NCBI GenBank assembly: GCA_963548925.1
Contig: CAUUWI010000001.1
Span: forward strand, 1 to 55,639
Direction: 5' to 3'
DNA: 55,639 nt
Source: an uncultured Leptotrichia sp.
Lineage (GTDB): Bacteria; Fusobacteriota; Fusobacteriia; Fusobacteriales; Leptotrichiaceae
Shown: one piece after another, positions 1 through 55,639 of the stretch
Layout of the letters: each line of letters opens with the position of its first letter
How positions within the stretch are numbered: the first letter of the stretch is position 1
Position numbers and translations under genes: made by a program
Notes under the pieces: generated by a model
The model's input: the letters and a program-made list of their open reading frames with translations, nothing else
The model's database searches: none
Told to the model about the DNA's origin: nothing

Positions 1-35
1 CTTATCTGTTTTCCTATTACTCACAGACAAGAAAT

Positions 36-64
36 ATAATATCATATTTAATTTTGTTTGTCAA
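36..64 (-). promoter_or_regulatory. sigma70-type promoter firing leftward out of the window
   Basis: Minus strand reads TTGACA (64-59), 17 nt spacer, TATTAT (41-36), with an extended -10 TG. Confidence 0.65.
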
Positions 65-110
65 CAACTTTTATAAAAAAATTTTGAGTTTCTTTAAAAT
101 TTATTATTTT

Positions 111-701
111 TTACATTTTTATTACTATTATTTTCTGCAATCCATTCAATTCATGTTCAATTTCGTCATTTGCCAATATTTTCATAGTAACTCTATTTGA
201 ATAATTCTTTTCAAATATTTCTATTCCAAATTTTTGTGTATTTGCATTTAAAAAAGTTTCTATTTCTGAAGTATATTCATAATCATAATCCAGAATGAAA
301 ATGGATTTTTCCACATATTCTACAATTTCTGCCTCATTAACAGCTAATTTTGCAGTCTTGGCATAATTTCTTATAAGCCCCCCTGCACCTAGTTTTATCC
401 CACCAAAATATCTCGTTGCAACTATTGCCACATTATACACATCCAGAATATTAAGTATTTCCGCCATCGGTTTTCCCGCTGTATTGCTTGGCTCTCCATC
501 ATCATTATATTTAAAATATTCCTGTCCATTTTCCATAACCCTGTAAAGCGGCACATTGTGAGTTGCATTTGGATGTATCTTTTTTATTGAATCAATAAAC
601 TTTTCTGCTTCATTTACTGTCGAAACTGGCTTAATATACCCAATAAACTTCGATTTTTTTTCTTCAAATTCAATTATTGTTTCCTTTTGTACAGTTTTCA
701 A
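111..701 (-). CDS. yigZ: YigZ/IMPACT family protein
   Basis: KSKFIG, ATHN, DDGEPSNTAGKP and RYFGGIKLGAGGLIRNY motifs; TTG start with GGAGG RBS. Confidence 0.92.
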   Translation of the reverse strand: MKTVQKETIIEFEEKKSKFIGYIKPVSTVNEAEKFIDSIKKIHPNATHNVPLYRVMENGQEYFKYNDDGEPSNTAGKPMAEILNILDVYNVAIVATRYFGGIKLGAGGLIRNYAKTAKLAVNEAEIVEYVEKSIFILDYDYEYTSEIETFLNANTQKFGIEIFEKNYSNRVTMKILANDEIEHELNGLQKIIVIKM

Positions 702-767
702 ATTATTCCTCCTTTCTTTTTATTAAACTGCTTTTTATAAATTTAAAAGATATTACCATGTTATCAT

Positions 768-816
768 AAAAACAAAACTCAGACAACTTATTTTTCAATT
801 AAGCTCATCTGAGTTT
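768..816 (-). terminator. intrinsic terminator after the 826-1314 gene
   Basis: Inverted repeat AAACTCAGA (775-783) / TCTGAGTTT (808-816) followed by a T run on the minus strand. Confidence 0.55.
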
Positions 817-825
817 CTATAATTT

Positions 826-1314
826 TTATTGAGTTATTGGCTGTATCTGTACATGTCCTTTCAATTGTTTAAATTTATTTGTATTTGCGAATTTCTTTTG
901 AATTCTCTCATAATCTACATCTGTCAACTTTTTAGCTTCTGCTCCATCCGAAAACATATTTTTCATAAATATTGCTGCTTCAACTGTGCCAAATACTTCT
1001 ATATCATCTTTTTTATTATCTTCCAACGCTTTTTCGGAAACTTTTATATTTTCAATATCATTTATATAATCATCAACAAGTCTGATTTTGTTTCCTGTTT
1101 CTAAATATCCTTCAGCTTTTTTCCTAAAATTACTCAAAACTTGTGCATATTCCTGACTATTTAATTCTTTTGTATTCCTTTTTATAGTATCTGTTTTTTT
1201 CACATTTTGATTTTTCCCAATTTTATTCGTTGTTTTTGCATTTCCAATATAGCTTATGCTCATTAAAAGTAATACAGCTCCAATTAATTTTCTACTTTTT
1301 TTCATTTTTACCAA
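826..1314 (-). CDS. hypothetical exported protein
   Basis: 162 aa ORF with a basic N-terminus, hydrophobic core and GNA cleavage-like site; AAGGAG RBS; start may be ATG at 1305. Confidence 0.7.
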   Translation of the reverse strand: MVKMKKSRKLIGAVLLLMSISYIGNAKTTNKIGKNQNVKKTDTIKRNTKELNSQEYAQVLSNFRKKAEGYLETGNKIRLVDDYINDIENIKVSEKALEDNKKDDIEVFGTVEAAIFMKNMFSDGAEAKKLTDVDYERIQKKFANTNKFKQLKGHVQIQPITQ

Positions 1315-1444
1315 TTCTCCTTTTCATTTTAATATTTTGCTGTTTTATAATAACTCAAAATTCTAAATTTTGTTATTGAATATCCTTTTATTTTTCTTAA
1401 ACTTTACGTTTCACTTTTAGTTTTGATATTTTACACAGCAAAAA

Positions 1445-2617
1445 TTAACTTTTTATATGATTTTGACTTTCTTTTTGAGATTTCTCATTTTTTTCTTTTT
1501 CCTGTTTCTTTCTATTTTCGAAAATTTCATCCAACAACTTAATTACTCTTGTGTTTTCAAAATCTTTTCTATACTTATTTACAATATTTTCATCTGCAAC
1601 TGCCATCATTTGAGCAATTGATAAATAAATTTCAAGTTCTGCTTCTTCATTAAAATATACGTCTTCATAAGTTACATCTTTTGTTGAAACGTTTTCCAGA
1701 TAATATTTTACTGCACTTTCAACACCATAATTCATCATATTTTTTGTTATTTTTGCTTCAGCAATTTTTAATTGATACCCTCTCACATAATCATCAGATA
1801 TTCCAAATTCTTTCTGATTTTTACCTACTTTAAAATAATCAATTATTCGTTGATATTTATCAATTTCATCCTTTTGCTCCTTTAACATGTCTTTTCCGTT
1901 ATTCAGAATTTCTTTTACACTTTCTGAATACTTTTGCATTTCACTCTCGTTTTCTTCTTCCTCTACCAAATCATCTTTATCACTTTTTTCATTTTTAATA
2001 ATCCCTTTTTTGTCATCATAAGAAAATCCATTTGGCAAATCATTTGCATGGTTATTATTATCAGTGTCAGAGCCTTCATCAATCAAAAATTTTCCCAATG
2101 TATCTATAAACAGAATTATATCTAGATTATTGTCTACAATATTGATTAAATCAAAAATGACCGTTCCCTTATAATTTTTTTTCAATAAATTATAATATTT
2201 TTTTTTGCTTTTCTCATCGCCTTTTAGCTTGTAATAAGTCCATTCATTTGACAATTTATCAAATTTTGACCAATATGGCGTAATTTTATCCATATATTCC
2301 CTTGCTTTTTTAAAATCTTTTTTTTCTCCTACCATGTATGCAGAAGCAATAATTGTCCCCAATGTATCATTTCTTTCGTCTTTCTGAAAAATTTCCTTTA
2401 ATCTTGTAAAATTTTCATTTTCTTCTCCATCTTCAGTATAAAAATCCTTTCCATCTTTCATATCATATTGAAATTTTATTGTTTCATCAATAACTTCCTG
2501 TTTTATTCCAATTTTTGAAAGTTTATCCTGAGTTAATTCTGCTCGTGTATACGCTGATAATTCGTAACTTAAAGTTAAAAAGAATGGCAATGACAACGAT
2601 ATAAAAATTTTTTTCAT
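1445..2617 (-). CDS. hypothetical exported helical protein, paralog of the 2651-3532 gene
   Basis: Signal peptide MKKIFISLSLPFFLTLSYELSA; GGAGG RBS; shared LSK.G.KQE.IDETI and QKDERN blocks. Confidence 0.75.
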   Translation of the reverse strand: MKKIFISLSLPFFLTLSYELSAYTRAELTQDKLSKIGIKQEVIDETIKFQYDMKDGKDFYTEDGEENENFTRLKEIFQKDERNDTLGTIIASAYMVGEKKDFKKAREYMDKITPYWSKFDKLSNEWTYYKLKGDEKSKKKYYNLLKKNYKGTVIFDLINIVDNNLDIILFIDTLGKFLIDEGSDTDNNNHANDLPNGFSYDDKKGIIKNEKSDKDDLVEEEENESEMQKYSESVKEILNNGKDMLKEQKDEIDKYQRIIDYFKVGKNQKEFGISDDYVRGYQLKIAEAKITKNMMNYGVESAVKYYLENVSTKDVTYEDVYFNEEAELEIYLSIAQMMAVADENIVNKYRKDFENTRVIKLLDEIFENRKKQEKEKNEKSQKESQNHIKS

Positions 2618-2650
2618 AGTTCCTCCTACAATAAATATAAACTACACTTT

Positions 2651-3532
2651 TTAATTTAACATTTTTGACAAAAAATCCTTATCTTTTTCAATTTCACTTT
2701 GAATTTTTTTCCCAATCCAGCTATCTTCTAATTTTACCCCATTTGATATTTTCAAAAATTCTTCAGAAATTTGTTCATTCATTATTACAACATTATAATA
2801 CAGCACCACTTCAGCTCGAAGATTGTAATTTCTGACTTCCTCACTTACACTATCATCCGTAATGTTATTCAAATATTCTGTAACGGCCTGTTTTATTTCT
2901 CCCTTATTAAAGTAAGCGTGTATTTTGTTCAAATAATAAGTCAGCTTCATAAAATAATATTCTTCGTCAGAAACTCCCACTCTTTTTCTATCATTTTCAT
3001 TTTTTAATAATTCCAGAATTTTTCCTGTGAGTAATTGCTTTTCATTTAAATCTTTTGTAACAAAAAGTTTTGATAACGTTATTATAATTGGATCTTTATA
3101 TTTTTTTGAAATTTCATTCATATATTTCTCAAAAGTTCCAATATCATTATTATCCAAAGCATACATCATCTTTGAAAATGTTTTTTCATATTCATACGGC
3201 GTATATTTTTCAAATAAATCTAAATATTTTTTATAATTTCCACTTATTTTAGTTTCAAAAATTGTAACTAAAGCTTGTGAAACTATATAATTTCTTTCAT
3301 CTTTCTGAAGTAATCTTTCTAGCTTTTTTACTCTCTCTCGAATAACTTTTTCGTCATCTTCAAAATATCGGGTATCTCGAATTTCATAATTAAGTGCTAT
3401 TGTTTCATCTATTAATTCCTGTTTTACTCCAAGTTTTGACAACGTTTGCTGAATTTTTTCTTTTTGCGTAAATGCGGATATTTCAAAATTTATCATTAAA
3501 AATATTCCTAAAATCAAAAACAATCTTTTCAT
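2651..3532 (-). CDS. hypothetical exported helical protein, paralog of the 1445-2617 gene
   Basis: Signal peptide MKRLFLILGIFLMINFEISA starting at ATG 3532 (ORF track start 3565 is probably too long). Confidence 0.75.
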   Translation of the reverse strand: MKRLFLILGIFLMINFEISAFTQKEKIQQTLSKLGVKQELIDETIALNYEIRDTRYFEDDEKVIRERVKKLERLLQKDERNYIVSQALVTIFETKISGNYKKYLDLFEKYTPYEYEKTFSKMMYALDNNDIGTFEKYMNEISKKYKDPIIITLSKLFVTKDLNEKQLLTGKILELLKNENDRKRVGVSDEEYYFMKLTYYLNKIHAYFNKGEIKQAVTEYLNNITDDSVSEEVRNYNLRAEVVLYYNVVIMNEQISEEFLKISNGVKLEDSWIGKKIQSEIEKDKDFLSKMLN

Positions 3533-3737
3533 CTTTACCACATCCTTAAAATTTTGTAAAAGCATTTTCTGCGATGCAATATCAAATTTGATTTAACACT
3601 ATATTATATCCCATATTTTTGATTTTTAAAAACCTTTTTATTAATATTTCTAATTATTTTAAAATATTTCCAAATTTTTTTAAATTCAACTGATAAAAAT
3701 TAAACAAATCAAAATTTAAACAAAATGGCTGTAATTC

Positions 3738-4502
3738 TTAAAAAGTCAAAACAATGTTTATTCCAGCTAATTTAAGAAAAAAATCTGCAATCGTTAAAAA
3801 TCCCTGTGCCAAAACCGTACTTCCTAGATAAACAATCACAAATATAATTAAAATCCCGTATTTTTCAATTTTATTATAAAATTCCATAACTTTTTTTCCA
3901 GAAAAAGAATAAATTATTCTTCCTCCATCCAACGGTGTTATCGGTATCAAATTAAACAATCCAAGTAATAAATTTATTAAATAGGTATATAGAAGAATTG
4001 TCATAAATACATCTTCAGTATCCAAATATTTTCCCATAACTTTTAATAAAACAAGTGAAATTGCAGAAATAATAAAATTTACAACTATTCCCGCAATCGC
4101 AACACAAAACAGCCCACTTCTAGAGGGTTTCAAATTATCAAAATTTACTGGAACAGGCTTTGCCCATCCCACTAGAAATTTAAATCCGCTTAAAAGTATT
4201 AAAATCGGCAAAATTATTCCTGTCAAATCCAAATGCTTTAAAGGATTTAATGTAATCCTTCCAGCTCTTTTTGCAGTATCATCGCCAAATTTATAGGCTA
4301 CATATCCGTGTGCCACTTCGTGAAATGTCATTGACACCACAAACACAGCAAGTGAAATTATCATACTACTTGAAATTTCCACAACAAAAAAAATTTTTGC
4401 AACAAAATAAATAATAATTGTAATAATAATCCCAAATTTTATTTCTGAATATTGAGGATTCATAATTTTAAACCTATCATAATATTCTTGTATTTTTTTC
4501 AC
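3738..4502 (-). CDS. site-2 protease family (M50) membrane metallopeptidase
   Basis: HEVAH zinc motif, TLNPLKHLD, GWAKPVPVN and NLIPITPLDG; several TM segments. Confidence 0.92.
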   Translation of the reverse strand: MKKIQEYYDRFKIMNPQYSEIKFGIIITIIIYFVAKIFFVVEISSSMIISLAVFVVSMTFHEVAHGYVAYKFGDDTAKRAGRITLNPLKHLDLTGIILPILILLSGFKFLVGWAKPVPVNFDNLKPSRSGLFCVAIAGIVVNFIISAISLVLLKVMGKYLDTEDVFMTILLYTYLINLLLGLFNLIPITPLDGGRIIYSFSGKKVMEFYNKIEKYGILIIFVIVYLGSTVLAQGFLTIADFFLKLAGINIVLTF

Positions 4503-4908
4503 AAAATTTCCTTTCCCAAAATAAATTTTTAATTATTTATTTTTCTTTAAATTTCCACTTCTATATCTTTTTTCCCAAATACCATACCAATTTTCACAAT
4601 ATTATCGTAAATTTTTTTCAATTTTCCTTTTTCTTCCCAAGTTCATCACCCAATTTATTTGTTATTTAAGTCAATTATACCAAATTTTCCTAAAAATAAC
4701 AAAGTATTTTAAAAAAAGCGACAGAGTAAAAATTTTAGAGGTAGTTTTTTTTATGAATTTTTCAAACAAATAAATTTTAAGTTTTTGATAAAAAAATCTA
4801 TTTAAAATTAATTTTTTTTGAGATACCCATGATAGAAGTTTTTTATTTGTTCCCAAAAACTTTATTCCATCTAAAAAAAGCAGTCAAAAAAAGTTTTGTT
4901 GTATTGTT

Positions 4909-5015
4909 TATACTAAACCCCATTTGAATAACGAACTTATTATAAACTTTTTTAGTAATGGATAAAAGCCTAATATTTTAATATAATTTTCGCTTTTTAA
5001 ACGGGGAATAGTATT
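4909..5015. mobile_element. 107 bp MITE-like repeat, copy 1
   Basis: Imperfect terminal inverted repeats TACTAAACCCCATTT...AAACGGGGAATAGTA; one mismatch to the copy at 13920-14026. Confidence 0.8.
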
Positions 5016-5061
5016 AATAACTGCCCCTAAATATTTTACTCCATCAATAGAAAATTTGTAA

Positions 5062-5090
5062 TTGCAAAAAATGTCATATTATATTATAAT
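5062..5090 (+). promoter_or_regulatory. sigma70 promoter of the alpha/beta hydrolase gene
   Basis: TTGCAA (5062-5067), 17 nt, TATAAT (5085-5090). Confidence 0.6.
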
Positions 5091-5161
5091 AAACATATGT
5101 AATTCTCGAAAATTAGTAAAAAAACTGAAATTTTGATTAACAATTTTCAGAAAGGAAAATA

Positions 5162-6052
5162 ATGGAAAAACGATATTTTGAAAGTTTTGATAATAAAAAA
5201 ATTCCTTATTTATTTTTTGAATCAAAAAAGAAGAAATATAAAAATAATGTTGTGATATTTCATGGAATGATAGAGCCAGTTGACAGATATGTTGAGTTTG
5301 GAAATTTTTTAGCTTCTAATGGATATAACGTATTTGTTATGGAAATTCGTGGACATGGGGAGTTGAAAAAAGATAATATTGGTGATTTTGGAAAAGGTGG
5401 GATAAAATCTGTTTTTAAAGATATTGACATCTTTTTTTCAAAAATTTTGAGCCAAATTGGAACAAATCCCAATAATACTACAATTTTTGGACATAGTATG
5501 GGTTCTTTGATTGGAATAAAATGGGGAATTAAGAATAATTATAAATATTTTATTTTATCAGGATTCCCTTTGAAAAAACAATTAGAAGTTACAGGTGGAA
5601 ATATTGTGGCTCTTTTGGAAAGGATGATTTTCAAAAAAATTTCTATATTTAACAAAGTTTTTAGCAAATGGAATGAAAATTTTGAACCAAATAAAACAAA
5701 ATTTGATTGGCTAACACGAAATGAAACTGAAAATAAAGAATACGAAAATAATGAACTGTGTGGCTATCCTGTTACACCAAAATTCTTTTCTGGAATTTTT
5801 TCTACAATGAGATTTATTAACAAAAATTATAAAAGATTAGACGAATATACAAAAATATTGACAATTTATGGAACGGATGACAAAGTAATTGATATTGAGT
5901 ATATTAACAAAATTTTTAATTCCTTGCGAAAGAAAAAAAGAAGAATAAATATTCTTGAAAACAAAAATGGGAGGCACGAATCCCTTAATGAAACAAATAA
6001 ACACGAGATTTATGATGAAATTTTAAAATGGCTAAATTCAAAAGATTTTTAA
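5162..6052 (+). CDS. alpha/beta hydrolase, lysophospholipase-like
   Basis: HG oxyanion motif, RGHG, nucleophile GHSMG, catalytic D in GTDDKV and H in RHE. Confidence 0.9.
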   Translation: MEKRYFESFDNKKIPYLFFESKKKKYKNNVVIFHGMIEPVDRYVEFGNFLASNGYNVFVMEIRGHGELKKDNIGDFGKGGIKSVFKDIDIFFSKILSQIGTNPNNTTIFGHSMGSLIGIKWGIKNNYKYFILSGFPLKKQLEVTGGNIVALLERMIFKKISIFNKVFSKWNENFEPNKTKFDWLTRNETENKEYENNELCGYPVTPKFFSGIFSTMRFINKNYKRLDEYTKILTIYGTDDKVIDIEYINKIFNSLRKKKRRINILENKNGRHESLNETNKHEIYDEILKWLNSKDF

Positions 6053-6109
6053 TTTATAATAAAAAATTTAAAAAAATTGCAAAAAAGAATAAATTTTTAT
6101 CAAAAAATA

Positions 6110-6118
6110 TGATATAAT
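6110..6118 (+). promoter_or_regulatory. extended -10 element upstream of mreB
   Basis: TGATATAAT about 30 nt before the mreB ATG and its AGGAGG RBS. Confidence 0.5.
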
Positions 6119-6148
6119 TAAGGAAGTTAATTTTAAATAGGAGGAAAA

Positions 6149-7180
6149 ATGGGAGCATTTGATTTTGTAAAAATATTTAGAGTAAATAAAAGTATCTCAA
6201 TAGATTTGGGAACTGCGAATATACTAATTTATGATAAACAAAGAAAAAAAATAGTATTAAATGAGCCATCTGTGGTTGCAAGAGATAGAAAAACTGGAAA
6301 ATTAATCGCAGTTGGAAGAGAAGCCAGAGAAATGTTAGGTAAAACTCCCGATAGCATTCAAGCTATCAAACCTTTGCAAGACGGAGTTATTGCGGACATT
6401 GACTCAACAAAGGAAATGATTACATACTTTATTCATAAAATTTATGGAAATTCATTATTTAAACCTGAAGTAATGATTTGTGTACCAATTGAAGTTACAA
6501 GTGTGGAAAGAAAAGCCTTGTTTGATGCAGTAAAAGGTGCGAAAAAAACATACATTATTGAAGAAGGAAGAGCGGCTATTATCGGTTCAGGAGTGGATAT
6601 TTCACAACCAGAAGGAAGCATGGTAATTGATATAGGTGGAGGTTCTACAGACATCGCTATTTTATCGCTTGATGAAATTATAGCAAGTAAATCGATAAGA
6701 ATTGCTGGAAATAAATTTGATGAAGATATTGTAAAATATGTTAAGAGAAAATACAATTTGTTAATCGGTGACAGAACTGCGGAAAAAATTAAGAAAGAAT
6801 TAGGTTCAGCCTTAAAATATCAATCACCTGACATTATGGAAATTAAAGGAAGAGATTTGGAAACTGGAATCCCTAATACTGTTGAAGTAAATGCAAATGA
6901 AATTTATGAAGCAATTGAAGATTCTTTATTTCAAATTGTAAACTCTACAAAAGAAGTTCTTGAAAAATGTCCACCTGAACTGGCGGCAGACATTTTGGAC
7001 AACGGAATTGTAATGACTGGTGGAGGTTCACTAATCAAAAACTTTATTGATATGATGGAAAAAGAAGTTGGAATCAAAGTGTTCTTATCTCCAAATCCAT
7101 TGGATTCAGTAGTTTTAGGTGGAGGAGCCGCATTTGACAACAAGAAATTATTAAGAACTCTTCAAATGAAAGAAAATTAA
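6149..7180 (+). CDS. mreB: rod shape-determining protein MreB
   Basis: IDLGTAN, NEPSVVA, DIGGGSTD, TAEKIKKELG and MTGGGSL actin-like motifs. Confidence 0.96.
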   Translation: MGAFDFVKIFRVNKSISIDLGTANILIYDKQRKKIVLNEPSVVARDRKTGKLIAVGREAREMLGKTPDSIQAIKPLQDGVIADIDSTKEMITYFIHKIYGNSLFKPEVMICVPIEVTSVERKALFDAVKGAKKTYIIEEGRAAIIGSGVDISQPEGSMVIDIGGGSTDIAILSLDEIIASKSIRIAGNKFDEDIVKYVKRKYNLLIGDRTAEKIKKELGSALKYQSPDIMEIKGRDLETGIPNTVEVNANEIYEAIEDSLFQIVNSTKEVLEKCPPELAADILDNGIVMTGGGSLIKNFIDMMEKEVGIKVFLSPNPLDSVVLGGGAAFDNKKLLRTLQMKEN

Positions 7181-7219
7181 TATTTGTTGTTAATTTAAAA
7201 AAAGAGAAAATGAGACAAA

Positions 7220-8173
7220 ATGAAATTACAGGAAATAACTGAAAAATTTAAAAATGAAATAAATCAGGATAAAATAAGTGCAAGTTACCTCTTTTACGGC
7301 GATAAGAGAGTTGACTTGTTTTCTTATGCACTAATGTTTTCAAAAATAATTATGACAAAGGATGTGCTGAATGACTCTGAAAAAGAAAAAATAGGACGAC
7401 TTATTGACAATTTCCAGCATCCTGACATTGAAATAATAAATAAAAACAACGAAAATATAAAAATTGATGAAGTGCGGGAAATTATCTATTCATCAATAGA
7501 ATCTTCCTTCAATTCACCAAAAAAAATATTTATCCTGTGCGGAATCGAAAATTTGCGAAAAGAATCTTCAAACGCACTTTTAAAAATTTTGGAAGAACCT
7601 CCGCAAAACGTATACTTCATACTTCTATCAAGAACATTAAATATCATTTCCACAATAAAATCCCGTACAATCAAATTTCACCTTTCTGGAATGAACAATG
7701 ATGAACTGGGAGTCAGCAAAGAAATTTATTATTTTTTTGACGGAAATGAAAATGATATTTTGGAATTTAAGAGGCAAAATCTCTCACTTGATGATATTGA
7801 ATTTAAAATTAATACTGTGGAAGATATTTTGCAAATTATTTTTGAGATGAAAAATTATACAATTGGGGAACTTGTTATAAAAAATAATCTGGATTTAACG
7901 ATAAAATATAATAAAAGTGTTGAATTGCTGGCACGTCGAATACGTTTATGGGATATTGAAAATGTGTATTTTTTTATAAATGAAATTGAAAATGAACTAA
8001 AAAAGGAAAAGGAATTTCTGATAAGTTTTCTTTCAAAAATCATTATAAATGTTAAGCATTCTGTGGAAGCGTATGAATTGAAAAAATTGATAAATTTGAA
8101 AAATAGCATTAAGAACAATGTAAATGTGAAAAGTGTGATTTTTAACTTTTTTGATATTTTACAAAATTCTTAA
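7220..8173 (+). CDS. holB: DNA polymerase III delta-prime subunit
   Basis: HPD, IKIDEVR, SNALLKILEEPP and TIKSR clamp-loader motifs. Confidence 0.85.
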   Translation: MKLQEITEKFKNEINQDKISASYLFYGDKRVDLFSYALMFSKIIMTKDVLNDSEKEKIGRLIDNFQHPDIEIINKNNENIKIDEVREIIYSSIESSFNSPKKIFILCGIENLRKESSNALLKILEEPPQNVYFILLSRTLNIISTIKSRTIKFHLSGMNNDELGVSKEIYYFFDGNENDILEFKRQNLSLDDIEFKINTVEDILQIIFEMKNYTIGELVIKNNLDLTIKYNKSVELLARRIRLWDIENVYFFINEIENELKKEKEFLISFLSKIIINVKHSVEAYELKKLINLKNSIKNNVNVKSVIFNFFDILQNS

Positions 8174-8217
8174 AATTGAGAGAATAAAATTAATAAAAAT
8201 TCAAACATATTTACAAT

Positions 8218-9077
8218 TTAATTTTTATCCTTTACTACCGGAACCCAAAGTTCCATTTCATAATTTGGATTGTACATATTAAACTTCAAAATCAGGTGTT
8301 CCAGCGTGTTGTCTATAACCTTGTTGTGGAAAAAATGTCCCTATCACATATTTCCAGCCTTCGTGAATACAATTTGGAACACTCCCTTTCAATTTCACTA
8401 CAGCATATTCAGATTCAGGGACTTCAAGAATACTCAGTCCTAAATCTTTTGCCTTGTCAGTATTTTGAGCATCATATCCAGCCATATAGCTTACTGTATG
8501 CTTGCTTTCAGGATTTTCTTTTTCATTTTTCTCGATTTCATAGCATGCTCCATAACTTTGTCCATTTCCTAAACTTTCCAATTTTTCCTCAGATACTTTC
8601 TTAAAAAGTTTGTCCCAGACATTAGGAAAATCACCGCCTTCTTCAACTCTTTCTGCCACGCCTGCAACTTTAAAAGCCGATTTTTTCATAATTTTGATGT
8701 CCATGTTTTTTCCTCCTTCAACACTTAAAGATAATCTTATAGGAGAAAAAATTTGAAATGCACTTCCTTTCCTGACTTCCTTTGGCGTATGTCCATGAAA
8801 TTTTTTGAATGCCAAAGAAAATGAATCTTGAGATTCATAGCCGTATTTAAAGGCTATTTCTATTATCTTTTTCTCAGTTTCACGTAAATCTATCGCAGCA
8901 CAGCTTAACTTTTTAAAGCGAATATACTCACTTAACGGATAATCCACCATAATTGAGAACATTCTACTAAACAGCGGATATGAATATCCAGAAAGCAATG
9001 CAATTCTTTCTCTCGTCAATTCTATCAGTCAAGGTATCTTCGATATATTTCATCGTTTCATTAAATGCCTTAATCAT
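8218..9077 (-). pseudogene. AraC-family regulator with GyrI-like effector domain, two frameshifts
   Basis: N-terminus MIKAFNETMKYIEDTLTDRIDERK (ATG 9077) is out of frame with the HTH; the C-terminus NMYNPNYEMELWVPVVKDKN lies in another frame after the premature stop at 8279. Confidence 0.85.
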
Positions 9078-9280
9078 AGTTGATCTTCTTTTTATGCACA
9101 GAGTTATTATATCATAGTTCTTGAATATATTGTACTCTAAAATTTGTAAATTTAAAAGTTTTAGAAGTATTTTCTATGATAATGTTATTCATCTCACAGA
9201 TAGGGTCACGAGTGTTCTAACACTATTCATAAATTATTTTGATGCTTTCAGTATTTATCTAGCTATTTATATTAATTTTT

Positions 9281-9847
9281 TTATTTCATGTTATATTTAT
9301 TCATTAATTTTGAAGTTGTCATATTGTCCTTTATGTCGTCTATCAGATTAAAAATTTTTTCTCTTGAATCTTTTACAATTTCTTTTTCTTCAGGTGAAAG
9401 TTTTCCCAGCACGAATCCAATTGTTTCTTCTTTTGTCTTAGGTTTTCCAATTCCAAACTTTATTCTGATAAATTCATTTCCTACATGAGAAATAATAGAC
9501 TTTATTCCGTTATGTCCGCCAGCACTTCCATTTTGCCTGATTTTTAATTTTCCAAATGGCATATCCATATCGTCATAAATCACAAAAAGCTCTGTTTTAG
9601 GGTCAATTTTAAAAAATCTGACTGCTTCTCCAACAGCTTCTCCGCTTAGGTTCATAAAAGTAACAGGTTTTTGGTAAAATACCTTATTATTGTTATAATT
9701 AGTCTGTATGAAAAGTGATTTAAACTTTTCTCTCATATCTGTTATATTTTTTTCCTTCAGATATTCATCAATAAATATAAATCCAATATTATGTCTAGTT
9801 AATTTATATTGTTCTCCTGGATTTCCCAGCCCAACTATTAATTTCAT
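9281..9847 (-). CDS. pth: peptidyl-tRNA hydrolase
   Basis: MKLIVGLGNPG, TRHNIGF, FMNLSG and GSAGGHNG; ATG 9847 follows a GAAGGAG RBS. Confidence 0.96.
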   Translation of the reverse strand: MKLIVGLGNPGEQYKLTRHNIGFIFIDEYLKEKNITDMREKFKSLFIQTNYNNNKVFYQKPVTFMNLSGEAVGEAVRFFKIDPKTELFVIYDDMDMPFGKLKIRQNGSAGGHNGIKSIISHVGNEFIRIKFGIGKPKTKEETIGFVLGKLSPEEKEIVKDSREKIFNLIDDIKDNMTTSKLMNKYNMK

Positions 9848-10007
9848 TAAAGTTTTTTCTCCTTCTTTATTATTTTTCTTCATAAATTATACCAAATTTA
9901 TAAACGAAATACAAAAATAATAATTTAGCAAAAAGTTTAAAAATGAGATAGCTATTAAATAAAATTTAATTTTTAAAAATTTAGAGCTAGGATTTCATAA
10001 AATAAAT

Positions 10008-10037
10008 TTGAATAATAAGCATATGTTATGATATAAT
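10008..10037 (+). promoter_or_regulatory. promoter of the kdsC-fakAB-birA run
   Basis: TTGAAT, 18 nt, TATAAT with extended TG. Confidence 0.55.
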
Positions 10038-10069
10038 AATGATAAGCTGTTAATAAAATTGGAGAAAAA

Positions 10070-10564
10070 ATGATAAAATTAATTTTACTGGATGTAGATG
10101 GAACACTTACCAATGGTGGGATTTATCTCGGAAATAGTGGTGAAGAACTGAAAAAGTTTAATGTAAAGGATGGTTATGCCATTGTAAATGCACAAAAAGT
10201 GGGCATAGAATTTGGAATTATTACAGGCGCTGAATCTGAACTTTTAAAAAATCGTGCCAAAAAATTAAAAATCAAGTATCTGTATCAGGAAATTTCTGAA
10301 AAAACTCTTGTTCTAAAAGAAATAATGAAAAATTTAAATTTAAAGAAAGAAGAAATTGCCTATATGGGTGATGACCTGAATGATATAAAAATTATGAAAA
10401 TGGCAGGATTCTGCGGGACTCCTTTGGACGGAGCAAATGAATTAAAGAAGTTTGCTGACTTTATTTCCACCAAAAATGGCGGAGATGGGGCAGTGCGGGA
10501 ATTTATAGAAACTATTTTAAAAAAGGAAAATTTATTTCAAGAATTTTTGGATAATGTTGAATAA
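10070..10564 (+). CDS. kdsC: KDO-8-phosphate phosphatase (HAD family)
   Basis: DVDGTLT, KKFNVKDG, YMGDDLND and GGDGAVREF. Confidence 0.88.
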   Translation: MIKLILLDVDGTLTNGGIYLGNSGEELKKFNVKDGYAIVNAQKVGIEFGIITGAESELLKNRAKKLKIKYLYQEISEKTLVLKEIMKNLNLKKEEIAYMGDDLNDIKIMKMAGFCGTPLDGANELKKFADFISTKNGGDGAVREFIETILKKENLFQEFLDNVE

Positions 10565-10634
10565 TGTTCTCAAAATGGCTAAAAAGATTTAAAATTAAAA
10601 TAAAAAATATAAAAACTTATTTTTAGGAGGAATA

Positions 10635-13136
10635 ATGGCAATAAAATATTTGGATGCCAAAAGATTAAAATTAGTATTTACTGGTGGCGGAAAATGGGTT
10701 ACAAAGCACGAAGACTTATTGAATGAATTAAATGTTTATCCTGTACCTGATGGTGACACGGGAAGCAACATGTCAATGACATTAAATTCAATGATAAATG
10801 CTTTGGAAAAAATGGATGACAAAATAAAAATGCCCGAGCTGATAGAAGTTGTTGAAGAAGCTGTATTAATGGGAGCTAGAGGAAATTCGGGAACAATTTT
10901 GTCGCAAGTAATTACAGGATTTTTAAAAGGGATTGGGGGAAAAGTAAAATTATTACCAGTCGATGTAGCAAAGGCTCTTGTAAGTGCCAAAGAAACTGCT
11001 TACAACGCGGTAAGTGAACCAATTGAAGGAACAATGCTTACTGTAATTAGAAAAATTTCGGAAAAGGCGACTGAATGTGCAGATAAATTTGAGGATTTAG
11101 TGGAATTTTTAAAGGAAATTGTGGATGCTGGAGAAAAAGCTGTGGAAGAAACTCCTGAAATGCTGCCAAAATTAAAGGAAGCAGGAGTAGTAGATGCCGG
11201 TGGAAAAGGATTGTTTTTCTTTTTTGAAGGATTTTACAAAGTTACGACAGAATTAAATTTACTGGCTGAACTTCAGAAAGCTCAGGTAAAAGAGAATGAA
11301 TTTGACAAGACAATTGCAAATATTGATCATGACCCTGAAAGTATCCGTTTCCAATATTGTACAGAGTACATTATTTTGAATGGAGACTTTGATACAGATG
11401 AATATAAAAAGCGTGTACTGGAATTAGGAGATTCTGCTGTATTCGCACAAACTTCCAAAAAATTTAAGACACATATTCACACAAATCATCCTGGAAAAGC
11501 GATGGAAATCGCATTGGAATATGGGCCGCTTGAGAAAATGAAAGTAGAAAATATGAAACTGCAGCATGATAATTTACAAATTTTTAGTGAAAAGGATGAA
11601 GCTAAAATTTTTGCAAATACAAAAATTGACAAAACAAAAGCTGCTTTTGTAATTTTAGCAGATTCAGAAAATTTAAAGGATGAATTTTTAAAACTTGGTG
11701 CGGATGTAGTAATTCTTGGAGGACAAAGCAAAAATCCAAGTGTGCAGGAAATTCTGAATGCAATTAATAAAACAAAAAAGGAAACAGTATATGTTCTTCC
11801 AAATAATAAAAATGTTATTACAACTGCAAAAATGGCAGCTGAAAAATGTAAAAAAACAGTTGTTGTGTTAAGTACAAAAACAATGCTCGATGGTTATTAT
11901 TTCCTGAAAAATAAGGAAAATGACATAGATAACGTGAAAGAGGCCGCTTCAAGAAACTTTTCAGTGGAAATTACAAAAGCTGTAAGGGATACAAAAGTAG
12001 AAAATCTAACAATTGAAAAAGATGATTTCATTGGACTTGTAAATGGAAAAATAAAATATGCAAAAAAATCATTAAAAGAAATTACAGATGCAATATTGAA
12101 TAATTTGATAGGTAAAAACACAATAACTACTATTGTTGTAAGCGGAAATGAGAAAGATGAAATTTCACAGAAAAATATTGAAGAAAAACTAAGTGGAATA
12201 AAAACAACGATTATTAATGGTAACCAGAAAAATTATTACTATTATCTATACATTGAAAATAAAGATCCGAATATGCCTGAAATAGCAATTCTTACTGATT
12301 CTGTTTCAGACTTGACAGATGAGGATATTGATGGATTACCAATAAAAATTGTACCTCTAAAAATTGATATAAATGGAGAACTTTATAAAGATGGAGTAGA
12401 AATCACGAAATCTGAATTTTGGCATGAAATGCTTGACAAAGATGCAAGAATAAAGACATCCCAGCCATCACCGCAGGATTTTCTGAATGCTTACAATAAA
12501 TTATTTGAAAAAGGGTATAAAAAAATAATTTCAATTCATCCATCATCAAAGTTAAGTGGAACAATACAGGCAGCTAAAGTTGGAAGAAGTTTAACAAACA
12601 GAGAAAATGATATTGAATTAGTTGACAGTCTGGGAGCTTCATTATTACAAGGATTTTTAGTATTAGGAGCGGCTGGAAAATCAGTACGGGGTGAAAGCTT
12701 CACAGATATTATCAACTGGGTAAACAATTTTAGAAATAAAGGAAAATTACTTATGATTATTCCTAACTTGAAATATCTTGAAAAAGGCGGAAGAATTGGA
12801 AAAGCAAGTTCAACGATAGCTGGAGCATTAAACATGAAACCTATCTTAACTGTAAATCAAGGAGAAGTTACAGTCGAGAAAAAAGTTTTAGGTGAACGCA
12901 ATGCACAAAAATACATCGAAAAATACGTAGAGCGTGAAAGCAAGAAACAAAGCCTGGTATTAATGAGTGGTTGGGGAGGAACTCCAACTGAACTTGAAAA
13001 TGTAGTAAAGATTTACTCTGAAGTGGAAAATAATCCAAAAGTAAGCTCATTGATATTAAATAGGGAAATTGGAGCAGTAATTGGAGCTCATACGGGTCCT
13101 GTGTACGGAGTATTCATATTTCCAAGATTAAGTTAA
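10635..13136 (+). CDS. fatty acid kinase, DAK2 (FakA) domain fused to a DegV (FakB) domain
   Basis: LNVYPVPDGDTGSNM, GARGNSG and GVVDAGG at the N-terminus; ILTDS, TSQPSP, SSKLSGT, GGRIG and IGAHTGP at the C-terminus. Confidence 0.92.
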   Translation: MAIKYLDAKRLKLVFTGGGKWVTKHEDLLNELNVYPVPDGDTGSNMSMTLNSMINALEKMDDKIKMPELIEVVEEAVLMGARGNSGTILSQVITGFLKGIGGKVKLLPVDVAKALVSAKETAYNAVSEPIEGTMLTVIRKISEKATECADKFEDLVEFLKEIVDAGEKAVEETPEMLPKLKEAGVVDAGGKGLFFFFEGFYKVTTELNLLAELQKAQVKENEFDKTIANIDHDPESIRFQYCTEYIILNGDFDTDEYKKRVLELGDSAVFAQTSKKFKTHIHTNHPGKAMEIALEYGPLEKMKVENMKLQHDNLQIFSEKDEAKIFANTKIDKTKAAFVILADSENLKDEFLKLGADVVILGGQSKNPSVQEILNAINKTKKETVYVLPNNKNVITTAKMAAEKCKKTVVVLSTKTMLDGYYFLKNKENDIDNVKEAASRNFSVEITKAVRDTKVENLTIEKDDFIGLVNGKIKYAKKSLKEITDAILNNLIGKNTITTIVVSGNEKDEISQKNIEEKLSGIKTTIINGNQKNYYYYLYIENKDPNMPEIAILTDSVSDLTDEDIDGLPIKIVPLKIDINGELYKDGVEITKSEFWHEMLDKDARIKTSQPSPQDFLNAYNKLFEKGYKKIISIHPSSKLSGTIQAAKVGRSLTNRENDIELVDSLGASLLQGFLVLGAAGKSVRGESFTDIINWVNNFRNKGKLLMIIPNLKYLEKGGRIGKASSTIAGALNMKPILTVNQGEVTVEKKVLGERNAQKYIEKYVERESKKQSLVLMSGWGGTPTELENVVKIYSEVENNPKVSSLILNREIGAVIGAHTGPVYGVFIFPRLS

Positions 13137-13178
13137 TATAACATAATTTAATAAATAAAAACGGAAAGAGGTAAACCT

Positions 13179-13883
13179 TTGAAATTTAAATTTTTTGACG
13201 AAATAAATTCAACTAATACATATTTAAGAAGACAACTGAGAATAGAAGAGTTTGAAGTCATTGTAGCAAAAAAACAAACAGATGGAAAAGGTAAAAGGGA
13301 GAGTGCGTGGATTTCAAATGAGGGTGCCGCCCTCTTTTCTTTTGCTGTTAGCGATAATACGGAACTAGATGAAAAAATAACAATTTTTTCAGGATATATA
13401 GTTTATGAGGTATTAAAAAAATATGTAAAATTTAAAGAAAAATTGACATTTAAATGGCCGAATGATATTTACTATGAAAATAAAAAAATATGTGGAATTT
13501 TGTGTGAAAAAGTGCGAAATTACATAATAATCGGTATCGGGATAAATATAAACAACACTGATTTTGGAATATATCGGGAAAAAGCAATTTCACTTCTAGA
13601 AATTACAGGAAAAGCCCATCCTGTTCAAAAAATTATTGAAGAAATTGTATCAAATTTTGAAGAACAATTTTACAGCTTGAATAGAAAATGGGAAAATATA
13701 TTAAATGTTATAAATGAAAATAGTTATTTGAAAGATAAAAAAATTATTATAAAACAAAATGGAAAGTTTTTAGAAAAAGAATACAAGTTTTTACGAATAG
13801 ACAGAAGAGGCAAAATTTCATTGATTAGCAAGGGAGATGGAGATGAAGTGAAGTTTGCTTCGTTGGAGTTTAAGGTTGTATAA
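13179..13883 (+). CDS. birA: biotin-protein ligase, monofunctional (no HTH)
   Basis: STN, QTDGKGKR, KWPND, KKICGILCE and GIGININ. Confidence 0.92.
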   Translation: MKFKFFDEINSTNTYLRRQLRIEEFEVIVAKKQTDGKGKRESAWISNEGAALFSFAVSDNTELDEKITIFSGYIVYEVLKKYVKFKEKLTFKWPNDIYYENKKICGILCEKVRNYIIIGIGININNTDFGIYREKAISLLEITGKAHPVQKIIEEIVSNFEEQFYSLNRKWENILNVINENSYLKDKKIIIKQNGKFLEKEYKFLRIDRRGKISLISKGDGDEVKFASLEFKVV

Positions 13884-13919
13884 AAGTTTAGATTTAGATT
13901 TTTGGAGTAGTCAAAAACT

Positions 13920-14026
13920 TATACTAAACCCCATTTAAATAACGAACTTATTATAAACTTTTTTAGTAATGGATAAAAGCCTAATATTTTAATATAATTT
14001 TCGCTTTTTAAACGGGGAATAGTATT
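13920..14026. mobile_element. 107 bp MITE-like repeat, copy 2
   Basis: Near-identical to 4909-5015, same orientation. Confidence 0.8.
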
Positions 14027-14073
14027 AAATTTAAGTAAAATTTTAGCTTTAAGTTTTCAATAATTTTGAATTT

Positions 14074-14108
14074 AAAAAGACCGCTGAAAGATTTTTAGCA
14101 GTCTTCTT
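14074..14108. terminator. bidirectional terminator between birA and the polysaccharide locus
   Basis: AAGACCGCTGAAA / TTTAGCAGTCTT stem flanked by A and T runs, between convergent genes. Confidence 0.6.
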
Positions 14109-14112
14109 TACT

Positions 14113-14958
14113 TTATATAAGTGCTTTTTTCATTATTTTTGATATTATATTATTATTTCCCCACATAGCAGGAGAATCATAATTTCGTTCTGGAAATGCA
14201 CCATATTCTAATTTTATTTTTAAGTTATTTTCTTTTAAGAATGATTCAACTTTTTCTTTTAAACTTACAGGTTTACCAGAACAACAATTTATAATCCCAG
14301 TTATTTCTGTTTGTAAAGATGCTTTTGAAATCATTTCAGCCAATGTTCCAATATTAATGAAATCATATTTATTTTTTCCCATAGTGAATGGAAAAGTTTT
14401 AACACCTTCTTTTTCTTTTTGTAATATTTTTGAAAAAATAGAATTATTATTTCTATCCTCACCCTGTATATAAAATACTCTAAGCCATTTTATAAACAAT
14501 TTCTTATCACTATCATCTAATATTTTCAAAGACTGTCTCAAACTATTTTTTGCTATACCGTAAAATGAAATAGGGTTAGTTGTAGTATCATTGTCAACTT
14601 CTCCTTCCCAGTATCCAATTTCATGCATAGTTCCTATAACATTTATATTCTTTATGCCAAATTCATATATTTTCTTTAAAAATTTATAATGTAATGAGAT
14701 ATCCTCAAGATGAGTAATAGAATTGTGTACAAATCCATTACGCCACGCTAAATGGATACAAGTACCCACATTTTTCAAATTAGAAAAAAGATAGTCTGTA
14801 TTTTCAAATATATTAGTTTCTATTTTCTTTACTTTATCATTTATTTTATTTAAAGAAATATCAGCAGCTATTATTTCAATATTATTATTTAATAAATAAT
14901 TTATAACATTTTTTCCTATATAGCCATTAGCTCCTGTTACTAAAACCTTTTGTTTCAT
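14113..14958 (-). CDS. tll: dTDP-6-deoxy-L-talose 4-dehydrogenase (dTDP-6-deoxy-L-lyxo-4-hexulose reductase)
   Basis: TGANGYIG, HLAWRNGFVHN, GTMHEIGYWEG, YGIAKN, NSIFSKIL, NCCSGKP and YDSPAMWG match Aggregatibacter Tll as I recall it. Confidence 0.78.
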   Translation of the reverse strand: MKQKVLVTGANGYIGKNVINYLLNNNIEIIAADISLNKINDKVKKIETNIFENTDYLFSNLKNVGTCIHLAWRNGFVHNSITHLEDISLHYKFLKKIYEFGIKNINVIGTMHEIGYWEGEVDNDTTTNPISFYGIAKNSLRQSLKILDDSDKKLFIKWLRVFYIQGEDRNNNSIFSKILQKEKEGVKTFPFTMGKNKYDFINIGTLAEMISKASLQTEITGIINCCSGKPVSLKEKVESFLKENNLKIKLEYGAFPERNYDSPAMWGNNNIISKIMKKALI

Positions 14959-14991
14959 TTATTCTCCTAATCGAATATTTACTAAACTAAA

Positions 14992-15831
14992 TTATTTTTT
15001 ATATTTTTTTATACATTCCTTATTTCTTGTTTTTCTTTCCTTATCAAGAAACCAGCCCCATTTATTAAAATATTTTATAGCTGAGTTTATATGTGCCATC
15101 ATCATTTTTCGTGTTTTATAGGATGCTTTTCCATGTTCATGAATTATCTTTACCTCAGGATAAAATATCACTTTATATTTTTGTCCAATTCTTCTACATA
15201 AGTCATAATCTTCCATATACATGAAATATCTAGTATCAAATATTCCGACATTTTTCAAAATATCTGTTTTTATAAACATAAGACATCCAGATAGAATTGG
15301 AACTTCCATTATTGAATTATAATCACACCATCTCATCTCATAATTATAATTCATTTTATCTACAATAGGTTTTATTGGAAAAAATCTTCTGAATATTAAA
15401 TTTAATGGTGTAGGTAATAATCTACAGGATTTGTTTATTTCTCCATTGGATTCATATATTTTTGGTCCTATCTGACCAATTTCAGGATTTTTTCTCATGT
15501 AATCAACCATTTTTTCAATAGTATTTTCTTCAAAAATTATATCAGCATTCAATATTATATGAAACTCTGCTTTTTCGTTACAGCTATTATCCATCAATTT
15601 TTTTAATATAACATTATGCCCTGATCCAAATCCATTATTTGAGTTATTAAAGATATATTCTATTCTATCATCTGAAAGATTTTTTATAAAATTTCTCAAA
15701 GTATCCTCTTCAGAATTATCTGATATCCATAATTTAAATTTCAATTTTGTTTTTTGAAAACAACCTATGATTTGAGCTAATTCCTTTTGGTCAGTATTAT
15801 AAGTCACTATGCAAGCCGTAAAGTCGTACAT
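14992..15831 (-). CDS. wbbL: GT2 WbbL-like 6-deoxyhexosyltransferase
   Basis: IVTYN, NNGFGSGHN, LNAD, SGCLM, FDTRYFMYMEDYDLCRR. Confidence 0.75.
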   Translation of the reverse strand: MYDFTACIVTYNTDQKELAQIIGCFQKTKLKFKLWISDNSEEDTLRNFIKNLSDDRIEYIFNNSNNGFGSGHNVILKKLMDNSCNEKAEFHIILNADIIFEENTIEKMVDYMRKNPEIGQIGPKIYESNGEINKSCRLLPTPLNLIFRRFFPIKPIVDKMNYNYEMRWCDYNSIMEVPILSGCLMFIKTDILKNVGIFDTRYFMYMEDYDLCRRIGQKYKVIFYPEVKIIHEHGKASYKTRKMMMAHINSAIKYFNKWGWFLDKERKTRNKECIKKYKK

Positions 15832-15863
15832 ACAAAATCCTCCACTCTTTTTTACTTGGTAAG

Positions 15864-15892
15864 ATTATAACATCTTAAGTTTAATTAAACAA
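15864..15892 (-). promoter_or_regulatory. internal promoter for wbbL-tll
   Basis: Minus strand TTGTTT, 17 nt, TATAAT with extended TG; palindrome GTTTAATTAAAC overlaps the -35. Confidence 0.55.
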
Positions 15893-15913
15893 GTTAAATA
15901 TTTCAAAAAATTT

Positions 15914-16519
15914 TTATATTTTTTCCCATTTTTTCGTTTTAGAGTTATATTTTTTTATTACTTTTGCAGGATTTCCAACGGCAATGCTGTTTTCTGGGAT
16001 ATCTTTAGAAACAACAGCATTTGCGCCAATTATAGAATTTTTTCCAATAACTGTACCTGGCAAAACTGCAACATTTTCTCCCAGCCATACATTCCTACAA
16101 ATTTTCACTGGTTTTGTAAAAATCTTTCTCTCTTTCACAATCTCATTTGGATATGAATGTTCTAAATCCTTTAAAGACGAATAATTTCCATGATTTAAAT
16201 CCGAAATATAAACCTTACTGGCAATCAATACATTATCTTCAATAATAACTGACTCTGCACAGGATAAATGAACGTAGTCATTAATTTGAACATTATTTCC
16301 AATAATTAATTGAGGATTTTTCCCACTTGAAATCCCATTATTAAAATTATAAGCCTCTATTCGGCATCCGACACCCGTAGTAAAATTTCTTCCATATTTT
16401 ATATATTTTTTCCCTCTTATATCAAACGGAAAACGAATTAATCTGGCTTTTGGAAAAAATATCTTTGTTTTAATCAAATTAATTCCCAATTTCCACAACT
16501 CATAAAATGATTTTTCCAT
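15914..16519 (-). CDS. wbbJ: WbbJ-like hexapeptide-repeat O-acetyltransferase
   Basis: IRFPFDIR, NFTTGVGCR, NVQINDYVH, IASKVYISDLNHG, VWLGENV and GNPAKVIK. Confidence 0.8.
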   Translation of the reverse strand: MEKSFYELWKLGINLIKTKIFFPKARLIRFPFDIRGKKYIKYGRNFTTGVGCRIEAYNFNNGISSGKNPQLIIGNNVQINDYVHLSCAESVIIEDNVLIASKVYISDLNHGNYSSLKDLEHSYPNEIVKERKIFTKPVKICRNVWLGENVAVLPGTVIGKNSIIGANAVVSKDIPENSIAVGNPAKVIKKYNSKTKKWEKI

Positions 16520-16545
16520 GTTTTACCTTTCTATATCTATGTTTG

Positions 16546-17661
16546 TTACATTTTTTCATAAACTTTTTCAAGAACTTCTACAGATTTTTTCCATTGAAAT
16601 TTTTTTGCTTGTTCTAATCCTTTTTTTATCATCTCTCTTTGTAATTTTTTATCCGACAAAATTTTTTTATATGCTTCAAAAATTTCATCTTCACTTAAAG
16701 GATTAACTAAAATTGCGGCATCTCCTGCAACTTCAGGTAAAGACGACACATTGGAAGTGACCACTGGCACTCCTGCCGCCATAGCTTCCAGAACTGGCAT
16801 TCCAAACCCTTCATACAATGAAGGAAATGCAAAAAACTGTGCAAGTTTATAAATAGGGATTTTATCCTCTTCATCAATATATCCTGTAATTATAATATCT
16901 GTCCCCATTGAGTCTATTAATTTCATGATATTATCATATTTCCATCCTTTGTTTCCTACAATTACAAGTTTTAAATCATCTTTAACTTCTTTTTTATAGT
17001 TTTTAAAAGCTTTAACAATTCTTTCGATATTTTTTCGTGGTTCAATTGTTCCTAAATATAAAATGTAATTTTGAGGTAAATCGTATTTTTTTCTAACATT
17101 TTCAAGTTCTGTATCAGTATAATTATATGAATATTTCTGTAAGTCAATCCCTGGTGTTACAATCTGTATTTTTTTCTCATCTACATTAAAGTGTTTAATA
17201 ATGTCTGATTTTGCACTTTCTGAAATAGTTATAATTAAATCTGATCTCTCAGCAGCATATTTATATTCACTAATAGCTTTCATATTACCCATAGTTTCTG
17301 GAGCTGAAAAAAATACAGTATCATAAATTGTAATTATTACCTTACCTTTTATATTTTTTGGAATAGTAAAATTAAAAAAATGATATATATCTGACTTTGT
17401 TCCCAACAAAAAATTATGACTTATTTTTAACTTTTGAGTTAAAATATCATAAACTTTGTATGGAATAAATTTATTTTGTTTTATTTTAACATCATAATTT
17501 ATTTGCTCTTTTACATTATGTCTATTCATAAAATTTATAAATTCAGCTGTATAGTCATTTCTATTATTTTGAACTAATCCTTTTACAATGTTAAAAATAT
17601 ACCATCCTACTCCTGTTTTTTTTCCGACAGCCCATTGGACTTCTAATGATATTTTTTTCAT
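16546..17661 (-). CDS. GT4 glycosyltransferase (mannosyl/D-rhamnosyltransferase-like)
   Basis: TGVG, GTIEPRKN, FPSLYEGFGMPVLEAMAAG and SSLPEVAG. Confidence 0.88.
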   Translation of the reverse strand: MKKISLEVQWAVGKKTGVGWYIFNIVKGLVQNNRNDYTAEFINFMNRHNVKEQINYDVKIKQNKFIPYKVYDILTQKLKISHNFLLGTKSDIYHFFNFTIPKNIKGKVIITIYDTVFFSAPETMGNMKAISEYKYAAERSDLIITISESAKSDIIKHFNVDEKKIQIVTPGIDLQKYSYNYTDTELENVRKKYDLPQNYILYLGTIEPRKNIERIVKAFKNYKKEVKDDLKLVIVGNKGWKYDNIMKLIDSMGTDIIITGYIDEEDKIPIYKLAQFFAFPSLYEGFGMPVLEAMAAGVPVVTSNVSSLPEVAGDAAILVNPLSEDEIFEAYKKILSDKKLQREMIKKGLEQAKKFQWKKSVEVLEKVYEKM

Positions 17662-17687
17662 TTATTTTCCAACTTTCTTTTTAAATT

Positions 17688-18749
17688 TTAAAAAAACTTA
17701 TCATATATTTGTCTATATTTTTCTAATATTTTATCATAAGAAAAATTTTCTTCATAGTACTTTTTAAAATTATAAGCTGATATTTCTTCATAATACTTTT
17801 CTATTTTACTTTCTAAATCTTCAACGTCATTTTTTACTAAAAATTTCTTATCTATTATGATTTCCGGCATAGCACAAATATCTGAAGCAAAAACTGGTTT
17901 ATTATAAAGATATCCCTCTATTATTGGTAATCCAAATCCTTCACCATATTTTGCCAAAACAGTTACTAAATTAGTGCTTTCATAAAATTTTCCAACTTCT
18001 TCATCTGGGATATATCCCAACAGTTCAATATTTTCCAATTGATTCTGTCTTATTTCTTCTCTATATTTTTCTAATAAAGGTCCTTTACCAGCTATTTTAA
18101 TATCATAATTTCTTTTTCTTTTTCTTTTTGCTAATTCTATTAATAAATCAATATTTGCTCTTTCTTCAATGCTCCGAACAGTAAAAATTTTGATTTTATC
18201 TGTTTCCCAATTATCTTTAGATGTATATTTTGAATTAATATTTTCAAAAGGAGTTGTATTATATATAATTTTAAAATTATCTCCTTCATAGAGAGATTTT
18301 TCTTTTGCAAATTTTGAAATAAAATGTACTAATCTTGATTTTTTATAAACTTTCTTCTCAATGTATTTAAATAAATTTTGCAATTTATGATTTATTGCAT
18401 TAGATTGATAATAAAGTCCATCATGAACTGTAAAAATATCTGTTTTTTTTAAAAGAAAAAAACTCATAAGATAATTATGAGAATGTATGATATAGTTGTT
18501 ATTTTTAAACTTTTTATTTATTAATTTATTCAAATTAATAAATCTGAATTTATCCTTTTTTATCCCAATACAGTTTATTCGGTTCCATTTAAATTCAACA
18601 TTTTCATCATCAAAAAAAATATAATATTTTTCTATATTTTTTTCTAAGGATTGAGATTGAAATAAAATCACATTTTCGACCCCTCTTTTAAATTTCAGGG
18701 GATTGTTAAATCCAAAATATATCATACATTTTTCCATATTTTTCTCCAT
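17688..18749 (-). CDS. GT4 glycosyltransferase
   Basis: EGFGLPIIE (EX7E) and AGKGP motifs. Confidence 0.85.
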   Translation of the reverse strand: MEKNMEKCMIYFGFNNPLKFKRGVENVILFQSQSLEKNIEKYYIFFDDENVEFKWNRINCIGIKKDKFRFINLNKLINKKFKNNNYIIHSHNYLMSFFLLKKTDIFTVHDGLYYQSNAINHKLQNLFKYIEKKVYKKSRLVHFISKFAKEKSLYEGDNFKIIYNTTPFENINSKYTSKDNWETDKIKIFTVRSIEERANIDLLIELAKRKRKRNYDIKIAGKGPLLEKYREEIRQNQLENIELLGYIPDEEVGKFYESTNLVTVLAKYGEGFGLPIIEGYLYNKPVFASDICAMPEIIIDKKFLVKNDVEDLESKIEKYYEEISAYNFKKYYEENFSYDKILEKYRQIYDKFF

Positions 18750-18750
18750 A

Positions 18751-19854
18751 TTATTTTTTTAAAATTATCTCAAAAAGTTCTTTCCAGCTATTACAATAAG
18801 GCTGCTCTATATCCTTACATATATTTCCATTAAAAGTAATGTCTTTTTCTGTGATAACTGATTTCATTTTCAAAGCCAGTTCTTCAGCTGAATCAGGATT
18901 AAAGAAAAATACATTTTCATAGTTCCCCAATGTTTCATGTACATAAGGCAAATCAGCTAAAATCAGCTTTTTCTTAAACTTTTTTGCCTCAGTAACTGGT
19001 AATCCCCATGTTTCAATTTTAGAAGGAAATATAAGTGTTTCTGTCTTATTATAGTACTTCATTAAATTTTCTCTTGACTGCAGTCCAATAAATTTGATAC
19101 ATTCCAGTTTATTGTATTTTTCAACTATTTCTTTTGAATAAATATTTTCACTGCCATCTATTGTTAGATAAACCTTTAAATTCTTAATATTTCTATTCTC
19201 CAGAATTTCAGCTGCCTTACAAATCACTTCAAAATTTTTAAAGACTCTTGGAAAGCTGGGATAAATGAAGCTATTTTTCTCAAGTTCCATATCTGTCTCT
19301 ATCTTTAAATCTTCCAAATTAACTTCAGGATGTGCAACAATAACATTTTCTAGTTCAAAAGCTTTCTTAAATTCTTTTCTTATCCAATCCTGCTGAACGA
19401 TAACATAGTTATTTTTCTTTATATTTATTTTATAAATGTATTTATAAAATTTTGAAAAAAGAAATAATTTAAACGATTTTTTTCTTTCTTCTTTTGTCAT
19501 CTTATAAAACATCATCGGATTGTGACAATACACAACTCTTTTATCAGCTGTTACATTCGGTGTCATATCATGCAATGAAAGCCACAAATACGGTTTTAAT
19601 TTTTTCGACAGCTTTTTAAAATAAATATATTCATAATACATTCTTTTTAAATAACTTTTTTTAGAATCTTTAAATTCTATAAATTCTATTTTTGATTCAC
19701 ATTCTGAAAATAAGTTTTTATCATGAACTAAAGCTACTATTCTGTATTCTTCCAGAAAGTTTTCTTCAAGACATTTTAAACATTCTTTATAGATTGTTAA
19801 GGGTCCACCTTCACTGAAATTAATAGCGGAGATTACTATTGTTTTTTTATCCAT
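18751..19854 (-). CDS. wbbK: GT4 WbbK-like glycosyltransferase
   Basis: ISAINFSEGGPLTI, LHD, VYCHNP, PRVFKNFE and FPSKIETWGLP resemble E. coli K-12 WbbK. Confidence 0.75.
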   Translation of the reverse strand: MDKKTIVISAINFSEGGPLTIYKECLKCLEENFLEEYRIVALVHDKNLFSECESKIEFIEFKDSKKSYLKRMYYEYIYFKKLSKKLKPYLWLSLHDMTPNVTADKRVVYCHNPMMFYKMTKEERKKSFKLFLFSKFYKYIYKINIKKNNYVIVQQDWIRKEFKKAFELENVIVAHPEVNLEDLKIETDMELEKNSFIYPSFPRVFKNFEVICKAAEILENRNIKNLKVYLTIDGSENIYSKEIVEKYNKLECIKFIGLQSRENLMKYYNKTETLIFPSKIETWGLPVTEAKKFKKKLILADLPYVHETLGNYENVFFFNPDSAEELALKMKSVITEKDITFNGNICKDIEQPYCNSWKELFEIILKK

Positions 19855-20003
19855 ATTTTCCTCATCTTTAATTTTTAATAAATTTATACATTTTTTAATA
19901 CACTTTTCTATAATAAAACCATTTTTTAATGAAATTACAAGATAATATTGACAAAATAAAATGTAATATTCCTATAATTATAATGAATTTTTACATTTTC
20001 TAA

Positions 20004-20031
20004 ATTTGTTGCAATATACTATACAATCTAT
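20004..20031 (-). repeat. IS30-end-like motif
   Basis: ATTTGTTGCAATATACTATACAATCTAT; 25 of 28 positions match 30213-30239. Confidence 0.6.
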
Positions 20032-20084
20032 ATAAATTAAAAAATTTAAATTACTTTGATTCATTTTCCTTCTATTCTCATTCT

Positions 20085-20684
20085 CTATAATAAATTCGTC
20101 CATTTATCAAAATTATATTCTTTTGTACAAATTGCATCAAATTCTATTTTTTCATCTTTTATATGTTTAGCATATAATTCTAACTTTTCAGGCTGTCCTT
20201 GTAATTCTGGTGATACTAAACATAACTTATACCCCATACTTTTTATTTTTCTATAAATTTCATTATCAATAGGTAATTTACTAAAACAGTCTACCCATAC
20301 CCAATCAACTTTTCCCTGCATCTTTTCTAATGTATCCAATCCTTCATATTCAGAATATCTTAGGGCAATATTTTTTTCTCCTCTGTCAGATAATAATTTT
20401 ATCATTGGAAAGGAAGAATCAAGAAAAAAATAATCTTTTATATTATATTTTTTTAGTAATTCTAAAATTTTCAATTCTATTCTTTCACTTTTTATATTTA
20501 ATATCATTGTTCCATGATTATATTGTTTTAGGTATTCTTCAAAATCTTCTCCTAAAATAAAAGGATCATGATTTATATAGATTTTCCCATCAACATTATC
20601 CCTTAAATCTATCTCAACACCATATTTTTTAGGTAATTTTTCCAATTCTTCTAATTTATTTATTCTATGTGCTATAAATTCCAC
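20085..20684 (-). CDS. GDPD/PI-PLC-like phosphodiesterase (TIM barrel)
   Basis: IAHR, GVEIDLR, HDP, LNIK and DAICT motifs. Confidence 0.7.
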   Translation of the reverse strand: MEFIAHRINKLEELEKLPKKYGVEIDLRDNVDGKIYINHDPFILGEDFEEYLKQYNHGTMILNIKSERIELKILELLKKYNIKDYFFLDSSFPMIKLLSDRGEKNIALRYSEYEGLDTLEKMQGKVDWVWVDCFSKLPIDNEIYRKIKSMGYKLCLVSPELQGQPEKLELYAKHIKDEKIEFDAICTKEYNFDKWTNLL

Positions 20685-21388
20685 TACTCTACACCTCTTT
20701 TTTTCAGTTCTAAACTAAATGCCATTGTTCTCTTTATAAATTTCCATTTAGAGGCTAAACCTGTATTCCAAGTAGACTGCCCATGTATTCTTTCAGGAAA
20801 TAAAACATCAAATCTTATAACTTTTAGTTTATTCTTTTTAGCCATATATAATGTATACAAATCAAGAGAAAAATCTTTTGGAGGATTTACCCAGCTAGAA
20901 AAAAACTCTTTTGAAAAAATATTTGGCTGTGCATTTATATCGTACAGAATTTTACCCATAAAAATTGTTTCAAATACAGACATTCCAAATGTAAAAAATT
21001 GATCAAAAAATGGTCTTCCTTTTCTATTTCCTTTGACATAAATATTTTTATTCCAATTTTCTTTTTCTAAAATTTCATAAGATTTTATCACATCTTTAGG
21101 ATCCGTCTGCATGTCTGCATGCGTCCATCCTACAAAATCTCCTTTTGCTTCTTTTAATCCCTGTAATATTCCATATCCATATCCTTGATTCACAGGTACT
21201 AAAACTGTTCTTGCAAATGAAAACTTCGGTAAAAGCTCCTCAAATATTTTTGCTGAATTATCTGTTGAACCATTATTTACAAGAATTACTTCTATTTCTT
21301 CATTTTTAATAACATTATTAAATTTTTCAAGAATTAGAGGTATATTTTTTTCTTCATTGTAACATGGAACTATTATTGAAAGTTTCAT
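20684..21388 (-). CDS. GT2 polyprenyl-phosphate glycosyltransferase
   Basis: IVPCYNEE, NNGSTD, NQGYG, HADMQTDP and ERIHGQS; lies next to a GtrA gene. Confidence 0.85.
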   Translation of the reverse strand: MKLSIIVPCYNEEKNIPLILEKFNNVIKNEEIEVILVNNGSTDNSAKIFEELLPKFSFARTVLVPVNQGYGYGILQGLKEAKGDFVGWTHADMQTDPKDVIKSYEILEKENWNKNIYVKGNRKGRPFFDQFFTFGMSVFETIFMGKILYDINAQPNIFSKEFFSSWVNPPKDFSLDLYTLYMAKKNKLKVIRFDVLFPERIHGQSTWNTGLASKWKFIKRTMAFSLELKKRGVE

Positions 21389-21406
21389 TCTATATTTCCT
21401 CCTTTT

Positions 21407-21790
21407 TTATCTGAAAATTAAAAACTTTTGTCCTAAAAAATTTAATATTGTACTAACTCCTGTTGCACATAAAAATGCAAACATTTCACTTCCAAATAAC
21501 AAAAGTGTATATTTATTTACTTGCGAATTAATAAAAGCTGTTACTATGTACAATACTGCATATTTTAAAATTTCCTTTATCTGGAACTTTGGACTTTTAA
21601 ATGTCCAGTATTTATTAATTATAAATCCTACTATTGAACCACAAATAAATGATAATGTTTTTGCTATCGTTCTTTCTATACCTAATATCATAAAAATTTT
21701 ATATGTTAAAAAATCTACAATAACAGCCGTTCCTCCGCCTACGAGAAATTTTAAAATTTCCTTCTTGTCAAATTTATTTAAATTTATCAT
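21407..21790 (-). CDS. GtrA family flippase
   Basis: 127 aa with four TM segments; KFLVGG, NKYWTF and NFLGQKFLIF. Confidence 0.88.
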   Translation of the reverse strand: MINLNKFDKKEILKFLVGGGTAVIVDFLTYKIFMILGIERTIAKTLSFICGSIVGFIINKYWTFKSPKFQIKEILKYAVLYIVTAFINSQVNKYTLLLFGSEMFAFLCATGVSTILNFLGQKFLIFR

Positions 21791-22461
21791 TTTTTCAATA
21801 TCTCCAATAATTCATTAAAATTTTGTATTGACTGACATTTATCATTGTCTGTTTTAGAATACCATAAAGATTTCATACCATATTCCATAGATCCTAATAC
21901 ATCTTTTTTTAAACTGTCTCCTACAAATAAAACCTCTTCAGGAGTTACATCTAATTTTTCTAATATTTTATTATATATTTTAAAATTCGGTTTTTCAACT
22001 CCCACTTCTTCACTTGTAACTATCGCATCAATATACTTATCTATACCTAGTTTTCTTATTTTCCTATGCTGTATATGAACTGTCAAATCAGTACACACAC
22101 CTATTTTTATCTTTTTTTGCTTACAAAATTCTAAAACTTCCAATACGTTAGCATTCAATTTCATATTTTTTAAAATATGCTGCCAATATATTTCATACAT
22201 TTCAAGAGCTATAGAAAAAGGATTTTCATTTAAATTTTCAAGAGTTTTCTGACAATACAAAAGTCTATTATGCGAAGAAGCTACATTACCTAATGTACTC
22301 TTTACATCTTTTTTTGCCTTATCAAACGCTTTATAAAATTGTTCTTTTGCTATTTTTAGATTTTGACAAGTGTATTCACATATTTTGTTTATCCCTTGTT
22401 CATTTAACTCATTGTAGCTATAAAGAGTATCATCTAAATCAAATATAACTGCCTTTATCAT
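21787..22461 (-). CDS. HAD family phosphatase
   Basis: FDLDDTL, EKP and VGDSLKKD. Confidence 0.88.
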   Translation of the reverse strand: MIKAVIFDLDDTLYSYNELNEQGINKICEYTCQNLKIAKEQFYKAFDKAKKDVKSTLGNVASSHNRLLYCQKTLENLNENPFSIALEMYEIYWQHILKNMKLNANVLEVLEFCKQKKIKIGVCTDLTVHIQHRKIRKLGIDKYIDAIVTSEEVGVEKPNFKIYNKILEKLDVTPEEVLFVGDSLKKDVLGSMEYGMKSLWYSKTDNDKCQSIQNFNELLEILKK

Positions 22462-24530
22462 TAATTAATCCCTTCCTCTCTCATTTTATAGCTTATTGAA
22501 ATCAATATTATCATTTCGATTATTCCATTAAGATTATTTATATAACTTAAATCTTTGTTTAAAATCTCATCTAAATTTGGGATTATTCTTTCAGCAATGT
22601 TGCTAAAATTAATTATTTTATTATTTAAATCTTTACTACTGAAAACAACAACTTGTTTTGTTAAATCGTCTTTATAGTCATGATTAACAGCTATATTCAG
22701 TTGTCTAAGTTCAAAAATAAAGTTATCTAGGTTTATATCTGCATTTAATGTGATTTCTAAATCTAATTTAACACTATGATTTTCAACGGTATAATCTGTT
22801 AATGTTCTATCAAAATATTTTATTAATATATCTGCATATTTTTTTTGAGGATAAATATATTTTATTGCATCAGGCATTCTTTGCTCAATAGACTCCAAAA
22901 CCTTTTCCTTACTGTATCCTCTATGATAAGTGTCTCTTTGGATTTTCCAATATCTTCTTAATTTTTCATCAACATCCATATATATTTTTAAATCAAGATT
23001 TTTTCGCATTTTAGGAAGGTATAAAGCATGAAGCCCACATAATACAATATAAGGTTTGGACTTTACTTTAGAACCTTCAGTAAATTTTCCTGTATCATGA
23101 TCATATTCTACTCTAAATACATTTTGGCTTCTTCTTAAATTATTTAAATCTTCAGCTTGTTTATGAATATAGTTGGCTTTTGGATTTAATGCTGTTATCT
23201 GTTTCCACATTTCATTTCCTCTTTCCCATTTATGATCTCCATCACCTTCAAGAAAAAGAATATTTCTTTCTCCAAATATATTTTTTATCATTTCAATTAA
23301 TGTACTTTTACCTGCTCCGCTATCTCCTGATATACCAATAGAAAAAGATTTATTTTTTCTTTTATAGAATAAACTTTCTGCAATTCCCAATCGATACATC
23401 ATATAGCTTGTATACGTTAATACTGCTGTAAGCATTGTAAAAACTATATTTATAAACATAAAATTAGATATTTTTAAAAAACTTAGATTATAATTCATAA
23501 AATATAGATCAGTATATGTTGTCTTATGAGCAAATATAAAATATATTCCATATAATATGTTCAGAAATAGGTAAATATAAATATTTACATATTTATCCAT
23601 ACTGACATTTACAAAAAATATTGTAATAAAAGGTACAATCCAGACATACCATCCTGGCATAGGAAGAACCAATATTAAAAATATGGAAAATAATACTCCG
23701 CAGAAACTGTATAATAAATTTTTATTTATCTTTTTTAAGCTGAAAGCTTTTAAATAAATACACATAATTGCTAATATAGATAAATATATTCTATTATTTT
23801 GATATTGTAAAAATATACTGGTTACACCTTTTTGTTCTTTATTCATTATAACCATTTTCATAAAATTTTTCTCTGCATCGAAAAATGGTAAAATTATTAA
23901 TATTGTTAATAAAAAAGACATACCTATAGATTTTGTCGCCTCAACAAAGCCATCTTTTTTGTATATATACAGATATAGCAATGGAATAATTGCCAATATA
24001 TGAAGTTTTGAAGACAGTGCTAAAGCCAACATTATAGAAAAAATTGTATTATTTCGTTTATTTATTAAAAAATATAGAGAACCTAATAAAAATATCGTTG
24101 GAATTATATCCAGCTGACCATGCATATATGTAGCATAGAATATAATCGGGGAAGCAAAATATAACACTCCTATATATTTTTTTCTATTTGGAAACATTTT
24201 CACAAAAAAATACAACCCTAATAAATCAAATATAAGACTAGGAATTTTAAATAAAATATTTTTTATGAGAATATTTTTTACTCCTATTGACATAGTTCCT
24301 CCTACCAGCTCTATTAAAAACATGGTTGGAGGATAAGGAAACAAATTAACTTCATTTTTAAAAATAGAATAAGGATTTTCAAATTCTCCTTTTCTAATTT
24401 CATTAATGAAACCGTATATAAATTTCATAAATAAATTATTTTGATAATCTGATGAAAAAAATCCCATTGCTATTATTTTTAAAATTAATACCACAATAAT
24501 AAATATCTCAAATTTTTTAATCTTTTTCAC
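22461..24530 (-). CDS. GT-C-like multipass membrane protein fused to a phosphoribulokinase-like kinase
   Basis: N-terminal ~385 aa is multi-TM with FPYPP and HGQLD; C-terminal part has P-loop GDSGAGKST, TALNPKAN, YDHDTG, GLH, WKIQRD and YIYPQKKYAD; GTG start. Confidence 0.8.
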   Translation of the reverse strand: MKKIKKFEIFIIVVLILKIIAMGFFSSDYQNNLFMKFIYGFINEIRKGEFENPYSIFKNEVNLFPYPPTMFLIELVGGTMSIGVKNILIKNILFKIPSLIFDLLGLYFFVKMFPNRKKYIGVLYFASPIIFYATYMHGQLDIIPTIFLLGSLYFLINKRNNTIFSIMLALALSSKLHILAIIPLLYLYIYKKDGFVEATKSIGMSFLLTILIILPFFDAEKNFMKMVIMNKEQKGVTSIFLQYQNNRIYLSILAIMCIYLKAFSLKKINKNLLYSFCGVLFSIFLILVLPMPGWYVWIVPFITIFFVNVSMDKYVNIYIYLFLNILYGIYFIFAHKTTYTDLYFMNYNLSFLKISNFMFINIVFTMLTAVLTYTSYMMYRLGIAESLFYKRKNKSFSIGISGDSGAGKSTLIEMIKNIFGERNILFLEGDGDHKWERGNEMWKQITALNPKANYIHKQAEDLNNLRRSQNVFRVEYDHDTGKFTEGSKVKSKPYIVLCGLHALYLPKMRKNLDLKIYMDVDEKLRRYWKIQRDTYHRGYSKEKVLESIEQRMPDAIKYIYPQKKYADILIKYFDRTLTDYTVENHSVKLDLEITLNADINLDNFIFELRQLNIAVNHDYKDDLTKQVVVFSSKDLNNKIINFSNIAERIIPNLDEILNKDLSYINNLNGIIEMIILISISYKMREEGIN

Positions 24531-24544
24531 AATTATCTCCTTAT

Positions 24545-25588
24545 TTAAAGATTTTTTCTATATTTTTCAGAATCCCAATTTAAAAGAAAATTTTGTTCTT
24601 CTTCAGTTAAAAAATCCATTTCATCATTTTTATTTAATTCAAGTACCTGTAAATTAAAACTCAATACACTTTCAATCTCTTTGGCTTTTTTTATATTTGG
24701 TGCAATTATGTAAAATTCATTTTCAAAAAATATCACATTAAAACTACCATATTCTAAAACATGTCTTTTAGTAACTTTCAACATATCATCATTTTTATTT
24801 AATACTAATATTTTTTTGTTACAATAAATTAAACTGTCAGGTGAAAAACAATAATTTACTTTATCTATGTTATTATTCTTTATAAAGTTTTTAATTCTAT
24901 TATTTTCACATAAATATACAATATTATTTTCTATAAAATTTTCTAATTTTTTGTATAAATATGTGGAATTTCTGTATGCCTGCATATTAATCTTTAGTCT
25001 ATCTTCTAGTATCTTTAAAACATTTTCATGTAATTCAATAACCTCATCAACCTTTTTACCACTAACTATTAACCCATGGTTTTTCAAAAAAACTATATTT
25101 GCTTTTTGAGGATTATCTAATTTTGAAAATTTATCAAAAAATTCTTTAGCTAAAGAAATTCCAGGTGTTTGATAGTCTATTATCAAACTATCAGGAAACA
25201 TAGATTTTAACTCCTTCATTCCATTTGCTCTCGAAGTAAATATATTAATTAATACCGGATGAGTATGTAAAGTATATTTCTCTGTTATTGCATGTAAAAA
25301 AGTTTCAATTGAGGCTCTTTTCCCTTCAATTAGAGTACCTTCTAACAATTTCTTTTCATCACTGCGTTTTATTTCAAAATGACTTTCAAAGTAATCTACA
25401 ATTTTTTTATAATTTACTTTAGAGTAACCTACATTTTCTTCCATTTCGGAAAGCTGATATCCAGAAGATTTTATAAACATTGTTTCATCATCAATTTTTA
25501 CAGATGTATTTCCTCCACCTGCTTGTATAATATCTTCTCGCATTCCTGCATATTTGGACAGTTTTATTAAAACATTAATCTCTTTCAT
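24545..25588 (-). CDS. class II aldolase/epimerase (RhaD/FucA/AraD fold)
   Basis: GGGNTSVK, RASIETFLHA, HTHP and LKNHGL metal-binding motifs. Confidence 0.85.
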   Translation of the reverse strand: MKEINVLIKLSKYAGMREDIIQAGGGNTSVKIDDETMFIKSSGYQLSEMEENVGYSKVNYKKIVDYFESHFEIKRSDEKKLLEGTLIEGKRASIETFLHAITEKYTLHTHPVLINIFTSRANGMKELKSMFPDSLIIDYQTPGISLAKEFFDKFSKLDNPQKANIVFLKNHGLIVSGKKVDEVIELHENVLKILEDRLKINMQAYRNSTYLYKKLENFIENNIVYLCENNRIKNFIKNNNIDKVNYCFSPDSLIYCNKKILVLNKNDDMLKVTKRHVLEYGSFNVIFFENEFYIIAPNIKKAKEIESVLSFNLQVLELNKNDEMDFLTEEEQNFLLNWDSEKYRKNL

Positions 25589-25652
25589 TTAAAATTCCTT
25601 TCATTTAATTAAAAGCAAATTTTTTTCCTTATGAATGAACAAAAAAATTTAC

Positions 25653-25668
25653 TATTATACAGTCTATG
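25653..25668 (-). repeat. short copy of the IS30-end-like motif
   Basis: TATTATACAGTCTATG; 15 of 16 positions match 30225-30240. Confidence 0.45.
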
Positions 25669-25682
25669 TAAAAAATACTTTA

Positions 25683-27983
25683 TTATTCTTTTATTCCTAA
25701 ATAAACTCCTGTTTTTACATATGCTTCTTTATTATCTATTGTAAAAAATCTAATTTTTCTAATTTCTTCATTTTTATTATTTTTAAAACCTATAAATTGA
25801 TGATCTTTATTATTTAATTGTTGTATTTCTAATACTGGTTCTTCCTTTTCATTATAACCAACTATTTTTAATTTTTGTCTATTGAAAGCTCTAATTCTAT
25901 CAGCATATAGATACTTTACATTACAGTTTTTTTCAAGATTAATTTCATGAATTAACGGTGTATCCAAATTTGTTATTCTCACTATAAAAAAACGGTTGAT
26001 GTTAACAAAATTTTCATCTAATTTTTGCAATTTGTTATCATAAAAATATAAATTTAAATTACCACTTATCATAAAAATATCATCACCAACTGGTATTAAA
26101 GTATCAGTATTTAAGAAAAATTTATAATATTTCCCCCAGTCAGTCATAACTTCTGCACTTTTTATTGAAAAATTTTCACTAGTCTCACCAATCTCATTAT
26201 TATCAAAAACAGAAAAACGTATTATAAAAATGAATAACATTATAACATAAAATATATTTTTTATAAAAAGCCAACCACTAAAAGATATTCCTTTCTTTTT
26301 TAGTTTACTTGCTAAAATAGCCATTACATTATTCAAAAATATTACAATTAATATAATAAGTAAAATGATTATAAACATTGAATGTCTTCTTATAACCATA
26401 TTATCAGCTTTATGTAACCAATCAAAATTAGAATTTGAAGACATATCAATTTTATAAAACCATGTATTTAGTAATATCACTTCAGAAATTATAAAAATCA
26501 GTGCTATTGAAATAATACTGTTTTTATTTTTAAATTTAATACTCTTATATAAGAAAAAGCATATTAATGTACTCCAAATTAGGAAAAAAATAATATTTAA
26601 ACTGATAATATTAGAACTTGTAATTTCTGGATAAAATAAAAAAGTAATATATTTTGTAGATTGGTAAAATATTATTTTCAAAAGTTGCCAAATACTTGTG
26701 TTAAGTGCGAAACCTCCATTATTAGATACTATTTTTATATATAATAATTCTAAAAAACTAGACAAAACTACAGTAAATATAAAAATCTTTTCTCTTTTCT
26801 TTATTTTTTTATAAAATATTGTTAAAATTAAAATCCCTATTGGAATCAAAGTAACATAATAAGCTTTTGAAATACAAATAAAAAATGTAAAAAGTAAAAA
26901 AACTAAGTATTTTCTTTTAGAAAGATTTTCAAAATTCAACAACGAGATTAAAACTATTCCTCCAATTCCATAATAAGCAAAATTAAAAAAATAATGGCCT
27001 TCAATACTTGAGGTAAAAGTTACACCACCACCTAATATTACAGCTATACATAATCTAAAAAGTATATTTCCATATTTTTTATAATCTTTCAACACAAAAA
27101 TAGAACCCATTAAAGTAATTATATAAATTCCAATATTTTGCATTAAGTATATAGACAATTTTAAATTAAAACCAAATATTTTTACTATAAATAAAGTAAT
27201 TATTCTTTGAAAAAAAGGCCAATAACCTACATCTGAAATAAAAAGATTATCCAATACATTTTTGTGTACTGCACTTATCATAAAATTATTTAATGTTTCA
27301 TAATAAGGCTGTGCATTAAATGTTAATATCGGAATCTTAACATTTATTAAAAAGAAAATCATAAAACTTGTAAATATATATATTTTATTACTATTTTTAT
27401 TTTCCTCTTTTGATAATTTAAAAATTTTTAAAAAGCAAAGTACTGTAAGACCTAAAAATAATATTTGAAATATAACAATTCTATCAAATTTATAATATTG
27501 CATTTCTAATACAAGACCTTTATTTATAGCTACATTATTTTCAATCACATTTCCAAGTGAAGTATCATTTGAATAATATAATGATACTATATTTCCTTTT
27601 TCTCCATCAATTCCTTCTACTTTTAGTGTAGCTTCTCCTTCTTTTAATCCATGAAAATTAAAATCTATATTATTGATTTCACGATTTTTTAATGTGTAAG
27701 CATATATTATTTTCTCATCTTTATATTTTCCTTGTTCTAAAACAACTTTTATACGTCCCTGATTTATTCTTGAATAGGTTTCTATTCTTAAGCCTAACCG
27801 ATATATTTTTCCTGGAATATATATTTTCTGAGCTATTTTTGAATTTTTATCAATTTCTTGCGTAATTTCTGAGTTATAATAATTAGTTGCTACTTTTTTA
27901 TCTAAATTACCAATTATATAAGAAATCCCAGGAATCACAATTCCCATAATAAGGAAAAAAATCCATATAAATGTTTTTTTCAT
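25683..27983 (-). CDS. multipass membrane protein, probable GT-C glycosyltransferase with soluble N- and C-terminal domains
   Basis: 766 aa with many TM segments; loop QPYYET...GYWPFFQR resembles Gtr-type transferases; cassette context. Confidence 0.6.
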   Translation of the reverse strand: MKKTFIWIFFLIMGIVIPGISYIIGNLDKKVATNYYNSEITQEIDKNSKIAQKIYIPGKIYRLGLRIETYSRINQGRIKVVLEQGKYKDEKIIYAYTLKNREINNIDFNFHGLKEGEATLKVEGIDGEKGNIVSLYYSNDTSLGNVIENNVAINKGLVLEMQYYKFDRIVIFQILFLGLTVLCFLKIFKLSKEENKNSNKIYIFTSFMIFFLINVKIPILTFNAQPYYETLNNFMISAVHKNVLDNLFISDVGYWPFFQRIITLFIVKIFGFNLKLSIYLMQNIGIYIITLMGSIFVLKDYKKYGNILFRLCIAVILGGGVTFTSSIEGHYFFNFAYYGIGGIVLISLLNFENLSKRKYLVFLLFTFFICISKAYYVTLIPIGILILTIFYKKIKKREKIFIFTVVLSSFLELLYIKIVSNNGGFALNTSIWQLLKIIFYQSTKYITFLFYPEITSSNIISLNIIFFLIWSTLICFFLYKSIKFKNKNSIISIALIFIISEVILLNTWFYKIDMSSNSNFDWLHKADNMVIRRHSMFIIILLIILIVIFLNNVMAILASKLKKKGISFSGWLFIKNIFYVIMLFIFIIRFSVFDNNEIGETSENFSIKSAEVMTDWGKYYKFFLNTDTLIPVGDDIFMISGNLNLYFYDNKLQKLDENFVNINRFFIVRITNLDTPLIHEINLEKNCNVKYLYADRIRAFNRQKLKIVGYNEKEEPVLEIQQLNNKDHQFIGFKNNKNEEIRKIRFFTIDNKEAYVKTGVYLGIKE

Positions 27984-27986
27984 TTT

Positions 27987-28796
27987 TTATCCTCCCAAAT
28001 AATTTTTATCTTCTTTTACAAACTCTTTCCAGTACTTTATTGTATCCTGATATTCTTCATAATCTTTTGGAGTTCCCCAGCCAATATATCTGTTTATTTC
28101 AAAAACTTTTGCACTATATCCTAAATCTAATAAGTGTGAAATTACACTGTCAACATAAAATTCATTGTTTATTCTGTCATTTTCTTGTATCATTTTTTCT
28201 GCACTTTTCACAAATACACTTCCTTCTTTAAACCAGAAAGTTGCCACTATTGCATGATCATTCATTGGAGTATCTGATATAGCTTTTTTTATTGACAATC
28301 CTGTTATTTCATCTTTATCATTTACTTTAACCCATCCGTAAGCATTTGGATTTTTCAAAACTGCTTCATTATTTCTATATGTAAAAACCAATGCATCACA
28401 TTCTTTTTTCATTTTTTCAAATTTATTCTGATCAATAATCATTCCATTGTCACAGCCAGCAATTAGCAGCTCTTCATTATTATTTATTTTTTCTTTTGCC
28501 AATAAGCAGGTACATGCCTGTCCTTCTGTTAATTTATCTACTGTTATGAAATTCGCTTTAGGGAAAAATTCTTTTATTTTTTCTTCAATACCATCTTTTT
28601 TATGAAAATCCCTATCTACGTATATAAGATTATTTCCATCAGTTTCTAATCCAGGCAAATCCAATGTAGCACAAACAACCATAGGATATTCTTTCCCAGT
28701 TCTTCTGTCTATTGTGGGGATAACAGGTTTACTTAATTTATATCCTGCATCTGAAAATCTTTTTCCTTCTCCTGCCATTGGGATTAATATTTTCAT
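27987..28796 (-). CDS. sugar-phosphate nucleotidyltransferase-like protein
   Basis: IPMAGEGKRF..AGY..SKP, TEGQACT, NNEFY and WGTPKD. Confidence 0.8.
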   Translation of the reverse strand: MKILIPMAGEGKRFSDAGYKLSKPVIPTIDRRTGKEYPMVVCATLDLPGLETDGNNLIYVDRDFHKKDGIEEKIKEFFPKANFITVDKLTEGQACTCLLAKEKINNNEELLIAGCDNGMIIDQNKFEKMKKECDALVFTYRNNEAVLKNPNAYGWVKVNDKDEITGLSIKKAISDTPMNDHAIVATFWFKEGSVFVKSAEKMIQENDRINNEFYVDSVISHLLDLGYSAKVFEINRYIGWGTPKDYEEYQDTIKYWKEFVKEDKNYLGG

Positions 28797-29579
28797 TTAC
28801 TTCACCATTCCTTTCACAGTTTCAATCCAAAAAAGATATTCTTTTAAGTCTTCAGGAGTTCCCCATTGACAAAATTTTTTTACATTTGTAGGAACCCAAA
28901 CTTTTAAACCATCTTTCACTATAAAGTTATACGGAAGACTTGCATAAAATTCTCCATTTATAGCCTGATTCTCATTTTCAATCAGTTTTCGACAATATTT
29001 TTTCAATATTTCTCCTGTTTTAAAATAATAAACCCCGGGAGAGTGTTTAGCTTTCAGCTTATCCTCTTCAAAAGAATATTTTTCTCTGATTTCTATCAAA
29101 TCATTATTTTCATCTGTCAAGCATGATGCATAATAATTCTTTTCAGGCAATAAATTAGGATGAAATCCCGTATAGCAAGGAACTGCACCTTCACTTCCTC
29201 TACTTGTTACTTCCTGCTTAAATTTTTCAAAATCCCAAGACATATAAAAATCACAATAATTTATTATACATTGTTCGTTATCGTCTATTTTCTCTGATGC
29301 TCGTAATACATCATATACAGGGCCTTTTTTTACCCAGCTATCTATTTCAAAAATTTTCCCATCAGGTGCTAATTCTAAAAGTCTTTTTCTCATTTCTGGA
29401 TCGTTATCTAGATGTTCTTTTCGACAAATAAATAAAAAATCTTTTTCATTTGGATACATTCCTTTTACAATCCATTCTATCATTGACTTTCCTTGAACTT
29501 TTATAAATGGTTTTAAATCTTTATATCCAGCTGCTACAAATCTTGAACCGTAGCCTGTCATTGGTATTATTATTTTCAT
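28797..29579 (-). CDS. sugar-phosphate nucleotidyltransferase-like protein, paralog of the previous gene
   Basis: IPMTGYGSRF..AGY..LKP, NYCD, NGEFY and WGTPED. Confidence 0.8.
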   Translation of the reverse strand: MKIIIPMTGYGSRFVAAGYKDLKPFIKVQGKSMIEWIVKGMYPNEKDFLFICRKEHLDNDPEMRKRLLELAPDGKIFEIDSWVKKGPVYDVLRASEKIDDNEQCIINYCDFYMSWDFEKFKQEVTSRGSEGAVPCYTGFHPNLLPEKNYYASCLTDENNDLIEIREKYSFEEDKLKAKHSPGVYYFKTGEILKKYCRKLIENENQAINGEFYASLPYNFIVKDGLKVWVPTNVKKFCQWGTPEDLKEYLFWIETVKGMVK

Positions 29580-29799
29580 TTAATATCTCCTATCCTTCTA
29601 TTTGTCATATTTATTTCTTAAATATGCTAAATCAAAATTATTTTCTATCTATTGACCTATAAATATAATCTTTTGAATTTAGTAAATTTTGTAATATATG
29701 ATGTAAATATCTTACAATTATGCTCAATATTGAAAATACTCAAAAAAACTAAGCTTAAAATAACAAACAAGGAAACCATCCTTCAATTGTATTGAAAAA

Positions 29800-30239
29800 T
29801 ATTCTCGAAATAAAATTGTATGTACAGAATCTATCTCCCAATGTCCAAAAACTTCCTTTGTGATTACTCAGATGCTTTCTCCTAAATTGATTTTCGCTTT
29901 TCTTCTCTTTCATTCTTAAGACATTCATGAAACATCTAGAAAATTGCTATATAGCTAGTTATAGACAGAAGATAGTCTGCCTTTCAATCCCATGCCTATA
30001 ATTTGTTCAGATGACTGGGTTCTGAAGATACTATGTTCCATCAGATTTTTTAATTCAGGAGTCAGTTTTGAACATTTTTCTTTATTAGCGTCTTAGTATT
30101 AGTATCCAGCTGAATATTTTCAAAGGATTATTTGCCATTAATTCTTTTTATGTTACGATAAATGATGACCTTGTATCTATCAAAGTTTTTGACAATTTTA
30201 GAAATTTTTTATATTTGTCGCAATTATTATACAATCTAT
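29800..30239 (-). mobile_element. degenerate IS30-family element (left end plus transposase remnant)
   Basis: Minus-strand fragments IYRNIKR, KLTPELKNL..QSSEQI (canonical WSPEQI), SVYN*LY and EVFGHWEIDSV; end sequence ATAGATTGTATAATAATTGCGACA at 30239-30216. Confidence 0.8.
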
Positions 30240-30255
30240 GAATTAAAATTATTTT

Positions 30256-30687
30256 CTATTTCTTAAATACAAATAATTTAGAAAAGATATAATTCAAGAC
30301 AATCACAACAATATTAGATATAATTTTAATTCCAAGACTAAACATCCCTTGCTGTGAATAAGAAATATATTTTACTACAAAAAAGTCTACTCCAACTACA
30401 ACAAAAATTTGATCTATAATAGCTGTTACTCCTCTTGCCAATATAAATTGAATAAATTCTTTTATTATTGATTTCCCCTTATTTTTACTTTCAAAAACCC
30501 ATATTCTATTAGTAAAATATTGGAATAATATACAAATAATAGTGTCTAATATGTTGCCTACTCCTGTTGGTAATTTCCATATATTTACAAATAAATAAAA
30601 TAACAATATATTTAAAATTGTTGCAAGTACTCCAAAAAATAAATATAAAAACGTTTCTTTATTTGCTAATTTTTTTATTAAACTCAT
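30256..30687 (-). CDS. GtrA family flippase
   Basis: YLFFGVLAT, TNRIWVF and NYIFSKLFVF; four TM segments. Confidence 0.88.
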   Translation of the reverse strand: MSLIKKLANKETFLYLFFGVLATILNILLFYLFVNIWKLPTGVGNILDTIICILFQYFTNRIWVFESKNKGKSIIKEFIQFILARGVTAIIDQIFVVVGVDFFVVKYISYSQQGMFSLGIKIISNIVVIVLNYIFSKLFVFKK

Positions 30688-30698
30688 ATTTCACCAAC

Positions 30699-31607
30699 TT
30701 ATTTTTTATTAACTGATCTATAAATATAATCTTTTGAATTTAAAGAATTTTGTAAAATATGATGCAAATATCTTATTATAATGCTTAAAATTAAAAAAAT
30801 TCCAAAAAATCCTAGACTTAAAACTATAAATAAAGAAGCCCAACCTTCAACAGTTTCCTTCACAATTCTTGTAACTAAACTATAAATTACTCCCATGCCA
30901 AATAATGCAAAAAAAACAAAAGCCAATCTTTGAGTAAATAACATAATAGCATCTGTATAATAAATTAAAGTGTCAAACATTAACATTAAATTCTCAGAAA
31001 ATCCTCTATTATTTTTATAATTCATATCTACTACTATAGAAGAAGTTTTTAATCCAGAGAGAACATATGCAACATTTCTATTTATAATTCTCTTTCCTAC
31101 TTCTACTACTTTATTTTGTCCTCTTCTTGAAGATAAAGTCATAACAGATGAACTAATATCTTCATTAAATGAATTTTTAAAGTATTTATTTAAAATACTA
31201 TAAAATATTTTAGAAGATTTTCTTAATTTTTTTGGTGTTAAAAATACAAAATCGTATCCTTCTTGACTCTTTTTATACATTTCTATTATTTTATTATAAT
31301 CTATATCAAATGAAATATCTTCTATTTCGATAATATAATCACCTATTGCTATTGCTGTTCCAGCATTTAATGCTTGCTGGGTTCTATGTTTTATTGGCAA
31401 TTTTATTTCTGTATGTTTAAAGTCTAAAGAATTTAGTGATTTTAAAGAACTATTTTTAGAAGTATTATCTACTATTACAATCTCACTGTTTTTAAAATTA
31501 TTTTTTAATATCTCATTTATATTTTGAATCTTAGTAATAATCTCTTTATTTTCTTCATTTATGACTAAAACAACTGATATATAATTCTGTTCTAAATTTT
31601 TTATCAT
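30699..31607 (-). CDS. atypical GT2 (GtrB-like) polyprenyl-phosphate glycosyltransferase
   Basis: YISVV, SEIVIVDN, AGTAIAIGDY; two C-terminal TM segments with VEGWAS; degenerate DXD. Confidence 0.7.
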   Translation of the reverse strand: MIKNLEQNYISVVLVINEENKEIITKIQNINEILKNNFKNSEIVIVDNTSKNSSLKSLNSLDFKHTEIKLPIKHRTQQALNAGTAIAIGDYIIEIEDISFDIDYNKIIEMYKKSQEGYDFVFLTPKKLRKSSKIFYSILNKYFKNSFNEDISSSVMTLSSRRGQNKVVEVGKRIINRNVAYVLSGLKTSSIVVDMNYKNNRGFSENLMLMFDTLIYYTDAIMLFTQRLAFVFFALFGMGVIYSLVTRIVKETVEGWASLFIVLSLGFFGIFLILSIIIRYLHHILQNSLNSKDYIYRSVNKK

Positions 31608-31621
31608 TTTTTTCCTCCATA

Positions 31622-32740
31622 TTATAAAATTTCATCTAAATCGTACATCGTATTTATTTTTCCAGAAAATATCGTATAAAAATCTGGATTTTGAGAATAT
31701 TGTTTTATAATTGTCGGCCTTGAATCATCTATCTCAGAAGCAACTAAAATAGGTTTTATAGTAAATAATGATTTAACATACTTTATTTCTATATCTTCAT
31801 TTAGATATTTTTTTGCAATTTGAACCATTTCTTCAAATGCTGTTTCTGGAAAAATTCCGCAATGAATACAACCTTTTGAATGTTCAGGATGTTTTTGCTT
31901 TTCTACATCTCCACAACAATCGTATGGTGGTAAATTTTCATAATTTGTAAAATGTGGTGTTCTTGAAACAGTTGTTATAGAATGATAACCTGTTAAACCA
32001 AATGGCATCAATGAGAAAAAAGGTCCATCCATAACTGTCAATCCAACATTTTTAATATTATCTGAAACTTCACACAAAATTACTTCACAAAATTCATATT
32101 TTATTGGTAAATATTCAAATCCTAATAAATCATGGATTATATTGATTCCCGCATAGGTTGCATTTAAAACAAACGGTGCCGAATATGTTTCTCCATTCGA
32201 AGTTTTAAACACATATTCTTTCTCTTCTTTTTTTATTTTTACTATCTTCGTTTCAAATTTAAAATTACATCCTGATCTTACTAATTCTTTATACAGCATT
32301 TTCCCAATTATCTTAGCATCAAATGAATATTCCTGTGTCAAGAATGCCTTATCAATAGTGTTTTCATTAAAGAATTTACCTTTAGGAATTTCATCACATC
32401 TTACATTTAAATTATCACAAAATTTCTGAAATTGTTCTCCATTTGCCCAACTATAGTCAGATGCTACTGCATAAACTTTTTCAAATTTATCATTGATACC
32501 TTCTTTAAAGTCATTATAAAATCTATTGAAATATTTAGCTGATTTTGATGCTGTAGAAAAAGACCTTGGGTAGTGATAACCATTATGTAACCTAGCTTGA
32601 TTTATATAAGAACCTCTATTGAATGGCTCTTTTTCTACTTCTATTATCAATATTTTTTCATTAGGATTTTTTTCTAAACTTCGTTTTGCAGCATACATAC
32701 CATATATTCCTGCTCCTATTATAATTTTGTTATATTTCAT
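31622..32740 (-). CDS. FAD-dependent oxidoreductase (DAO-like)
   Basis: IIGAGIYG, SYINQARLHNGYHYPRS, TVMDGPFFS and SGKI; ATG 32740 follows an AAGG RBS. Confidence 0.85.
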   Translation of the reverse strand: MKYNKIIIGAGIYGMYAAKRSLEKNPNEKILIIEVEKEPFNRGSYINQARLHNGYHYPRSFSTASKSAKYFNRFYNDFKEGINDKFEKVYAVASDYSWANGEQFQKFCDNLNVRCDEIPKGKFFNENTIDKAFLTQEYSFDAKIIGKMLYKELVRSGCNFKFETKIVKIKKEEKEYVFKTSNGETYSAPFVLNATYAGINIIHDLLGFEYLPIKYEFCEVILCEVSDNIKNVGLTVMDGPFFSLMPFGLTGYHSITTVSRTPHFTNYENLPPYDCCGDVEKQKHPEHSKGCIHCGIFPETAFEEMVQIAKKYLNEDIEIKYVKSLFTIKPILVASEIDDSRPTIIKQYSQNPDFYTIFSGKINTMYDLDEIL

Positions 32741-32763
32741 ATGATAACCTTTCCTTTCAATTA

Positions 32764-34758
32764 TCAATTTAATTTGTATAATTTGATGTCTTTTACTACA
32801 AATTTTATTTTACTATTATTTGTTAAAGTAAATTCCATTTTAGGAGTTTCACTACTTAATTCAAATTCTATATCCGTTTTTTCTTGATTACTTGAAATTT
32901 TCTTCAAACTATTTATTTTTTCATTAACAGTAGATGTTATTTCAAACATACCTGTTGAGTTTTTTGGAAAATCCACCAAAAATTCTACTTTGTATTTTCC
33001 TGCAGTTAATGTAACATAAGGTCCGTATAAAACACTATTTTCTTTCATTTCGACATTCCCATTATTTACAACTGCACCATTAAGAGTATATTGCATTGCT
33101 AAAAAACTATTCCACTCTTTCCATCTATTAGTACTTTCATCATAAGAACAAACATTTTCTAATTTATAATCGTTTATCCAACTATAAATCGTTTTAAAGT
33201 AATTTGCATTTAAAGGATTGTATATTCCAAACCATTTATCAGGAAATTGGCTTGAATTACCATTAATTGTTTTTATTTTAAAATGATTGGCTATTTCAAA
33301 AGCATTATTTTGATAAATATATTCAGGTTTTTCTTTTCTTTCACTATTTACAATATAAAATACTTTACATTCTTTTGGTGGATTTTTAATTTTTGATAAA
33401 TACTTTTTTTCTGTTATTCGGTTCCAGGTTGAATTAACACCATTTATTCTTATATTTGAAATCCATAATGAAATAAATAATAAAATAAATAAATGTTTCT
33501 TTTTCTGTTTATTTTTTATATTTGAAAATATATAATTTCCCATTATTGAAGTTGCGATAGCCATAGGAAACGTTAGATATAAAAAATATCTTATTGGAGC
33601 TCTAACAGAAGATGCACCAGGAAAAAATTTATAAATTAAATACCATAAGGATACACCATTTGATGAAATTTTTATTGTAATTAATACACTTACTATAATT
33701 GCTAATACAAAAGAAAATAGTATCGAAGAATTTTTTATTAAAATTTTTTTCTTACAAATATAAAAAACATAAATAAAAAACAATACAAATACCGTTATTA
33801 AAATAATAGAAAATCCCATATCTTGTTCAAGCAATGATCTTTCTGATAATTTCATTCTCATTATTATATTTCCCAATAATAAGTTATCTTCACCTACATT
33901 TATTAAATCAACAACTTCAGGCATAAAAAGTACAGGATTTTTATAAGGATATCCTCCACTTTTTTTCAATAATGGTAAATATAAATTTATAAAAGGAAGA
34001 ATTAAAATCACTGTATAAATCATATAAAATAAAATATCTTTCCATATTTTACATAAAGTTTCTTTTATATATATATAGCTTTCTTTATTTTTTTCTATAA
34101 TTAATTTAAAAATAATTATTCCTAAAAAAGTTAAAATAAATAATGTCGTAAAAAATGCAATATACCAAGCTGTATATAATATTAATATGTACCAACTAAT
34201 TATAAAAAAACCATATAATCTTCTTTTTTTGTTATTATTAAAAAATATAATAAAATTCATTACAAATATTGTAAAAAGTGGTAACATACTACAAACCATT
34301 AATTGAGTATGTCCTACATGTTTAGCATATGTAGAAGAAAAAGAAAATGCAACTGTACCAAACAGGGACCATTCTTTACTCAATTTAAACTTTTTATCTA
34401 ATAAAATAAACATTGATATTGTTCCGATTACATGTACTAAAATTAAAGTATATTTATAAGCATTAAACATATCCATTCCTAGTATTCTAAAAAAACTATG
34501 AATTAGACCAAAAAATAAAAACATATCTGAATATGCTAAAACATTTTTAACAGGATAAAACATAGAAAGTTCTCCAAATTTTTCATATCCCTTAAAAAAA
34601 TTATACCAATGTTCTACTATTATTGTTGTTAATTTTCCATCTCCATTATTTCCAAATAGATTATTTGAAAAAAGAATATTTCTGAAAAAAAATATTTCAG
34701 ATAATATTAAACATATAACAATAAACAAACCGCAATGCAAACAATTTTTTTTATTCAT
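32764..34758 (-). CDS. multipass membrane protein, probable GT-C glycosyltransferase with C-terminal YGPY domain
   Basis: GDG..EHW, FYP...LAYSD, H.QL, SVRAPIR and TINGNSSQFP; many TM segments. Confidence 0.65.
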   Translation of the reverse strand: MNKKNCLHCGLFIVICLILSEIFFFRNILFSNNLFGNNGDGKLTTIIVEHWYNFFKGYEKFGELSMFYPVKNVLAYSDMFLFFGLIHSFFRILGMDMFNAYKYTLILVHVIGTISMFILLDKKFKLSKEWSLFGTVAFSFSSTYAKHVGHTQLMVCSMLPLFTIFVMNFIIFFNNNKKRRLYGFFIISWYILILYTAWYIAFFTTLFILTFLGIIIFKLIIEKNKESYIYIKETLCKIWKDILFYMIYTVILILPFINLYLPLLKKSGGYPYKNPVLFMPEVVDLINVGEDNLLLGNIIMRMKLSERSLLEQDMGFSIILITVFVLFFIYVFYICKKKILIKNSSILFSFVLAIIVSVLITIKISSNGVSLWYLIYKFFPGASSVRAPIRYFLYLTFPMAIATSIMGNYIFSNIKNKQKKKHLFILLFISLWISNIRINGVNSTWNRITEKKYLSKIKNPPKECKVFYIVNSERKEKPEYIYQNNAFEIANHFKIKTINGNSSQFPDKWFGIYNPLNANYFKTIYSWINDYKLENVCSYDESTNRWKEWNSFLAMQYTLNGAVVNNGNVEMKENSVLYGPYVTLTAGKYKVEFLVDFPKNSTGMFEITSTVNEKINSLKKISSNQEKTDIEFELSSETPKMEFTLTNNSKIKFVVKDIKLYKLN

Positions 34759-34774
34759 TAGTAATCTCCTTATG

Positions 34775-36606
34775 TTAATTTTGATTTAAAATATTTTCTG
34801 GAAATAATTTTAAATCTTTTACTATAATATTTTTATTACTCTTATTGTAAATTGCAAATTCTATTTTTTAGTTTTATTTTTCAAATTAAACTCTATTGTA
34901 GTAGTATCTTTATTACTTTTAATTCTTTTTATTTCTCCATTTTCTGAATTTATAATAAATTCTCCTTCTGAGTCTTTTTGAAATTTACAGATAAAATCTA
35001 TTCTATAATATCCTTTTGGCAAGGTTATGTAAGGTCCATATAAATATTCATTAGAAGGAATATTTAAAGTCCCGTTTTCGTAAATTACTCCTTTACTGTA
35101 TGATTGTAAATCTATTAAGTTATTTACCAATTGCGGCATATGCCGAGTATTTTTTAATTTAATTAAAGTAAAATTTTTAAGAGTAATATTATTGATATAT
35201 TCGATGTCTTCATCCTTAAATTTTTTTCCTAATTTATTAGGAAAAATGACATAATTAATCGTTTTTAAATCATTATATTTTTTCTCATTAATCATAGAAG
35301 TCAATTTTATTTTTTCTAAATCTATTCCGTTATCTTTTTGTATACTATAATAAGTATTTGAGTTCATGGTATACAAATTTTTATTATATACATATGTATT
35401 CTTTGATTTTCATTGAACTCTTTGTTTAAAAATAAAAAATTCTTATCTTCATTTTCTTTTATATAATTATCTATTTTCAAAACTTCTTGGACTCTTTCTA
35501 ATTCCACTCTATTTTTTTTGTTGCTTTTTATACTCATACAACTACTCATTATTTCTAGAATTAGAAATATCAAAAAATACAAACTATTTAATCTTATTTT
35601 ATACTTAGTTTGGATAAATATAAATAAAACTACTAGAAGTACTAACAATATTTTTATAGAATCTAAGTTCTTACTAATTATTAGTAACCAATTTAAAACA
35701 GTATGGTCTAAGCCACTGTCATTTCGTGGAAATTTCAAAAAAATTATACTAATCGTACAGAATACAAACAGTATTACATTATATCGAATCGTATTTTTTC
35801 TTTTATCTAAAATACTAAAAAATAACATAATTGTTGGAATATACAAATATCCAAAATATCTTAAATGTGTTCTAGGTACCTCATCACCAAAATTTTCAGT
35901 ATACGACCAAGTATAGGATATTACAAATATACTTATGAAAATTAATGAAAATAACTGGATAAATAATTTTTTTGTATTTTTTTTTACTTTTATTTATAAA
36001 AAAGTAATCAAAAATCAAACTTATAAACAATGATATTATAAATATTATTCCTATTTCTTTTATCATATATAGAAAATATGTAAATATTCCTATAAAAATT
36101 GCTATTCCATATTTAAACCTGTAATCTTTAATTAATAATTTATAATACAATAAAACTCCCCATAAAGATAATGGCAAATACAAATTTTCACTCATAAATG
36201 TTTGAGAGAAATTAAGGTCAGGAAAGAAAATGTATAAAATTATACATAACATTATATAATAATTATTTTTTAATATAATTTTTCCTAATTTATATAATGG
36301 GAAAACTCCAGAACAGACTAAAACAGAATTTAATAACGAAAAAAACATTATTCTATCTAACTTTGAAGGAATCCAAAAAATTGGAGCTAACAACAAGTCA
36401 TATAAAATTTTTTGATCATTATACATATTATTATAAACTGTTATGCCTTTTCCAAATGCTAAACTTTGAGCAATCCCAAAATATCTTAATTCATCTCCAT
36501 AAACAAATATCGTTTTTAGATAATTCCCTATACTGAAATAAAATAAAACTCCAAATAAAAATAGAATTAATGTTACTATTTTACATTTTTTATCACTTAT
36601 TCTCAT
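34775..36606 (-). pseudogene. GT-C-like membrane protein broken by three frameshifts (ORFs 35896-36606, 35364-35846 and 34861-35376 plus a tail)
   Basis: Fragments join across frames; YGDELRY first-loop motif, MSENLY and YGPY domain; true stop at 34775 just before the next RBS. Confidence 0.8.
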
Positions 36607-37492
36607 AAATTTTTCCTTTAATACTATTTAATACTTTGCTAATTGTATATATCATTTGATAATTTCCTTTTTTATTTTTTATATGATTTTTAAAATCTTC
36701 TAGTACTCTCTCTATATTATTCATTTCATCATATTTTTTACTAATTAAAATTTCTTTATCATATCCATTTCCTGATATGCTATACTTTTCAATATAAACC
36801 GTATTTTCTCCCAGCATATCAAAAATAATTATTCCTTCTTCACATATAAATTTTATTTTTCTCTCTTTGACTTCATTTAACAAACTGCAATTAATTATTC
36901 CTTTAATATTATTCAACATTTCAAATTCTATTAAAGCAATTTCCGTTAAATTATTTTTATTTTTTTTCTCAAATAAAATATTTTTTATCGCTATTTCAGC
37001 ATCTAGTATATAACTTAAAGCAGAAAACATATGTACACCTATTACTTCAAAAACATCATCATTTTGATAAAAATTTCCAAATTGTTTTATTGAAGCTTCA
37101 CAATATAAAACTTTTCCAACTAAATTTATATTTTCTTTTATAAAATTAATACTTGGTGATACTGTGTAAATATAATCAGTATATAAGCAAACTTCTTTTT
37201 TTTCTGATAAATTTACCAATTCTTTTGTTTCATTAAAATCTTTGCATAACGGCTTTTCACAAAATACATGCTTATTATGTTCCAATAACTTTTTTACTGT
37301 TGAATAATGAGTATCTACTGGACTACACACAAATGCACATTCTATATCTTTACTTCTTAATATATCTTCTAAATTCAAACTGTTCTCTAATGCTGGATCA
37401 CACACTCCTACGAGTTCAAAATAATTATTTCCTTCAATATATCGCTTTATTATTTTCCCCCAATATCCGTATCCAATCAATACACTTTTCAT
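36593..37492 (-). CDS. Gfo/Idh/MocA family NAD-dependent oxidoreductase
   Basis: IGYGYWG, SPVDTHY and HVFCEKPL. Confidence 0.88.
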   Translation of the reverse strand: MKSVLIGYGYWGKIIKRYIEGNNYFELVGVCDPALENSLNLEDILRSKDIECAFVCSPVDTHYSTVKKLLEHNKHVFCEKPLCKDFNETKELVNLSEKKEVCLYTDYIYTVSPSINFIKENINLVGKVLYCEASIKQFGNFYQNDDVFEVIGVHMFSALSYILDAEIAIKNILFEKKNKNNLTEIALIEFEMLNNIKGIINCSLLNEVKERKIKFICEEGIIIFDMLGENTVYIEKYSISGNGYDKEILISKKYDEMNNIERVLEDFKNHIKNKKGNYQMIYTISKVLNSIKGKIYENK

Positions 37493-37496
37493 AAAG

Positions 37497-38318
37497 TTAT
37501 TCTCCTTTTGGATTATATTTCTTTTTAAATAAGTTCCATAAAATTTTAATTAAATCTATATTACCTTTTATTGGACTTATTTTAGTAGGAACTTTCCCTG
37601 TAGATGGATATTGTCGTAAAACAGGCACTTCTTTTACTTTATATCCTAATTGTGGTACAATTACAGTCAAATAATGAACTAAAGCATAAGTTGGAAAACT
37701 ACCATATCTAAAAGGTTGTATTTTTTTATCTTTAAATACTTTTATACTATGAGCTCTAAATCCATTTGTTGTATCAGTATATTTAAATCCTGAAAGCATA
37801 TTGACAATAGGTACATGAATTAGCTTAATTGCAAATTCACGAGATTTAGGAGTATTGATAGCAACTCCTCCTTTTACATATCTTGAACCTTGTATTAAAT
37901 CGTAGCTTTCATCCAATGCTTTAACAAATTCAAAAATCCCTTCTATTCCATCTTTTCCATTTCCATCTATAGTTATTGTCCCTTCGTAACCATTAATTAA
38001 AGCATAATAATATCCTAGCATCAATTGATCACTCATATGACCTTTTGATTTTCTAATGATAAGTGCTGAAACATCATAACTTTCTAACATTTCTAAATCA
38101 GAACTGCCGTCTGTACTTCCACCATCACACATAATTATATCTGCAACTGATTGAATATTTTTTTCTTTCATCTCTTTCAATTGTTTTTTAAATCTTTCTC
38201 CTTCATTTAATACAGGTATACATATTAAATATTTATTTTTTTTCTCAGATATTTTATATAATTCATATTCTGGTAAAATTATACTTGAATCTTCTATTTT
38301 CATAATTTCCTTTTTCAA
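37497..38318 (-). CDS. GT2 polyprenyl-phosphate glycosyltransferase (DPM1-like)
   Basis: IPVLNEG, DGGSTDGS, IDGNGKD, QGSRY and TDTTNGFRA. Confidence 0.85.
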   Translation of the reverse strand: MKKEIMKIEDSSIILPEYELYKISEKKNKYLICIPVLNEGERFKKQLKEMKEKNIQSVADIIMCDGGSTDGSSDLEMLESYDVSALIIRKSKGHMSDQLMLGYYYALINGYEGTITIDGNGKDGIEGIFEFVKALDESYDLIQGSRYVKGGVAINTPKSREFAIKLIHVPIVNMLSGFKYTDTTNGFRAHSIKVFKDKKIQPFRYGSFPTYALVHYLTVIVPQLGYKVKEVPVLRQYPSTGKVPTKISPIKGNIDLIKILWNLFKKKYNPKGE

Positions 38319-38337
38319 TTTTTTTCCTCCTAATTTA

Positions 38338-40467
38338 TTAAATATCTATTTTTATTAAGTTTAATTTTATATCTTTTCCTGAATTATTTATTATAACTAC
38401 TTCAAAATCTTTCATAAATGAATCTAAAGTAAATTCAACTACATATAGATTTTCACTTTTTGATATTATTAAATAACTTATAAGATTCGATTTTTCTTCA
38501 TTATTTTTTTTAGCATATAAATTCAATAATATTTTTTCACTATCAAAATTCTCTCCAGAAATAGTCAACTTATATTTATTTGGTCTTAATTCTATATATG
38601 GTCCATATAATATTGAATTATTTGAAATTATATTGTTATTATTTAATAATGTTTGACCACTAATAAACATCTTTTCATTAGAAATAATATAGTTATCAAA
38701 TTTTTCACTTTTTATCTTTTTAGATTCTAAAATTTTATTTAAATTTTTTCCTTTATAATATAAATTATATTCATCAATATCATTACTAGATGTATTAATT
38801 TTATAAGTATCATTACTCAACATTAATGTTTCTTTATAATTAGAAACAAAATCTATCTGTTCTTTTGAATTAATAATATTCTCTTTTGTTTTAGATTCAT
38901 CATAAACAACATTATAATTATTTAATAACATTAAATAATTTAAAGGATGTCTACCTTTTTCATTAATAAAATTTAGTTCATATCTGCCATCTGAATTTTT
39001 TCTTATTAATTCTAATATTTCAAATTTATTCTTTAAAATAGAAAAGACTTCTTTTGATGAATTGAGCCTTAAATATCCCAAATTTATATTTAAAATTATA
39101 TATATTAAAATCATAAACTTTATTCCTAATATTAACTCTGTTTTCAAAGTAAATAAAATATATATTGATAAACTCACTATAATTAAAATTACAATTTGAA
39201 ATTTTTCAGGTGTTTCAAATACATAACCTTTTGTAAATGCCATTAAAGTTGCAACATTCATGGTAACAGGCTCTACTGTTTTATTATTTTCTATAAAAAA
39301 GATAGCAATAGTATAAATTAACATAAAGCCTATCGCTTTTATAATTTTTTTGGAATCTATGTTGTATTTTTTTTGGTATATTAGAATAAATAAAATTGCA
39401 AATGGAACTAGGTGATCTGTATATCTTCCATAAATATAATAATTATATTTTATTAAATGTTCTATAAAAAATAGAACTGAAATAATCGTAGAAAAAAACA
39501 TACCTAATATCGTAAATAAGCCTAATATTTCAAAATTTATTTTTTCTTTTTGACTATTTTTCAAAAGTTTTAACAAAATTATTATTAATAAAAATAATAA
39601 TCCAAAAGTCATAATTTCTAGGTAATATGTATACGAAAAAACTGCTCTCATCATAGCAAAAACTGATTTTTTATTAGGAAATTTTACCAGTTTATTTATG
39701 ACATCGGAAAATGTATTTCTTAACACTTCTCCTTTAAAAATAACCCTATTTATTATTTTTTTTACAATTATATCTGTTAGAAACATTGGAAAAAAACCAA
39801 TTAGAGTAAAAATTATTTTAAAAATTTTTATTTTATATTTTATATATATAAACATATACATAATACATATAGTTGGAATCATTGCTAACATTCTTCCATG
39901 TATTGAATATCCATATGCCAAGAAAAATCCTAGTAATACACTATTTTTTTTAATATTATTATCACCATTTTTTATCAAAGATAATAAAAGAAATAGTATA
40001 ATCCAAACAATTACTCTAACCCAAATTTCATTCCAAGAATACAGAGCCATTGAAAAATTACCTGGATATAAGCCAATTAAAATTGATATTGTAATTAATA
40101 GCTTCTTATTTTTTAAATCAAAAAAATTTTTTAATACATTGAAAACTATACAAGGAATAATAGATAAAATTAAAGAATTTAACAATAATATTCCCCTATA
40201 TAATGTTATTGGATTTTTTATTAACATAAAAAGTAAAGAATAAATTATTGAACCACCCCAGCCATAATAAGCAGTATTTATATCCCATTTATTTCCTGAA
40301 ATCCAAGCTGGGATTGCTAAAGTATTGATTTCATCTGGTGTTATGACAGGAGTTTTTATTTTTGTTATCAAAAAAAAGTTAAAAATTACAAAAAGAAAGA
40401 TTAGTACAAAATAATCATTTCTATTTTCTATCTTATTCTTCCAACTTAAAAATTTAAATTTATACAT
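38338..40467 (-). CDS. multipass membrane protein, probable GT-C glycosyltransferase with C-terminal YGPY domain
   Basis: TPDE first-loop acidic motif, YYGWG, WNE, HGR and YGRY; many TM segments. Confidence 0.65.
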   Translation of the reverse strand: MYKFKFLSWKNKIENRNDYFVLIFLFVIFNFFLITKIKTPVITPDEINTLAIPAWISGNKWDINTAYYGWGGSIIYSLLFMLIKNPITLYRGILLLNSLILSIIPCIVFNVLKNFFDLKNKKLLITISILIGLYPGNFSMALYSWNEIWVRVIVWIILFLLLSLIKNGDNNIKKNSVLLGFFLAYGYSIHGRMLAMIPTICIMYMFIYIKYKIKIFKIIFTLIGFFPMFLTDIIVKKIINRVIFKGEVLRNTFSDVINKLVKFPNKKSVFAMMRAVFSYTYYLEIMTFGLLFLLIIILLKLLKNSQKEKINFEILGLFTILGMFFSTIISVLFFIEHLIKYNYYIYGRYTDHLVPFAILFILIYQKKYNIDSKKIIKAIGFMLIYTIAIFFIENNKTVEPVTMNVATLMAFTKGYVFETPEKFQIVILIIVSLSIYILFTLKTELILGIKFMILIYIILNINLGYLRLNSSKEVFSILKNKFEILELIRKNSDGRYELNFINEKGRHPLNYLMLLNNYNVVYDESKTKENIINSKEQIDFVSNYKETLMLSNDTYKINTSSNDIDEYNLYYKGKNLNKILESKKIKSEKFDNYIISNEKMFISGQTLLNNNNIISNNSILYGPYIELRPNKYKLTISGENFDSEKILLNLYAKKNNEEKSNLISYLIISKSENLYVVEFTLDSFMKDFEVVIINNSGKDIKLNLIKIDI

Positions 40468-40483
40468 ATTAATACTTTTCCTT

Positions 40484-41671
40484 CTATTTTTTTATTTTTT
40501 CAATACTTCTGATTAATTTTTTCATAACTACATCCCACCTATAATTCTCATACACATATCTTCTTCCATTTTCTTCCATTTTTTTAGCAATTTTAGAATT
40601 TTCAATAATATAATTCAACGTTTCCACAAATTCCCATTTATTTTCATAATACAATCCTCCATTACTTAAAATGGCATGATCTTTTAAAACTTCACATTTC
40701 CCATTTAAAAGTACAGGTTTCGAACAATACATCGCTTCCAAAGTTGAAAGAGATAAACTTTCATATTGTGAAGGAAGTATTAGCAATTTACATTTCTTTA
40801 TTAAATTAACTTTTTCTTCTTCAGATACAAAACCTAGAGCAATTATATCCTTATTTTTAGGTATTTCCATAGCACTTTTACCTGCTAATATCAATTTTAA
40901 ATTATTATTATTGTAGATTTTTTTATATTCTAGAAAATCTTCAAACATTTCTTTACATCCTTTGGATTCATCAATTCTTCCAATATAGACTACGTATTCA
41001 TCTTTTATTCCAAATGTCTCTTCTAAATTTATATCTGGAACATTTTCATTAATATCAATTCCTACTCCGATAACATCTGAATAAATATTTTCATTCCTAA
41101 ATTTATTTTGAACAAATCTTTTTTCAGCTTCTGTTAGATATAGAATAGCTTTAGGAATTTTAAAAGTTTCTTCAAAAATTTTAAAATAAATTGGAGGTTC
41201 ATCGTGTGCAGTAGGAATTAGTATACTTTTTTGGGGAACAACCTTTATTCCAAAATAAGTAGAATAATATAAGTAAGTCATAAATATAAAACAATCAAAA
41301 TTATCTTTATTTTCTTCTAAAAACTTTATTAAATCTGGTGAATAAGGCCCCTGTGCCTCCTCCCATTTTTCCCCTAATTCAATATTTTCTTTCTCATTAT
41401 TCAAGTTTTCCATAATTTTAAGAAATTCTTTTTGGTTTCTAGTTTTTTTCACTTTTTTTCTAATTACTGTCACATTATTTATAACTTCTATTCCTTCATT
41501 ATACTTATTTTCCCATGTAACATAATCTTCAGCACATGTTGTTAAAACAGAAACATCATATATTTCAGAAAGTTTTTCTGCTACTTGTCTACAATATGCC
41601 TCTGAACCGCCATTAACTTCCAAACCATATCTTTGAACAACAAATAAAACTTTTTTTTTCATACTATCCAC
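40484..41671 (-). CDS. GT4 glycosyltransferase
   Basis: VVQRYG..GGSE, GRIDESKG and PSQYESLSLSTLE. Confidence 0.88.
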   Translation of the reverse strand: MDSMKKKVLFVVQRYGLEVNGGSEAYCRQVAEKLSEIYDVSVLTTCAEDYVTWENKYNEGIEVINNVTVIRKKVKKTRNQKEFLKIMENLNNEKENIELGEKWEEAQGPYSPDLIKFLEENKDNFDCFIFMTYLYYSTYFGIKVVPQKSILIPTAHDEPPIYFKIFEETFKIPKAILYLTEAEKRFVQNKFRNENIYSDVIGVGIDINENVPDINLEETFGIKDEYVVYIGRIDESKGCKEMFEDFLEYKKIYNNNNLKLILAGKSAMEIPKNKDIIALGFVSEEEKVNLIKKCKLLILPSQYESLSLSTLEAMYCSKPVLLNGKCEVLKDHAILSNGGLYYENKWEFVETLNYIIENSKIAKKMEENGRRYVYENYRWDVVMKKLIRSIEKIKK

Positions 41672-42737
41672 CTATTCGCTTAATAAATTCCAATAATTGT
41701 TTTTCAACTTTTTCCAATTGAAAATCCTCAAGCCTTTTATTTTGATTCTTAATTATTTCTTTTTTAACATTTTCATCCGAAAGAATATAATTCATTAATT
41801 CTGATATTAAGAAATAATCTTTTTTATTTACAATTACTCCGCTATTTCCTAAAGTATCTTTTATAGCACTGCTGTTATAAGCCAAAATTGGAACTTCAAA
41901 AAACATGCTTTCTACCAATGGTACACAAAATCCTTCATGTTCACTCATACATAAAAATAAATCTGCCACTCTATAGAAAGCCAATATCTCTTCAAATTTT
42001 ATATGTCCAGGAAACACAACATCACTTTCCAATCCAAATTCTTTAATTAATTTTTTCAATAAATCTGAATAGTTTTCAAATCCGCTGTCATTTCCAACTA
42101 AAATTAACCTTGAATCTTTATTTACATACTTTTTGTAGTAATAAAAAGATTTTATTATATCTTCTTGTGCCTTATTTGGAGTAATTCTTCCTACAAATAA
42201 TATATTTTTTTTACTATCTGAATATTTTTTTATAACTTTTTTATCAGGTTCTTTCTTGTAGTCTTCAAAAGGAATTAATATAGGTAATGTCATTGTATTT
42301 TTATATCTTAATTCATCAAGTTCATTTTTGTTGTAATTCGAATCAGCTAAACTGTAATCAAAGTATCTGCCTGCATGTTTTAATCCCTTTCTGCCATATT
42401 CTACCAAATTATATAAATATTTATTATACTGTTCTAAATATTTTCCTGGAGTAATATTGTGATATCTCATTACTTTTTTACATTTATACTTTTCTAATAA
42501 AAAACTTAAATCTGTTCCAGTAGATTTATGATAAATCAAAATATCATTTTTATTTACTTTTTTTAATTTACTTATTTTAAAGACTTTATTTTTCAGTCTT
42601 TTATCTATATTTTCTGAATAAATCTCCGTTTCATATCCATTTTTCTTCAATACATTATCAATATTTATTGTATCATTACTGACTGCATCTCCATAGCTCA
42701 TTGTTGGTAAAACTTGTATTATTTTAATTTTTCTCAC
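41664..42737 (-). CDS. GT4 glycosyltransferase
   Basis: GDAVSN, YHNITP, VGRITPNK and SEHEGFCVPLVE. Confidence 0.88.
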   Translation of the reverse strand: MRKIKIIQVLPTMSYGDAVSNDTINIDNVLKKNGYETEIYSENIDKRLKNKVFKISKLKKVNKNDILIYHKSTGTDLSFLLEKYKCKKVMRYHNITPGKYLEQYNKYLYNLVEYGRKGLKHAGRYFDYSLADSNYNKNELDELRYKNTMTLPILIPFEDYKKEPDKKVIKKYSDSKKNILFVGRITPNKAQEDIIKSFYYYKKYVNKDSRLILVGNDSGFENYSDLLKKLIKEFGLESDVVFPGHIKFEEILAFYRVADLFLCMSEHEGFCVPLVESMFFEVPILAYNSSAIKDTLGNSGVIVNKKDYFLISELMNYILSDENVKKEIIKNQNKRLEDFQLEKVEKQLLEFIKRIGG

Positions 42738-43932
42738 CTACTAACTCTTTAAAAAAATCTATGTATTTTTTAGTAACAATTTCCTTATCAAAATTTTTTA
42801 AAACATACTCTTTTCCATTTTGTCCCATTTTATTTGATATATTAGGATTACTAATATAAAATTTTAAAATTTCTTCAAATTCAAAATAGTTATTAAAATA
42901 TAATCCGCCATTTGATTCTTTTGCAAAATTTTTTGTCACTTCACAATTATTATTAACAATAACTGGTCTGCCAGTTAGCCAAGATTCCATTATAACTATT
43001 GAAAAACTTTCATTTACTGATGGCTGAACAAGTGTTACTGCATTTGCATAGGCTTTATATTTATCTTCTATATTAATAAAACCTAAATCATGAACACAAC
43101 CTTTTATTTCTTTTGGAATTTCAAGTTGTCCACCTCCGATTAAAACCAAGTCTAAGTTGTCACTATTTTTTTCTTTAAATTTTTTAAAATATTCTATTAA
43201 TAAGTCAATATTTTTACCTTTATCTTTTCTTCCTGCATATAAAACATACGGATTTTTTAAGTTGTACTTTTCTTTAAATCCACTAAAATCCTCTGAAATA
43301 TTTATATCTAATCCGCCACCTATAACTTTCTTTTTAGTCCCTTTTAACCCAAATAATTTTTCTGCTAATTCTTTTTCAGGCTTAGCTAAAAAAATGCAGC
43401 CTAAAGATAATTTAAAAATTTCTTTTAAACTTTCCATATATGCATAGGCTTCATCATGTAAACAAGGAATTAACACAGATTTATTTTTCACTTTTTTCAC
43501 ACCCCAATATGTCGTTCCGAACATATATGGAATAAAACAAAATAATGAGTAATTATCTATATTTTTTTCAATATAATTCTCTAAATCTGTACTTCTAATC
43601 ATTTCTTGAAAAAATATCTGTTCTTCTTCAAAATTTATTCTTTTTCCTTGCATAAGTAAAGCATTCACATTATCGAATTTCTTATTATCTCTTTTTCTAA
43701 TTTTAAATCTTTTTATTTTTATTCCACTTTCTTCATAATTACCTTCTTTGTAATAATTTTTATTCCAATCCGAAGAAAACTTTTCTACACAAGTTGTAAG
43801 TATTTCTATTTCTATTCCTTTTTTAGTCAAATTTTTAACTATATTTCTCGTTTCAGTTTCAGCTCCACCTGGTATTTTATCTCCGTACCACGGAACTACA
43901 AATGCTATTTTTTTCATACCAATCACTTCCAT
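42724..43932 (-). CDS. GT4 glycosyltransferase
   Basis: VPWYG..GGAE, GRKDKGKN and PSVNESFSIVIME; start may be ATG 43917. Confidence 0.88.
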   Translation of the reverse strand: MEVIGMKKIAFVVPWYGDKIPGGAETETRNIVKNLTKKGIEIEILTTCVEKFSSDWNKNYYKEGNYEESGIKIKRFKIRKRDNKKFDNVNALLMQGKRINFEEEQIFFQEMIRSTDLENYIEKNIDNYSLFCFIPYMFGTTYWGVKKVKNKSVLIPCLHDEAYAYMESLKEIFKLSLGCIFLAKPEKELAEKLFGLKGTKKKVIGGGLDINISEDFSGFKEKYNLKNPYVLYAGRKDKGKNIDLLIEYFKKFKEKNSDNLDLVLIGGGQLEIPKEIKGCVHDLGFINIEDKYKAYANAVTLVQPSVNESFSIVIMESWLTGRPVIVNNNCEVTKNFAKESNGGLYFNNYFEFEEILKFYISNPNISNKMGQNGKEYVLKNFDKEIVTKKYIDFFKELVGEKN

Positions 43933-45044
43933 GCAATTACCGCATAATCTTGATATCCAAATAATATTTCATGCATTCTTCTAATTTTTTCATTATATTT
44001 TTTTAATTCTTTTTGATCCATATCATTATCTTTAAGTACAGGAGCTTCTGTATCAACAGGAGAACTGTAAATAAATTCTACTTTTTTAAATCCATGTTCC
44101 TTTAACAGCATTTCAATTGTAAACGGATGAACATACTGTCTATGTGTCAAATCCAGTGTATATGCCATAGTTTGTGTCACCAATGCCATTGGATTTATTG
44201 TTTCAAGAATTAGAGGACTTCCTTCTTGAAGATTTTTATATGCTCCTTTTATTAATTTTACTATTTGTGATGGTTTCAAATGCTCTATAACTTGTGATGA
44301 AAATATTCCTCCTAAATTTAGATTATCATTGTCATATAAATAATTTACCCCATCTTTTAATTCAACTGATAATCCATCTTTTTTACATTTTTCAACCATT
44401 TGCGGATTAATATCCATACCAAAAACATATTGTTTTCCAGCATTTAGCAGAGTTTTCATAAACTCTCCTCTTCCACAACCTATATCCAGTATATTATCTT
44501 TTCCGACATATAACCTTACAAATTTTTCCTGTAATTTTTGTATACTTTCTTCAGAACCTCTATATTTATCTTCAAAAGCAAGATAATCCATATCAAAATT
44601 ATTTTCTTTTTCTATTTTTTCTAATTTTTTTATTCCTTCATCCCTTTCGTTTAATAGCTTTATTATTTCTTCATTTTTCTTATCTAATTGCTTATTCAAA
44701 TTATTTATAGCTCTAACAGCACATGAATTAAATGTTATTTGATCCTGCAGCATCGGAACTATATACCATCTTGTCAATTTTCTAATTACTTTTTTTAAAA
44801 ATGAAAATAATTTATTCTTAGACAAAATTTCTCTTTCTAAATTAATATTCCAAACTTGGTTTAATACATCTAAATCATATCTAAAATTATCTTCTTCACT
44901 TATTTTAGGAGTAAAATCAAAATTATTTATTTTTTCTTCTTCCAAGTATCCTTTATCTTTTATATTTTGTCTTATTTTATTCATTATTTCTTCAACATTA
45001 ATATTGTCTATATTTATTTCAAAGTCATTTTCTTTTATTTCCAT
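43923..45044 (-). CDS. SAM-dependent methyltransferase with coiled coil, probable chain terminator
   Basis: Q..FN coiled-coil region, FEDKYRGS, LDIGCGRGE, QVIEH, ETINP and QDYAVIA; directly follows wzt. Confidence 0.85.
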   Translation of the reverse strand: MEIKENDFEINIDNINVEEIMNKIRQNIKDKGYLEEEKINNFDFTPKISEEDNFRYDLDVLNQVWNINLEREILSKNKLFSFLKKVIRKLTRWYIVPMLQDQITFNSCAVRAINNLNKQLDKKNEEIIKLLNERDEGIKKLEKIEKENNFDMDYLAFEDKYRGSEESIQKLQEKFVRLYVGKDNILDIGCGRGEFMKTLLNAGKQYVFGMDINPQMVEKCKKDGLSVELKDGVNYLYDNDNLNLGGIFSSQVIEHLKPSQIVKLIKGAYKNLQEGSPLILETINPMALVTQTMAYTLDLTHRQYVHPFTIEMLLKEHGFKKVEFIYSSPVDTEAPVLKDNDMDQKELKKYNEKIRRMHEILFGYQDYAVIAWK

Positions 45045-45063
45045 ACTTTTAATATATTCCTTC

Positions 45064-46347
45064 CTATAAGTGACTAAACTTATGATTTATTCTAAATATT
45101 CCAGTATCTTTTAAAATACTATATACGGTAAAAAAATTTGCTTTTCTTATATAGTCATATGGCTTTCCATATTCATCATGAAAAGCAATATCCAAATAAT
45201 ACTTACCCTCTAATAATTGAATACTTTCTATGTCTACTTCAACAATTCCTTCATCCTGAATTTTAATTTTCTCAAAATTATCAATAAACGTATTTGTACC
45301 ATAACAATTCAGTCCATCATTCCTAAAAATTCCAAATCCGAAAACAGAATCTTTTAGTTTTTCATTATTCTTTTTATATTTAACTTTTATTTTTAATTTG
45401 TCTTCTGAATTATAAGTATCACTTACTTCATTTTTTTCATTCAATAACTTTATATTGATAATTTCAATATCTTTATTTCCAGTTCGATTTTTATCTTTTT
45501 TCTTTTTTTCTTCTTTTTCAATATTTTTTTCTTCGAATACCTCTTTCTTCTTTTCCTGATCATTTACTTTACTTTGATCTTTTATTTTAATTTTTTCATT
45601 CTTATCTTTATTCATAATGTCATCTAAATATTCTGCAACAATATCGTGCGGTATACCTTCATCTCTTATTTTGCCATTTTCAATCCATACAGCTCTATTG
45701 CACAATCTTTCTATAGAACCTAAATCATGTGACACTATTACAATTGTAATTTCTCTTTTTTTCAATTCCAGCATTTTATTAAAACATTTAGCCTGAAACC
45801 TAGCATCACCAACCGCCAAAATTTCATCAATCAATAAAATATCAGCATCAACATTTATCGCAACAGAAAAAGCTAATCTCATATACATTCCTGAAGAATA
45901 TGTTCTAACTGGACTGTCTATAAACTCTTCTAACTCAGAAAATTCTATTATCTCATCTAGCCTGCCATCTATTTCCTTTTTAGTAAGCCCAAATATAGAA
46001 GCATTTGTATAAATATTTTCCCTTCCAGTCATATCAGGATGAAATCCTGCTCCTAGTTCCAAAAGACTTGAAATTTTCCCATTTATCTCTATTTTTCCCT
46101 TATCCGGGTATATTATCTTTGTCATTAATTTTAATAATGTACTTTTTCCACATCCATTATGTCCAACTAACCCTACAACTTCTCCTCTTTCTATTTCCAA
46201 AGTTACACCTTTTAAAACTTCATGTCTTGTATAGCTGTTTCTTTGTTTAAAAAAAAGTAACCTTTCTTTTAAGGTATGCCCTTTATCACTATATATTTTA
46301 AAACTTTTTTCTACATTTTTTACGCTTATTACAACATCTTTCGCCAT
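45064..46347 (-). CDS. wzt: ABC exporter ATPase Wzt with C-terminal carbohydrate-binding domain
   Basis: GHNGCGKST, YSSGM and DEILAVGD; ~150 aa Wzt_C extension. Confidence 0.93.
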   Translation of the reverse strand: MAKDVVISVKNVEKSFKIYSDKGHTLKERLLFFKQRNSYTRHEVLKGVTLEIERGEVVGLVGHNGCGKSTLLKLMTKIIYPDKGKIEINGKISSLLELGAGFHPDMTGRENIYTNASIFGLTKKEIDGRLDEIIEFSELEEFIDSPVRTYSSGMYMRLAFSVAINVDADILLIDEILAVGDARFQAKCFNKMLELKKREITIVIVSHDLGSIERLCNRAVWIENGKIRDEGIPHDIVAEYLDDIMNKDKNEKIKIKDQSKVNDQEKKKEVFEEKNIEKEEKKKKDKNRTGNKDIEIINIKLLNEKNEVSDTYNSEDKLKIKVKYKKNNEKLKDSVFGFGIFRNDGLNCYGTNTFIDNFEKIKIQDEGIVEVDIESIQLLEGKYYLDIAFHDEYGKPYDYIRKANFFTVYSILKDTGIFRINHKFSHL

Positions 46348-47120
46348 TATAGTTCCTCCGCAAAGTTTTTCTGTAATTTTTCAAATACAAAATATCCAAT
46401 GACAATCATAATTATTCCATAAATTAATATTCCACCAAATGAATTAAAACTTGGCATTCTTTTATAATATAAAATATTTCTATAAAAATTTATTATACCT
46501 GTCATTGGATTTAAATAAAACCAAAAACGATATTTTTCTGGTATCATTTCAATTTCATAAACTATCGGAGTTAAATAAAACCATATCATTACTATAATAT
46601 TTAGAATGTATTCCAAATCTCTAAAATATACATTTAAAGCTGAAAATATAAAAGTCATTCCTAATACTAAAATATATTGCATAATCATAGCGAGCGGTAA
46701 AAGTAATATATATTTACTAAATCCAATGCCACTGACTAATATTGTTAATAATACAACTATCATGCTGTAAAACATATTCATAAAAGCAGAATTTACTGTT
46801 GAAATAGGTAATATAATTCTTGGGAAATATATTTTTTTTATCAAATCTTTATTCATCAAAATACTTGTTGAACCAGCTTGAATGCAAGTAGCAAAAAATA
46901 GCCAAGGAATTAATCCTATGAATAAATAAATATAAAATTTATCTATATTTACTTTCATAATTGTAGAAAAGACTATCGTATAAACGACCAATTGTAAAAG
47001 AGGGTTCAGAAATGTCCACAAAAAACCCAATACTGAACCCTTGTATCTTACTTTTAAATCTTTTTTTACTAAATTTGAAAGCATTTCACGATAATCATAT
47101 AATTCTTTTATAATTCTCAT
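46347..47120 (-). CDS. wzm: ABC exporter permease Wzm
   Basis: RYKGSVLGFLWTFLNP, IKKIYFP, FRD, TPIVY and LNPM. Confidence 0.93.
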   Translation of the reverse strand: MRIIKELYDYREMLSNLVKKDLKVRYKGSVLGFLWTFLNPLLQLVVYTIVFSTIMKVNIDKFYIYLFIGLIPWLFFATCIQAGSTSILMNKDLIKKIYFPRIILPISTVNSAFMNMFYSMIVVLLTILVSGIGFSKYILLLPLAMIMQYILVLGMTFIFSALNVYFRDLEYILNIIVMIWFYLTPIVYEIEMIPEKYRFWFYLNPMTGIINFYRNILYYKRMPSFNSFGGILIYGIIMIVIGYFVFEKLQKNFAEEL

Positions 47121-47123
47121 AAT

Positions 47124-48053
47124 TTATTTCCATCTCCAATATTCTAAAACATCTTTCAATGTTTCATCAATAGAAATTTCTGGCTTCCATCCTGTATCTT
47201 TTTTAATCTTTGTATTGTCACATTGCACTATTGGTATATCAACTGGACGGAATTTTTCTTTATCTATTTCTATTTTTATTTCTTTATTTGATAAATTCAC
47301 TAATTTTTCTAAAATTTCCTTTACCCTCACAACATTTCCTGAACCTATATTATATGATTCTCCTATTTTCCCATTCTCAAGTAACATTACATACCCTCTG
47401 ACAATATCTCTTACATCAGTAAAATCTCTCAAAGTATCTAAATTCCCAACTTTTAATACTGGAATCGCACCTTTTTCAATTTTTACAATTTTACTTGCAA
47501 AATCAGGAACTACAAAATTTTCACTTTGTCCAGCACCAATGTGATTAAAGGCTCTTACAAATATAATATTCATCTTGTAGGCTTTTACATATAACTTGCC
47601 AAGTTCTTCTTGTGTTTTTTTGCTAATTCCATATGGGCTTTGAGGAATTTGCATTTGTGTTTCTTTTATCGGGCAATCCTCAGGTTTTATAATTCCATAC
47701 TGGTCACTTGAGCCAATAATTAATATTTTAGGATTTATATTATTACTTTTCACAGCTTCTAATAAATTTAAAGTCCCATTTACATTGACATCTATTGTTA
47801 AAACCGGTTTTTGCCATGAAAGCCCTACTGCACTTTGTCCAGCCAAATGAAAAATCATATCTGGTTTTATATTTTTTATTACATCATTAACATTTTCTGT
47901 ATTTAGCAGATTCATTTTAAATATCTTTATCTTATCATTTTTATACGTTTCATTTATTGTTGTTCCGTAAACATCATAACCACTTTTTAAAAGATAATCA
48001 TACAAATATCTTGCAACGAAACCATCAATTCCAGTTACCAATACTTTTTTCAT
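47124..48053 (-). CDS. rmd: GDP-4-keto-6-deoxy-D-mannose reductase (GDP-D-rhamnose synthase)
   Basis: HLAGQS, SPYGISK, FNHIG, VGNL..RDFTDVRDIV; directly follows gmd; resembles Aneurinibacillus Rmd as I recall it. Confidence 0.78.
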   Translation of the reverse strand: MKKVLVTGIDGFVARYLYDYLLKSGYDVYGTTINETYKNDKIKIFKMNLLNTENVNDVIKNIKPDMIFHLAGQSAVGLSWQKPVLTIDVNVNGTLNLLEAVKSNNINPKILIIGSSDQYGIIKPEDCPIKETQMQIPQSPYGISKKTQEELGKLYVKAYKMNIIFVRAFNHIGAGQSENFVVPDFASKIVKIEKGAIPVLKVGNLDTLRDFTDVRDIVRGYVMLLENGKIGESYNIGSGNVVRVKEILEKLVNLSNKEIKIEIDKEKFRPVDIPIVQCDNTKIKKDTGWKPEISIDETLKDVLEYWRWK

Positions 48054-48069
48054 TAAGAATCTCCCTCGT

Positions 48070-49101
<1,032 letters not shown>

Positions 49102-49125
49102 TTATACTCTCCTATCTCTTTATTT

Positions 49126-50202
49126 CTATAAATATTCATTTCTATTACAAATTTTCAAATTATTAATAATCTCCTTAACTTCCTGTGTATTATCTTTATG
49201 ACAAATCAATGTAACATCATCAGTATCCACAATTACTATATCTTCTAATCCAATAGTTGCAATAAGTTTTTCATTACCTTGAATTATTGAATTTTTTGTT
49301 CTTATGCTTATAACATTTCCATTTATAACATTTCCATCTTGATTTGTTTTATTAATCCTTTCAAGTGACAGCCAGCTTCCTACATCATCCCAGCCGAAAT
49401 TTCCTGGAATGACATAAATATTTTTAGCTTTTTCCATTATTCCATAATCTATGGATTCTGACGGAAGATTTGAAAATTCTTTTTTTAATACTTCTTCATA
49501 TTTTTCTGTACCTATTGATTCTCCAATTTTTTGCAGGCCTTCATAGATTTCTGGCAAATATTCCTTAAAATTTTTTAAAATAGTCGATGCCTTCCATACA
49601 AACATTCCACTATTCCATAAATATTGTCCACTTGTCAAGTATTCCTTAGCTTTTTCTAAATTAGGTTTTTCTACAAAACGTAAAACTTCATAAACATTTG
49701 CACTGTCTTTAAAACTTTCACCTTTTGTAAAATTAATATATCCATATCCTGTTTCAGGGTAATTTGGCGTAATTCCTATTGTTGCCAAATTATCACCTTT
49801 TTCAACTACATCTAAAGCTGTTTTTAGTGTGTCAATAAAAATTTCATTAAATTTAATTAGATGATCAGACGGTAAAATTATCATTTTTGAATTTATATCC
49901 TTTTTAGCAATATGCATTGCAGCAAGTCCGATACAAGGTGCAGTATTTTTGGCAACTGGTTCAATGATAATATTCTCGTCCAGTATGTCAGGAACATGTT
50001 CTAAAACCAAATTTTTATACATTTCATTTGTTACCACGTAAACATTTTCAATGTCTACTAAACTTTTTGCCCTTTCAACAGTGTGTTGTATCATAGATTT
50101 CCCGTCATCTGTTAAAGATAAAAATTGCTTTGGTAGATTTATTCGGCTTTTAGGCCAGAATCTTTCGCCTTTTCCTCCAGCCATTATTACTATTGAAGTC
50201 AA
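49126..50202 (-). CDS. manC: mannose-1-phosphate guanylyltransferase
   Basis: MAGGKGERFWP, PKQF, PETGYGYI, FVEKP, WNSGMF, SIDY and WDDVGSW; TTG start with GGAGG RBS. Confidence 0.93.
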   Translation of the reverse strand: MTSIVIMAGGKGERFWPKSRINLPKQFLSLTDDGKSMIQHTVERAKSLVDIENVYVVTNEMYKNLVLEHVPDILDENIIIEPVAKNTAPCIGLAAMHIAKKDINSKMIILPSDHLIKFNEIFIDTLKTALDVVEKGDNLATIGITPNYPETGYGYINFTKGESFKDSANVYEVLRFVEKPNLEKAKEYLTSGQYLWNSGMFVWKASTILKNFKEYLPEIYEGLQKIGESIGTEKYEEVLKKEFSNLPSESIDYGIMEKAKNIYVIPGNFGWDDVGSWLSLERINKTNQDGNVINGNVISIRTKNSIIQGNEKLIATIGLEDIVIVDTDDVTLICHKDNTQEVKEIINNLKICNRNEYL

Positions 50203-50275
50203 TGCAGCTCCTCCTTTTTTATTTAAAATTTTACTAGCGTGTTTTAAAATAAATAAAACAGCAACTATATATAAA

Positions 50276-51172
50276 TTATTTTTTTAATAAACTTTCTAAA
50301 TACTTTTTATAGTCACAAATTTTTAACTTATTTATTATTTCAATAAGCATTTCTTTATTTATCCATCCTTTTGTATAGGCAATTTCTTCAAGACAGGCAA
50401 TATAAAAACCTTGTCTATTTTGCACAGCCTCTACAAAATTTGAGGCTTCCAGCAAACCTTTTGGTGTTCCCGTATCAAACCAGTTCATGCCTCGCCCAAG
50501 AGTTTTTACTTTCAATCTTTTTTCAAGTAAATAAAATTCATTAATTGAGGTTATTTCTAATTCCTTACGTTCTGACGGTTTTAATGTTTTAGCTTTTTTT
50601 ATAACTGTATTATCATAAAAATACAATCCCGGAATTGCAAAATTTGATTTGGCTGCTTGCGGCTTTTCTTGCAGGGAAATAACATTTCCATGTTTATCAA
50701 ATTCAACAACTCCATAATCACTGGGATTTTTAACTGGATAGCCAAATATCATTGCACCATTGTTATTTAATTCGTTTTTTTTACAATTTTCGAAATAATC
50801 AACTGAATCTTCGAGAATTTTTGAAAACCCATTTCCATAAAATATATTATCTCCTAAAATTAACGTAATATTATCATAATTAATAAATTCTTCTCCAAGC
50901 AAAAAACATTCAGCAATCCCATTTGGTTCGATTTGAACTTTATATTTAATATTTATTCCTAATTGTTTTCCATCGCCAAGAAGACTTTCAAACAGAAAAA
51001 CATCCCTTGGTGTAGAAATTATTAGAATATCTTTTATATTCGCAAGCATAAGTACAGATAAAGGATAATAAATCATAGGCTTATCATAAACTGGTAATAT
51101 TTGTTTGGAAATAGATTTTGTTAATGGAAAGAGTCGTGTACCGGAACCACCAGCTAAAATAATTCCTTTCAT
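50276..51172 (-). CDS. rmlA: glucose-1-phosphate thymidylyltransferase
   Basis: MKGIILAGGSGTRL, KQILPVYDKPMIYYPL, LGDN, EKP and W.DTGT. Confidence 0.95.
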   Translation of the reverse strand: MKGIILAGGSGTRLFPLTKSISKQILPVYDKPMIYYPLSVLMLANIKDILIISTPRDVFLFESLLGDGKQLGINIKYKVQIEPNGIAECFLLGEEFINYDNITLILGDNIFYGNGFSKILEDSVDYFENCKKNELNNNGAMIFGYPVKNPSDYGVVEFDKHGNVISLQEKPQAAKSNFAIPGLYFYDNTVIKKAKTLKPSERKELEITSINEFYLLEKRLKVKTLGRGMNWFDTGTPKGLLEASNFVEAVQNRQGFYIACLEEIAYTKGWINKEMLIEIINKLKICDYKKYLESLLKK

Positions 51173-51202
51173 AGGAACCTCCTTAAAATTATTAAATAAA
51201 AT

Positions 51203-52498
51203 TTATTTTCCTTTTCCAAATAAAACAGCTTTAGCTGTTTTCATAACAACAAGTACATCAAGTATTAAATCTTGATGCTTTAAGTAATATAAATCATATT
51301 CAAGTTTTTTTTTCGCATCTTCCAAACTTTCTCCATATGGGAACATAACTTGAGCCCATCCAGTTATTCCTGGTTTTATAAGATGCCTTAAATTATAATA
51401 ATTTATCTGCTTTTCGTATTCTTTAGCTAATATGTCCCATTCAGGACGTGGACCTACAAAACTCATTGTTCCTTTTAGTATGTTCCAAAGTTGAGGTAGT
51501 TCATCAATTCTTGTTTTTCTCATAAATTTTCCAAATTTTGTTACTCTAATATCGTTGTCTAAAGTATATTTTGAATATTTATTTGGATCATGCATCTTCA
51601 TACTTCGAAATTTATAAACTTTAAAAGGTTGCATATTCTCGCCTATTCTTACCTGCTTAAATATTACTGGTCCTTTGGATTCAAATTTTATAATTATTGC
51701 AGTTATTAATGCTATTGGCGAAAAGATTATTATTAAAAGTAAAGCTAACGTTAAATCCATTCCACGTTTTATATTTCTTTGCATTTCATTATTTAAAATA
51801 TCAAATCCATTTGATTCAAGCAACCATTCTTCATTTATTTTATCTATATCAATTTTCTTTTGAATATCTTCATTAAATTCTTCATAATTTATTATTTTCA
51901 AACCATTTATTTTTAAATCGAAAAGGCGTTTTAAATATTTCTTAAAATCTGGACTGTTCATATCTTTTACAATCACTAAAATATCAATATTTTTTTCAGA
52001 AATTATTTTCTCCATTTCATCATAATTTCCAATTAGATATTTTGTTACTATGTTTTTATTGTTGGAAATGTATCCAATATAATTATAATCAAGAGTATTT
52101 ATAATATCTTCTTGAATATTGTTTTTAATATGATTTGAGCCAAATATTAATACATTTCGCTTTTTCATATAAAGAGAACACATAATTCTTCTAAAAATTA
52201 CTTGAAAAAAGAATAACAATGCAAATACAAAAAAAACATTGATACGCTTCCAGAAAGCATAAAGCATTACGGAAAAAATTACGTCAATTCCTAAATTTAT
52301 AAATACATCTTTTAGTCTGAAGCGTTCAGCATAAAAATCTAACTGTCCAAATATAAAATTTATGAATATGAATAAAATAAATATGAAATTTGTCAGATAT
52401 TTTATTATATAATCATATTTATCCAACAAAAAACTATAGATTATATACAGGATAAATATATATAATAAACGTATACAAATATTCTTATTTAATTTCAT
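51203..52498 (-). CDS. initiating undecaprenyl-phosphate glycosyl-1-phosphate transferase (WcaJ/WbaP type)
   Basis: N-terminal TM segments, KR..D, KFRSM, RIDELPQ, MSFVGPRPE, KPGITGWAQV and YDLYY. Confidence 0.92.
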   Translation of the reverse strand: MKLNKNICIRLLYIFILYIIYSFLLDKYDYIIKYLTNFIFILFIFINFIFGQLDFYAERFRLKDVFINLGIDVIFSVMLYAFWKRINVFFVFALLFFFQVIFRRIMCSLYMKKRNVLIFGSNHIKNNIQEDIINTLDYNYIGYISNNKNIVTKYLIGNYDEMEKIISEKNIDILVIVKDMNSPDFKKYLKRLFDLKINGLKIINYEEFNEDIQKKIDIDKINEEWLLESNGFDILNNEMQRNIKRGMDLTLALLLIIIFSPIALITAIIIKFESKGPVIFKQVRIGENMQPFKVYKFRSMKMHDPNKYSKYTLDNDIRVTKFGKFMRKTRIDELPQLWNILKGTMSFVGPRPEWDILAKEYEKQINYYNLRHLIKPGITGWAQVMFPYGESLEDAKKKLEYDLYYLKHQDLILDVLVVMKTAKAVLFGKGK

Positions 52499-52760
52499 AA
52501 TTATTCACCCTCACTTGGCAAATTATACTATAATTTTTTCAGAAAATACATTTAATATTTTCATTTTTAATAAAATTAAATTAAAAAATATATTTTATTT
52601 TTCAATAAATATAAATATCAACACCACGAGTATAACATATTTCAATATCAAATTCAAGAGAGTTTTAAAATTCTCATCTGTTTAAAATTAAAATGTTATA
52701 ATTCAAAATAAAATAAACAGAATTATTTTATATACAATTTTAAATTTTTCAATATATTTT

Positions 52761-52783
52761 TTTGTTGCACTTGATTATACAAT
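52761..52783 (-). repeat. IS30-end-like motif upstream of the locus
   Basis: TTTGTTGCACTTGATTATACAAT, similar to 20004-20027 and to IS30-family ends. Confidence 0.5.
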
Positions 52784-52912
52784 ACACCGAATAAAATTTA
52801 CAATTAAAAAAATAAAATTTAAATTGATTTTATGAGTAAATTGTTGTAAAATACGTTGAGATTATTTTTAAATTTTAAAAATAATGGATTAATAATAAAA
52901 AGGAGAATAATA

Positions 52913-53923
52913 ATGAGAAATATTTTATTTGGTATAATTTTGGCTGCATTAGGAGGAAATGTAGTATTTGCATCCAGCAACAATCAAATTAAAGTAAATA
53001 ATGAGCAAATTGAAATTCAAGAGATAACAACAGAGAAAATTAATAAGAAAATAAAAATTCCTGAAAACAAAACATCAGAGAAACAACTTAAAAAAAGTAA
53101 CATAATTTCTAAAATCAGAGGAAAAGAGTGGAAATTAGTTTGGAATGATGAATTTAATGGAAATAAATTGGATAGTTCAAAATGGGCTTATTGGGAAAAT
53201 GGAAATCCTTGGCATGCTGGAAATTACCTTGATGAAAATGGAAACTTAGTTAATAAATATGGATTTGATGCAAAACACTACTATCTAAGAGACAATGTTA
53301 AAGTTGAAAATGGAAATATGATTATAACATTAAAAAAGGAAAATGATAAAAAAGTAAATATAGATGGTGTTGATAGAAAAATTCTTTATAGTTCAGGAGC
53401 AATACATACAAGAAATATCTATAATGTAAAATATGGAAAAATTGAAATGAGAGCAGCTATGCCAAAAGGAATAGGCACTTGGCCAGCATTCTGGTTATGG
53501 CCTGAAGGATATTCCTTAGCCTCAGGAAAAATGGCAGAAGGTGAGATTGATATTGTTGAAACTTATGGAGATAATATGAAACGTGCAACTGGAACACTTC
53601 ATGTTTTAAAAGACGATAACACATACAAAACATTTGATGGAGATGATTATAAATTAAGTAAATGGCCTAGAGAAAAATTGACAAATTTCAACACATATGC
53701 AATTGAATGGAATGATAAGGAAATAAAATGGCTGTTTAACAATAAAGTGTATAAAAGATTTTCTTACAAGGAATTAGATAAAAGAGGTCTGCAGAATCCG
53801 TTTAATCAACCATATTTCATGATGATAAATGTGGCTTTGCAAAACAAGACTGGAGAAGATGGGGATGTGGATTTTCCAACTGAAATGAAAGTTGATTACG
53901 TAAGAGTTTACCAAAAACAATAA
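52913..53923 (+). CDS. secreted glycoside hydrolase family 16
   Basis: Signal peptide, WKLVWNDEF, YSSG, YGKIE.RA, WPAFW, catalytic EIDIVE and VDYVRVYQ; ATG 52913 follows AAGGAG. Confidence 0.9.
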   Translation: MRNILFGIILAALGGNVVFASSNNQIKVNNEQIEIQEITTEKINKKIKIPENKTSEKQLKKSNIISKIRGKEWKLVWNDEFNGNKLDSSKWAYWENGNPWHAGNYLDENGNLVNKYGFDAKHYYLRDNVKVENGNMIITLKKENDKKVNIDGVDRKILYSSGAIHTRNIYNVKYGKIEMRAAMPKGIGTWPAFWLWPEGYSLASGKMAEGEIDIVETYGDNMKRATGTLHVLKDDNTYKTFDGDDYKLSKWPREKLTNFNTYAIEWNDKEIKWLFNNKVYKRFSYKELDKRGLQNPFNQPYFMMINVALQNKTGEDGDVDFPTEMKVDYVRVYQKQ

Positions 53924-54131
53924 AATTTCTAACTCTAAGATATAAAAATACATTATTTCAAATTTCTTAAACGTATTAAACATGGGCTATATTTCTCAAT
54001 TTTTCTTAAAATCATAACCCATACTTTTTAATTCTCAGATAAAAAGCAAATTACATTTTCTGAACATTTGCCTTCATTTATTCATATATTTTAATCAATA
54101 CGGAATATTCTCAATTTTTTTAAGATTTTAG

Positions 54132-54285
54132 TAGGGCGTGTCTAAAAACTCTCAAAATAATGAATTTTTAACAAATTTTTCTAAAATCAAAAATAATAAA
54201 CACTGATTTTATCGTGATTTGTATAATTTGTAAAACAAAAAAACATTAGAAATAACATAGATTTTGAGTTTTCAGACACAGCCTA
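54132..54285. mobile_element. 154 bp MITE-like element with 20 bp imperfect terminal inverted repeats
   Basis: TAGGGCGTGTCTAAAAACTC (54132-54151) versus GAGTTTTCAGACACAGCCTA (54266-54285); TA at both ends; non-coding interior. Confidence 0.7.
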
Positions 54286-54855
54286 TTCAAAATAATTTTT
54301 GTTTTTATCAAATTTCTGTTGAATTTTATCTTTATCAGAAATCGTCAGTTCATCGGGATTTATTCCAAATTCTTCAAATTTCCAGTCAATATTTATTGTT
54401 TCATCATTCCATAAAATCCCACTATCATATTCTGGGGCATATAAATCTGTGCATTTATAAGTAAATTCCGTTTCATCTTCAAGTGTTAAAAAACCATGTG
54501 CAAAGCCTTCTGGAATGCAAAACATCAATTTGTTTTCAGCAGATAATTTTACTGCATACCATTTTCCAAAAGTTTCGCTGTCTTTTCTCAAATCAACTGC
54601 CACATCATAAACGCTTCCTTTTATCACACGTACTAATTTCCCTTGAGTGTGTTTTGTCTGGAAGTGAAGTCCACGTAAAACGCCTTTTTTGGATTTTGAA
54701 TGGTTGTCTTGGACAAAACTCATTGTAAGTCCTAATTCTTCAAAGGATTTCTGGTTATAAGTTTCCATAAAAAATCCTCTTTCGTCACCAAAAACTTTTG
54801 GCTCGATTATTACTAAATCTTTTATTAGGGTTTCTTTTATTGTAAAATTATTCAT
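54283..54855 (-). CDS. rmlC: dTDP-4-dehydrorhamnose 3,5-epimerase
   Basis: FGDERGFF, FVQDNHS, GVLRGLHFQ, DVAVDLR and PEGFAHGF. Confidence 0.95.
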   Translation of the reverse strand: MNNFTIKETLIKDLVIIEPKVFGDERGFFMETYNQKSFEELGLTMSFVQDNHSKSKKGVLRGLHFQTKHTQGKLVRVIKGSVYDVAVDLRKDSETFGKWYAVKLSAENKLMFCIPEGFAHGFLTLEDETEFTYKCTDLYAPEYDSGILWNDETINIDWKFEEFGINPDELTISDKDKIQQKFDKNKNYFE

Positions 54856-54887
54856 TGATTTGCTCCTTTTTTATAATTTTAGTATTT

Positions 54888-55639
54888 TTATTCTAAATTT
54901 GGGTTATCTAATACGATATCTCTTTGCCAATTGAAATTCTCAGGTACCCGAAGCGATCCAGAAATTGTAACTTTTTTATTGACGTATCGTGTGTACCTGC
55001 TGTCATTGTTAATAATATTTAACTGAATTTGCTTGCCACTCATGTTATCTACAGTTATTGAATTTGGAAGCTCCAAAACATAAAAATGTATCGTATTTCC
55101 CGAAAAAGCGCCAAATTCCTTAACTTCTGAAAAATATCTCAAAGTTCCTGTCAAAGTGACATTATCACCACCTGAATATGAAGAACGTGTTCTATTTTTG
55201 CTATAATTTACATTAGAGTCATAGCCATCGTATCCATAATTTCCACCTGAACTCCCTGATGAAACATACGATCCACCGCTTTTTTCTATGTAGCCGTAAT
55301 TTTGATTTGTAAAACTTGGAAAATTTGTTTTTATTCCTGTAATTAATGAATTTATTTCATTTTTGAACCATTTTTGATATTCTGGAAGTAGAATTAGTGT
55401 ATTTTTACTTCTCAAAAGTGATTGTACATCATTCAATGAATATGTTTTATAATTCTCTCTCTTATATTTTTTTCCATTTTTTACATATGAACCTGCTCCA
55501 ATTATTATTTCCGTATCTTTAAACTCAATATATCTTATATCTGGATAGCCATCTGAATCTTTTTTTTTACTTTCAAAAGCCGTGTAAGCTACTGCAAACT
55601 CCCTTTCTCCAACACGAACTACATGCATAACAAAATTTA
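54888..55639 (-). CDS. hypothetical protein, 5' end outside the window; Gly/Ser/Tyr-rich linker and small C-terminal beta domain
   Basis: Frame stays open to the window edge; C-terminus VTLTGTL...KKVTISGSL resembles DUF4431. Confidence 0.65.
   Translation of the reverse strand, partial: NFVMHVVRVGEREFAVAYTAFESKKKDSDGYPDIRYIEFKDTEIIIGAGSYVKNGKKYKRENYKTYSLNDVQSLLRSKNTLILLPEYQKWFKNEINSLITGIKTNFPSFTNQNYGYIEKSGGSYVSSGSSGGNYGYDGYDSNVNYSKNRTRSSYSGGDNVTLTGTLRYFSEVKEFGAFSGNTIHFYVLELPNSITVDNMSGKQIQLNIINNDSRYTRYVNKKVTISGSLRVPENFNWQRDIVLDNPNLE

Follow-up and report, generated by a model that had tools for sequence, protein, structure and literature searches.

Nine abutting genes on the minus strand of a 55,639-nucleotide stretch from an uncultured Leptotrichia sp. 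(contig CAUUWI010000001.1; the whole stretch is called the window here) constitute one self-contained, horizontally mobile module. It is likely that these genes make an activated sugar from ribulose 5-phosphate (Ru5P) and couple it to an exchangeable delivery module. If this reading is true, the cassette turns a common metabolite into an unusual activated sugar on a surface polysaccharide. The route to the sugar and its attachment seems to be undescribed so far, and a literature search found no account of the pathway. The most likely product is a ketopentofuranose, and its formation via a cyclic phosphate is a tentative proposal; the full two-layer explanation developed below, taken as one statement, falls a little short of an even chance. 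We infer every substrate, the order of events within the nucleotidyltransferase/GDPD step, the lipid carrier, the polysaccharide acceptor and the ketofuranose nature of the product.

The ORF list of the window contains all nine genes within positions 20085-29579 (Table 1), co-oriented and abutting as first described. Adjacent genes overlap by 1 to 4 nt or are separated by 0 to 18 nt, except for a gap of 94 nt between the genes for the 766-aa and 347-aa proteins, and the block is set off by gaps of 676 nt upstream and 230 nt downstream. The arrangement is far beyond chance, since the gene order is kept and the set recurs in several phyla. A family or fold is established for eight of the nine proteins, and the assignments made for these in the initial annotation hold up in Pfam and NCBIfam searches, hhalign comparison and structure models; the label "GT-C-like" for the ninth, the 766-aa membrane protein, does not.

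Table 1. Coordinates of the nine genes, and of the two parts of the fusion protein, in the window
Feature	Position	Strand	Evidence
NT_a, sugar-phosphate nucleotidyltransferase-like, 260 aa	28797..29579	-	ORF; weak family matches
NT_b, second nucleotidyltransferase-like paralogue, 269 aa	27987..28796	-	ORF; NCBIfam matches; hhalign
766-aa polytopic membrane protein, candidate acceptor-specific transferase	25683..27983	-	hydrophobic segments
Class II aldolase-fold enzyme with C-terminal extension, 347 aa	24545..25588	-	Pfam Aldolase_II
689-aa fusion protein, GT-C and PRK-like kinase	22461-24530	-	ORF
GT-C fold membrane domain, residues 1-388 of the fusion	23367..24530	-	structure model
PRK-like kinase domain and ~110-aa C-terminal region of the fusion	22461..23366	-	Pfam PRK 398-575
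HAD phosphatase, 224 aa, proposed RuBP 5-phosphatase	21787..22461	-	HAD_2, NF053830
GtrA-family small membrane protein, 127 aa, putative lipid-linked-sugar flippase	21407..21790	-	Pfam GtrA_DPMS_TM
Short soluble GT2, 234 aa, proposed polyprenyl-phosphate sugar synthase	20684..21388	-	Pfam GT2
GDPD/PI-PLC-fold protein, 199 aa, proposed to act on a nucleotide-linked intermediate	20085..20684	-	model; Foldseek

In the first layer of the proposed scheme, six soluble catalytic domains would build the activated sugar from Ru5P via ribulose 1,5-bisphosphate (RuBP) and ribulose 1-phosphate (Ru1P). The pathway would begin with phosphorylation of C1 of Ru5P by the PRK-like domain of the fusion protein, giving RuBP. 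This domain matches Pfam PRK with an E value of 8.6e-36, and in NCBIfam a PRK subfamily scores 197.7 bits, under its cut-off of 236, versus 79.6 bits for uridine kinase. Its best solved relatives are phosphoribulokinases (E 2e-37 to 2e-36, versus 2e-15 for uridine kinase), bearing out the PRK-like kinase of the initial annotation. D430/H433 and H478, the latter in Y-x-H-x-T-G, align with PRK motifs; the His of the catalytic Asp-His dyad described for PRK (PMC9978339) is kept. By these sequence comparisons, the kinase is PRK-like, not uridine-kinase-like.

The HAD protein would next strip the 5-phosphate to yield Ru1P, which is able to close to a furanose with its phosphate adjacent to the anomeric carbon. 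Besides Pfam HAD_2 (E 5e-28), its top NCBIfam model is NF053830, a RuBP 5-phosphatase (E 4.6e-51, 173.7 bits, cut-off 330). This haloarchaeal model is the top family in 17/17 cassette HADs, with a best E of 6.9e-57, below the equivalog cut-off, and among bacterial proteins the cassette HAD comes nearest to the model. The earlier suggestion of phosphorylation at C1 and dephosphorylation at C5 is consistent with this. The haloarchaeal enzyme has been shown to make Ru1P, and its operon includes a class II Ru1P aldolase (PMC9700705).

An aldolase-fold enzyme would then reset the stereochemistry of the ketose 1-phosphate via a metal-bound enediolate, a 3- or 4-epimerisation giving, for example, xylulose 1-phosphate. 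The window protein matches Pfam Aldolase_II (E 4.7e-15), and in NCBIfam it best matches the aldolase half of bifunctional aldolase/SDR enzymes. Across 17 sequences, G25-G26-N27, S93-I94-E95-T96, H99, H108 and H110 are invariant and H171 nearly so; both the phosphate loop and the His/Glu metal ligands are thus kept. Epimerisation had originally been placed at the 5-phosphate level, before the kinase. That order has been revised, since HAD-aldolase fusions, in which the aldolase lies behind the HAD in one polypeptide (25 of 35 long aquatic loci), suggest that the enzyme follows the phosphatase and acts on a ketose 1-phosphate.

The two nucleotidyltransferases and the GDPD-fold protein would work as a unit, converting the 1-phosphate to a nucleotide-activated glycosyl donor. 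The likeliest sequence would be nucleotidylation, a cyclisation that expels NMP and leaves a 1,2-cyclic phosphate, and a second nucleotidylation at the anomeric phosphate; within the window, no enzyme has been assigned to open the 1,2-cyclic phosphate with the phosphate kept on the anomeric oxygen. NT_a and NT_b are paralogues as judged from their sequences (hhalign probability 99.6%, 28% identity). NT_a reaches 22.8 bits against Pfam NTP_transf_3 (cut-off 27), which NT_b does not match, and like the PRK and RuBP-phosphatase scores, the nucleotidyltransferase scores all lie under curated equivalog or gathering cut-offs. The best NCBIfam models for the pair are rmlA_long and GlmU (E 2.5e-6 to 1.7e-4; for NT_b, 2.5e-6 and 7e-6, respectively), and the best solved relative of NT_a is the NDP-sugar pyrophosphorylase 4evw (E 2.5e-8). 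The N-terminal loop of NT_a, P-M-x-G-x-G-x-R-F...K-P, is invariant, as is the nucleotide loop of NT_b, which has 56-72% identity to clostridial homologues. The two are fused into a single chain in 48 of 75 loci; they could be catalytic and regulatory domains instead of catalysts of two steps.

The 199-aa protein has no match in Pfam, GDPD included. However, its model (pLDDT 94.6) retrieves GDPD structures first in Foldseek (E about 1e-6, TM 0.65-0.73), which agrees with the GDPD-like enzyme first proposed and indicates a GDPD-type barrel. H6, R7, R28, E67, R68, E70, D89 and D132 are invariant, and E24, D26 and H39 nearly invariant. The family comprises 1486 clusters at 50% identity. Among the matches listed, 111 of 120 long homologues join this domain to both nucleotidyltransferases, mostly N-terminal to NT-NT; other partners are a GT2 (5) and a 2H cyclic-phosphoesterase-type domain (1). 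The fusions to the nucleotidyltransferases and to the 2H-type domain lend circumstantial support to the nucleotidylated or cyclic-phosphate step originally envisaged. In the IspD-IspE-IspF steps of the MEP pathway, a small sugar-like phosphate likewise meets a nucleotidyltransferase and a kinase, together with an enzyme that releases NMP as it closes a cyclic phosphate. These steps lead to an isoprenoid precursor instead of a glycosyl donor, and their kinase and cyclase folds differ from those of the cassette, so that any likeness would be one of chemistry only.

In the second layer, the soluble GT2 would load the sugar onto polyprenyl phosphate, GtrA would flip the lipid-linked sugar, and GT-C enzymes would pass it on, outside the cell, to a surface polysaccharide. 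To our knowledge, a polyprenyl-phospho-ketofuranose has no precedent. The GT2, GtrA and GT-C components initially recognized are all present, the first two by Pfam and the GT-C domain by structure comparison. The GT2 (Pfam E 3.4e-23) matches NCBIfam models that include ArnC, PgfS and PpgS, and shares 50-55% identity with its counterparts in proteobacterial cassettes; a scan for hydrophobic segments gave none, so the membrane helices of the GtrB type are missing. The GtrA protein (Pfam GtrA_DPMS_TM, E 5.5e-20) is also part of the E. coli, Azospirillum and Hirschia cassettes, but no more than 27 of the 81 related loci have it, most clostridial loci being without it.

The GT-Cs in play would be the conserved, kinase-fused one and probably the variable 766-aa protein. 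Residues 1-388 of the fusion (model pLDDT 79) give VIA Z scores of 25.9 with GPI mannosyltransferase I, 24.9 with ALG3, 23.0 with ALG6, 20.7 with PimE and 19.1 with ArnT. All 38 chains with Z of at least 8 are GT-C enzymes, and unrelated chains reach at most 4.9, the score of the next chain. D28 is invariant in an S-S-D-Y-Q motif directly after the first helix. The modelled structure thus gives a firm assignment of a GT-C fold. The 766-aa protein has 13 hydrophobic segments and no family match in Pfam or NCBIfam searches, and only 5 of 81 related loci have a homologue. A congener has two homologues (45% and 37% identity, versus 87-98% for the other eight genes), a second genus has two more, and there is weak similarity (E 1e-4) to a 586-aa protein of the E. 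coli cassette. Its divergence resembles that of a serotype-specific transferase; it is the variable part of the cassette and probably the acceptor-specific transferase.

The cassette extends beyond Fusobacteriota. It recurs, in conserved order, in 79 loci, mostly clostridial, and on plasmids: in E. coli the whole set lies between IS26 copies, and in Azospirillum and Hirschia it lies beside O-antigen-type genes. It is rare in E. coli, with only 2 carriers among 5426 complete genomes. Nothing linked the cassette to a known glycan that bears xylulose. The O-antigen locus of the one E. coli carrier checked is O35-type, not O95 or O97. Natural fusions comprise NT-NT, GDPD-NT-NT, HAD-aldolase and GT-C-PRK. 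Long aquatic loci contain GDPD-NT-NT (35/35), GT61 (33/35), PRK (26/35) and HAD-aldolase (25/35). On these aquatic contigs GT61 takes the place of the window's GT2, GtrA and GT-C, and queries with GT2, GtrA and the kinase fusion matched 0/80.

The chief competitor, though an unlikely one, shares the path to Ru1P and then isomerises it to an aldopentofuranose 1-phosphate (such as D-arabinose or ribose 1-phosphate), with the nucleotidyltransferase pair as one heteromeric activating enzyme and delivery as polyprenyl-P-pentofuranose; it would provide a PRPP-independent route to pentofuranose side chains. The pair is indeed closer to sugar-1-phosphate enzymes (RmlA, GlmU, GalU) than to CMP-ketoacid synthases, the polyprenyl-P-arabinose enzymes Emb, AftA, AftB and AftD are among the GT-C relatives of the fusion, and the GT61 partners of the aquatic loci belong to a family whose plant members use pentose donors. 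Against it, Pfam and NCBIfam searches of the cassette gave no match to the known families of aldose-ketose isomerases, one nucleotidyltransferase would suffice, and the phosphodiesterase-fold domain fused to the pair would be left without a role. Pentofuranose addition outside the cytoplasm is already known, yet the known systems begin at PRPP with a UbiA-type synthase (PMC11127046), absent here. Less probable still is a product that is not a glycoside but a phosphodiester-linked pentulose 1-phosphate or derived polyol phosphate, for which a nucleotidyltransferase would make NDP-1-pentulose and the GDPD-fold protein would pass pentulose phosphate to the acceptor, releasing NMP. GDPD/PLC-fold enzymes do make and break phosphodiesters, a match of fold, and because the phosphate of Ru1P is not anomeric, direct nucleotidylation would give a CDP-glycerol-like donor; CDP-6-fructose is reportedly a precedent for a non-anomeric ketose nucleotide. 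A more distant gene set, GDPD-like, HAD, NT(-NT) and WavE, also exists without PRK or aldolase. But this scheme has no role for the DPMS/GtrB-like GT2, GtrA and GT-C, which accompany the core in 75 of 81 loci as well as on three plasmids, and Pfam and NCBIfam found no reductase in the cassette for polyol formation.

Two further readings detach the early enzymes from the glycan. That the kinase is a uridine/cytidine kinase raising NTP supply, the HAD a nucleotidase and the aldolase an unrelated catabolic enzyme, with the sugar coming from elsewhere, is very improbable. The fusion is publicly annotated as "uridine kinase" and the HAD matches pyrimidine nucleotidase models (YjjG, E 1.1e-32), but the PRK matches outscore uridine kinase, as given above, and the RuBP phosphatase model stands above the nucleotidase models in every one of the 17 HAD homologues. 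Moreover, HAD and aldolase can be fused, and PRK, HAD and aldolase strictly co-occur with NT-NT-GDPD in unrelated lineages. It is scarcely credible that PRK, HAD and aldolase merely adjoin the glycan genes and degrade Ru5P to DHAP and glycolaldehyde, even though the haloarchaeal degradative route has the same three activities (PMC9700705). The kinase is covalently joined to a GT-C, and the three genes are interleaved with glycan genes in an order kept across phyla and travel with them on the IS26-flanked plasmid segment; bacterial Ru5P already enters central metabolism via the pentose phosphate pathway.

The preferred reading, a Ru5P-derived donor with its own delivery proteins, recalls several known systems. 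The three-component systems that glycosylate Salmonella and Shigella O antigens (GtrA/GtrB/GtrC) and Gram-positive teichoic acids (CsbB/GtcA/YfhO) outside the cytoplasm also unite, in one operon of a polysaccharide locus, a GT2 of the polyprenyl-phosphate-sugar-synthase type, a GtrA-family protein and GT-C proteins, and the cassette shares their variable, probably acceptor-specific membrane protein. Unlike these systems, which use ready-made UDP-hexose, it has six extra catalytic domains that would build the donor, a GT2 without membrane helices, a GtrA that is often missing, and one GT-C that is kinase-fused and conserved rather than variable.

In Citrobacter youngae O1/O2 and relatives, a five-carbon furanose is added after polymerisation by a GT-C from a polyprenyl-phosphate donor, and auxiliary epimerases diversify the sugar; the route runs from PRPP through a UbiA-type polyprenyl phosphoribose synthase with a HAD domain to a MATE flippase and then GT136 (Kelly et al. 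2024, PMC11127046). The proposed cassette pathway would share the polyprenyl-phosphate furanose donor, the GT-C transfer and the epimerisation, but would enter by way of PRK and RuBP and use a GT2 after a nucleotide-linked stage; by Pfam and NCBIfam, the nine proteins include no UbiA-type synthase, MATE or GT136. The haloarchaeal non-carboxylating pentose bisphosphate pathway (Sato et al. 2022, PMC9700705) likewise has a RuBP-5-phosphatase-type HAD adjoining a class II aldolase-fold enzyme. There, RuBP comes from nucleosides via R15P isomerase and Ru1P is cleaved for catabolism, whereas in the cassette PRK would supply the RuBP, and Ru1P would be reserved for building the glycan; the cassette aldolase-fold protein also belongs to another subfamily and has a C-terminal extension. 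The mycobacterial decaprenyl-phospho-arabinose pathway differs in its use of PRPP, UbiA and DprE1/E2, without a nucleotide sugar, PRK, class II aldolase or GDPD-fold protein. Like the scheme proposed for the cassette, it has a lipid-linked furanose donor derived from pentose phosphate, a GtrA-like transporter and several GT-C enzymes (there Emb/Aft) that share one donor.

The window is AT-rich, with a G+C content of about 25%, and it contains a long minus-strand polysaccharide locus with many genes for GT4 and GT2 enzymes and for methyltransferases. All nine cassette ORFs lie exactly where the initial annotation had placed them. Their junctions overlap by 1 to 4 nt or are 0 to 18 nt apart, with the exception of a single 94-nt gap; intervals of 676 nt (upstream) and 230 nt (downstream) separate the cassette from its neighbors. 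A promoter/terminator scan of this AT-rich DNA was uninformative (105 promoter-like sites versus 85.7 expected; 2 terminator-like sites versus 1.5). Searches of Pfam and NCBIfam bear out the earlier family calls of a class II aldolase, a PRK/uridine-kinase domain, HAD, GtrA, and GT2.

Features of the window and of related loci, with the number of loci containing each cassette gene (tblastn over 81 loci)
Feature	Length	Coordinates	Loci	Remarks
Cassette, nine genes		window 20085-29579 (-)
NT_a	260 aa		75/81	nucleotidyltransferase-like
NT_b	269 aa		76/81	nucleotidyltransferase-like
Aldolase-fold protein	347 aa		69/81	class II
GT-C-kinase fusion	689 aa		80/81
HAD	224 aa		74/81
GtrA	127 aa		27/81
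GT2	234 aa		75/81
GDPD-fold protein	199 aa		72/81
Variable membrane protein	766 aa		5/81
Second Gtr-like set		window 30256-34758 (-)		just upstream of cassette
Second set, GtrA	143 aa	within 30256-34758 (-)
Second set, GT2	302 aa	within 30256-34758 (-)		C-terminal hydrophobic segments, GtrB-like
Second set, FAD-dependent oxidoreductase	381 aa			DAO and NAD_binding_8 matches, GLF domain absent
Second set, polytopic protein	664 aa	32764-34758
Membrane protein	709 aa	38338-40467
E. coli plasmid cassette (L090)		6022-14984
E. coli plasmid cassette (L092)		2901-15077
Hirschia baltica pHbal01 (L100), beside cassette		15546-18079		GtrA, glycosyltransferase, UDP-glucuronate decarboxylase
Aquatic PRK protein (L104)		3780-5159		PRK domain 217-387 behind soluble N-terminal domain of ~215 aa without family match

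Aquatic metagenomes contain loci in which the GDPD-fold protein and both nucleotidyltransferases form a single GDPD-NT-NT fusion. None of the 80 such loci fetched (G+C 0.19 to 0.40 in the 35 long ones) has a GT2, a GtrA, or a GT-C-kinase membrane fusion at 50% query coverage. Among the 35 loci that reach 12 kb or more, 26 encode a soluble 459-aa PRK protein, 25 a HAD-aldolase fusion, and 33 a GT61 enzyme; in the PRK protein, a soluble N-terminal domain replaces the GT-C domain of the window's fusion. Together, the fusions and the aquatic loci without the GT2, GtrA, or membrane fusion show a conserved core of six soluble domains (PRK, HAD, aldolase fold, GDPD fold, and two nucleotidyltransferases), which is paired with one of two delivery modes, a Leloir-type transferase or a GT2/GtrA/GT-C relay. 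We read this core as a nucleotide-sugar pathway to which the GDPD-fold enzyme belongs, rather than to the lipid steps.

Tentatively, and with considerable doubt, we propose that the six domains constitute the long-missing route to a nucleotide-activated ketopentofuranose (xylulo- or ribulofuranose). A PRK and a RuBP 5-phosphatase would put a phosphate beside the anomeric carbon, an epimerase of the class II aldolase fold would set the configuration, and a phosphate walk by GDPD-NT-NT to the anomeric oxygen would complete a donor for GT61 or for a polyprenyl-phosphate relay. The donor would serve Leloir GT61 enzymes in aquatic bacteria and would enter the polyprenyl-phosphate relay in Leptotrichia, Clostridia, and the plasmids of E. 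coli, Azospirillum, and Hirschia. The initial annotation had proposed the activation of a ketose and its extracytoplasmic addition to a surface polysaccharide; this interpretation is supported in part and can now be sharpened. The sugar-activation core appears to be undescribed and unusual; delivery systems of this type are known. Caution is needed because every curated equivalog cut-off is missed and because no cassette carrier has a known ketose glycan.

Homology, together with a haloarchaeal precedent, suggests that the PRK-like kinase would convert Ru5P to RuBP and that the HAD would convert RuBP to Ru1P. Compared with solved structures, the kinase domain matches phosphoribulokinases with E values of 2e-37 to 2e-36 and uridine kinase with 2e-15. 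It scores 197.7 bits against the NCBIfam PRK model NF005655, below the cut-off of 236, versus 79.6 for uridine kinase, and 124 bits against the Pfam PRK/uridine kinase family (cut-off 22). The P-loop G-D-S-G-x-G-K-S-T is present, the invariant H478 in Y-x-H-x-T-G aligns with the His of PRK N-H-x-T-G, and D-G-D-H aligns with PRK D-D-Y-H, the assignment of the base Asp being our own mapping. A catalytic Asp-His dyad has been reported for PRK (PMC9978339). For the HAD, the best curated model is NF053830, the haloarchaeal RuBP 5-phosphatase (E 4.6e-51; 173.7 bits, below the equivalog cut-off of 330), and this is the top family for all 17 of the 17 cassette HADs, which come from four phyla (best E 6.9e-57). 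The haloarchaeal enzyme was shown to be specific for RuBP, with Ru1P as its product, and its gene shares an operon with that of a class II Ru1P aldolase (PMC9700705).

Once the 5-phosphate is gone, the ketose could cyclise to a furanose, with the C1 phosphate adjacent to the anomeric hydroxyl. The aldolase-fold protein (PF00596, 56.4 bits versus a cut-off of 22.2) most likely epimerises the ketose 1-phosphate, by way of an enediolate, and in some lineages it is fused behind the HAD. Across 17 sequences, G25-G26-N27, E95, H108, and H110 are invariant and H171 is nearly so. The protein retains the phosphate loop and the metal-binding His and Glu residues, which we equate with those of FucA. The protein may instead be an MtnB-like dehydratase or a true aldolase making a longer ketose from DHAP; both readings were set aside, as no following enzyme is present for either.

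NT_a and NT_b are clear paralogues (hhalign probability 99.6%, 28% identity), and they form a single ORF in 48 of 75 loci and on all three plasmids that carry the set. NT_a reaches 22.8 bits versus a Pfam gathering cut-off of 27 and NT_b has no Pfam match; a fused NT-NT homologue (P0255) lies above the cut-offs of both PF12804 (44.1 versus 27) and PF00483 (35.1 versus 21.2). The N-terminal G-x-G-x-R...K loop is invariant in both halves.

The 199-aa protein is predicted to be a TIM barrel of the GDPD/PLC-like superfamily by fold, with no sequence match to Pfam GDPD. It has no Pfam match, and for 14 family members Pfam at E values up to 10 gave no GDPD match, only chance-level rows; when PDB sequences were searched with the family profile, the outcome was the same, with no GDPD chain. 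In Foldseek, glycerophosphodiester phosphodiesterases take the top ranks for its AlphaFold model (pLDDT 94.6), with E values of 1.3e-6 to 1e-4 and TMq of 0.62 to 0.73, the first of them at E about 1e-6 and TM 0.65 to 0.73. Family members all share H6-R7, and E24, D26, and H39 vary little or not at all; we place these residues at the GDPD catalytic motifs H-R, E-x-D, and H-D/N. NCBI names the proteobacterial homologues "PI-PLC/GDPD family". The family is large (1486 clusters at 50% identity), and a search for longer relatives found 207. Among the 120 of these that were listed, 111 contain nucleotidyltransferase domains, mostly in proteins of 716 to 769 aa; the one triple fusion checked has an N-terminal GDPD part, followed from about residue 203 by the nucleotidyltransferase part. 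The remaining nine comprise five GT2 fusions, one protein without a recorded Pfam domain, and one fusion each with GT61, WecG/TagA, and a 2H phosphoesterase-type domain. Complex prediction for GT2 and the GDPD-fold protein gave a score of 0.00, which carries no weight either way.

One nucleotidyltransferase suffices to activate an aldose 1-phosphate. The presence of two active-looking nucleotidyltransferases fused to a phosphodiesterase fold suggests that the phosphate is moved to the anomeric position in three steps: formation of an NDP-ester, release of NMP as a 1,2-cyclic phosphate forms, and a second nucleotidylation. Such a nucleotidyl/cyclic-phosphate route, an idea put forward in the initial annotation, seems to fit the domain fusions and the single 2H-phosphoesterase fusion. 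NT_a and NT_b may also be a single heteromeric nucleotidyltransferase. The product, too, may be another, namely a phosphodiester-linked pentulose phosphate or an aldopentofuranose. Pentofuranose three-component systems, as outlined in one account, start from PRPP and employ a UbiA-type synthase, a MATE flippase, and GT136 (PMC11127046). Among the nine cassette proteins there is no family match to a UbiA-type polyprenyl phosphoribose synthase or to a MATE flippase, and in these two respects the cassette differs from the PRPP-dependent system of that account.

Xulf occurs in E. coli O95 and O97, for which neither the genes nor the nucleotide donor is known, according to a 2019 review of E. coli O antigens (PMC7685785), and xylulofuranose is also described in chlorovirus N-glycans (PMC9614988). 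For the fructose of C. jejuni HS:1, a 2025 paper speaks of a single gene "required for activation and transfer" (PMC11924219). Within the literature searched, which covered few subscription journals, there is no account that joins PRK, GtrA, and glycosyltransferases, and no xylulose or ribulose nucleotide is named in the context of a polysaccharide.

The delivery proteins resemble a Gtr-type three-component system, whose GtrA-family protein (PF04138, E 5.5e-20, 72.1 bits versus a cut-off of 26.1) and GT-C fold are both matched by the cassette. GT2 is matched as a domain (82.8 bits in Pfam; NCBIfam matches include ArnC, PgfS, and PpgS). GtrB-type enzymes have C-terminal membrane helices; no hydrophobic segment was found in this GT2. 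Its motif H-A-D-M-Q-T-D resembles the D-A-D-x-Q of DPMS/GtrB, and soluble DPM1/PpgS-like forms exist. The N-terminal ~390 hydrophobic residues of the kinase fusion are predicted to adopt a GT-C fold. The model of residues 1-388 (pLDDT 79) aligns with 9wno over 345 residues (Z 25.9, rmsd 4.0), and Z scores are 25.9 for GPI mannosyltransferase I, 24.9 for ALG3, 23.0 for ALG6, 20.7 for PimE, and 19.1 for ArnT. Every one of the 38 chains with Z of at least 8 is a GT-C enzyme; below them, Z drops to 4.9. An invariant Asp, D28, lies just after the first helix. The frequent absence of GtrA, a GT2 without membrane helices, and a conserved kinase-fused GT-C whose role is not explained all call for caution about our reading.

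The 766-aa protein, with 13 hydrophobic segments, gave no match in family searches. In a congener, the other eight genes are 87 to 98% identical to those of the window, versus only 45% and 37% for two homologues of the 766-aa protein; a second genus has two copies that are 46 to 47% identical. Because it diverges far more than its eight neighbors, the protein is a candidate for the acceptor-specific transferase of a serotype-converting system, from which such a pattern is expected. The last protein of the E. coli cassette, a membrane protein of 586 aa, is weakly similar to it (E 1e-4). Pfam searches at E up to 1 with the variable membrane proteins encoded in the window and in the E. coli, Azospirillum, and Hirschia cassettes gave only chance-level rows (E 0.59 and 0.98), and profile comparison of a Lachnospiraceae PMT_2 family with the 766-aa protein and with the kinase-fused GT-C found nothing.

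The full-length GT-C-kinase fusion is present in 3 of 61 related genomes (the window's own, one congener, and one of another genus); in the other 36 with a match, just the kinase part is covered. More widely, 1095 of the candidates scored meet a threshold of E 0.001, with source names that include Leptotrichia, Clostridium, and Eubacterium. A genome scan yielded 79 loci, chiefly in Lachnospiraceae and other Clostridia. The order aldolase, NT_a, NT_b, fusion, HAD, (GtrA), GT2, GDPD is common to 54 of these 79, the two commonest forms taken together, and a 548-aa PMT_2 (GT-C) protein then follows in 42 loci. The window's flanking GT4 genes and its upstream Gtr-like genes have no match in the 20-kb stretches that surround the cassette of the congener and that of the second genus.

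The whole set is also found on three plasmids, and its genes there have only generic NCBI names. Leptotrichia and proteobacterial cassettes are 50 to 55% identical in GT2 and 43 to 45% in the GDPD-fold protein. E. coli has a complete eight-gene cassette on a 33-kb IncR plasmid; two copies, in isolates from human stool and from frog-farm sediment, are 100% identical, and in strain ES3 two copies of IS26 flank the cassette in the manner of a composite transposon. The Azospirillum brasilense plasmid cassette adjoins ABC-transporter and gmd genes, and that of Hirschia baltica pHbal01 has a methyltransferase inserted within it. The E. coli plasmid cassette was found in only 2 of 5426 complete genomes by megablast and blastn, nucleotide-level searches that a divergent copy in O95 or O97 strains could escape. 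The initial annotation had pointed to polysaccharides with xylulose branches, and no link to the xylulose-bearing E. coli serogroups was found in the carrier examined, which has O35-family wzx/wzy. This O35-type background and the rarity of the cassette in E. coli are further grounds for caution.

How bacteria activate ketofuranoses is still an open question, for which the eight or nine genes of the cassette are a concrete and portable test set. If the proposal is true, phosphoribulokinase and RuBP gain a role outside carbon fixation, with RuBP as a glycan precursor in heterotrophs, and a GDPD fold joined to two nucleotidyltransferases represents a new enzyme logic. The surface modification would be widespread in gut Lachnospiraceae, oral Leptotrichia, plant-associated Azospirillum, and abundant aquatic bacteria, and structural surveys would greatly understate how common acid-labile ketofuranose branches are on bacterial surfaces. 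Such branches would not survive the acid steps of a routine glycan analysis, so that they could be systematically overlooked.

Parts of the core also occur in other settings. A distant sister set without PRK or aldolase consists of a GDPD-like hypothetical protein (29 to 33% identical), a HAD phosphatase, an NT or NT-NT protein annotated "GT2", and a WavE-family protein; it is found on plasmids of Scandinavium goeteborgense, Azospirillum lipoferum 4B, Rhizobium, and Sinorhizobium. Since this set recurs without PRK or aldolase, the GDPD, HAD, and NT trio may be a more general sugar-activation unit. In cyanophages, PRK-fusion, HAD, GT2, and GDPD-fold genes gave no match; Synechococcus phage S-SM2 and phage Bellamy encode fused NT_a-NT_b proteins (identity to the window pair 45% and 35%) beside class II aldolase-family, sugar isomerase, kinase, transketolase-like, and GT11/GT25 genes.

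Other Gtr-like genes lie near two of the cassettes. The set beside the Hirschia cassette looks like a separate, xylose-type three-component set. In the window's second Gtr-like set, the oxidoreductase might remodel a lipid-linked sugar. Its polytopic 664-aa protein and the 709-aa membrane protein have no Pfam match; their last ~100 residues are 32% identical (E 1e-5) and may form a common extracytoplasmic binding domain.

Follow-up and report, generated by a model that had tools for sequence, protein, structure and literature searches.

An uncultured Leptotrichia sp. encodes a single polypeptide in which a membrane domain predicted to have the GT-C glycosyltransferase fold is joined to a phosphoribulokinase (PRK)-type kinase. 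We put at roughly 0.6 the probability that this polypeptide is a bifunctional enzyme of the inner membrane belonging to a conserved, horizontally spread surface-glycan cassette, with a putative pentulose-donor chemistry. Most likely, the kinase would start the synthesis of a pentulose-derived, lipid-linked donor, and the GT-C half would transfer that donor outside. A literature search on the GT-C-PRK fusion or its cassette found no description of either.

The fusion gene and its kinase domain

The window is the whole stretch of DNA that was analyzed, 55,639 nucleotides, and every feature given below lies on its minus strand. The fusion is one open reading frame of 689 aa with a GTG start (22461..24530). 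The sequence-only reading had given its position and length correctly, and the plus-strand frame across the same interval is riddled with stops. Direct reading of the sequence places a Shine-Dalgarno sequence, AAGGAGA (24536..24542), 5 nt 5' of the GTG, and the ribosome-binding site is strong. The motifs quoted earlier (FPYPP, HGQLD, TALNPKAN, YDHDTG, GLH, WKIQRD, and YIYPQKKYAD) are all in the translation. Relatives of the fusion are labeled "uridine kinase" in public sources; they include 689-aa proteins that are 100 to 88% identical in Leptotrichia-like sources and proteins about 53% identical in Clostridia. The full-length AF2 model had a pLDDT of 95.4 and a pTM of 0.92.

By model and alignment, residues ~390 to 689 (22464..23363 for residues 390 to 689) are a complete class II/archaeal-type phosphoribulokinase fold with PRK-type substrate-site residues. 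Pfam PF00485, which takes in both PRK and uridine kinase, matched residues 398 to 575 at 124 bits (gathering cutoff, 22) and matched 70/70 relatives. By far the best model was NCBIfam NF005655 (cyanobacterial/plant-type PRK) at 197.7 bits, under its cutoff of 236, whereas the uridine kinase models NF004018 and TIGR00235 gave 79.6 bits (cutoff, 180) and 72.6 bits (cutoff, 220.3). A phmmer search of the PDB agreed, with PRKs at 1e-36 to 1e-24 and uridine kinase at 8e-15, and the earlier view that the sequence blocks resemble PRK over uridine kinase is borne out. Moreover, Foldseek aligned PRK chains over 302 to 362 columns (about 313), including the C-terminal domain, with TMt values of 0.74 to 0.79, and aligned uridine kinases over 182 to 192. 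The PRK-type C-terminal domain, absent from uridine kinases, is predicted by the model to be present in the kinase half.

Class II (cyanobacterial/plant) and archaeal PRKs, with the "cyanobacteria specific PRK" structures 6kev, 6hzk, 5b3f, and 9qko/9qkp/9qkn, share this fold over ~300 residues, C-terminal domain included; the literature search found no paper on 9qko/9qkp/9qkn. PRKs and the fusion kinase have in common a P-loop, intact here, and the blocks D-x-x-H-x-x-x-R, TAL-P-AN, Y-x-H-x-TG, GLH, WK-x-x-RD, R-x-x-D, and PQ...AD, and the aligned Synechococcus PRK 6kev shows TALDPRAN, YNHETG, EGLHP, WKIQRD, and YIEPQ..HAD. At least 13 PRK-specific columns are common to fusion kinases and PRKs. 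Twelve residues (D403, H433, R437, N453, H478, G481, H501, W528, K529, R551, D554, and Q562) match 8/8 PRKs, differ in 12/12 uridine kinases, and are kept in 33 to 35 of 35 fusion kinases (D403, 31/35). H433, R437, Y476, H478, K529, R532, and R537 are kept in 34 to 35 of the 35 and align with the PRK sugar-phosphate site, in roles that we take from Rhodobacter PRK mutagenesis. Besides the NF005655 score under the cutoff, a difference from these PRKs is that Ala and Glu stand at the positions of the 6kev Cys in the P-loop and the Cys before the D-x-x-H block, presumably the redox-regulatory pair. At the site of the Walker-B Glu of PRK, the fusion kinases vary (S in 15, E in 8, and C in 7 of 35), with C498 in the window's protein; the 8 reference PRKs carry H instead of Glu.

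Phylogeny against PRKs and uridine kinases had been named beforehand as a check on the assignment. The uridine kinase clade split from the fusion kinases with 100% SH-aLRT support, and the kinase half lies outside it. The fusion kinases form their own group, among which apparently stand-alone kinases of 326 to 361 aa nest. The PRK references, from a search seeded with P0351 (at least 69% identity), are one clade on a long branch, and thus the tree can give no placement of the fusion kinases with respect to PRKs of cyanobacteria, plants, and archaea.

Perhaps the substrate is not free ribulose 5-phosphate (Ru5P) but something membrane bound or cassette specific, such as the hydroxyl of a polyprenyl-phosphate-linked sugar, or another ketose phosphate (heptulose or hexulose), and the fusion brings the kinase there. 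Union with a lipid-handling membrane domain is near-universal (among the matches listed, 108/150 relatives of the membrane half are 640 to 760 aa), which fits such a substrate, as do the score under the PRK cutoff, the separate group in the tree, and the variable Walker-B position. The conserved columns at the sugar-phosphate site argue for Ru5P, however, as do the stand-alone kinases nested in the group. Moreover, the coupled HAD phosphatase and class II aldolase match a known route of soluble metabolites from ribulose 1,5-bisphosphate (RuBP) to ribulose 1-phosphate (Ru1P; PMC9700705). We consider a different substrate unlikely.

The membrane domain and its topology

The membrane half (residues 1 to 386; 23373..24530; ~12 TM segments) was modeled separately because the full-length Foldseek search gave kinases alone among the matches listed. 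Folded alone in AF2, it reached a pLDDT of 96.5 and a pTM of 0.94. The best 20 of 48,161 chains in VIA were GT-C without exception, and the next had a Z score of 6.5. Matches included GPI mannosyltransferase I (Z of 27.9), ALG3 (25.5), a further match (25.0), and PimE (18.7), with 328 to 349 residues aligned at 9 to 12% identity, and Foldseek returned ALG3, GPI mannosyltransferase I, ArnT, ALG6, and PimE. We are confident that residues 1 to ~386, as modeled, adopt a GT-C fold like that of GT87, ALG3, and the GPI mannosyltransferases, the fold that the sequence-only reading had set beforehand as a test of itself. Pfam and NCBIfam found no match to residues 1 to 390 of the window's own protein, and GT87 (PF09594) did not match it at an E value of up to 1. 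Among 70 relatives scanned with Pfam at E values of up to 1, GT87 matched 29 and ALG3 matched 7, and two relatives exceeded the GT87 gathering cutoff (26.5 and 32.6 versus 25).

Conservation and loop charges were taken from a 97-member alignment. Invariant or near-invariant residues are P65, D102 (96/97), P128, H137, Q139, D141 (97/97), K175 (97/97), W294, W297, and P300. Net loop charges over the 97 members alternate as predicted by a 12-TM model with both termini inside, consistent with the earlier expectation that the kinase is cytoplasmic and the transferase site lies across the membrane. The fit would place the kinase in the cytoplasm and have H137/Q139/D141, K175, and W294/W297 face outward; D102 lies within a TM helix, unlike the other invariant polar residues.

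GPI mannosyltransferase I, ALG3, ALG6, and PimE (GT87) have the same membrane fold and use polyprenyl-phosphate sugars, and GT87 and ALG3 are the families matched in relatives. Like those enzymes, the fusion appears from its sequence to have a long first outer loop and a conserved polar cluster facing outward. The catalytic Asp of GT-C enzymes usually sits in the first outer loop, whereas the fusion family has no single invariant acid there among 97 sequences: D28 is D or E in just 48/97, some D or E occurs within residues 26 to 33 in 86/97, and the invariant acids D102 and D141 are elsewhere. The fusion also differs in its low identity to those enzymes and in bearing a cytoplasmic kinase; no matched solved GT-C chain is described with one.

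Alternatively, the GT-C-fold half may be a scaffold, a lipid-binding module, or an anchor, like PIG-U of GPI transamidase, and another GT-C protein would carry out transfer. PIG-U is noncatalytic, and its chains are among the top fold matches (Z of 21.6 to 23.9); one relative matches Pfam PIG-U at 22.1 bits, under the cutoff. A noncatalytic role would also suit the first outer loop without a fixed acid. A candidate for the transferring protein is at hand in the second, PMT_2-type GT-C gene present in 47/80 related loci, whose product may be what actually consumes the lipid-linked donor, and here in a 766-aa open reading frame. Such a gene was not found, however, within the fetched flanks of the other 33/80 loci. 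Furthermore, the top fold matches are active mannosyltransferases, and D141, K175, H137, and Q139 gather on the predicted outer face as for an active site. We regard a purely structural role as rather unlikely, and we favor the membrane half as a transferase.

The cassette and a proposed pathway

The fusion gene was compared across 80 related loci, found with a query of 15 closer sequences. Directly downstream in 74/80 loci, and present in 75/80, is a gene for a HAD-IA phosphatase (Pfam HAD_2; 224 aa; 21787..22461), whose ATG overlaps the fusion stop as TAATG. Its best NCBIfam match of 40 models is NF053830, RuBP 5-phosphatase, at 173.7 bits (under the cutoff of 330), a match that is not specific because the generic TIGR02253 also gives 144.8 bits. 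Upstream of the fusion in 67/80 loci is a class II aldolase-family protein with an extra C-terminal region (347 aa; 24545..25588; PF00596, 56.4 bits; profile match to 3m4r, 1.4e-20). It is of the RhaD/YuxG-N-terminal type, not FucA, and with its invariant GGGN, S-I-E, H-x-H, and H-G columns it retains the metal and phosphate sites.

Two paralogous nucleotidyltransferase-like proteins, NT269 (27987..28796) and NT260 (28797..29579), are also encoded. NT269 has weak NCBIfam RmlA/GlmU matches, a profile match to the NDP-sugar pyrophosphorylase 4evw, and an invariant G-x-G-x-R-F..K-P; a single-sequence PDB search gave no match. NT260 matches PF12804 (E value of 1.1e-4) and, by profile, 4evw (7.5e-8) and GalU-type enzymes. 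An NT269 homologue is directly upstream of the fusion in 80/80 loci, and the two types are one open reading frame of at least 500 aa in 49/80.

Downstream lie a small GtrA-family membrane protein (127 aa; 21407..21790; PF04138, 72.1 bits), a soluble GT2 glycosyltransferase (234 aa; 20684..21388; PF00535, 82.8 bits), and a conserved soluble protein (199 aa; 20085..20684; mean column identity, 73%). GtrA occurs in just 23 to 24 of 80 loci, and 5/5 relatives of 818 to 840 aa are GtrA-GT-C-PRK triple fusions with GtrA N terminal. The GT2 gene is downstream of the fusion in 75/80 loci; its NCBIfam matches to ArnC, PgfS, and PpgS are weak and under cutoff, and the protein is presumably of the polyprenyl-phosphate glycosyltransferase type. 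The 199-aa protein, present in 74/80 loci, had no match in Pfam, NCBIfam, PDB phmmer (chance level, E value of ~0.4), or PDB profile searches, and Pfam on 28 family members gave only spurious weak matches. Atlas clusters named PI-PLC/glycerophosphodiester phosphodiesterase (0.96 to 0.97) are a lead only, and together with motifs that we take to be relevant they suggest that it is possibly a PI-PLC/GDPD-like phosphodiesterase. The 766-aa open reading frame, between the NT269 and aldolase genes (25683..27983; 13 hydrophobic segments by hydropathy), has no Pfam match, and homologues are near the cassette in 6/80 loci. Its nearest named Atlas clusters, likewise a lead only, are GT39/PMT_2/DUF2142 (0.88 to 0.89), and it may be a second protein of the GT-C type. 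An HMM built from the PMT_2-type neighbor had no match in the window.

Glycosyltransferase genes form a run in the window, and GtrA, GT2, and the GT-C half stand together in one operon, as in GtrA/GtrB/GtrC-type systems and the mycobacterial PpgS/Rv3632/GT-C trio. Fusion of GtrA to the GT-C domain in some relatives is a further Gtr-like trait. Those systems take a common UDP-sugar, whereas the cassette brings a dedicated kinase, a phosphatase, an aldolase-type enzyme, and two nucleotidyltransferases, and GtrA is missing from most loci. Nucleotide-heptose synthesis runs from a kinase to the GmhB HAD phosphatase to a nucleotidyltransferase, and the same enzyme order here would give sugar phosphate, bisphosphate, sugar 1-phosphate, and NDP-sugar; the cassette kinase, however, comes from an unrelated family.

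Within this context, we propose the following pathway. By phosphorylating C1 of Ru5P, or of a closely similar ketose phosphate, the kinase would form the 1,5-bisphosphate, from which the translationally coupled HAD phosphatase would remove the 5-phosphate to leave Ru1P, like the haloarchaeal RuBP phosphatase. An activated pentulose-derived sugar might then be produced from it by the aldolase-family enzyme (class II) together with both nucleotidyltransferases and the GDPD-like protein. GT2, with GtrA where present, would place the sugar on polyprenyl phosphate and pass it across the membrane, and the GT-C half would attach it, outside the cell, to a polymer of the surface. With the first committed kinase fused to the final transferase, donor synthesis would be held at its site of use. 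The earlier proposal that the kinase has been repurposed for glycan donor synthesis draws its support from context, namely the conserved cassette and the triple fusions. PRK phosphorylates the C1 of a ketose, not the anomeric carbon. The phosphate of Ru1P is on a non-anomeric carbon, and getting from there to a glycosyl donor thus takes chemistry beyond any of the proposed steps. In the most specific form of the proposal, RuBP would be a biosynthetic intermediate instead of a substrate for RuBisCO, and Ru5P would pass through RuBP, cyclized Ru1P, and a nucleotide-linked and then polyprenyl-phosphate-linked pentulose or pentofuranose that the same polypeptide would transfer on the other side of the membrane; we hold this sequence of steps only tentatively and find it doubtful as a whole.

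The closest precedent for the early steps is the haloarchaeal non-carboxylating pentose bisphosphate pathway, where a HAD RuBP phosphatase and a Zn Ru1P aldolase were biochemically shown in an operon without RuBisCO (PMC9700705). The cassette likewise has in one operon a candidate maker of RuBP, a HAD phosphatase, and a class II aldolase-family protein of the Zn type, and no RuBisCO. The cassette differs in that PRK, not R15P isomerase, would supply the RuBP, in that the aldolase belongs to another subgroup and has a C-terminal addition, and in having a context of biosynthesis and not of nucleoside catabolism.

Perhaps kinase, phosphatase, and aldolase instead form a catabolic or supply shunt from Ru5P through RuBP and Ru1P that ends in DHAP plus glycolaldehyde, its output a C2/C3 building block or nothing glycan specific and the link to the transferase incidental. 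Enzymes of these types were biochemically shown to run from RuBP through Ru1P to these products without RuBisCO in haloarchaea (PMC9700705), the best HAD match is RuBP phosphatase, and the aldolase retains its metal and phosphate sites. Nevertheless, the three genes are tied to a pair of nucleotidyltransferases (80/80), GT2 (75/80), and the GT-C domain amid a run of glycosyltransferase genes, GtrA is fused to the kinase-bearing protein in some relatives, and the aldolase has an extra region and is not of the FucA type. A shunt seems improbable, and donor synthesis remains our preferred reading.

Distribution and significance

The GT-C-PRK architecture is widespread, with 817 clusters at 50% identity. 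The fusion is in 1/15 genus relatives, and a separate uridine kinase of ~220 aa is in 15/15; fusion and cassette are accessory in the genus. The sequence-only reading had remarked on the absence of RuBisCO from the window. PF00016 was likewise not found in the source genome (74% complete), and none of the fusion-carrying genomes had it (0/6), whereas it matched in 5/14 control genomes; the carriers do not show the co-occurrence with RuBisCO that marks a Calvin-cycle enzyme. Unlike known PRKs, the fusion kinase is joined to a 12-TM domain and sits in a glycan cassette in carriers without RuBisCO. A reading of the protein as a uridine kinase anchored in the membrane and serving pyrimidine salvage has in its favor the public names, the breadth of PF00485, and the lack of another PF00485 gene in the assembled 74% of the source genome. 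It is barely credible given the scores far under the uridine kinase cutoffs, the PRK-type columns, tree, and C-terminal domain, and a normal uridine kinase in 15/15 genus relatives, 14 of them without the fusion.

PRK is regarded as an enzyme of the Calvin cycle or of the archaeal RuBisCO pathway. If our reading is true, a widespread, RuBisCO-independent PRK works in a surface glycosylation machine, which would be an anabolic role for RuBP. The family, with its 817 clusters, is misannotated as uridine kinase. Our reading would also mean an undescribed route to a surface sugar in many gut and oral anaerobes, with the first and last steps coupled across the bilayer in one protein. The fusion would be a compact test case for how cytoplasmic donor synthesis is coupled to extracytoplasmic GT-C transfer. 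The cassette may be the origin of unusual pentulose- or pentofuranose-type envelope residues in Lachnospiraceae, Clostridia, Leptotrichia, Treponema, and others and, as it is accessory within the genus, probably contributes to strain-specific surface antigens.

Fold and topology of the membrane half

The gene for the GT-C-phosphoribulokinase (PRK) fusion lies on the minus strand at 22461..24530 and encodes 689 amino acids from a GTG start. The sequence-only reading had the coordinates and length exactly right, all of the motifs that it quoted were found in the translation, and their PRK counterparts were seen in an alignment to the Synechococcus PRK structure 6kev. Read on the plus strand, the same interval is stop-rich. 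AAGGAGA is located 5 nt upstream of the GTG. At the other end, the stop codon and the ATG that opens the following gene share bases in TAATG; thus, the fusion is a translationally coupled operon gene.

The membrane half had been called GT-C-like, and structure prediction agreed. Residues 1 to 390, folded alone by AlphaFold2 with 96 homologues, gave a model of pLDDT 96.5 and pTM 0.94, and its meaningful Foldseek matches were exclusively GT-C: ALG3 (E value of 7.8e-4, TMq 0.61), GPI mannosyltransferase I (TMq 0.70), ArnT, PIG-U, ALG6, and PimE. Moreover, a Foldseek-independent search of 48,161 chains gave a best Z of 27.9 (9wno, 343 aligned, rmsd 3.9), with 25.5 for ALG3, 25.0 for ALG6, 23.9 for PIG-U, 18.8 for ArnT, and 18.7 for PimE; the top 20 rows were GT-C throughout, after which Z fell to 6.5. 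The window's own protein matched no Pfam GT-C model. Relatives matched GT87 in 29 of 70 cases (best, 1.6e-7) and ALG3 in 7 of 70, and two longer relatives exceeded the cut-off of GT87 itself. Across 97 family members, P65, P128, D141, K175, and W297 are invariant, and F64, Y66, D102 (96/97), H137, Q139, W294, and P300 vary very little. No acidic residue is fixed in the first outer loop; the D28 position is acidic (D or E) in 48 of the 97 members, and some D or E occurs at residues 26 to 33 in 86.

A cytoplasmic kinase had also been anticipated, and loop charge is consistent with it. With loops set by the helices of the predicted model, the family-wide net charge alternates along the membrane half: +1.4 at the N terminus, -2.2 at 25-67, +1.8 at 113-118, -1.0 at 137-141, +1.6 at 157-160, +1.7 at 190-194, -0.4 at 217-249, +1.3 at 265-269, -1.0 at 335-356, and +1.5 at 387-395. 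By the positive-inside rule, these values fit 12 predicted membrane passes with both termini in the cytoplasm, in which case residues 68 to 94 would be a membrane-embedded portion of the first outer loop. The kinase would then be inside, H137/Q139/D141, K175, N230/Q233, and W294/W297 would be outside, and D102 would sit in a transmembrane helix. A 13-pass reading, which would place the kinase and every basic loop outside, was rejected.

The kinase half and its distribution

The kinase half was proposed to resemble PRK more than uridine kinase (udk), and profile, fold, and residue comparisons all bear that out. In Pfam, the sole assignment was PF00485 (124 bits, residues 398 to 575), a broad family that takes in both PRK and udk. 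Among NCBIfam models, the cyanobacterial-type PRK NF005655 scored 197.7 bits, under its cut-off of 236, compared to 79.6 and 72.6 bits for uridine kinase models and 62.9 bits for class I PRK. In a sequence search of the PDB, PRKs came out on top (9qko at 1.2e-36, 6kev and 6hzk at 1.1e-35, archaeal 5b3f at 9.6e-28) and udk ranked after them at 7.8e-15. Finally, in a full-length AlphaFold2 model (pLDDT 95.4, pTM 0.92), the C-terminal ~300 residues matched whole PRK chains over 302 to 362 columns (TMt 0.62 to 0.79), whereas udk chains aligned over just 182 to 192. Given that difference in coverage, the fusion carries a PRK-type C-terminal domain.

Residues were compared in an alignment of 35 fusion kinases (the window's own plus a random sample of 34 from the remaining 96 rows in the family alignment), 6 short relatives of 94 matches, 8 PRKs of 120 listed, and 12 of the 23 udks detected in relatives. 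D403, H433, R437, N453, H478, G481, F483, L500-H501, W528, K529, R551, D554, and Q562 are common to the fusion kinases and all eight PRKs, and all 12 udks deviate at such columns. These columns presumably include the catalytic and Ru5P-phosphate-binding residues defined by mutagenesis of Rhodobacter PRK. The position of the PRK Walker-B Glu is Ser in 15, Glu in 8, and Cys in 7 of the 35 fusion kinases, the window's protein having Cys, and in the eight reference PRKs it is His, not Glu. In the fusion, Ala and Glu occupy the two positions, one in the P-loop and one ahead of the D-x-x-H block, at which 6kev carries the Cys residues that we take to be its redox switch.

A quick maximum-likelihood tree of 61 kinase rows separated udk from all other rows with 100% SH-aLRT, which shows on phylogenetic grounds that the kinase half is not a udk. 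The PRK clade (96%) had a long stem (2.98) and joined the fusion group at its base, which was unresolved. The PRK set of the tree was a single Gemmatimonadota-like clade, from which the nearest PRK lineage of the fusion kinases is not readable. One fusion row, P0222, had a very long branch. Apparently stand-alone kinase halves (P0274, P0290, and P0303; 326 to 361 aa on contigs of 40 to 113 kb) and membrane halves (P0201 and P0246; 375 to 392 aa) nest among the fusion forms. We note that the Gemmatimonadota-like P0365 (528 aa) has PRK and RuBisCO-large Pfam domains in one predicted product, which could reflect either a genuine fusion or two genes merged during gene calling.

The fusion is widespread. 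The membrane half alone retrieved 817 cluster representatives at an E value of ≤1e-3, and 468 at 1e-10, from 1.84 billion proteins. Of 150 listed relatives among the 817, 108 were 640 to 760 aa long, 6 were at least 800 aa, 7 were 500 to 639 aa, and 29 were under 500 aa, many of these last probably fragments. Fusion to the kinase is the rule for this membrane domain. All five scanned relatives of 818 to 840 aa had an N-terminal GtrA domain (64 to 88 bits) and are GtrA-GT-C-PRK triple fusions. Named relatives occur in Leptotrichia, Clostridium butyricum, C. botulinum, and Eubacterium, every one labelled "uridine kinase." An ordinary udk of ~220 to 235 aa is present in 15/15 genus relatives and a ~698-aa open frame additionally in one (G004); the fusion gene is accessory and is not the housekeeping udk. 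The assembly that contains the window (G000, 74% complete) yielded neither a second PF00485 gene nor the canonical udk, which probably falls within the missing 25% of the genome. The lack of RuBisCO noted for the window extends to carrier genomes: the large subunit was found in none of six (G000, G004, and those of loci L006, L014, L050, and L023), with positive controls.

A conserved cassette

In the window, the minus strand reads, in order, NT260 (28797..29579) and NT269 (27987..28796), two nucleotidyltransferase-like paralogs; a 766-aa, 13-TM open reading frame (25683-27983); a class II aldolase (24545..25588); the fusion; a HAD protein (21787..22461); GtrA (21407..21790); GT2 (20684..21388); and a 199-aa protein (20085..20684). 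Three GT4s, an acetyltransferase, a GT2, and an epimerase come after the 199-aa gene. Across 80 fusion-bearing loci, from Lachnospiraceae, Oscillospiraceae, Clostridium, Paenibacillus, Selenomonadaceae, Synergistaceae, Treponema, and others, the usual order is aldolase, NT260, NT269, fusion, HAD, (GtrA), GT2, 199-aa protein. Counts are lower bounds, as contig ends cut some loci. All 80 have nucleotidyltransferase-like genes immediately upstream of the fusion. HAD was seen in 75 loci, of which 74 place it on the same strand and no more than 5 kb away (median gap, 45 bp). GT2 was likewise seen in 75, with 74 for the 199-aa protein, 67 for the aldolase, and only 23 to 24 for GtrA. The two nucleotidyltransferases are a single open reading frame of at least 500 aa in 49 loci and separate genes in 28, which suggests that the paralogs work as a pair. 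Loci with the fused form, which lies at ~8.3 to 10 kb in locus coordinates, include L021, L026, L029-L032, L034, L036, L037, and L041-L045.

Upstream of the cassette, the window holds a second Gtr-like module (30256-34758, minus strand) with a 664-aa, 11-TM open reading frame lacking a Pfam match, a DAO-type FAD oxidoreductase (381 aa), a 302-aa GT2 whose C terminus has TM segments, and another GtrA (143 aa). This module may modify a lipid-linked sugar independently of the cassette and include an oxidation step.

A proposed donor pathway

Computation establishes both folds, the PRK-type residues, a likely topology, the conservation of the cassette, and the fusions to GtrA. As to the soluble enzymes, the nucleotidyltransferase profiles match the NDP-sugar pyrophosphorylase 4evw and GalU-type enzymes. 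The aldolase retains class II phosphate and metal motifs, matches 3m4r at 1.4e-20, and in NCBIfam matches rhamnulose-1-phosphate aldolase/dehydrogenase proteins over their N-terminal aldolase portion. The 199-aa family (73% mean column identity) lies near PI-PLC/GDPD-named Atlas clusters (0.96 to 0.97), a lead for which HMM searches found no support. The best NCBIfam match of the HAD protein is haloarchaeal RuBP 5-phosphatase (173.7 bits; cut-off, 330); the generic TIGR02253 scored 144.8. In haloarchaea without RuBisCO, a HAD phosphatase strips the 5-phosphate of RuBP to give cyclized Ru1P, on which a Zn-dependent FucA-type aldolase of the same operon acts (PMC9700705). We propose that the PRK half would form RuBP or a close analogue and that HAD would yield the 1-phosphate. 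The aldolase-family enzyme, the nucleotidyltransferase pair, and the 199-aa protein may then produce an activated sugar, which GT2, plus GtrA where present, would load onto polyprenyl phosphate for transfer outside by the GT-C half.

The weak link of this pathway is that the phosphate of Ru1P sits on a non-anomeric carbon, so the route calls for isomerization, a cyclic-phosphate step, or activation at the anomeric carbon, and that step was matched to no cassette enzyme. The nucleotide-heptose pathway runs from kinase through the GmhB phosphatase to nucleotidyltransferase, and the enzyme order of the cassette resembles it. Perhaps the kinase substrate is not the one assumed but is lipid-linked or another ketose phosphate, which we consider unlikely.

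Quite unlikely, too, is that the GT-C module is noncatalytic, like PIG-U, and that transfer is carried out by a PMT_2-type protein or the 766-aa protein. A PMT_2-type (ArnT/PMT-type) GT-C of ~516 to 669 aa is encoded in 47 of the 80 loci, usually right behind the 199-aa gene (e.g., L039:5278-6924 and L069:14215-15816), and thus many cassettes hold two GT-C proteins. No such gene was detected within the window. The 766-aa protein has no Pfam match, and its nearest named Atlas clusters are GT39/PMT_2/DUF2142 (0.88 to 0.89; an Atlas lead only). Its slot, flanked by NT269 and the aldolase, is empty in most other loci, and only 6 of 80 have a homologue close to the cassette.

A mere shunt from Ru5P to dihydroxyacetone phosphate and glycolaldehyde is improbable. 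The uridine kinase of the database label is scarcely tenable, being contradicted by NCBIfam scores, fold coverage, the separate udk across the genus, residue columns, and the tree.

The component families and the three-component Gtr logic are already known. A literature search of papers available without subscription found nothing on a GT-C-PRK fusion or this cassette. What appears to be new is the GT-C-PRK architecture, a PRK that would act independently of RuBisCO in a glycan cassette, and the donor chemistry that the two may support.
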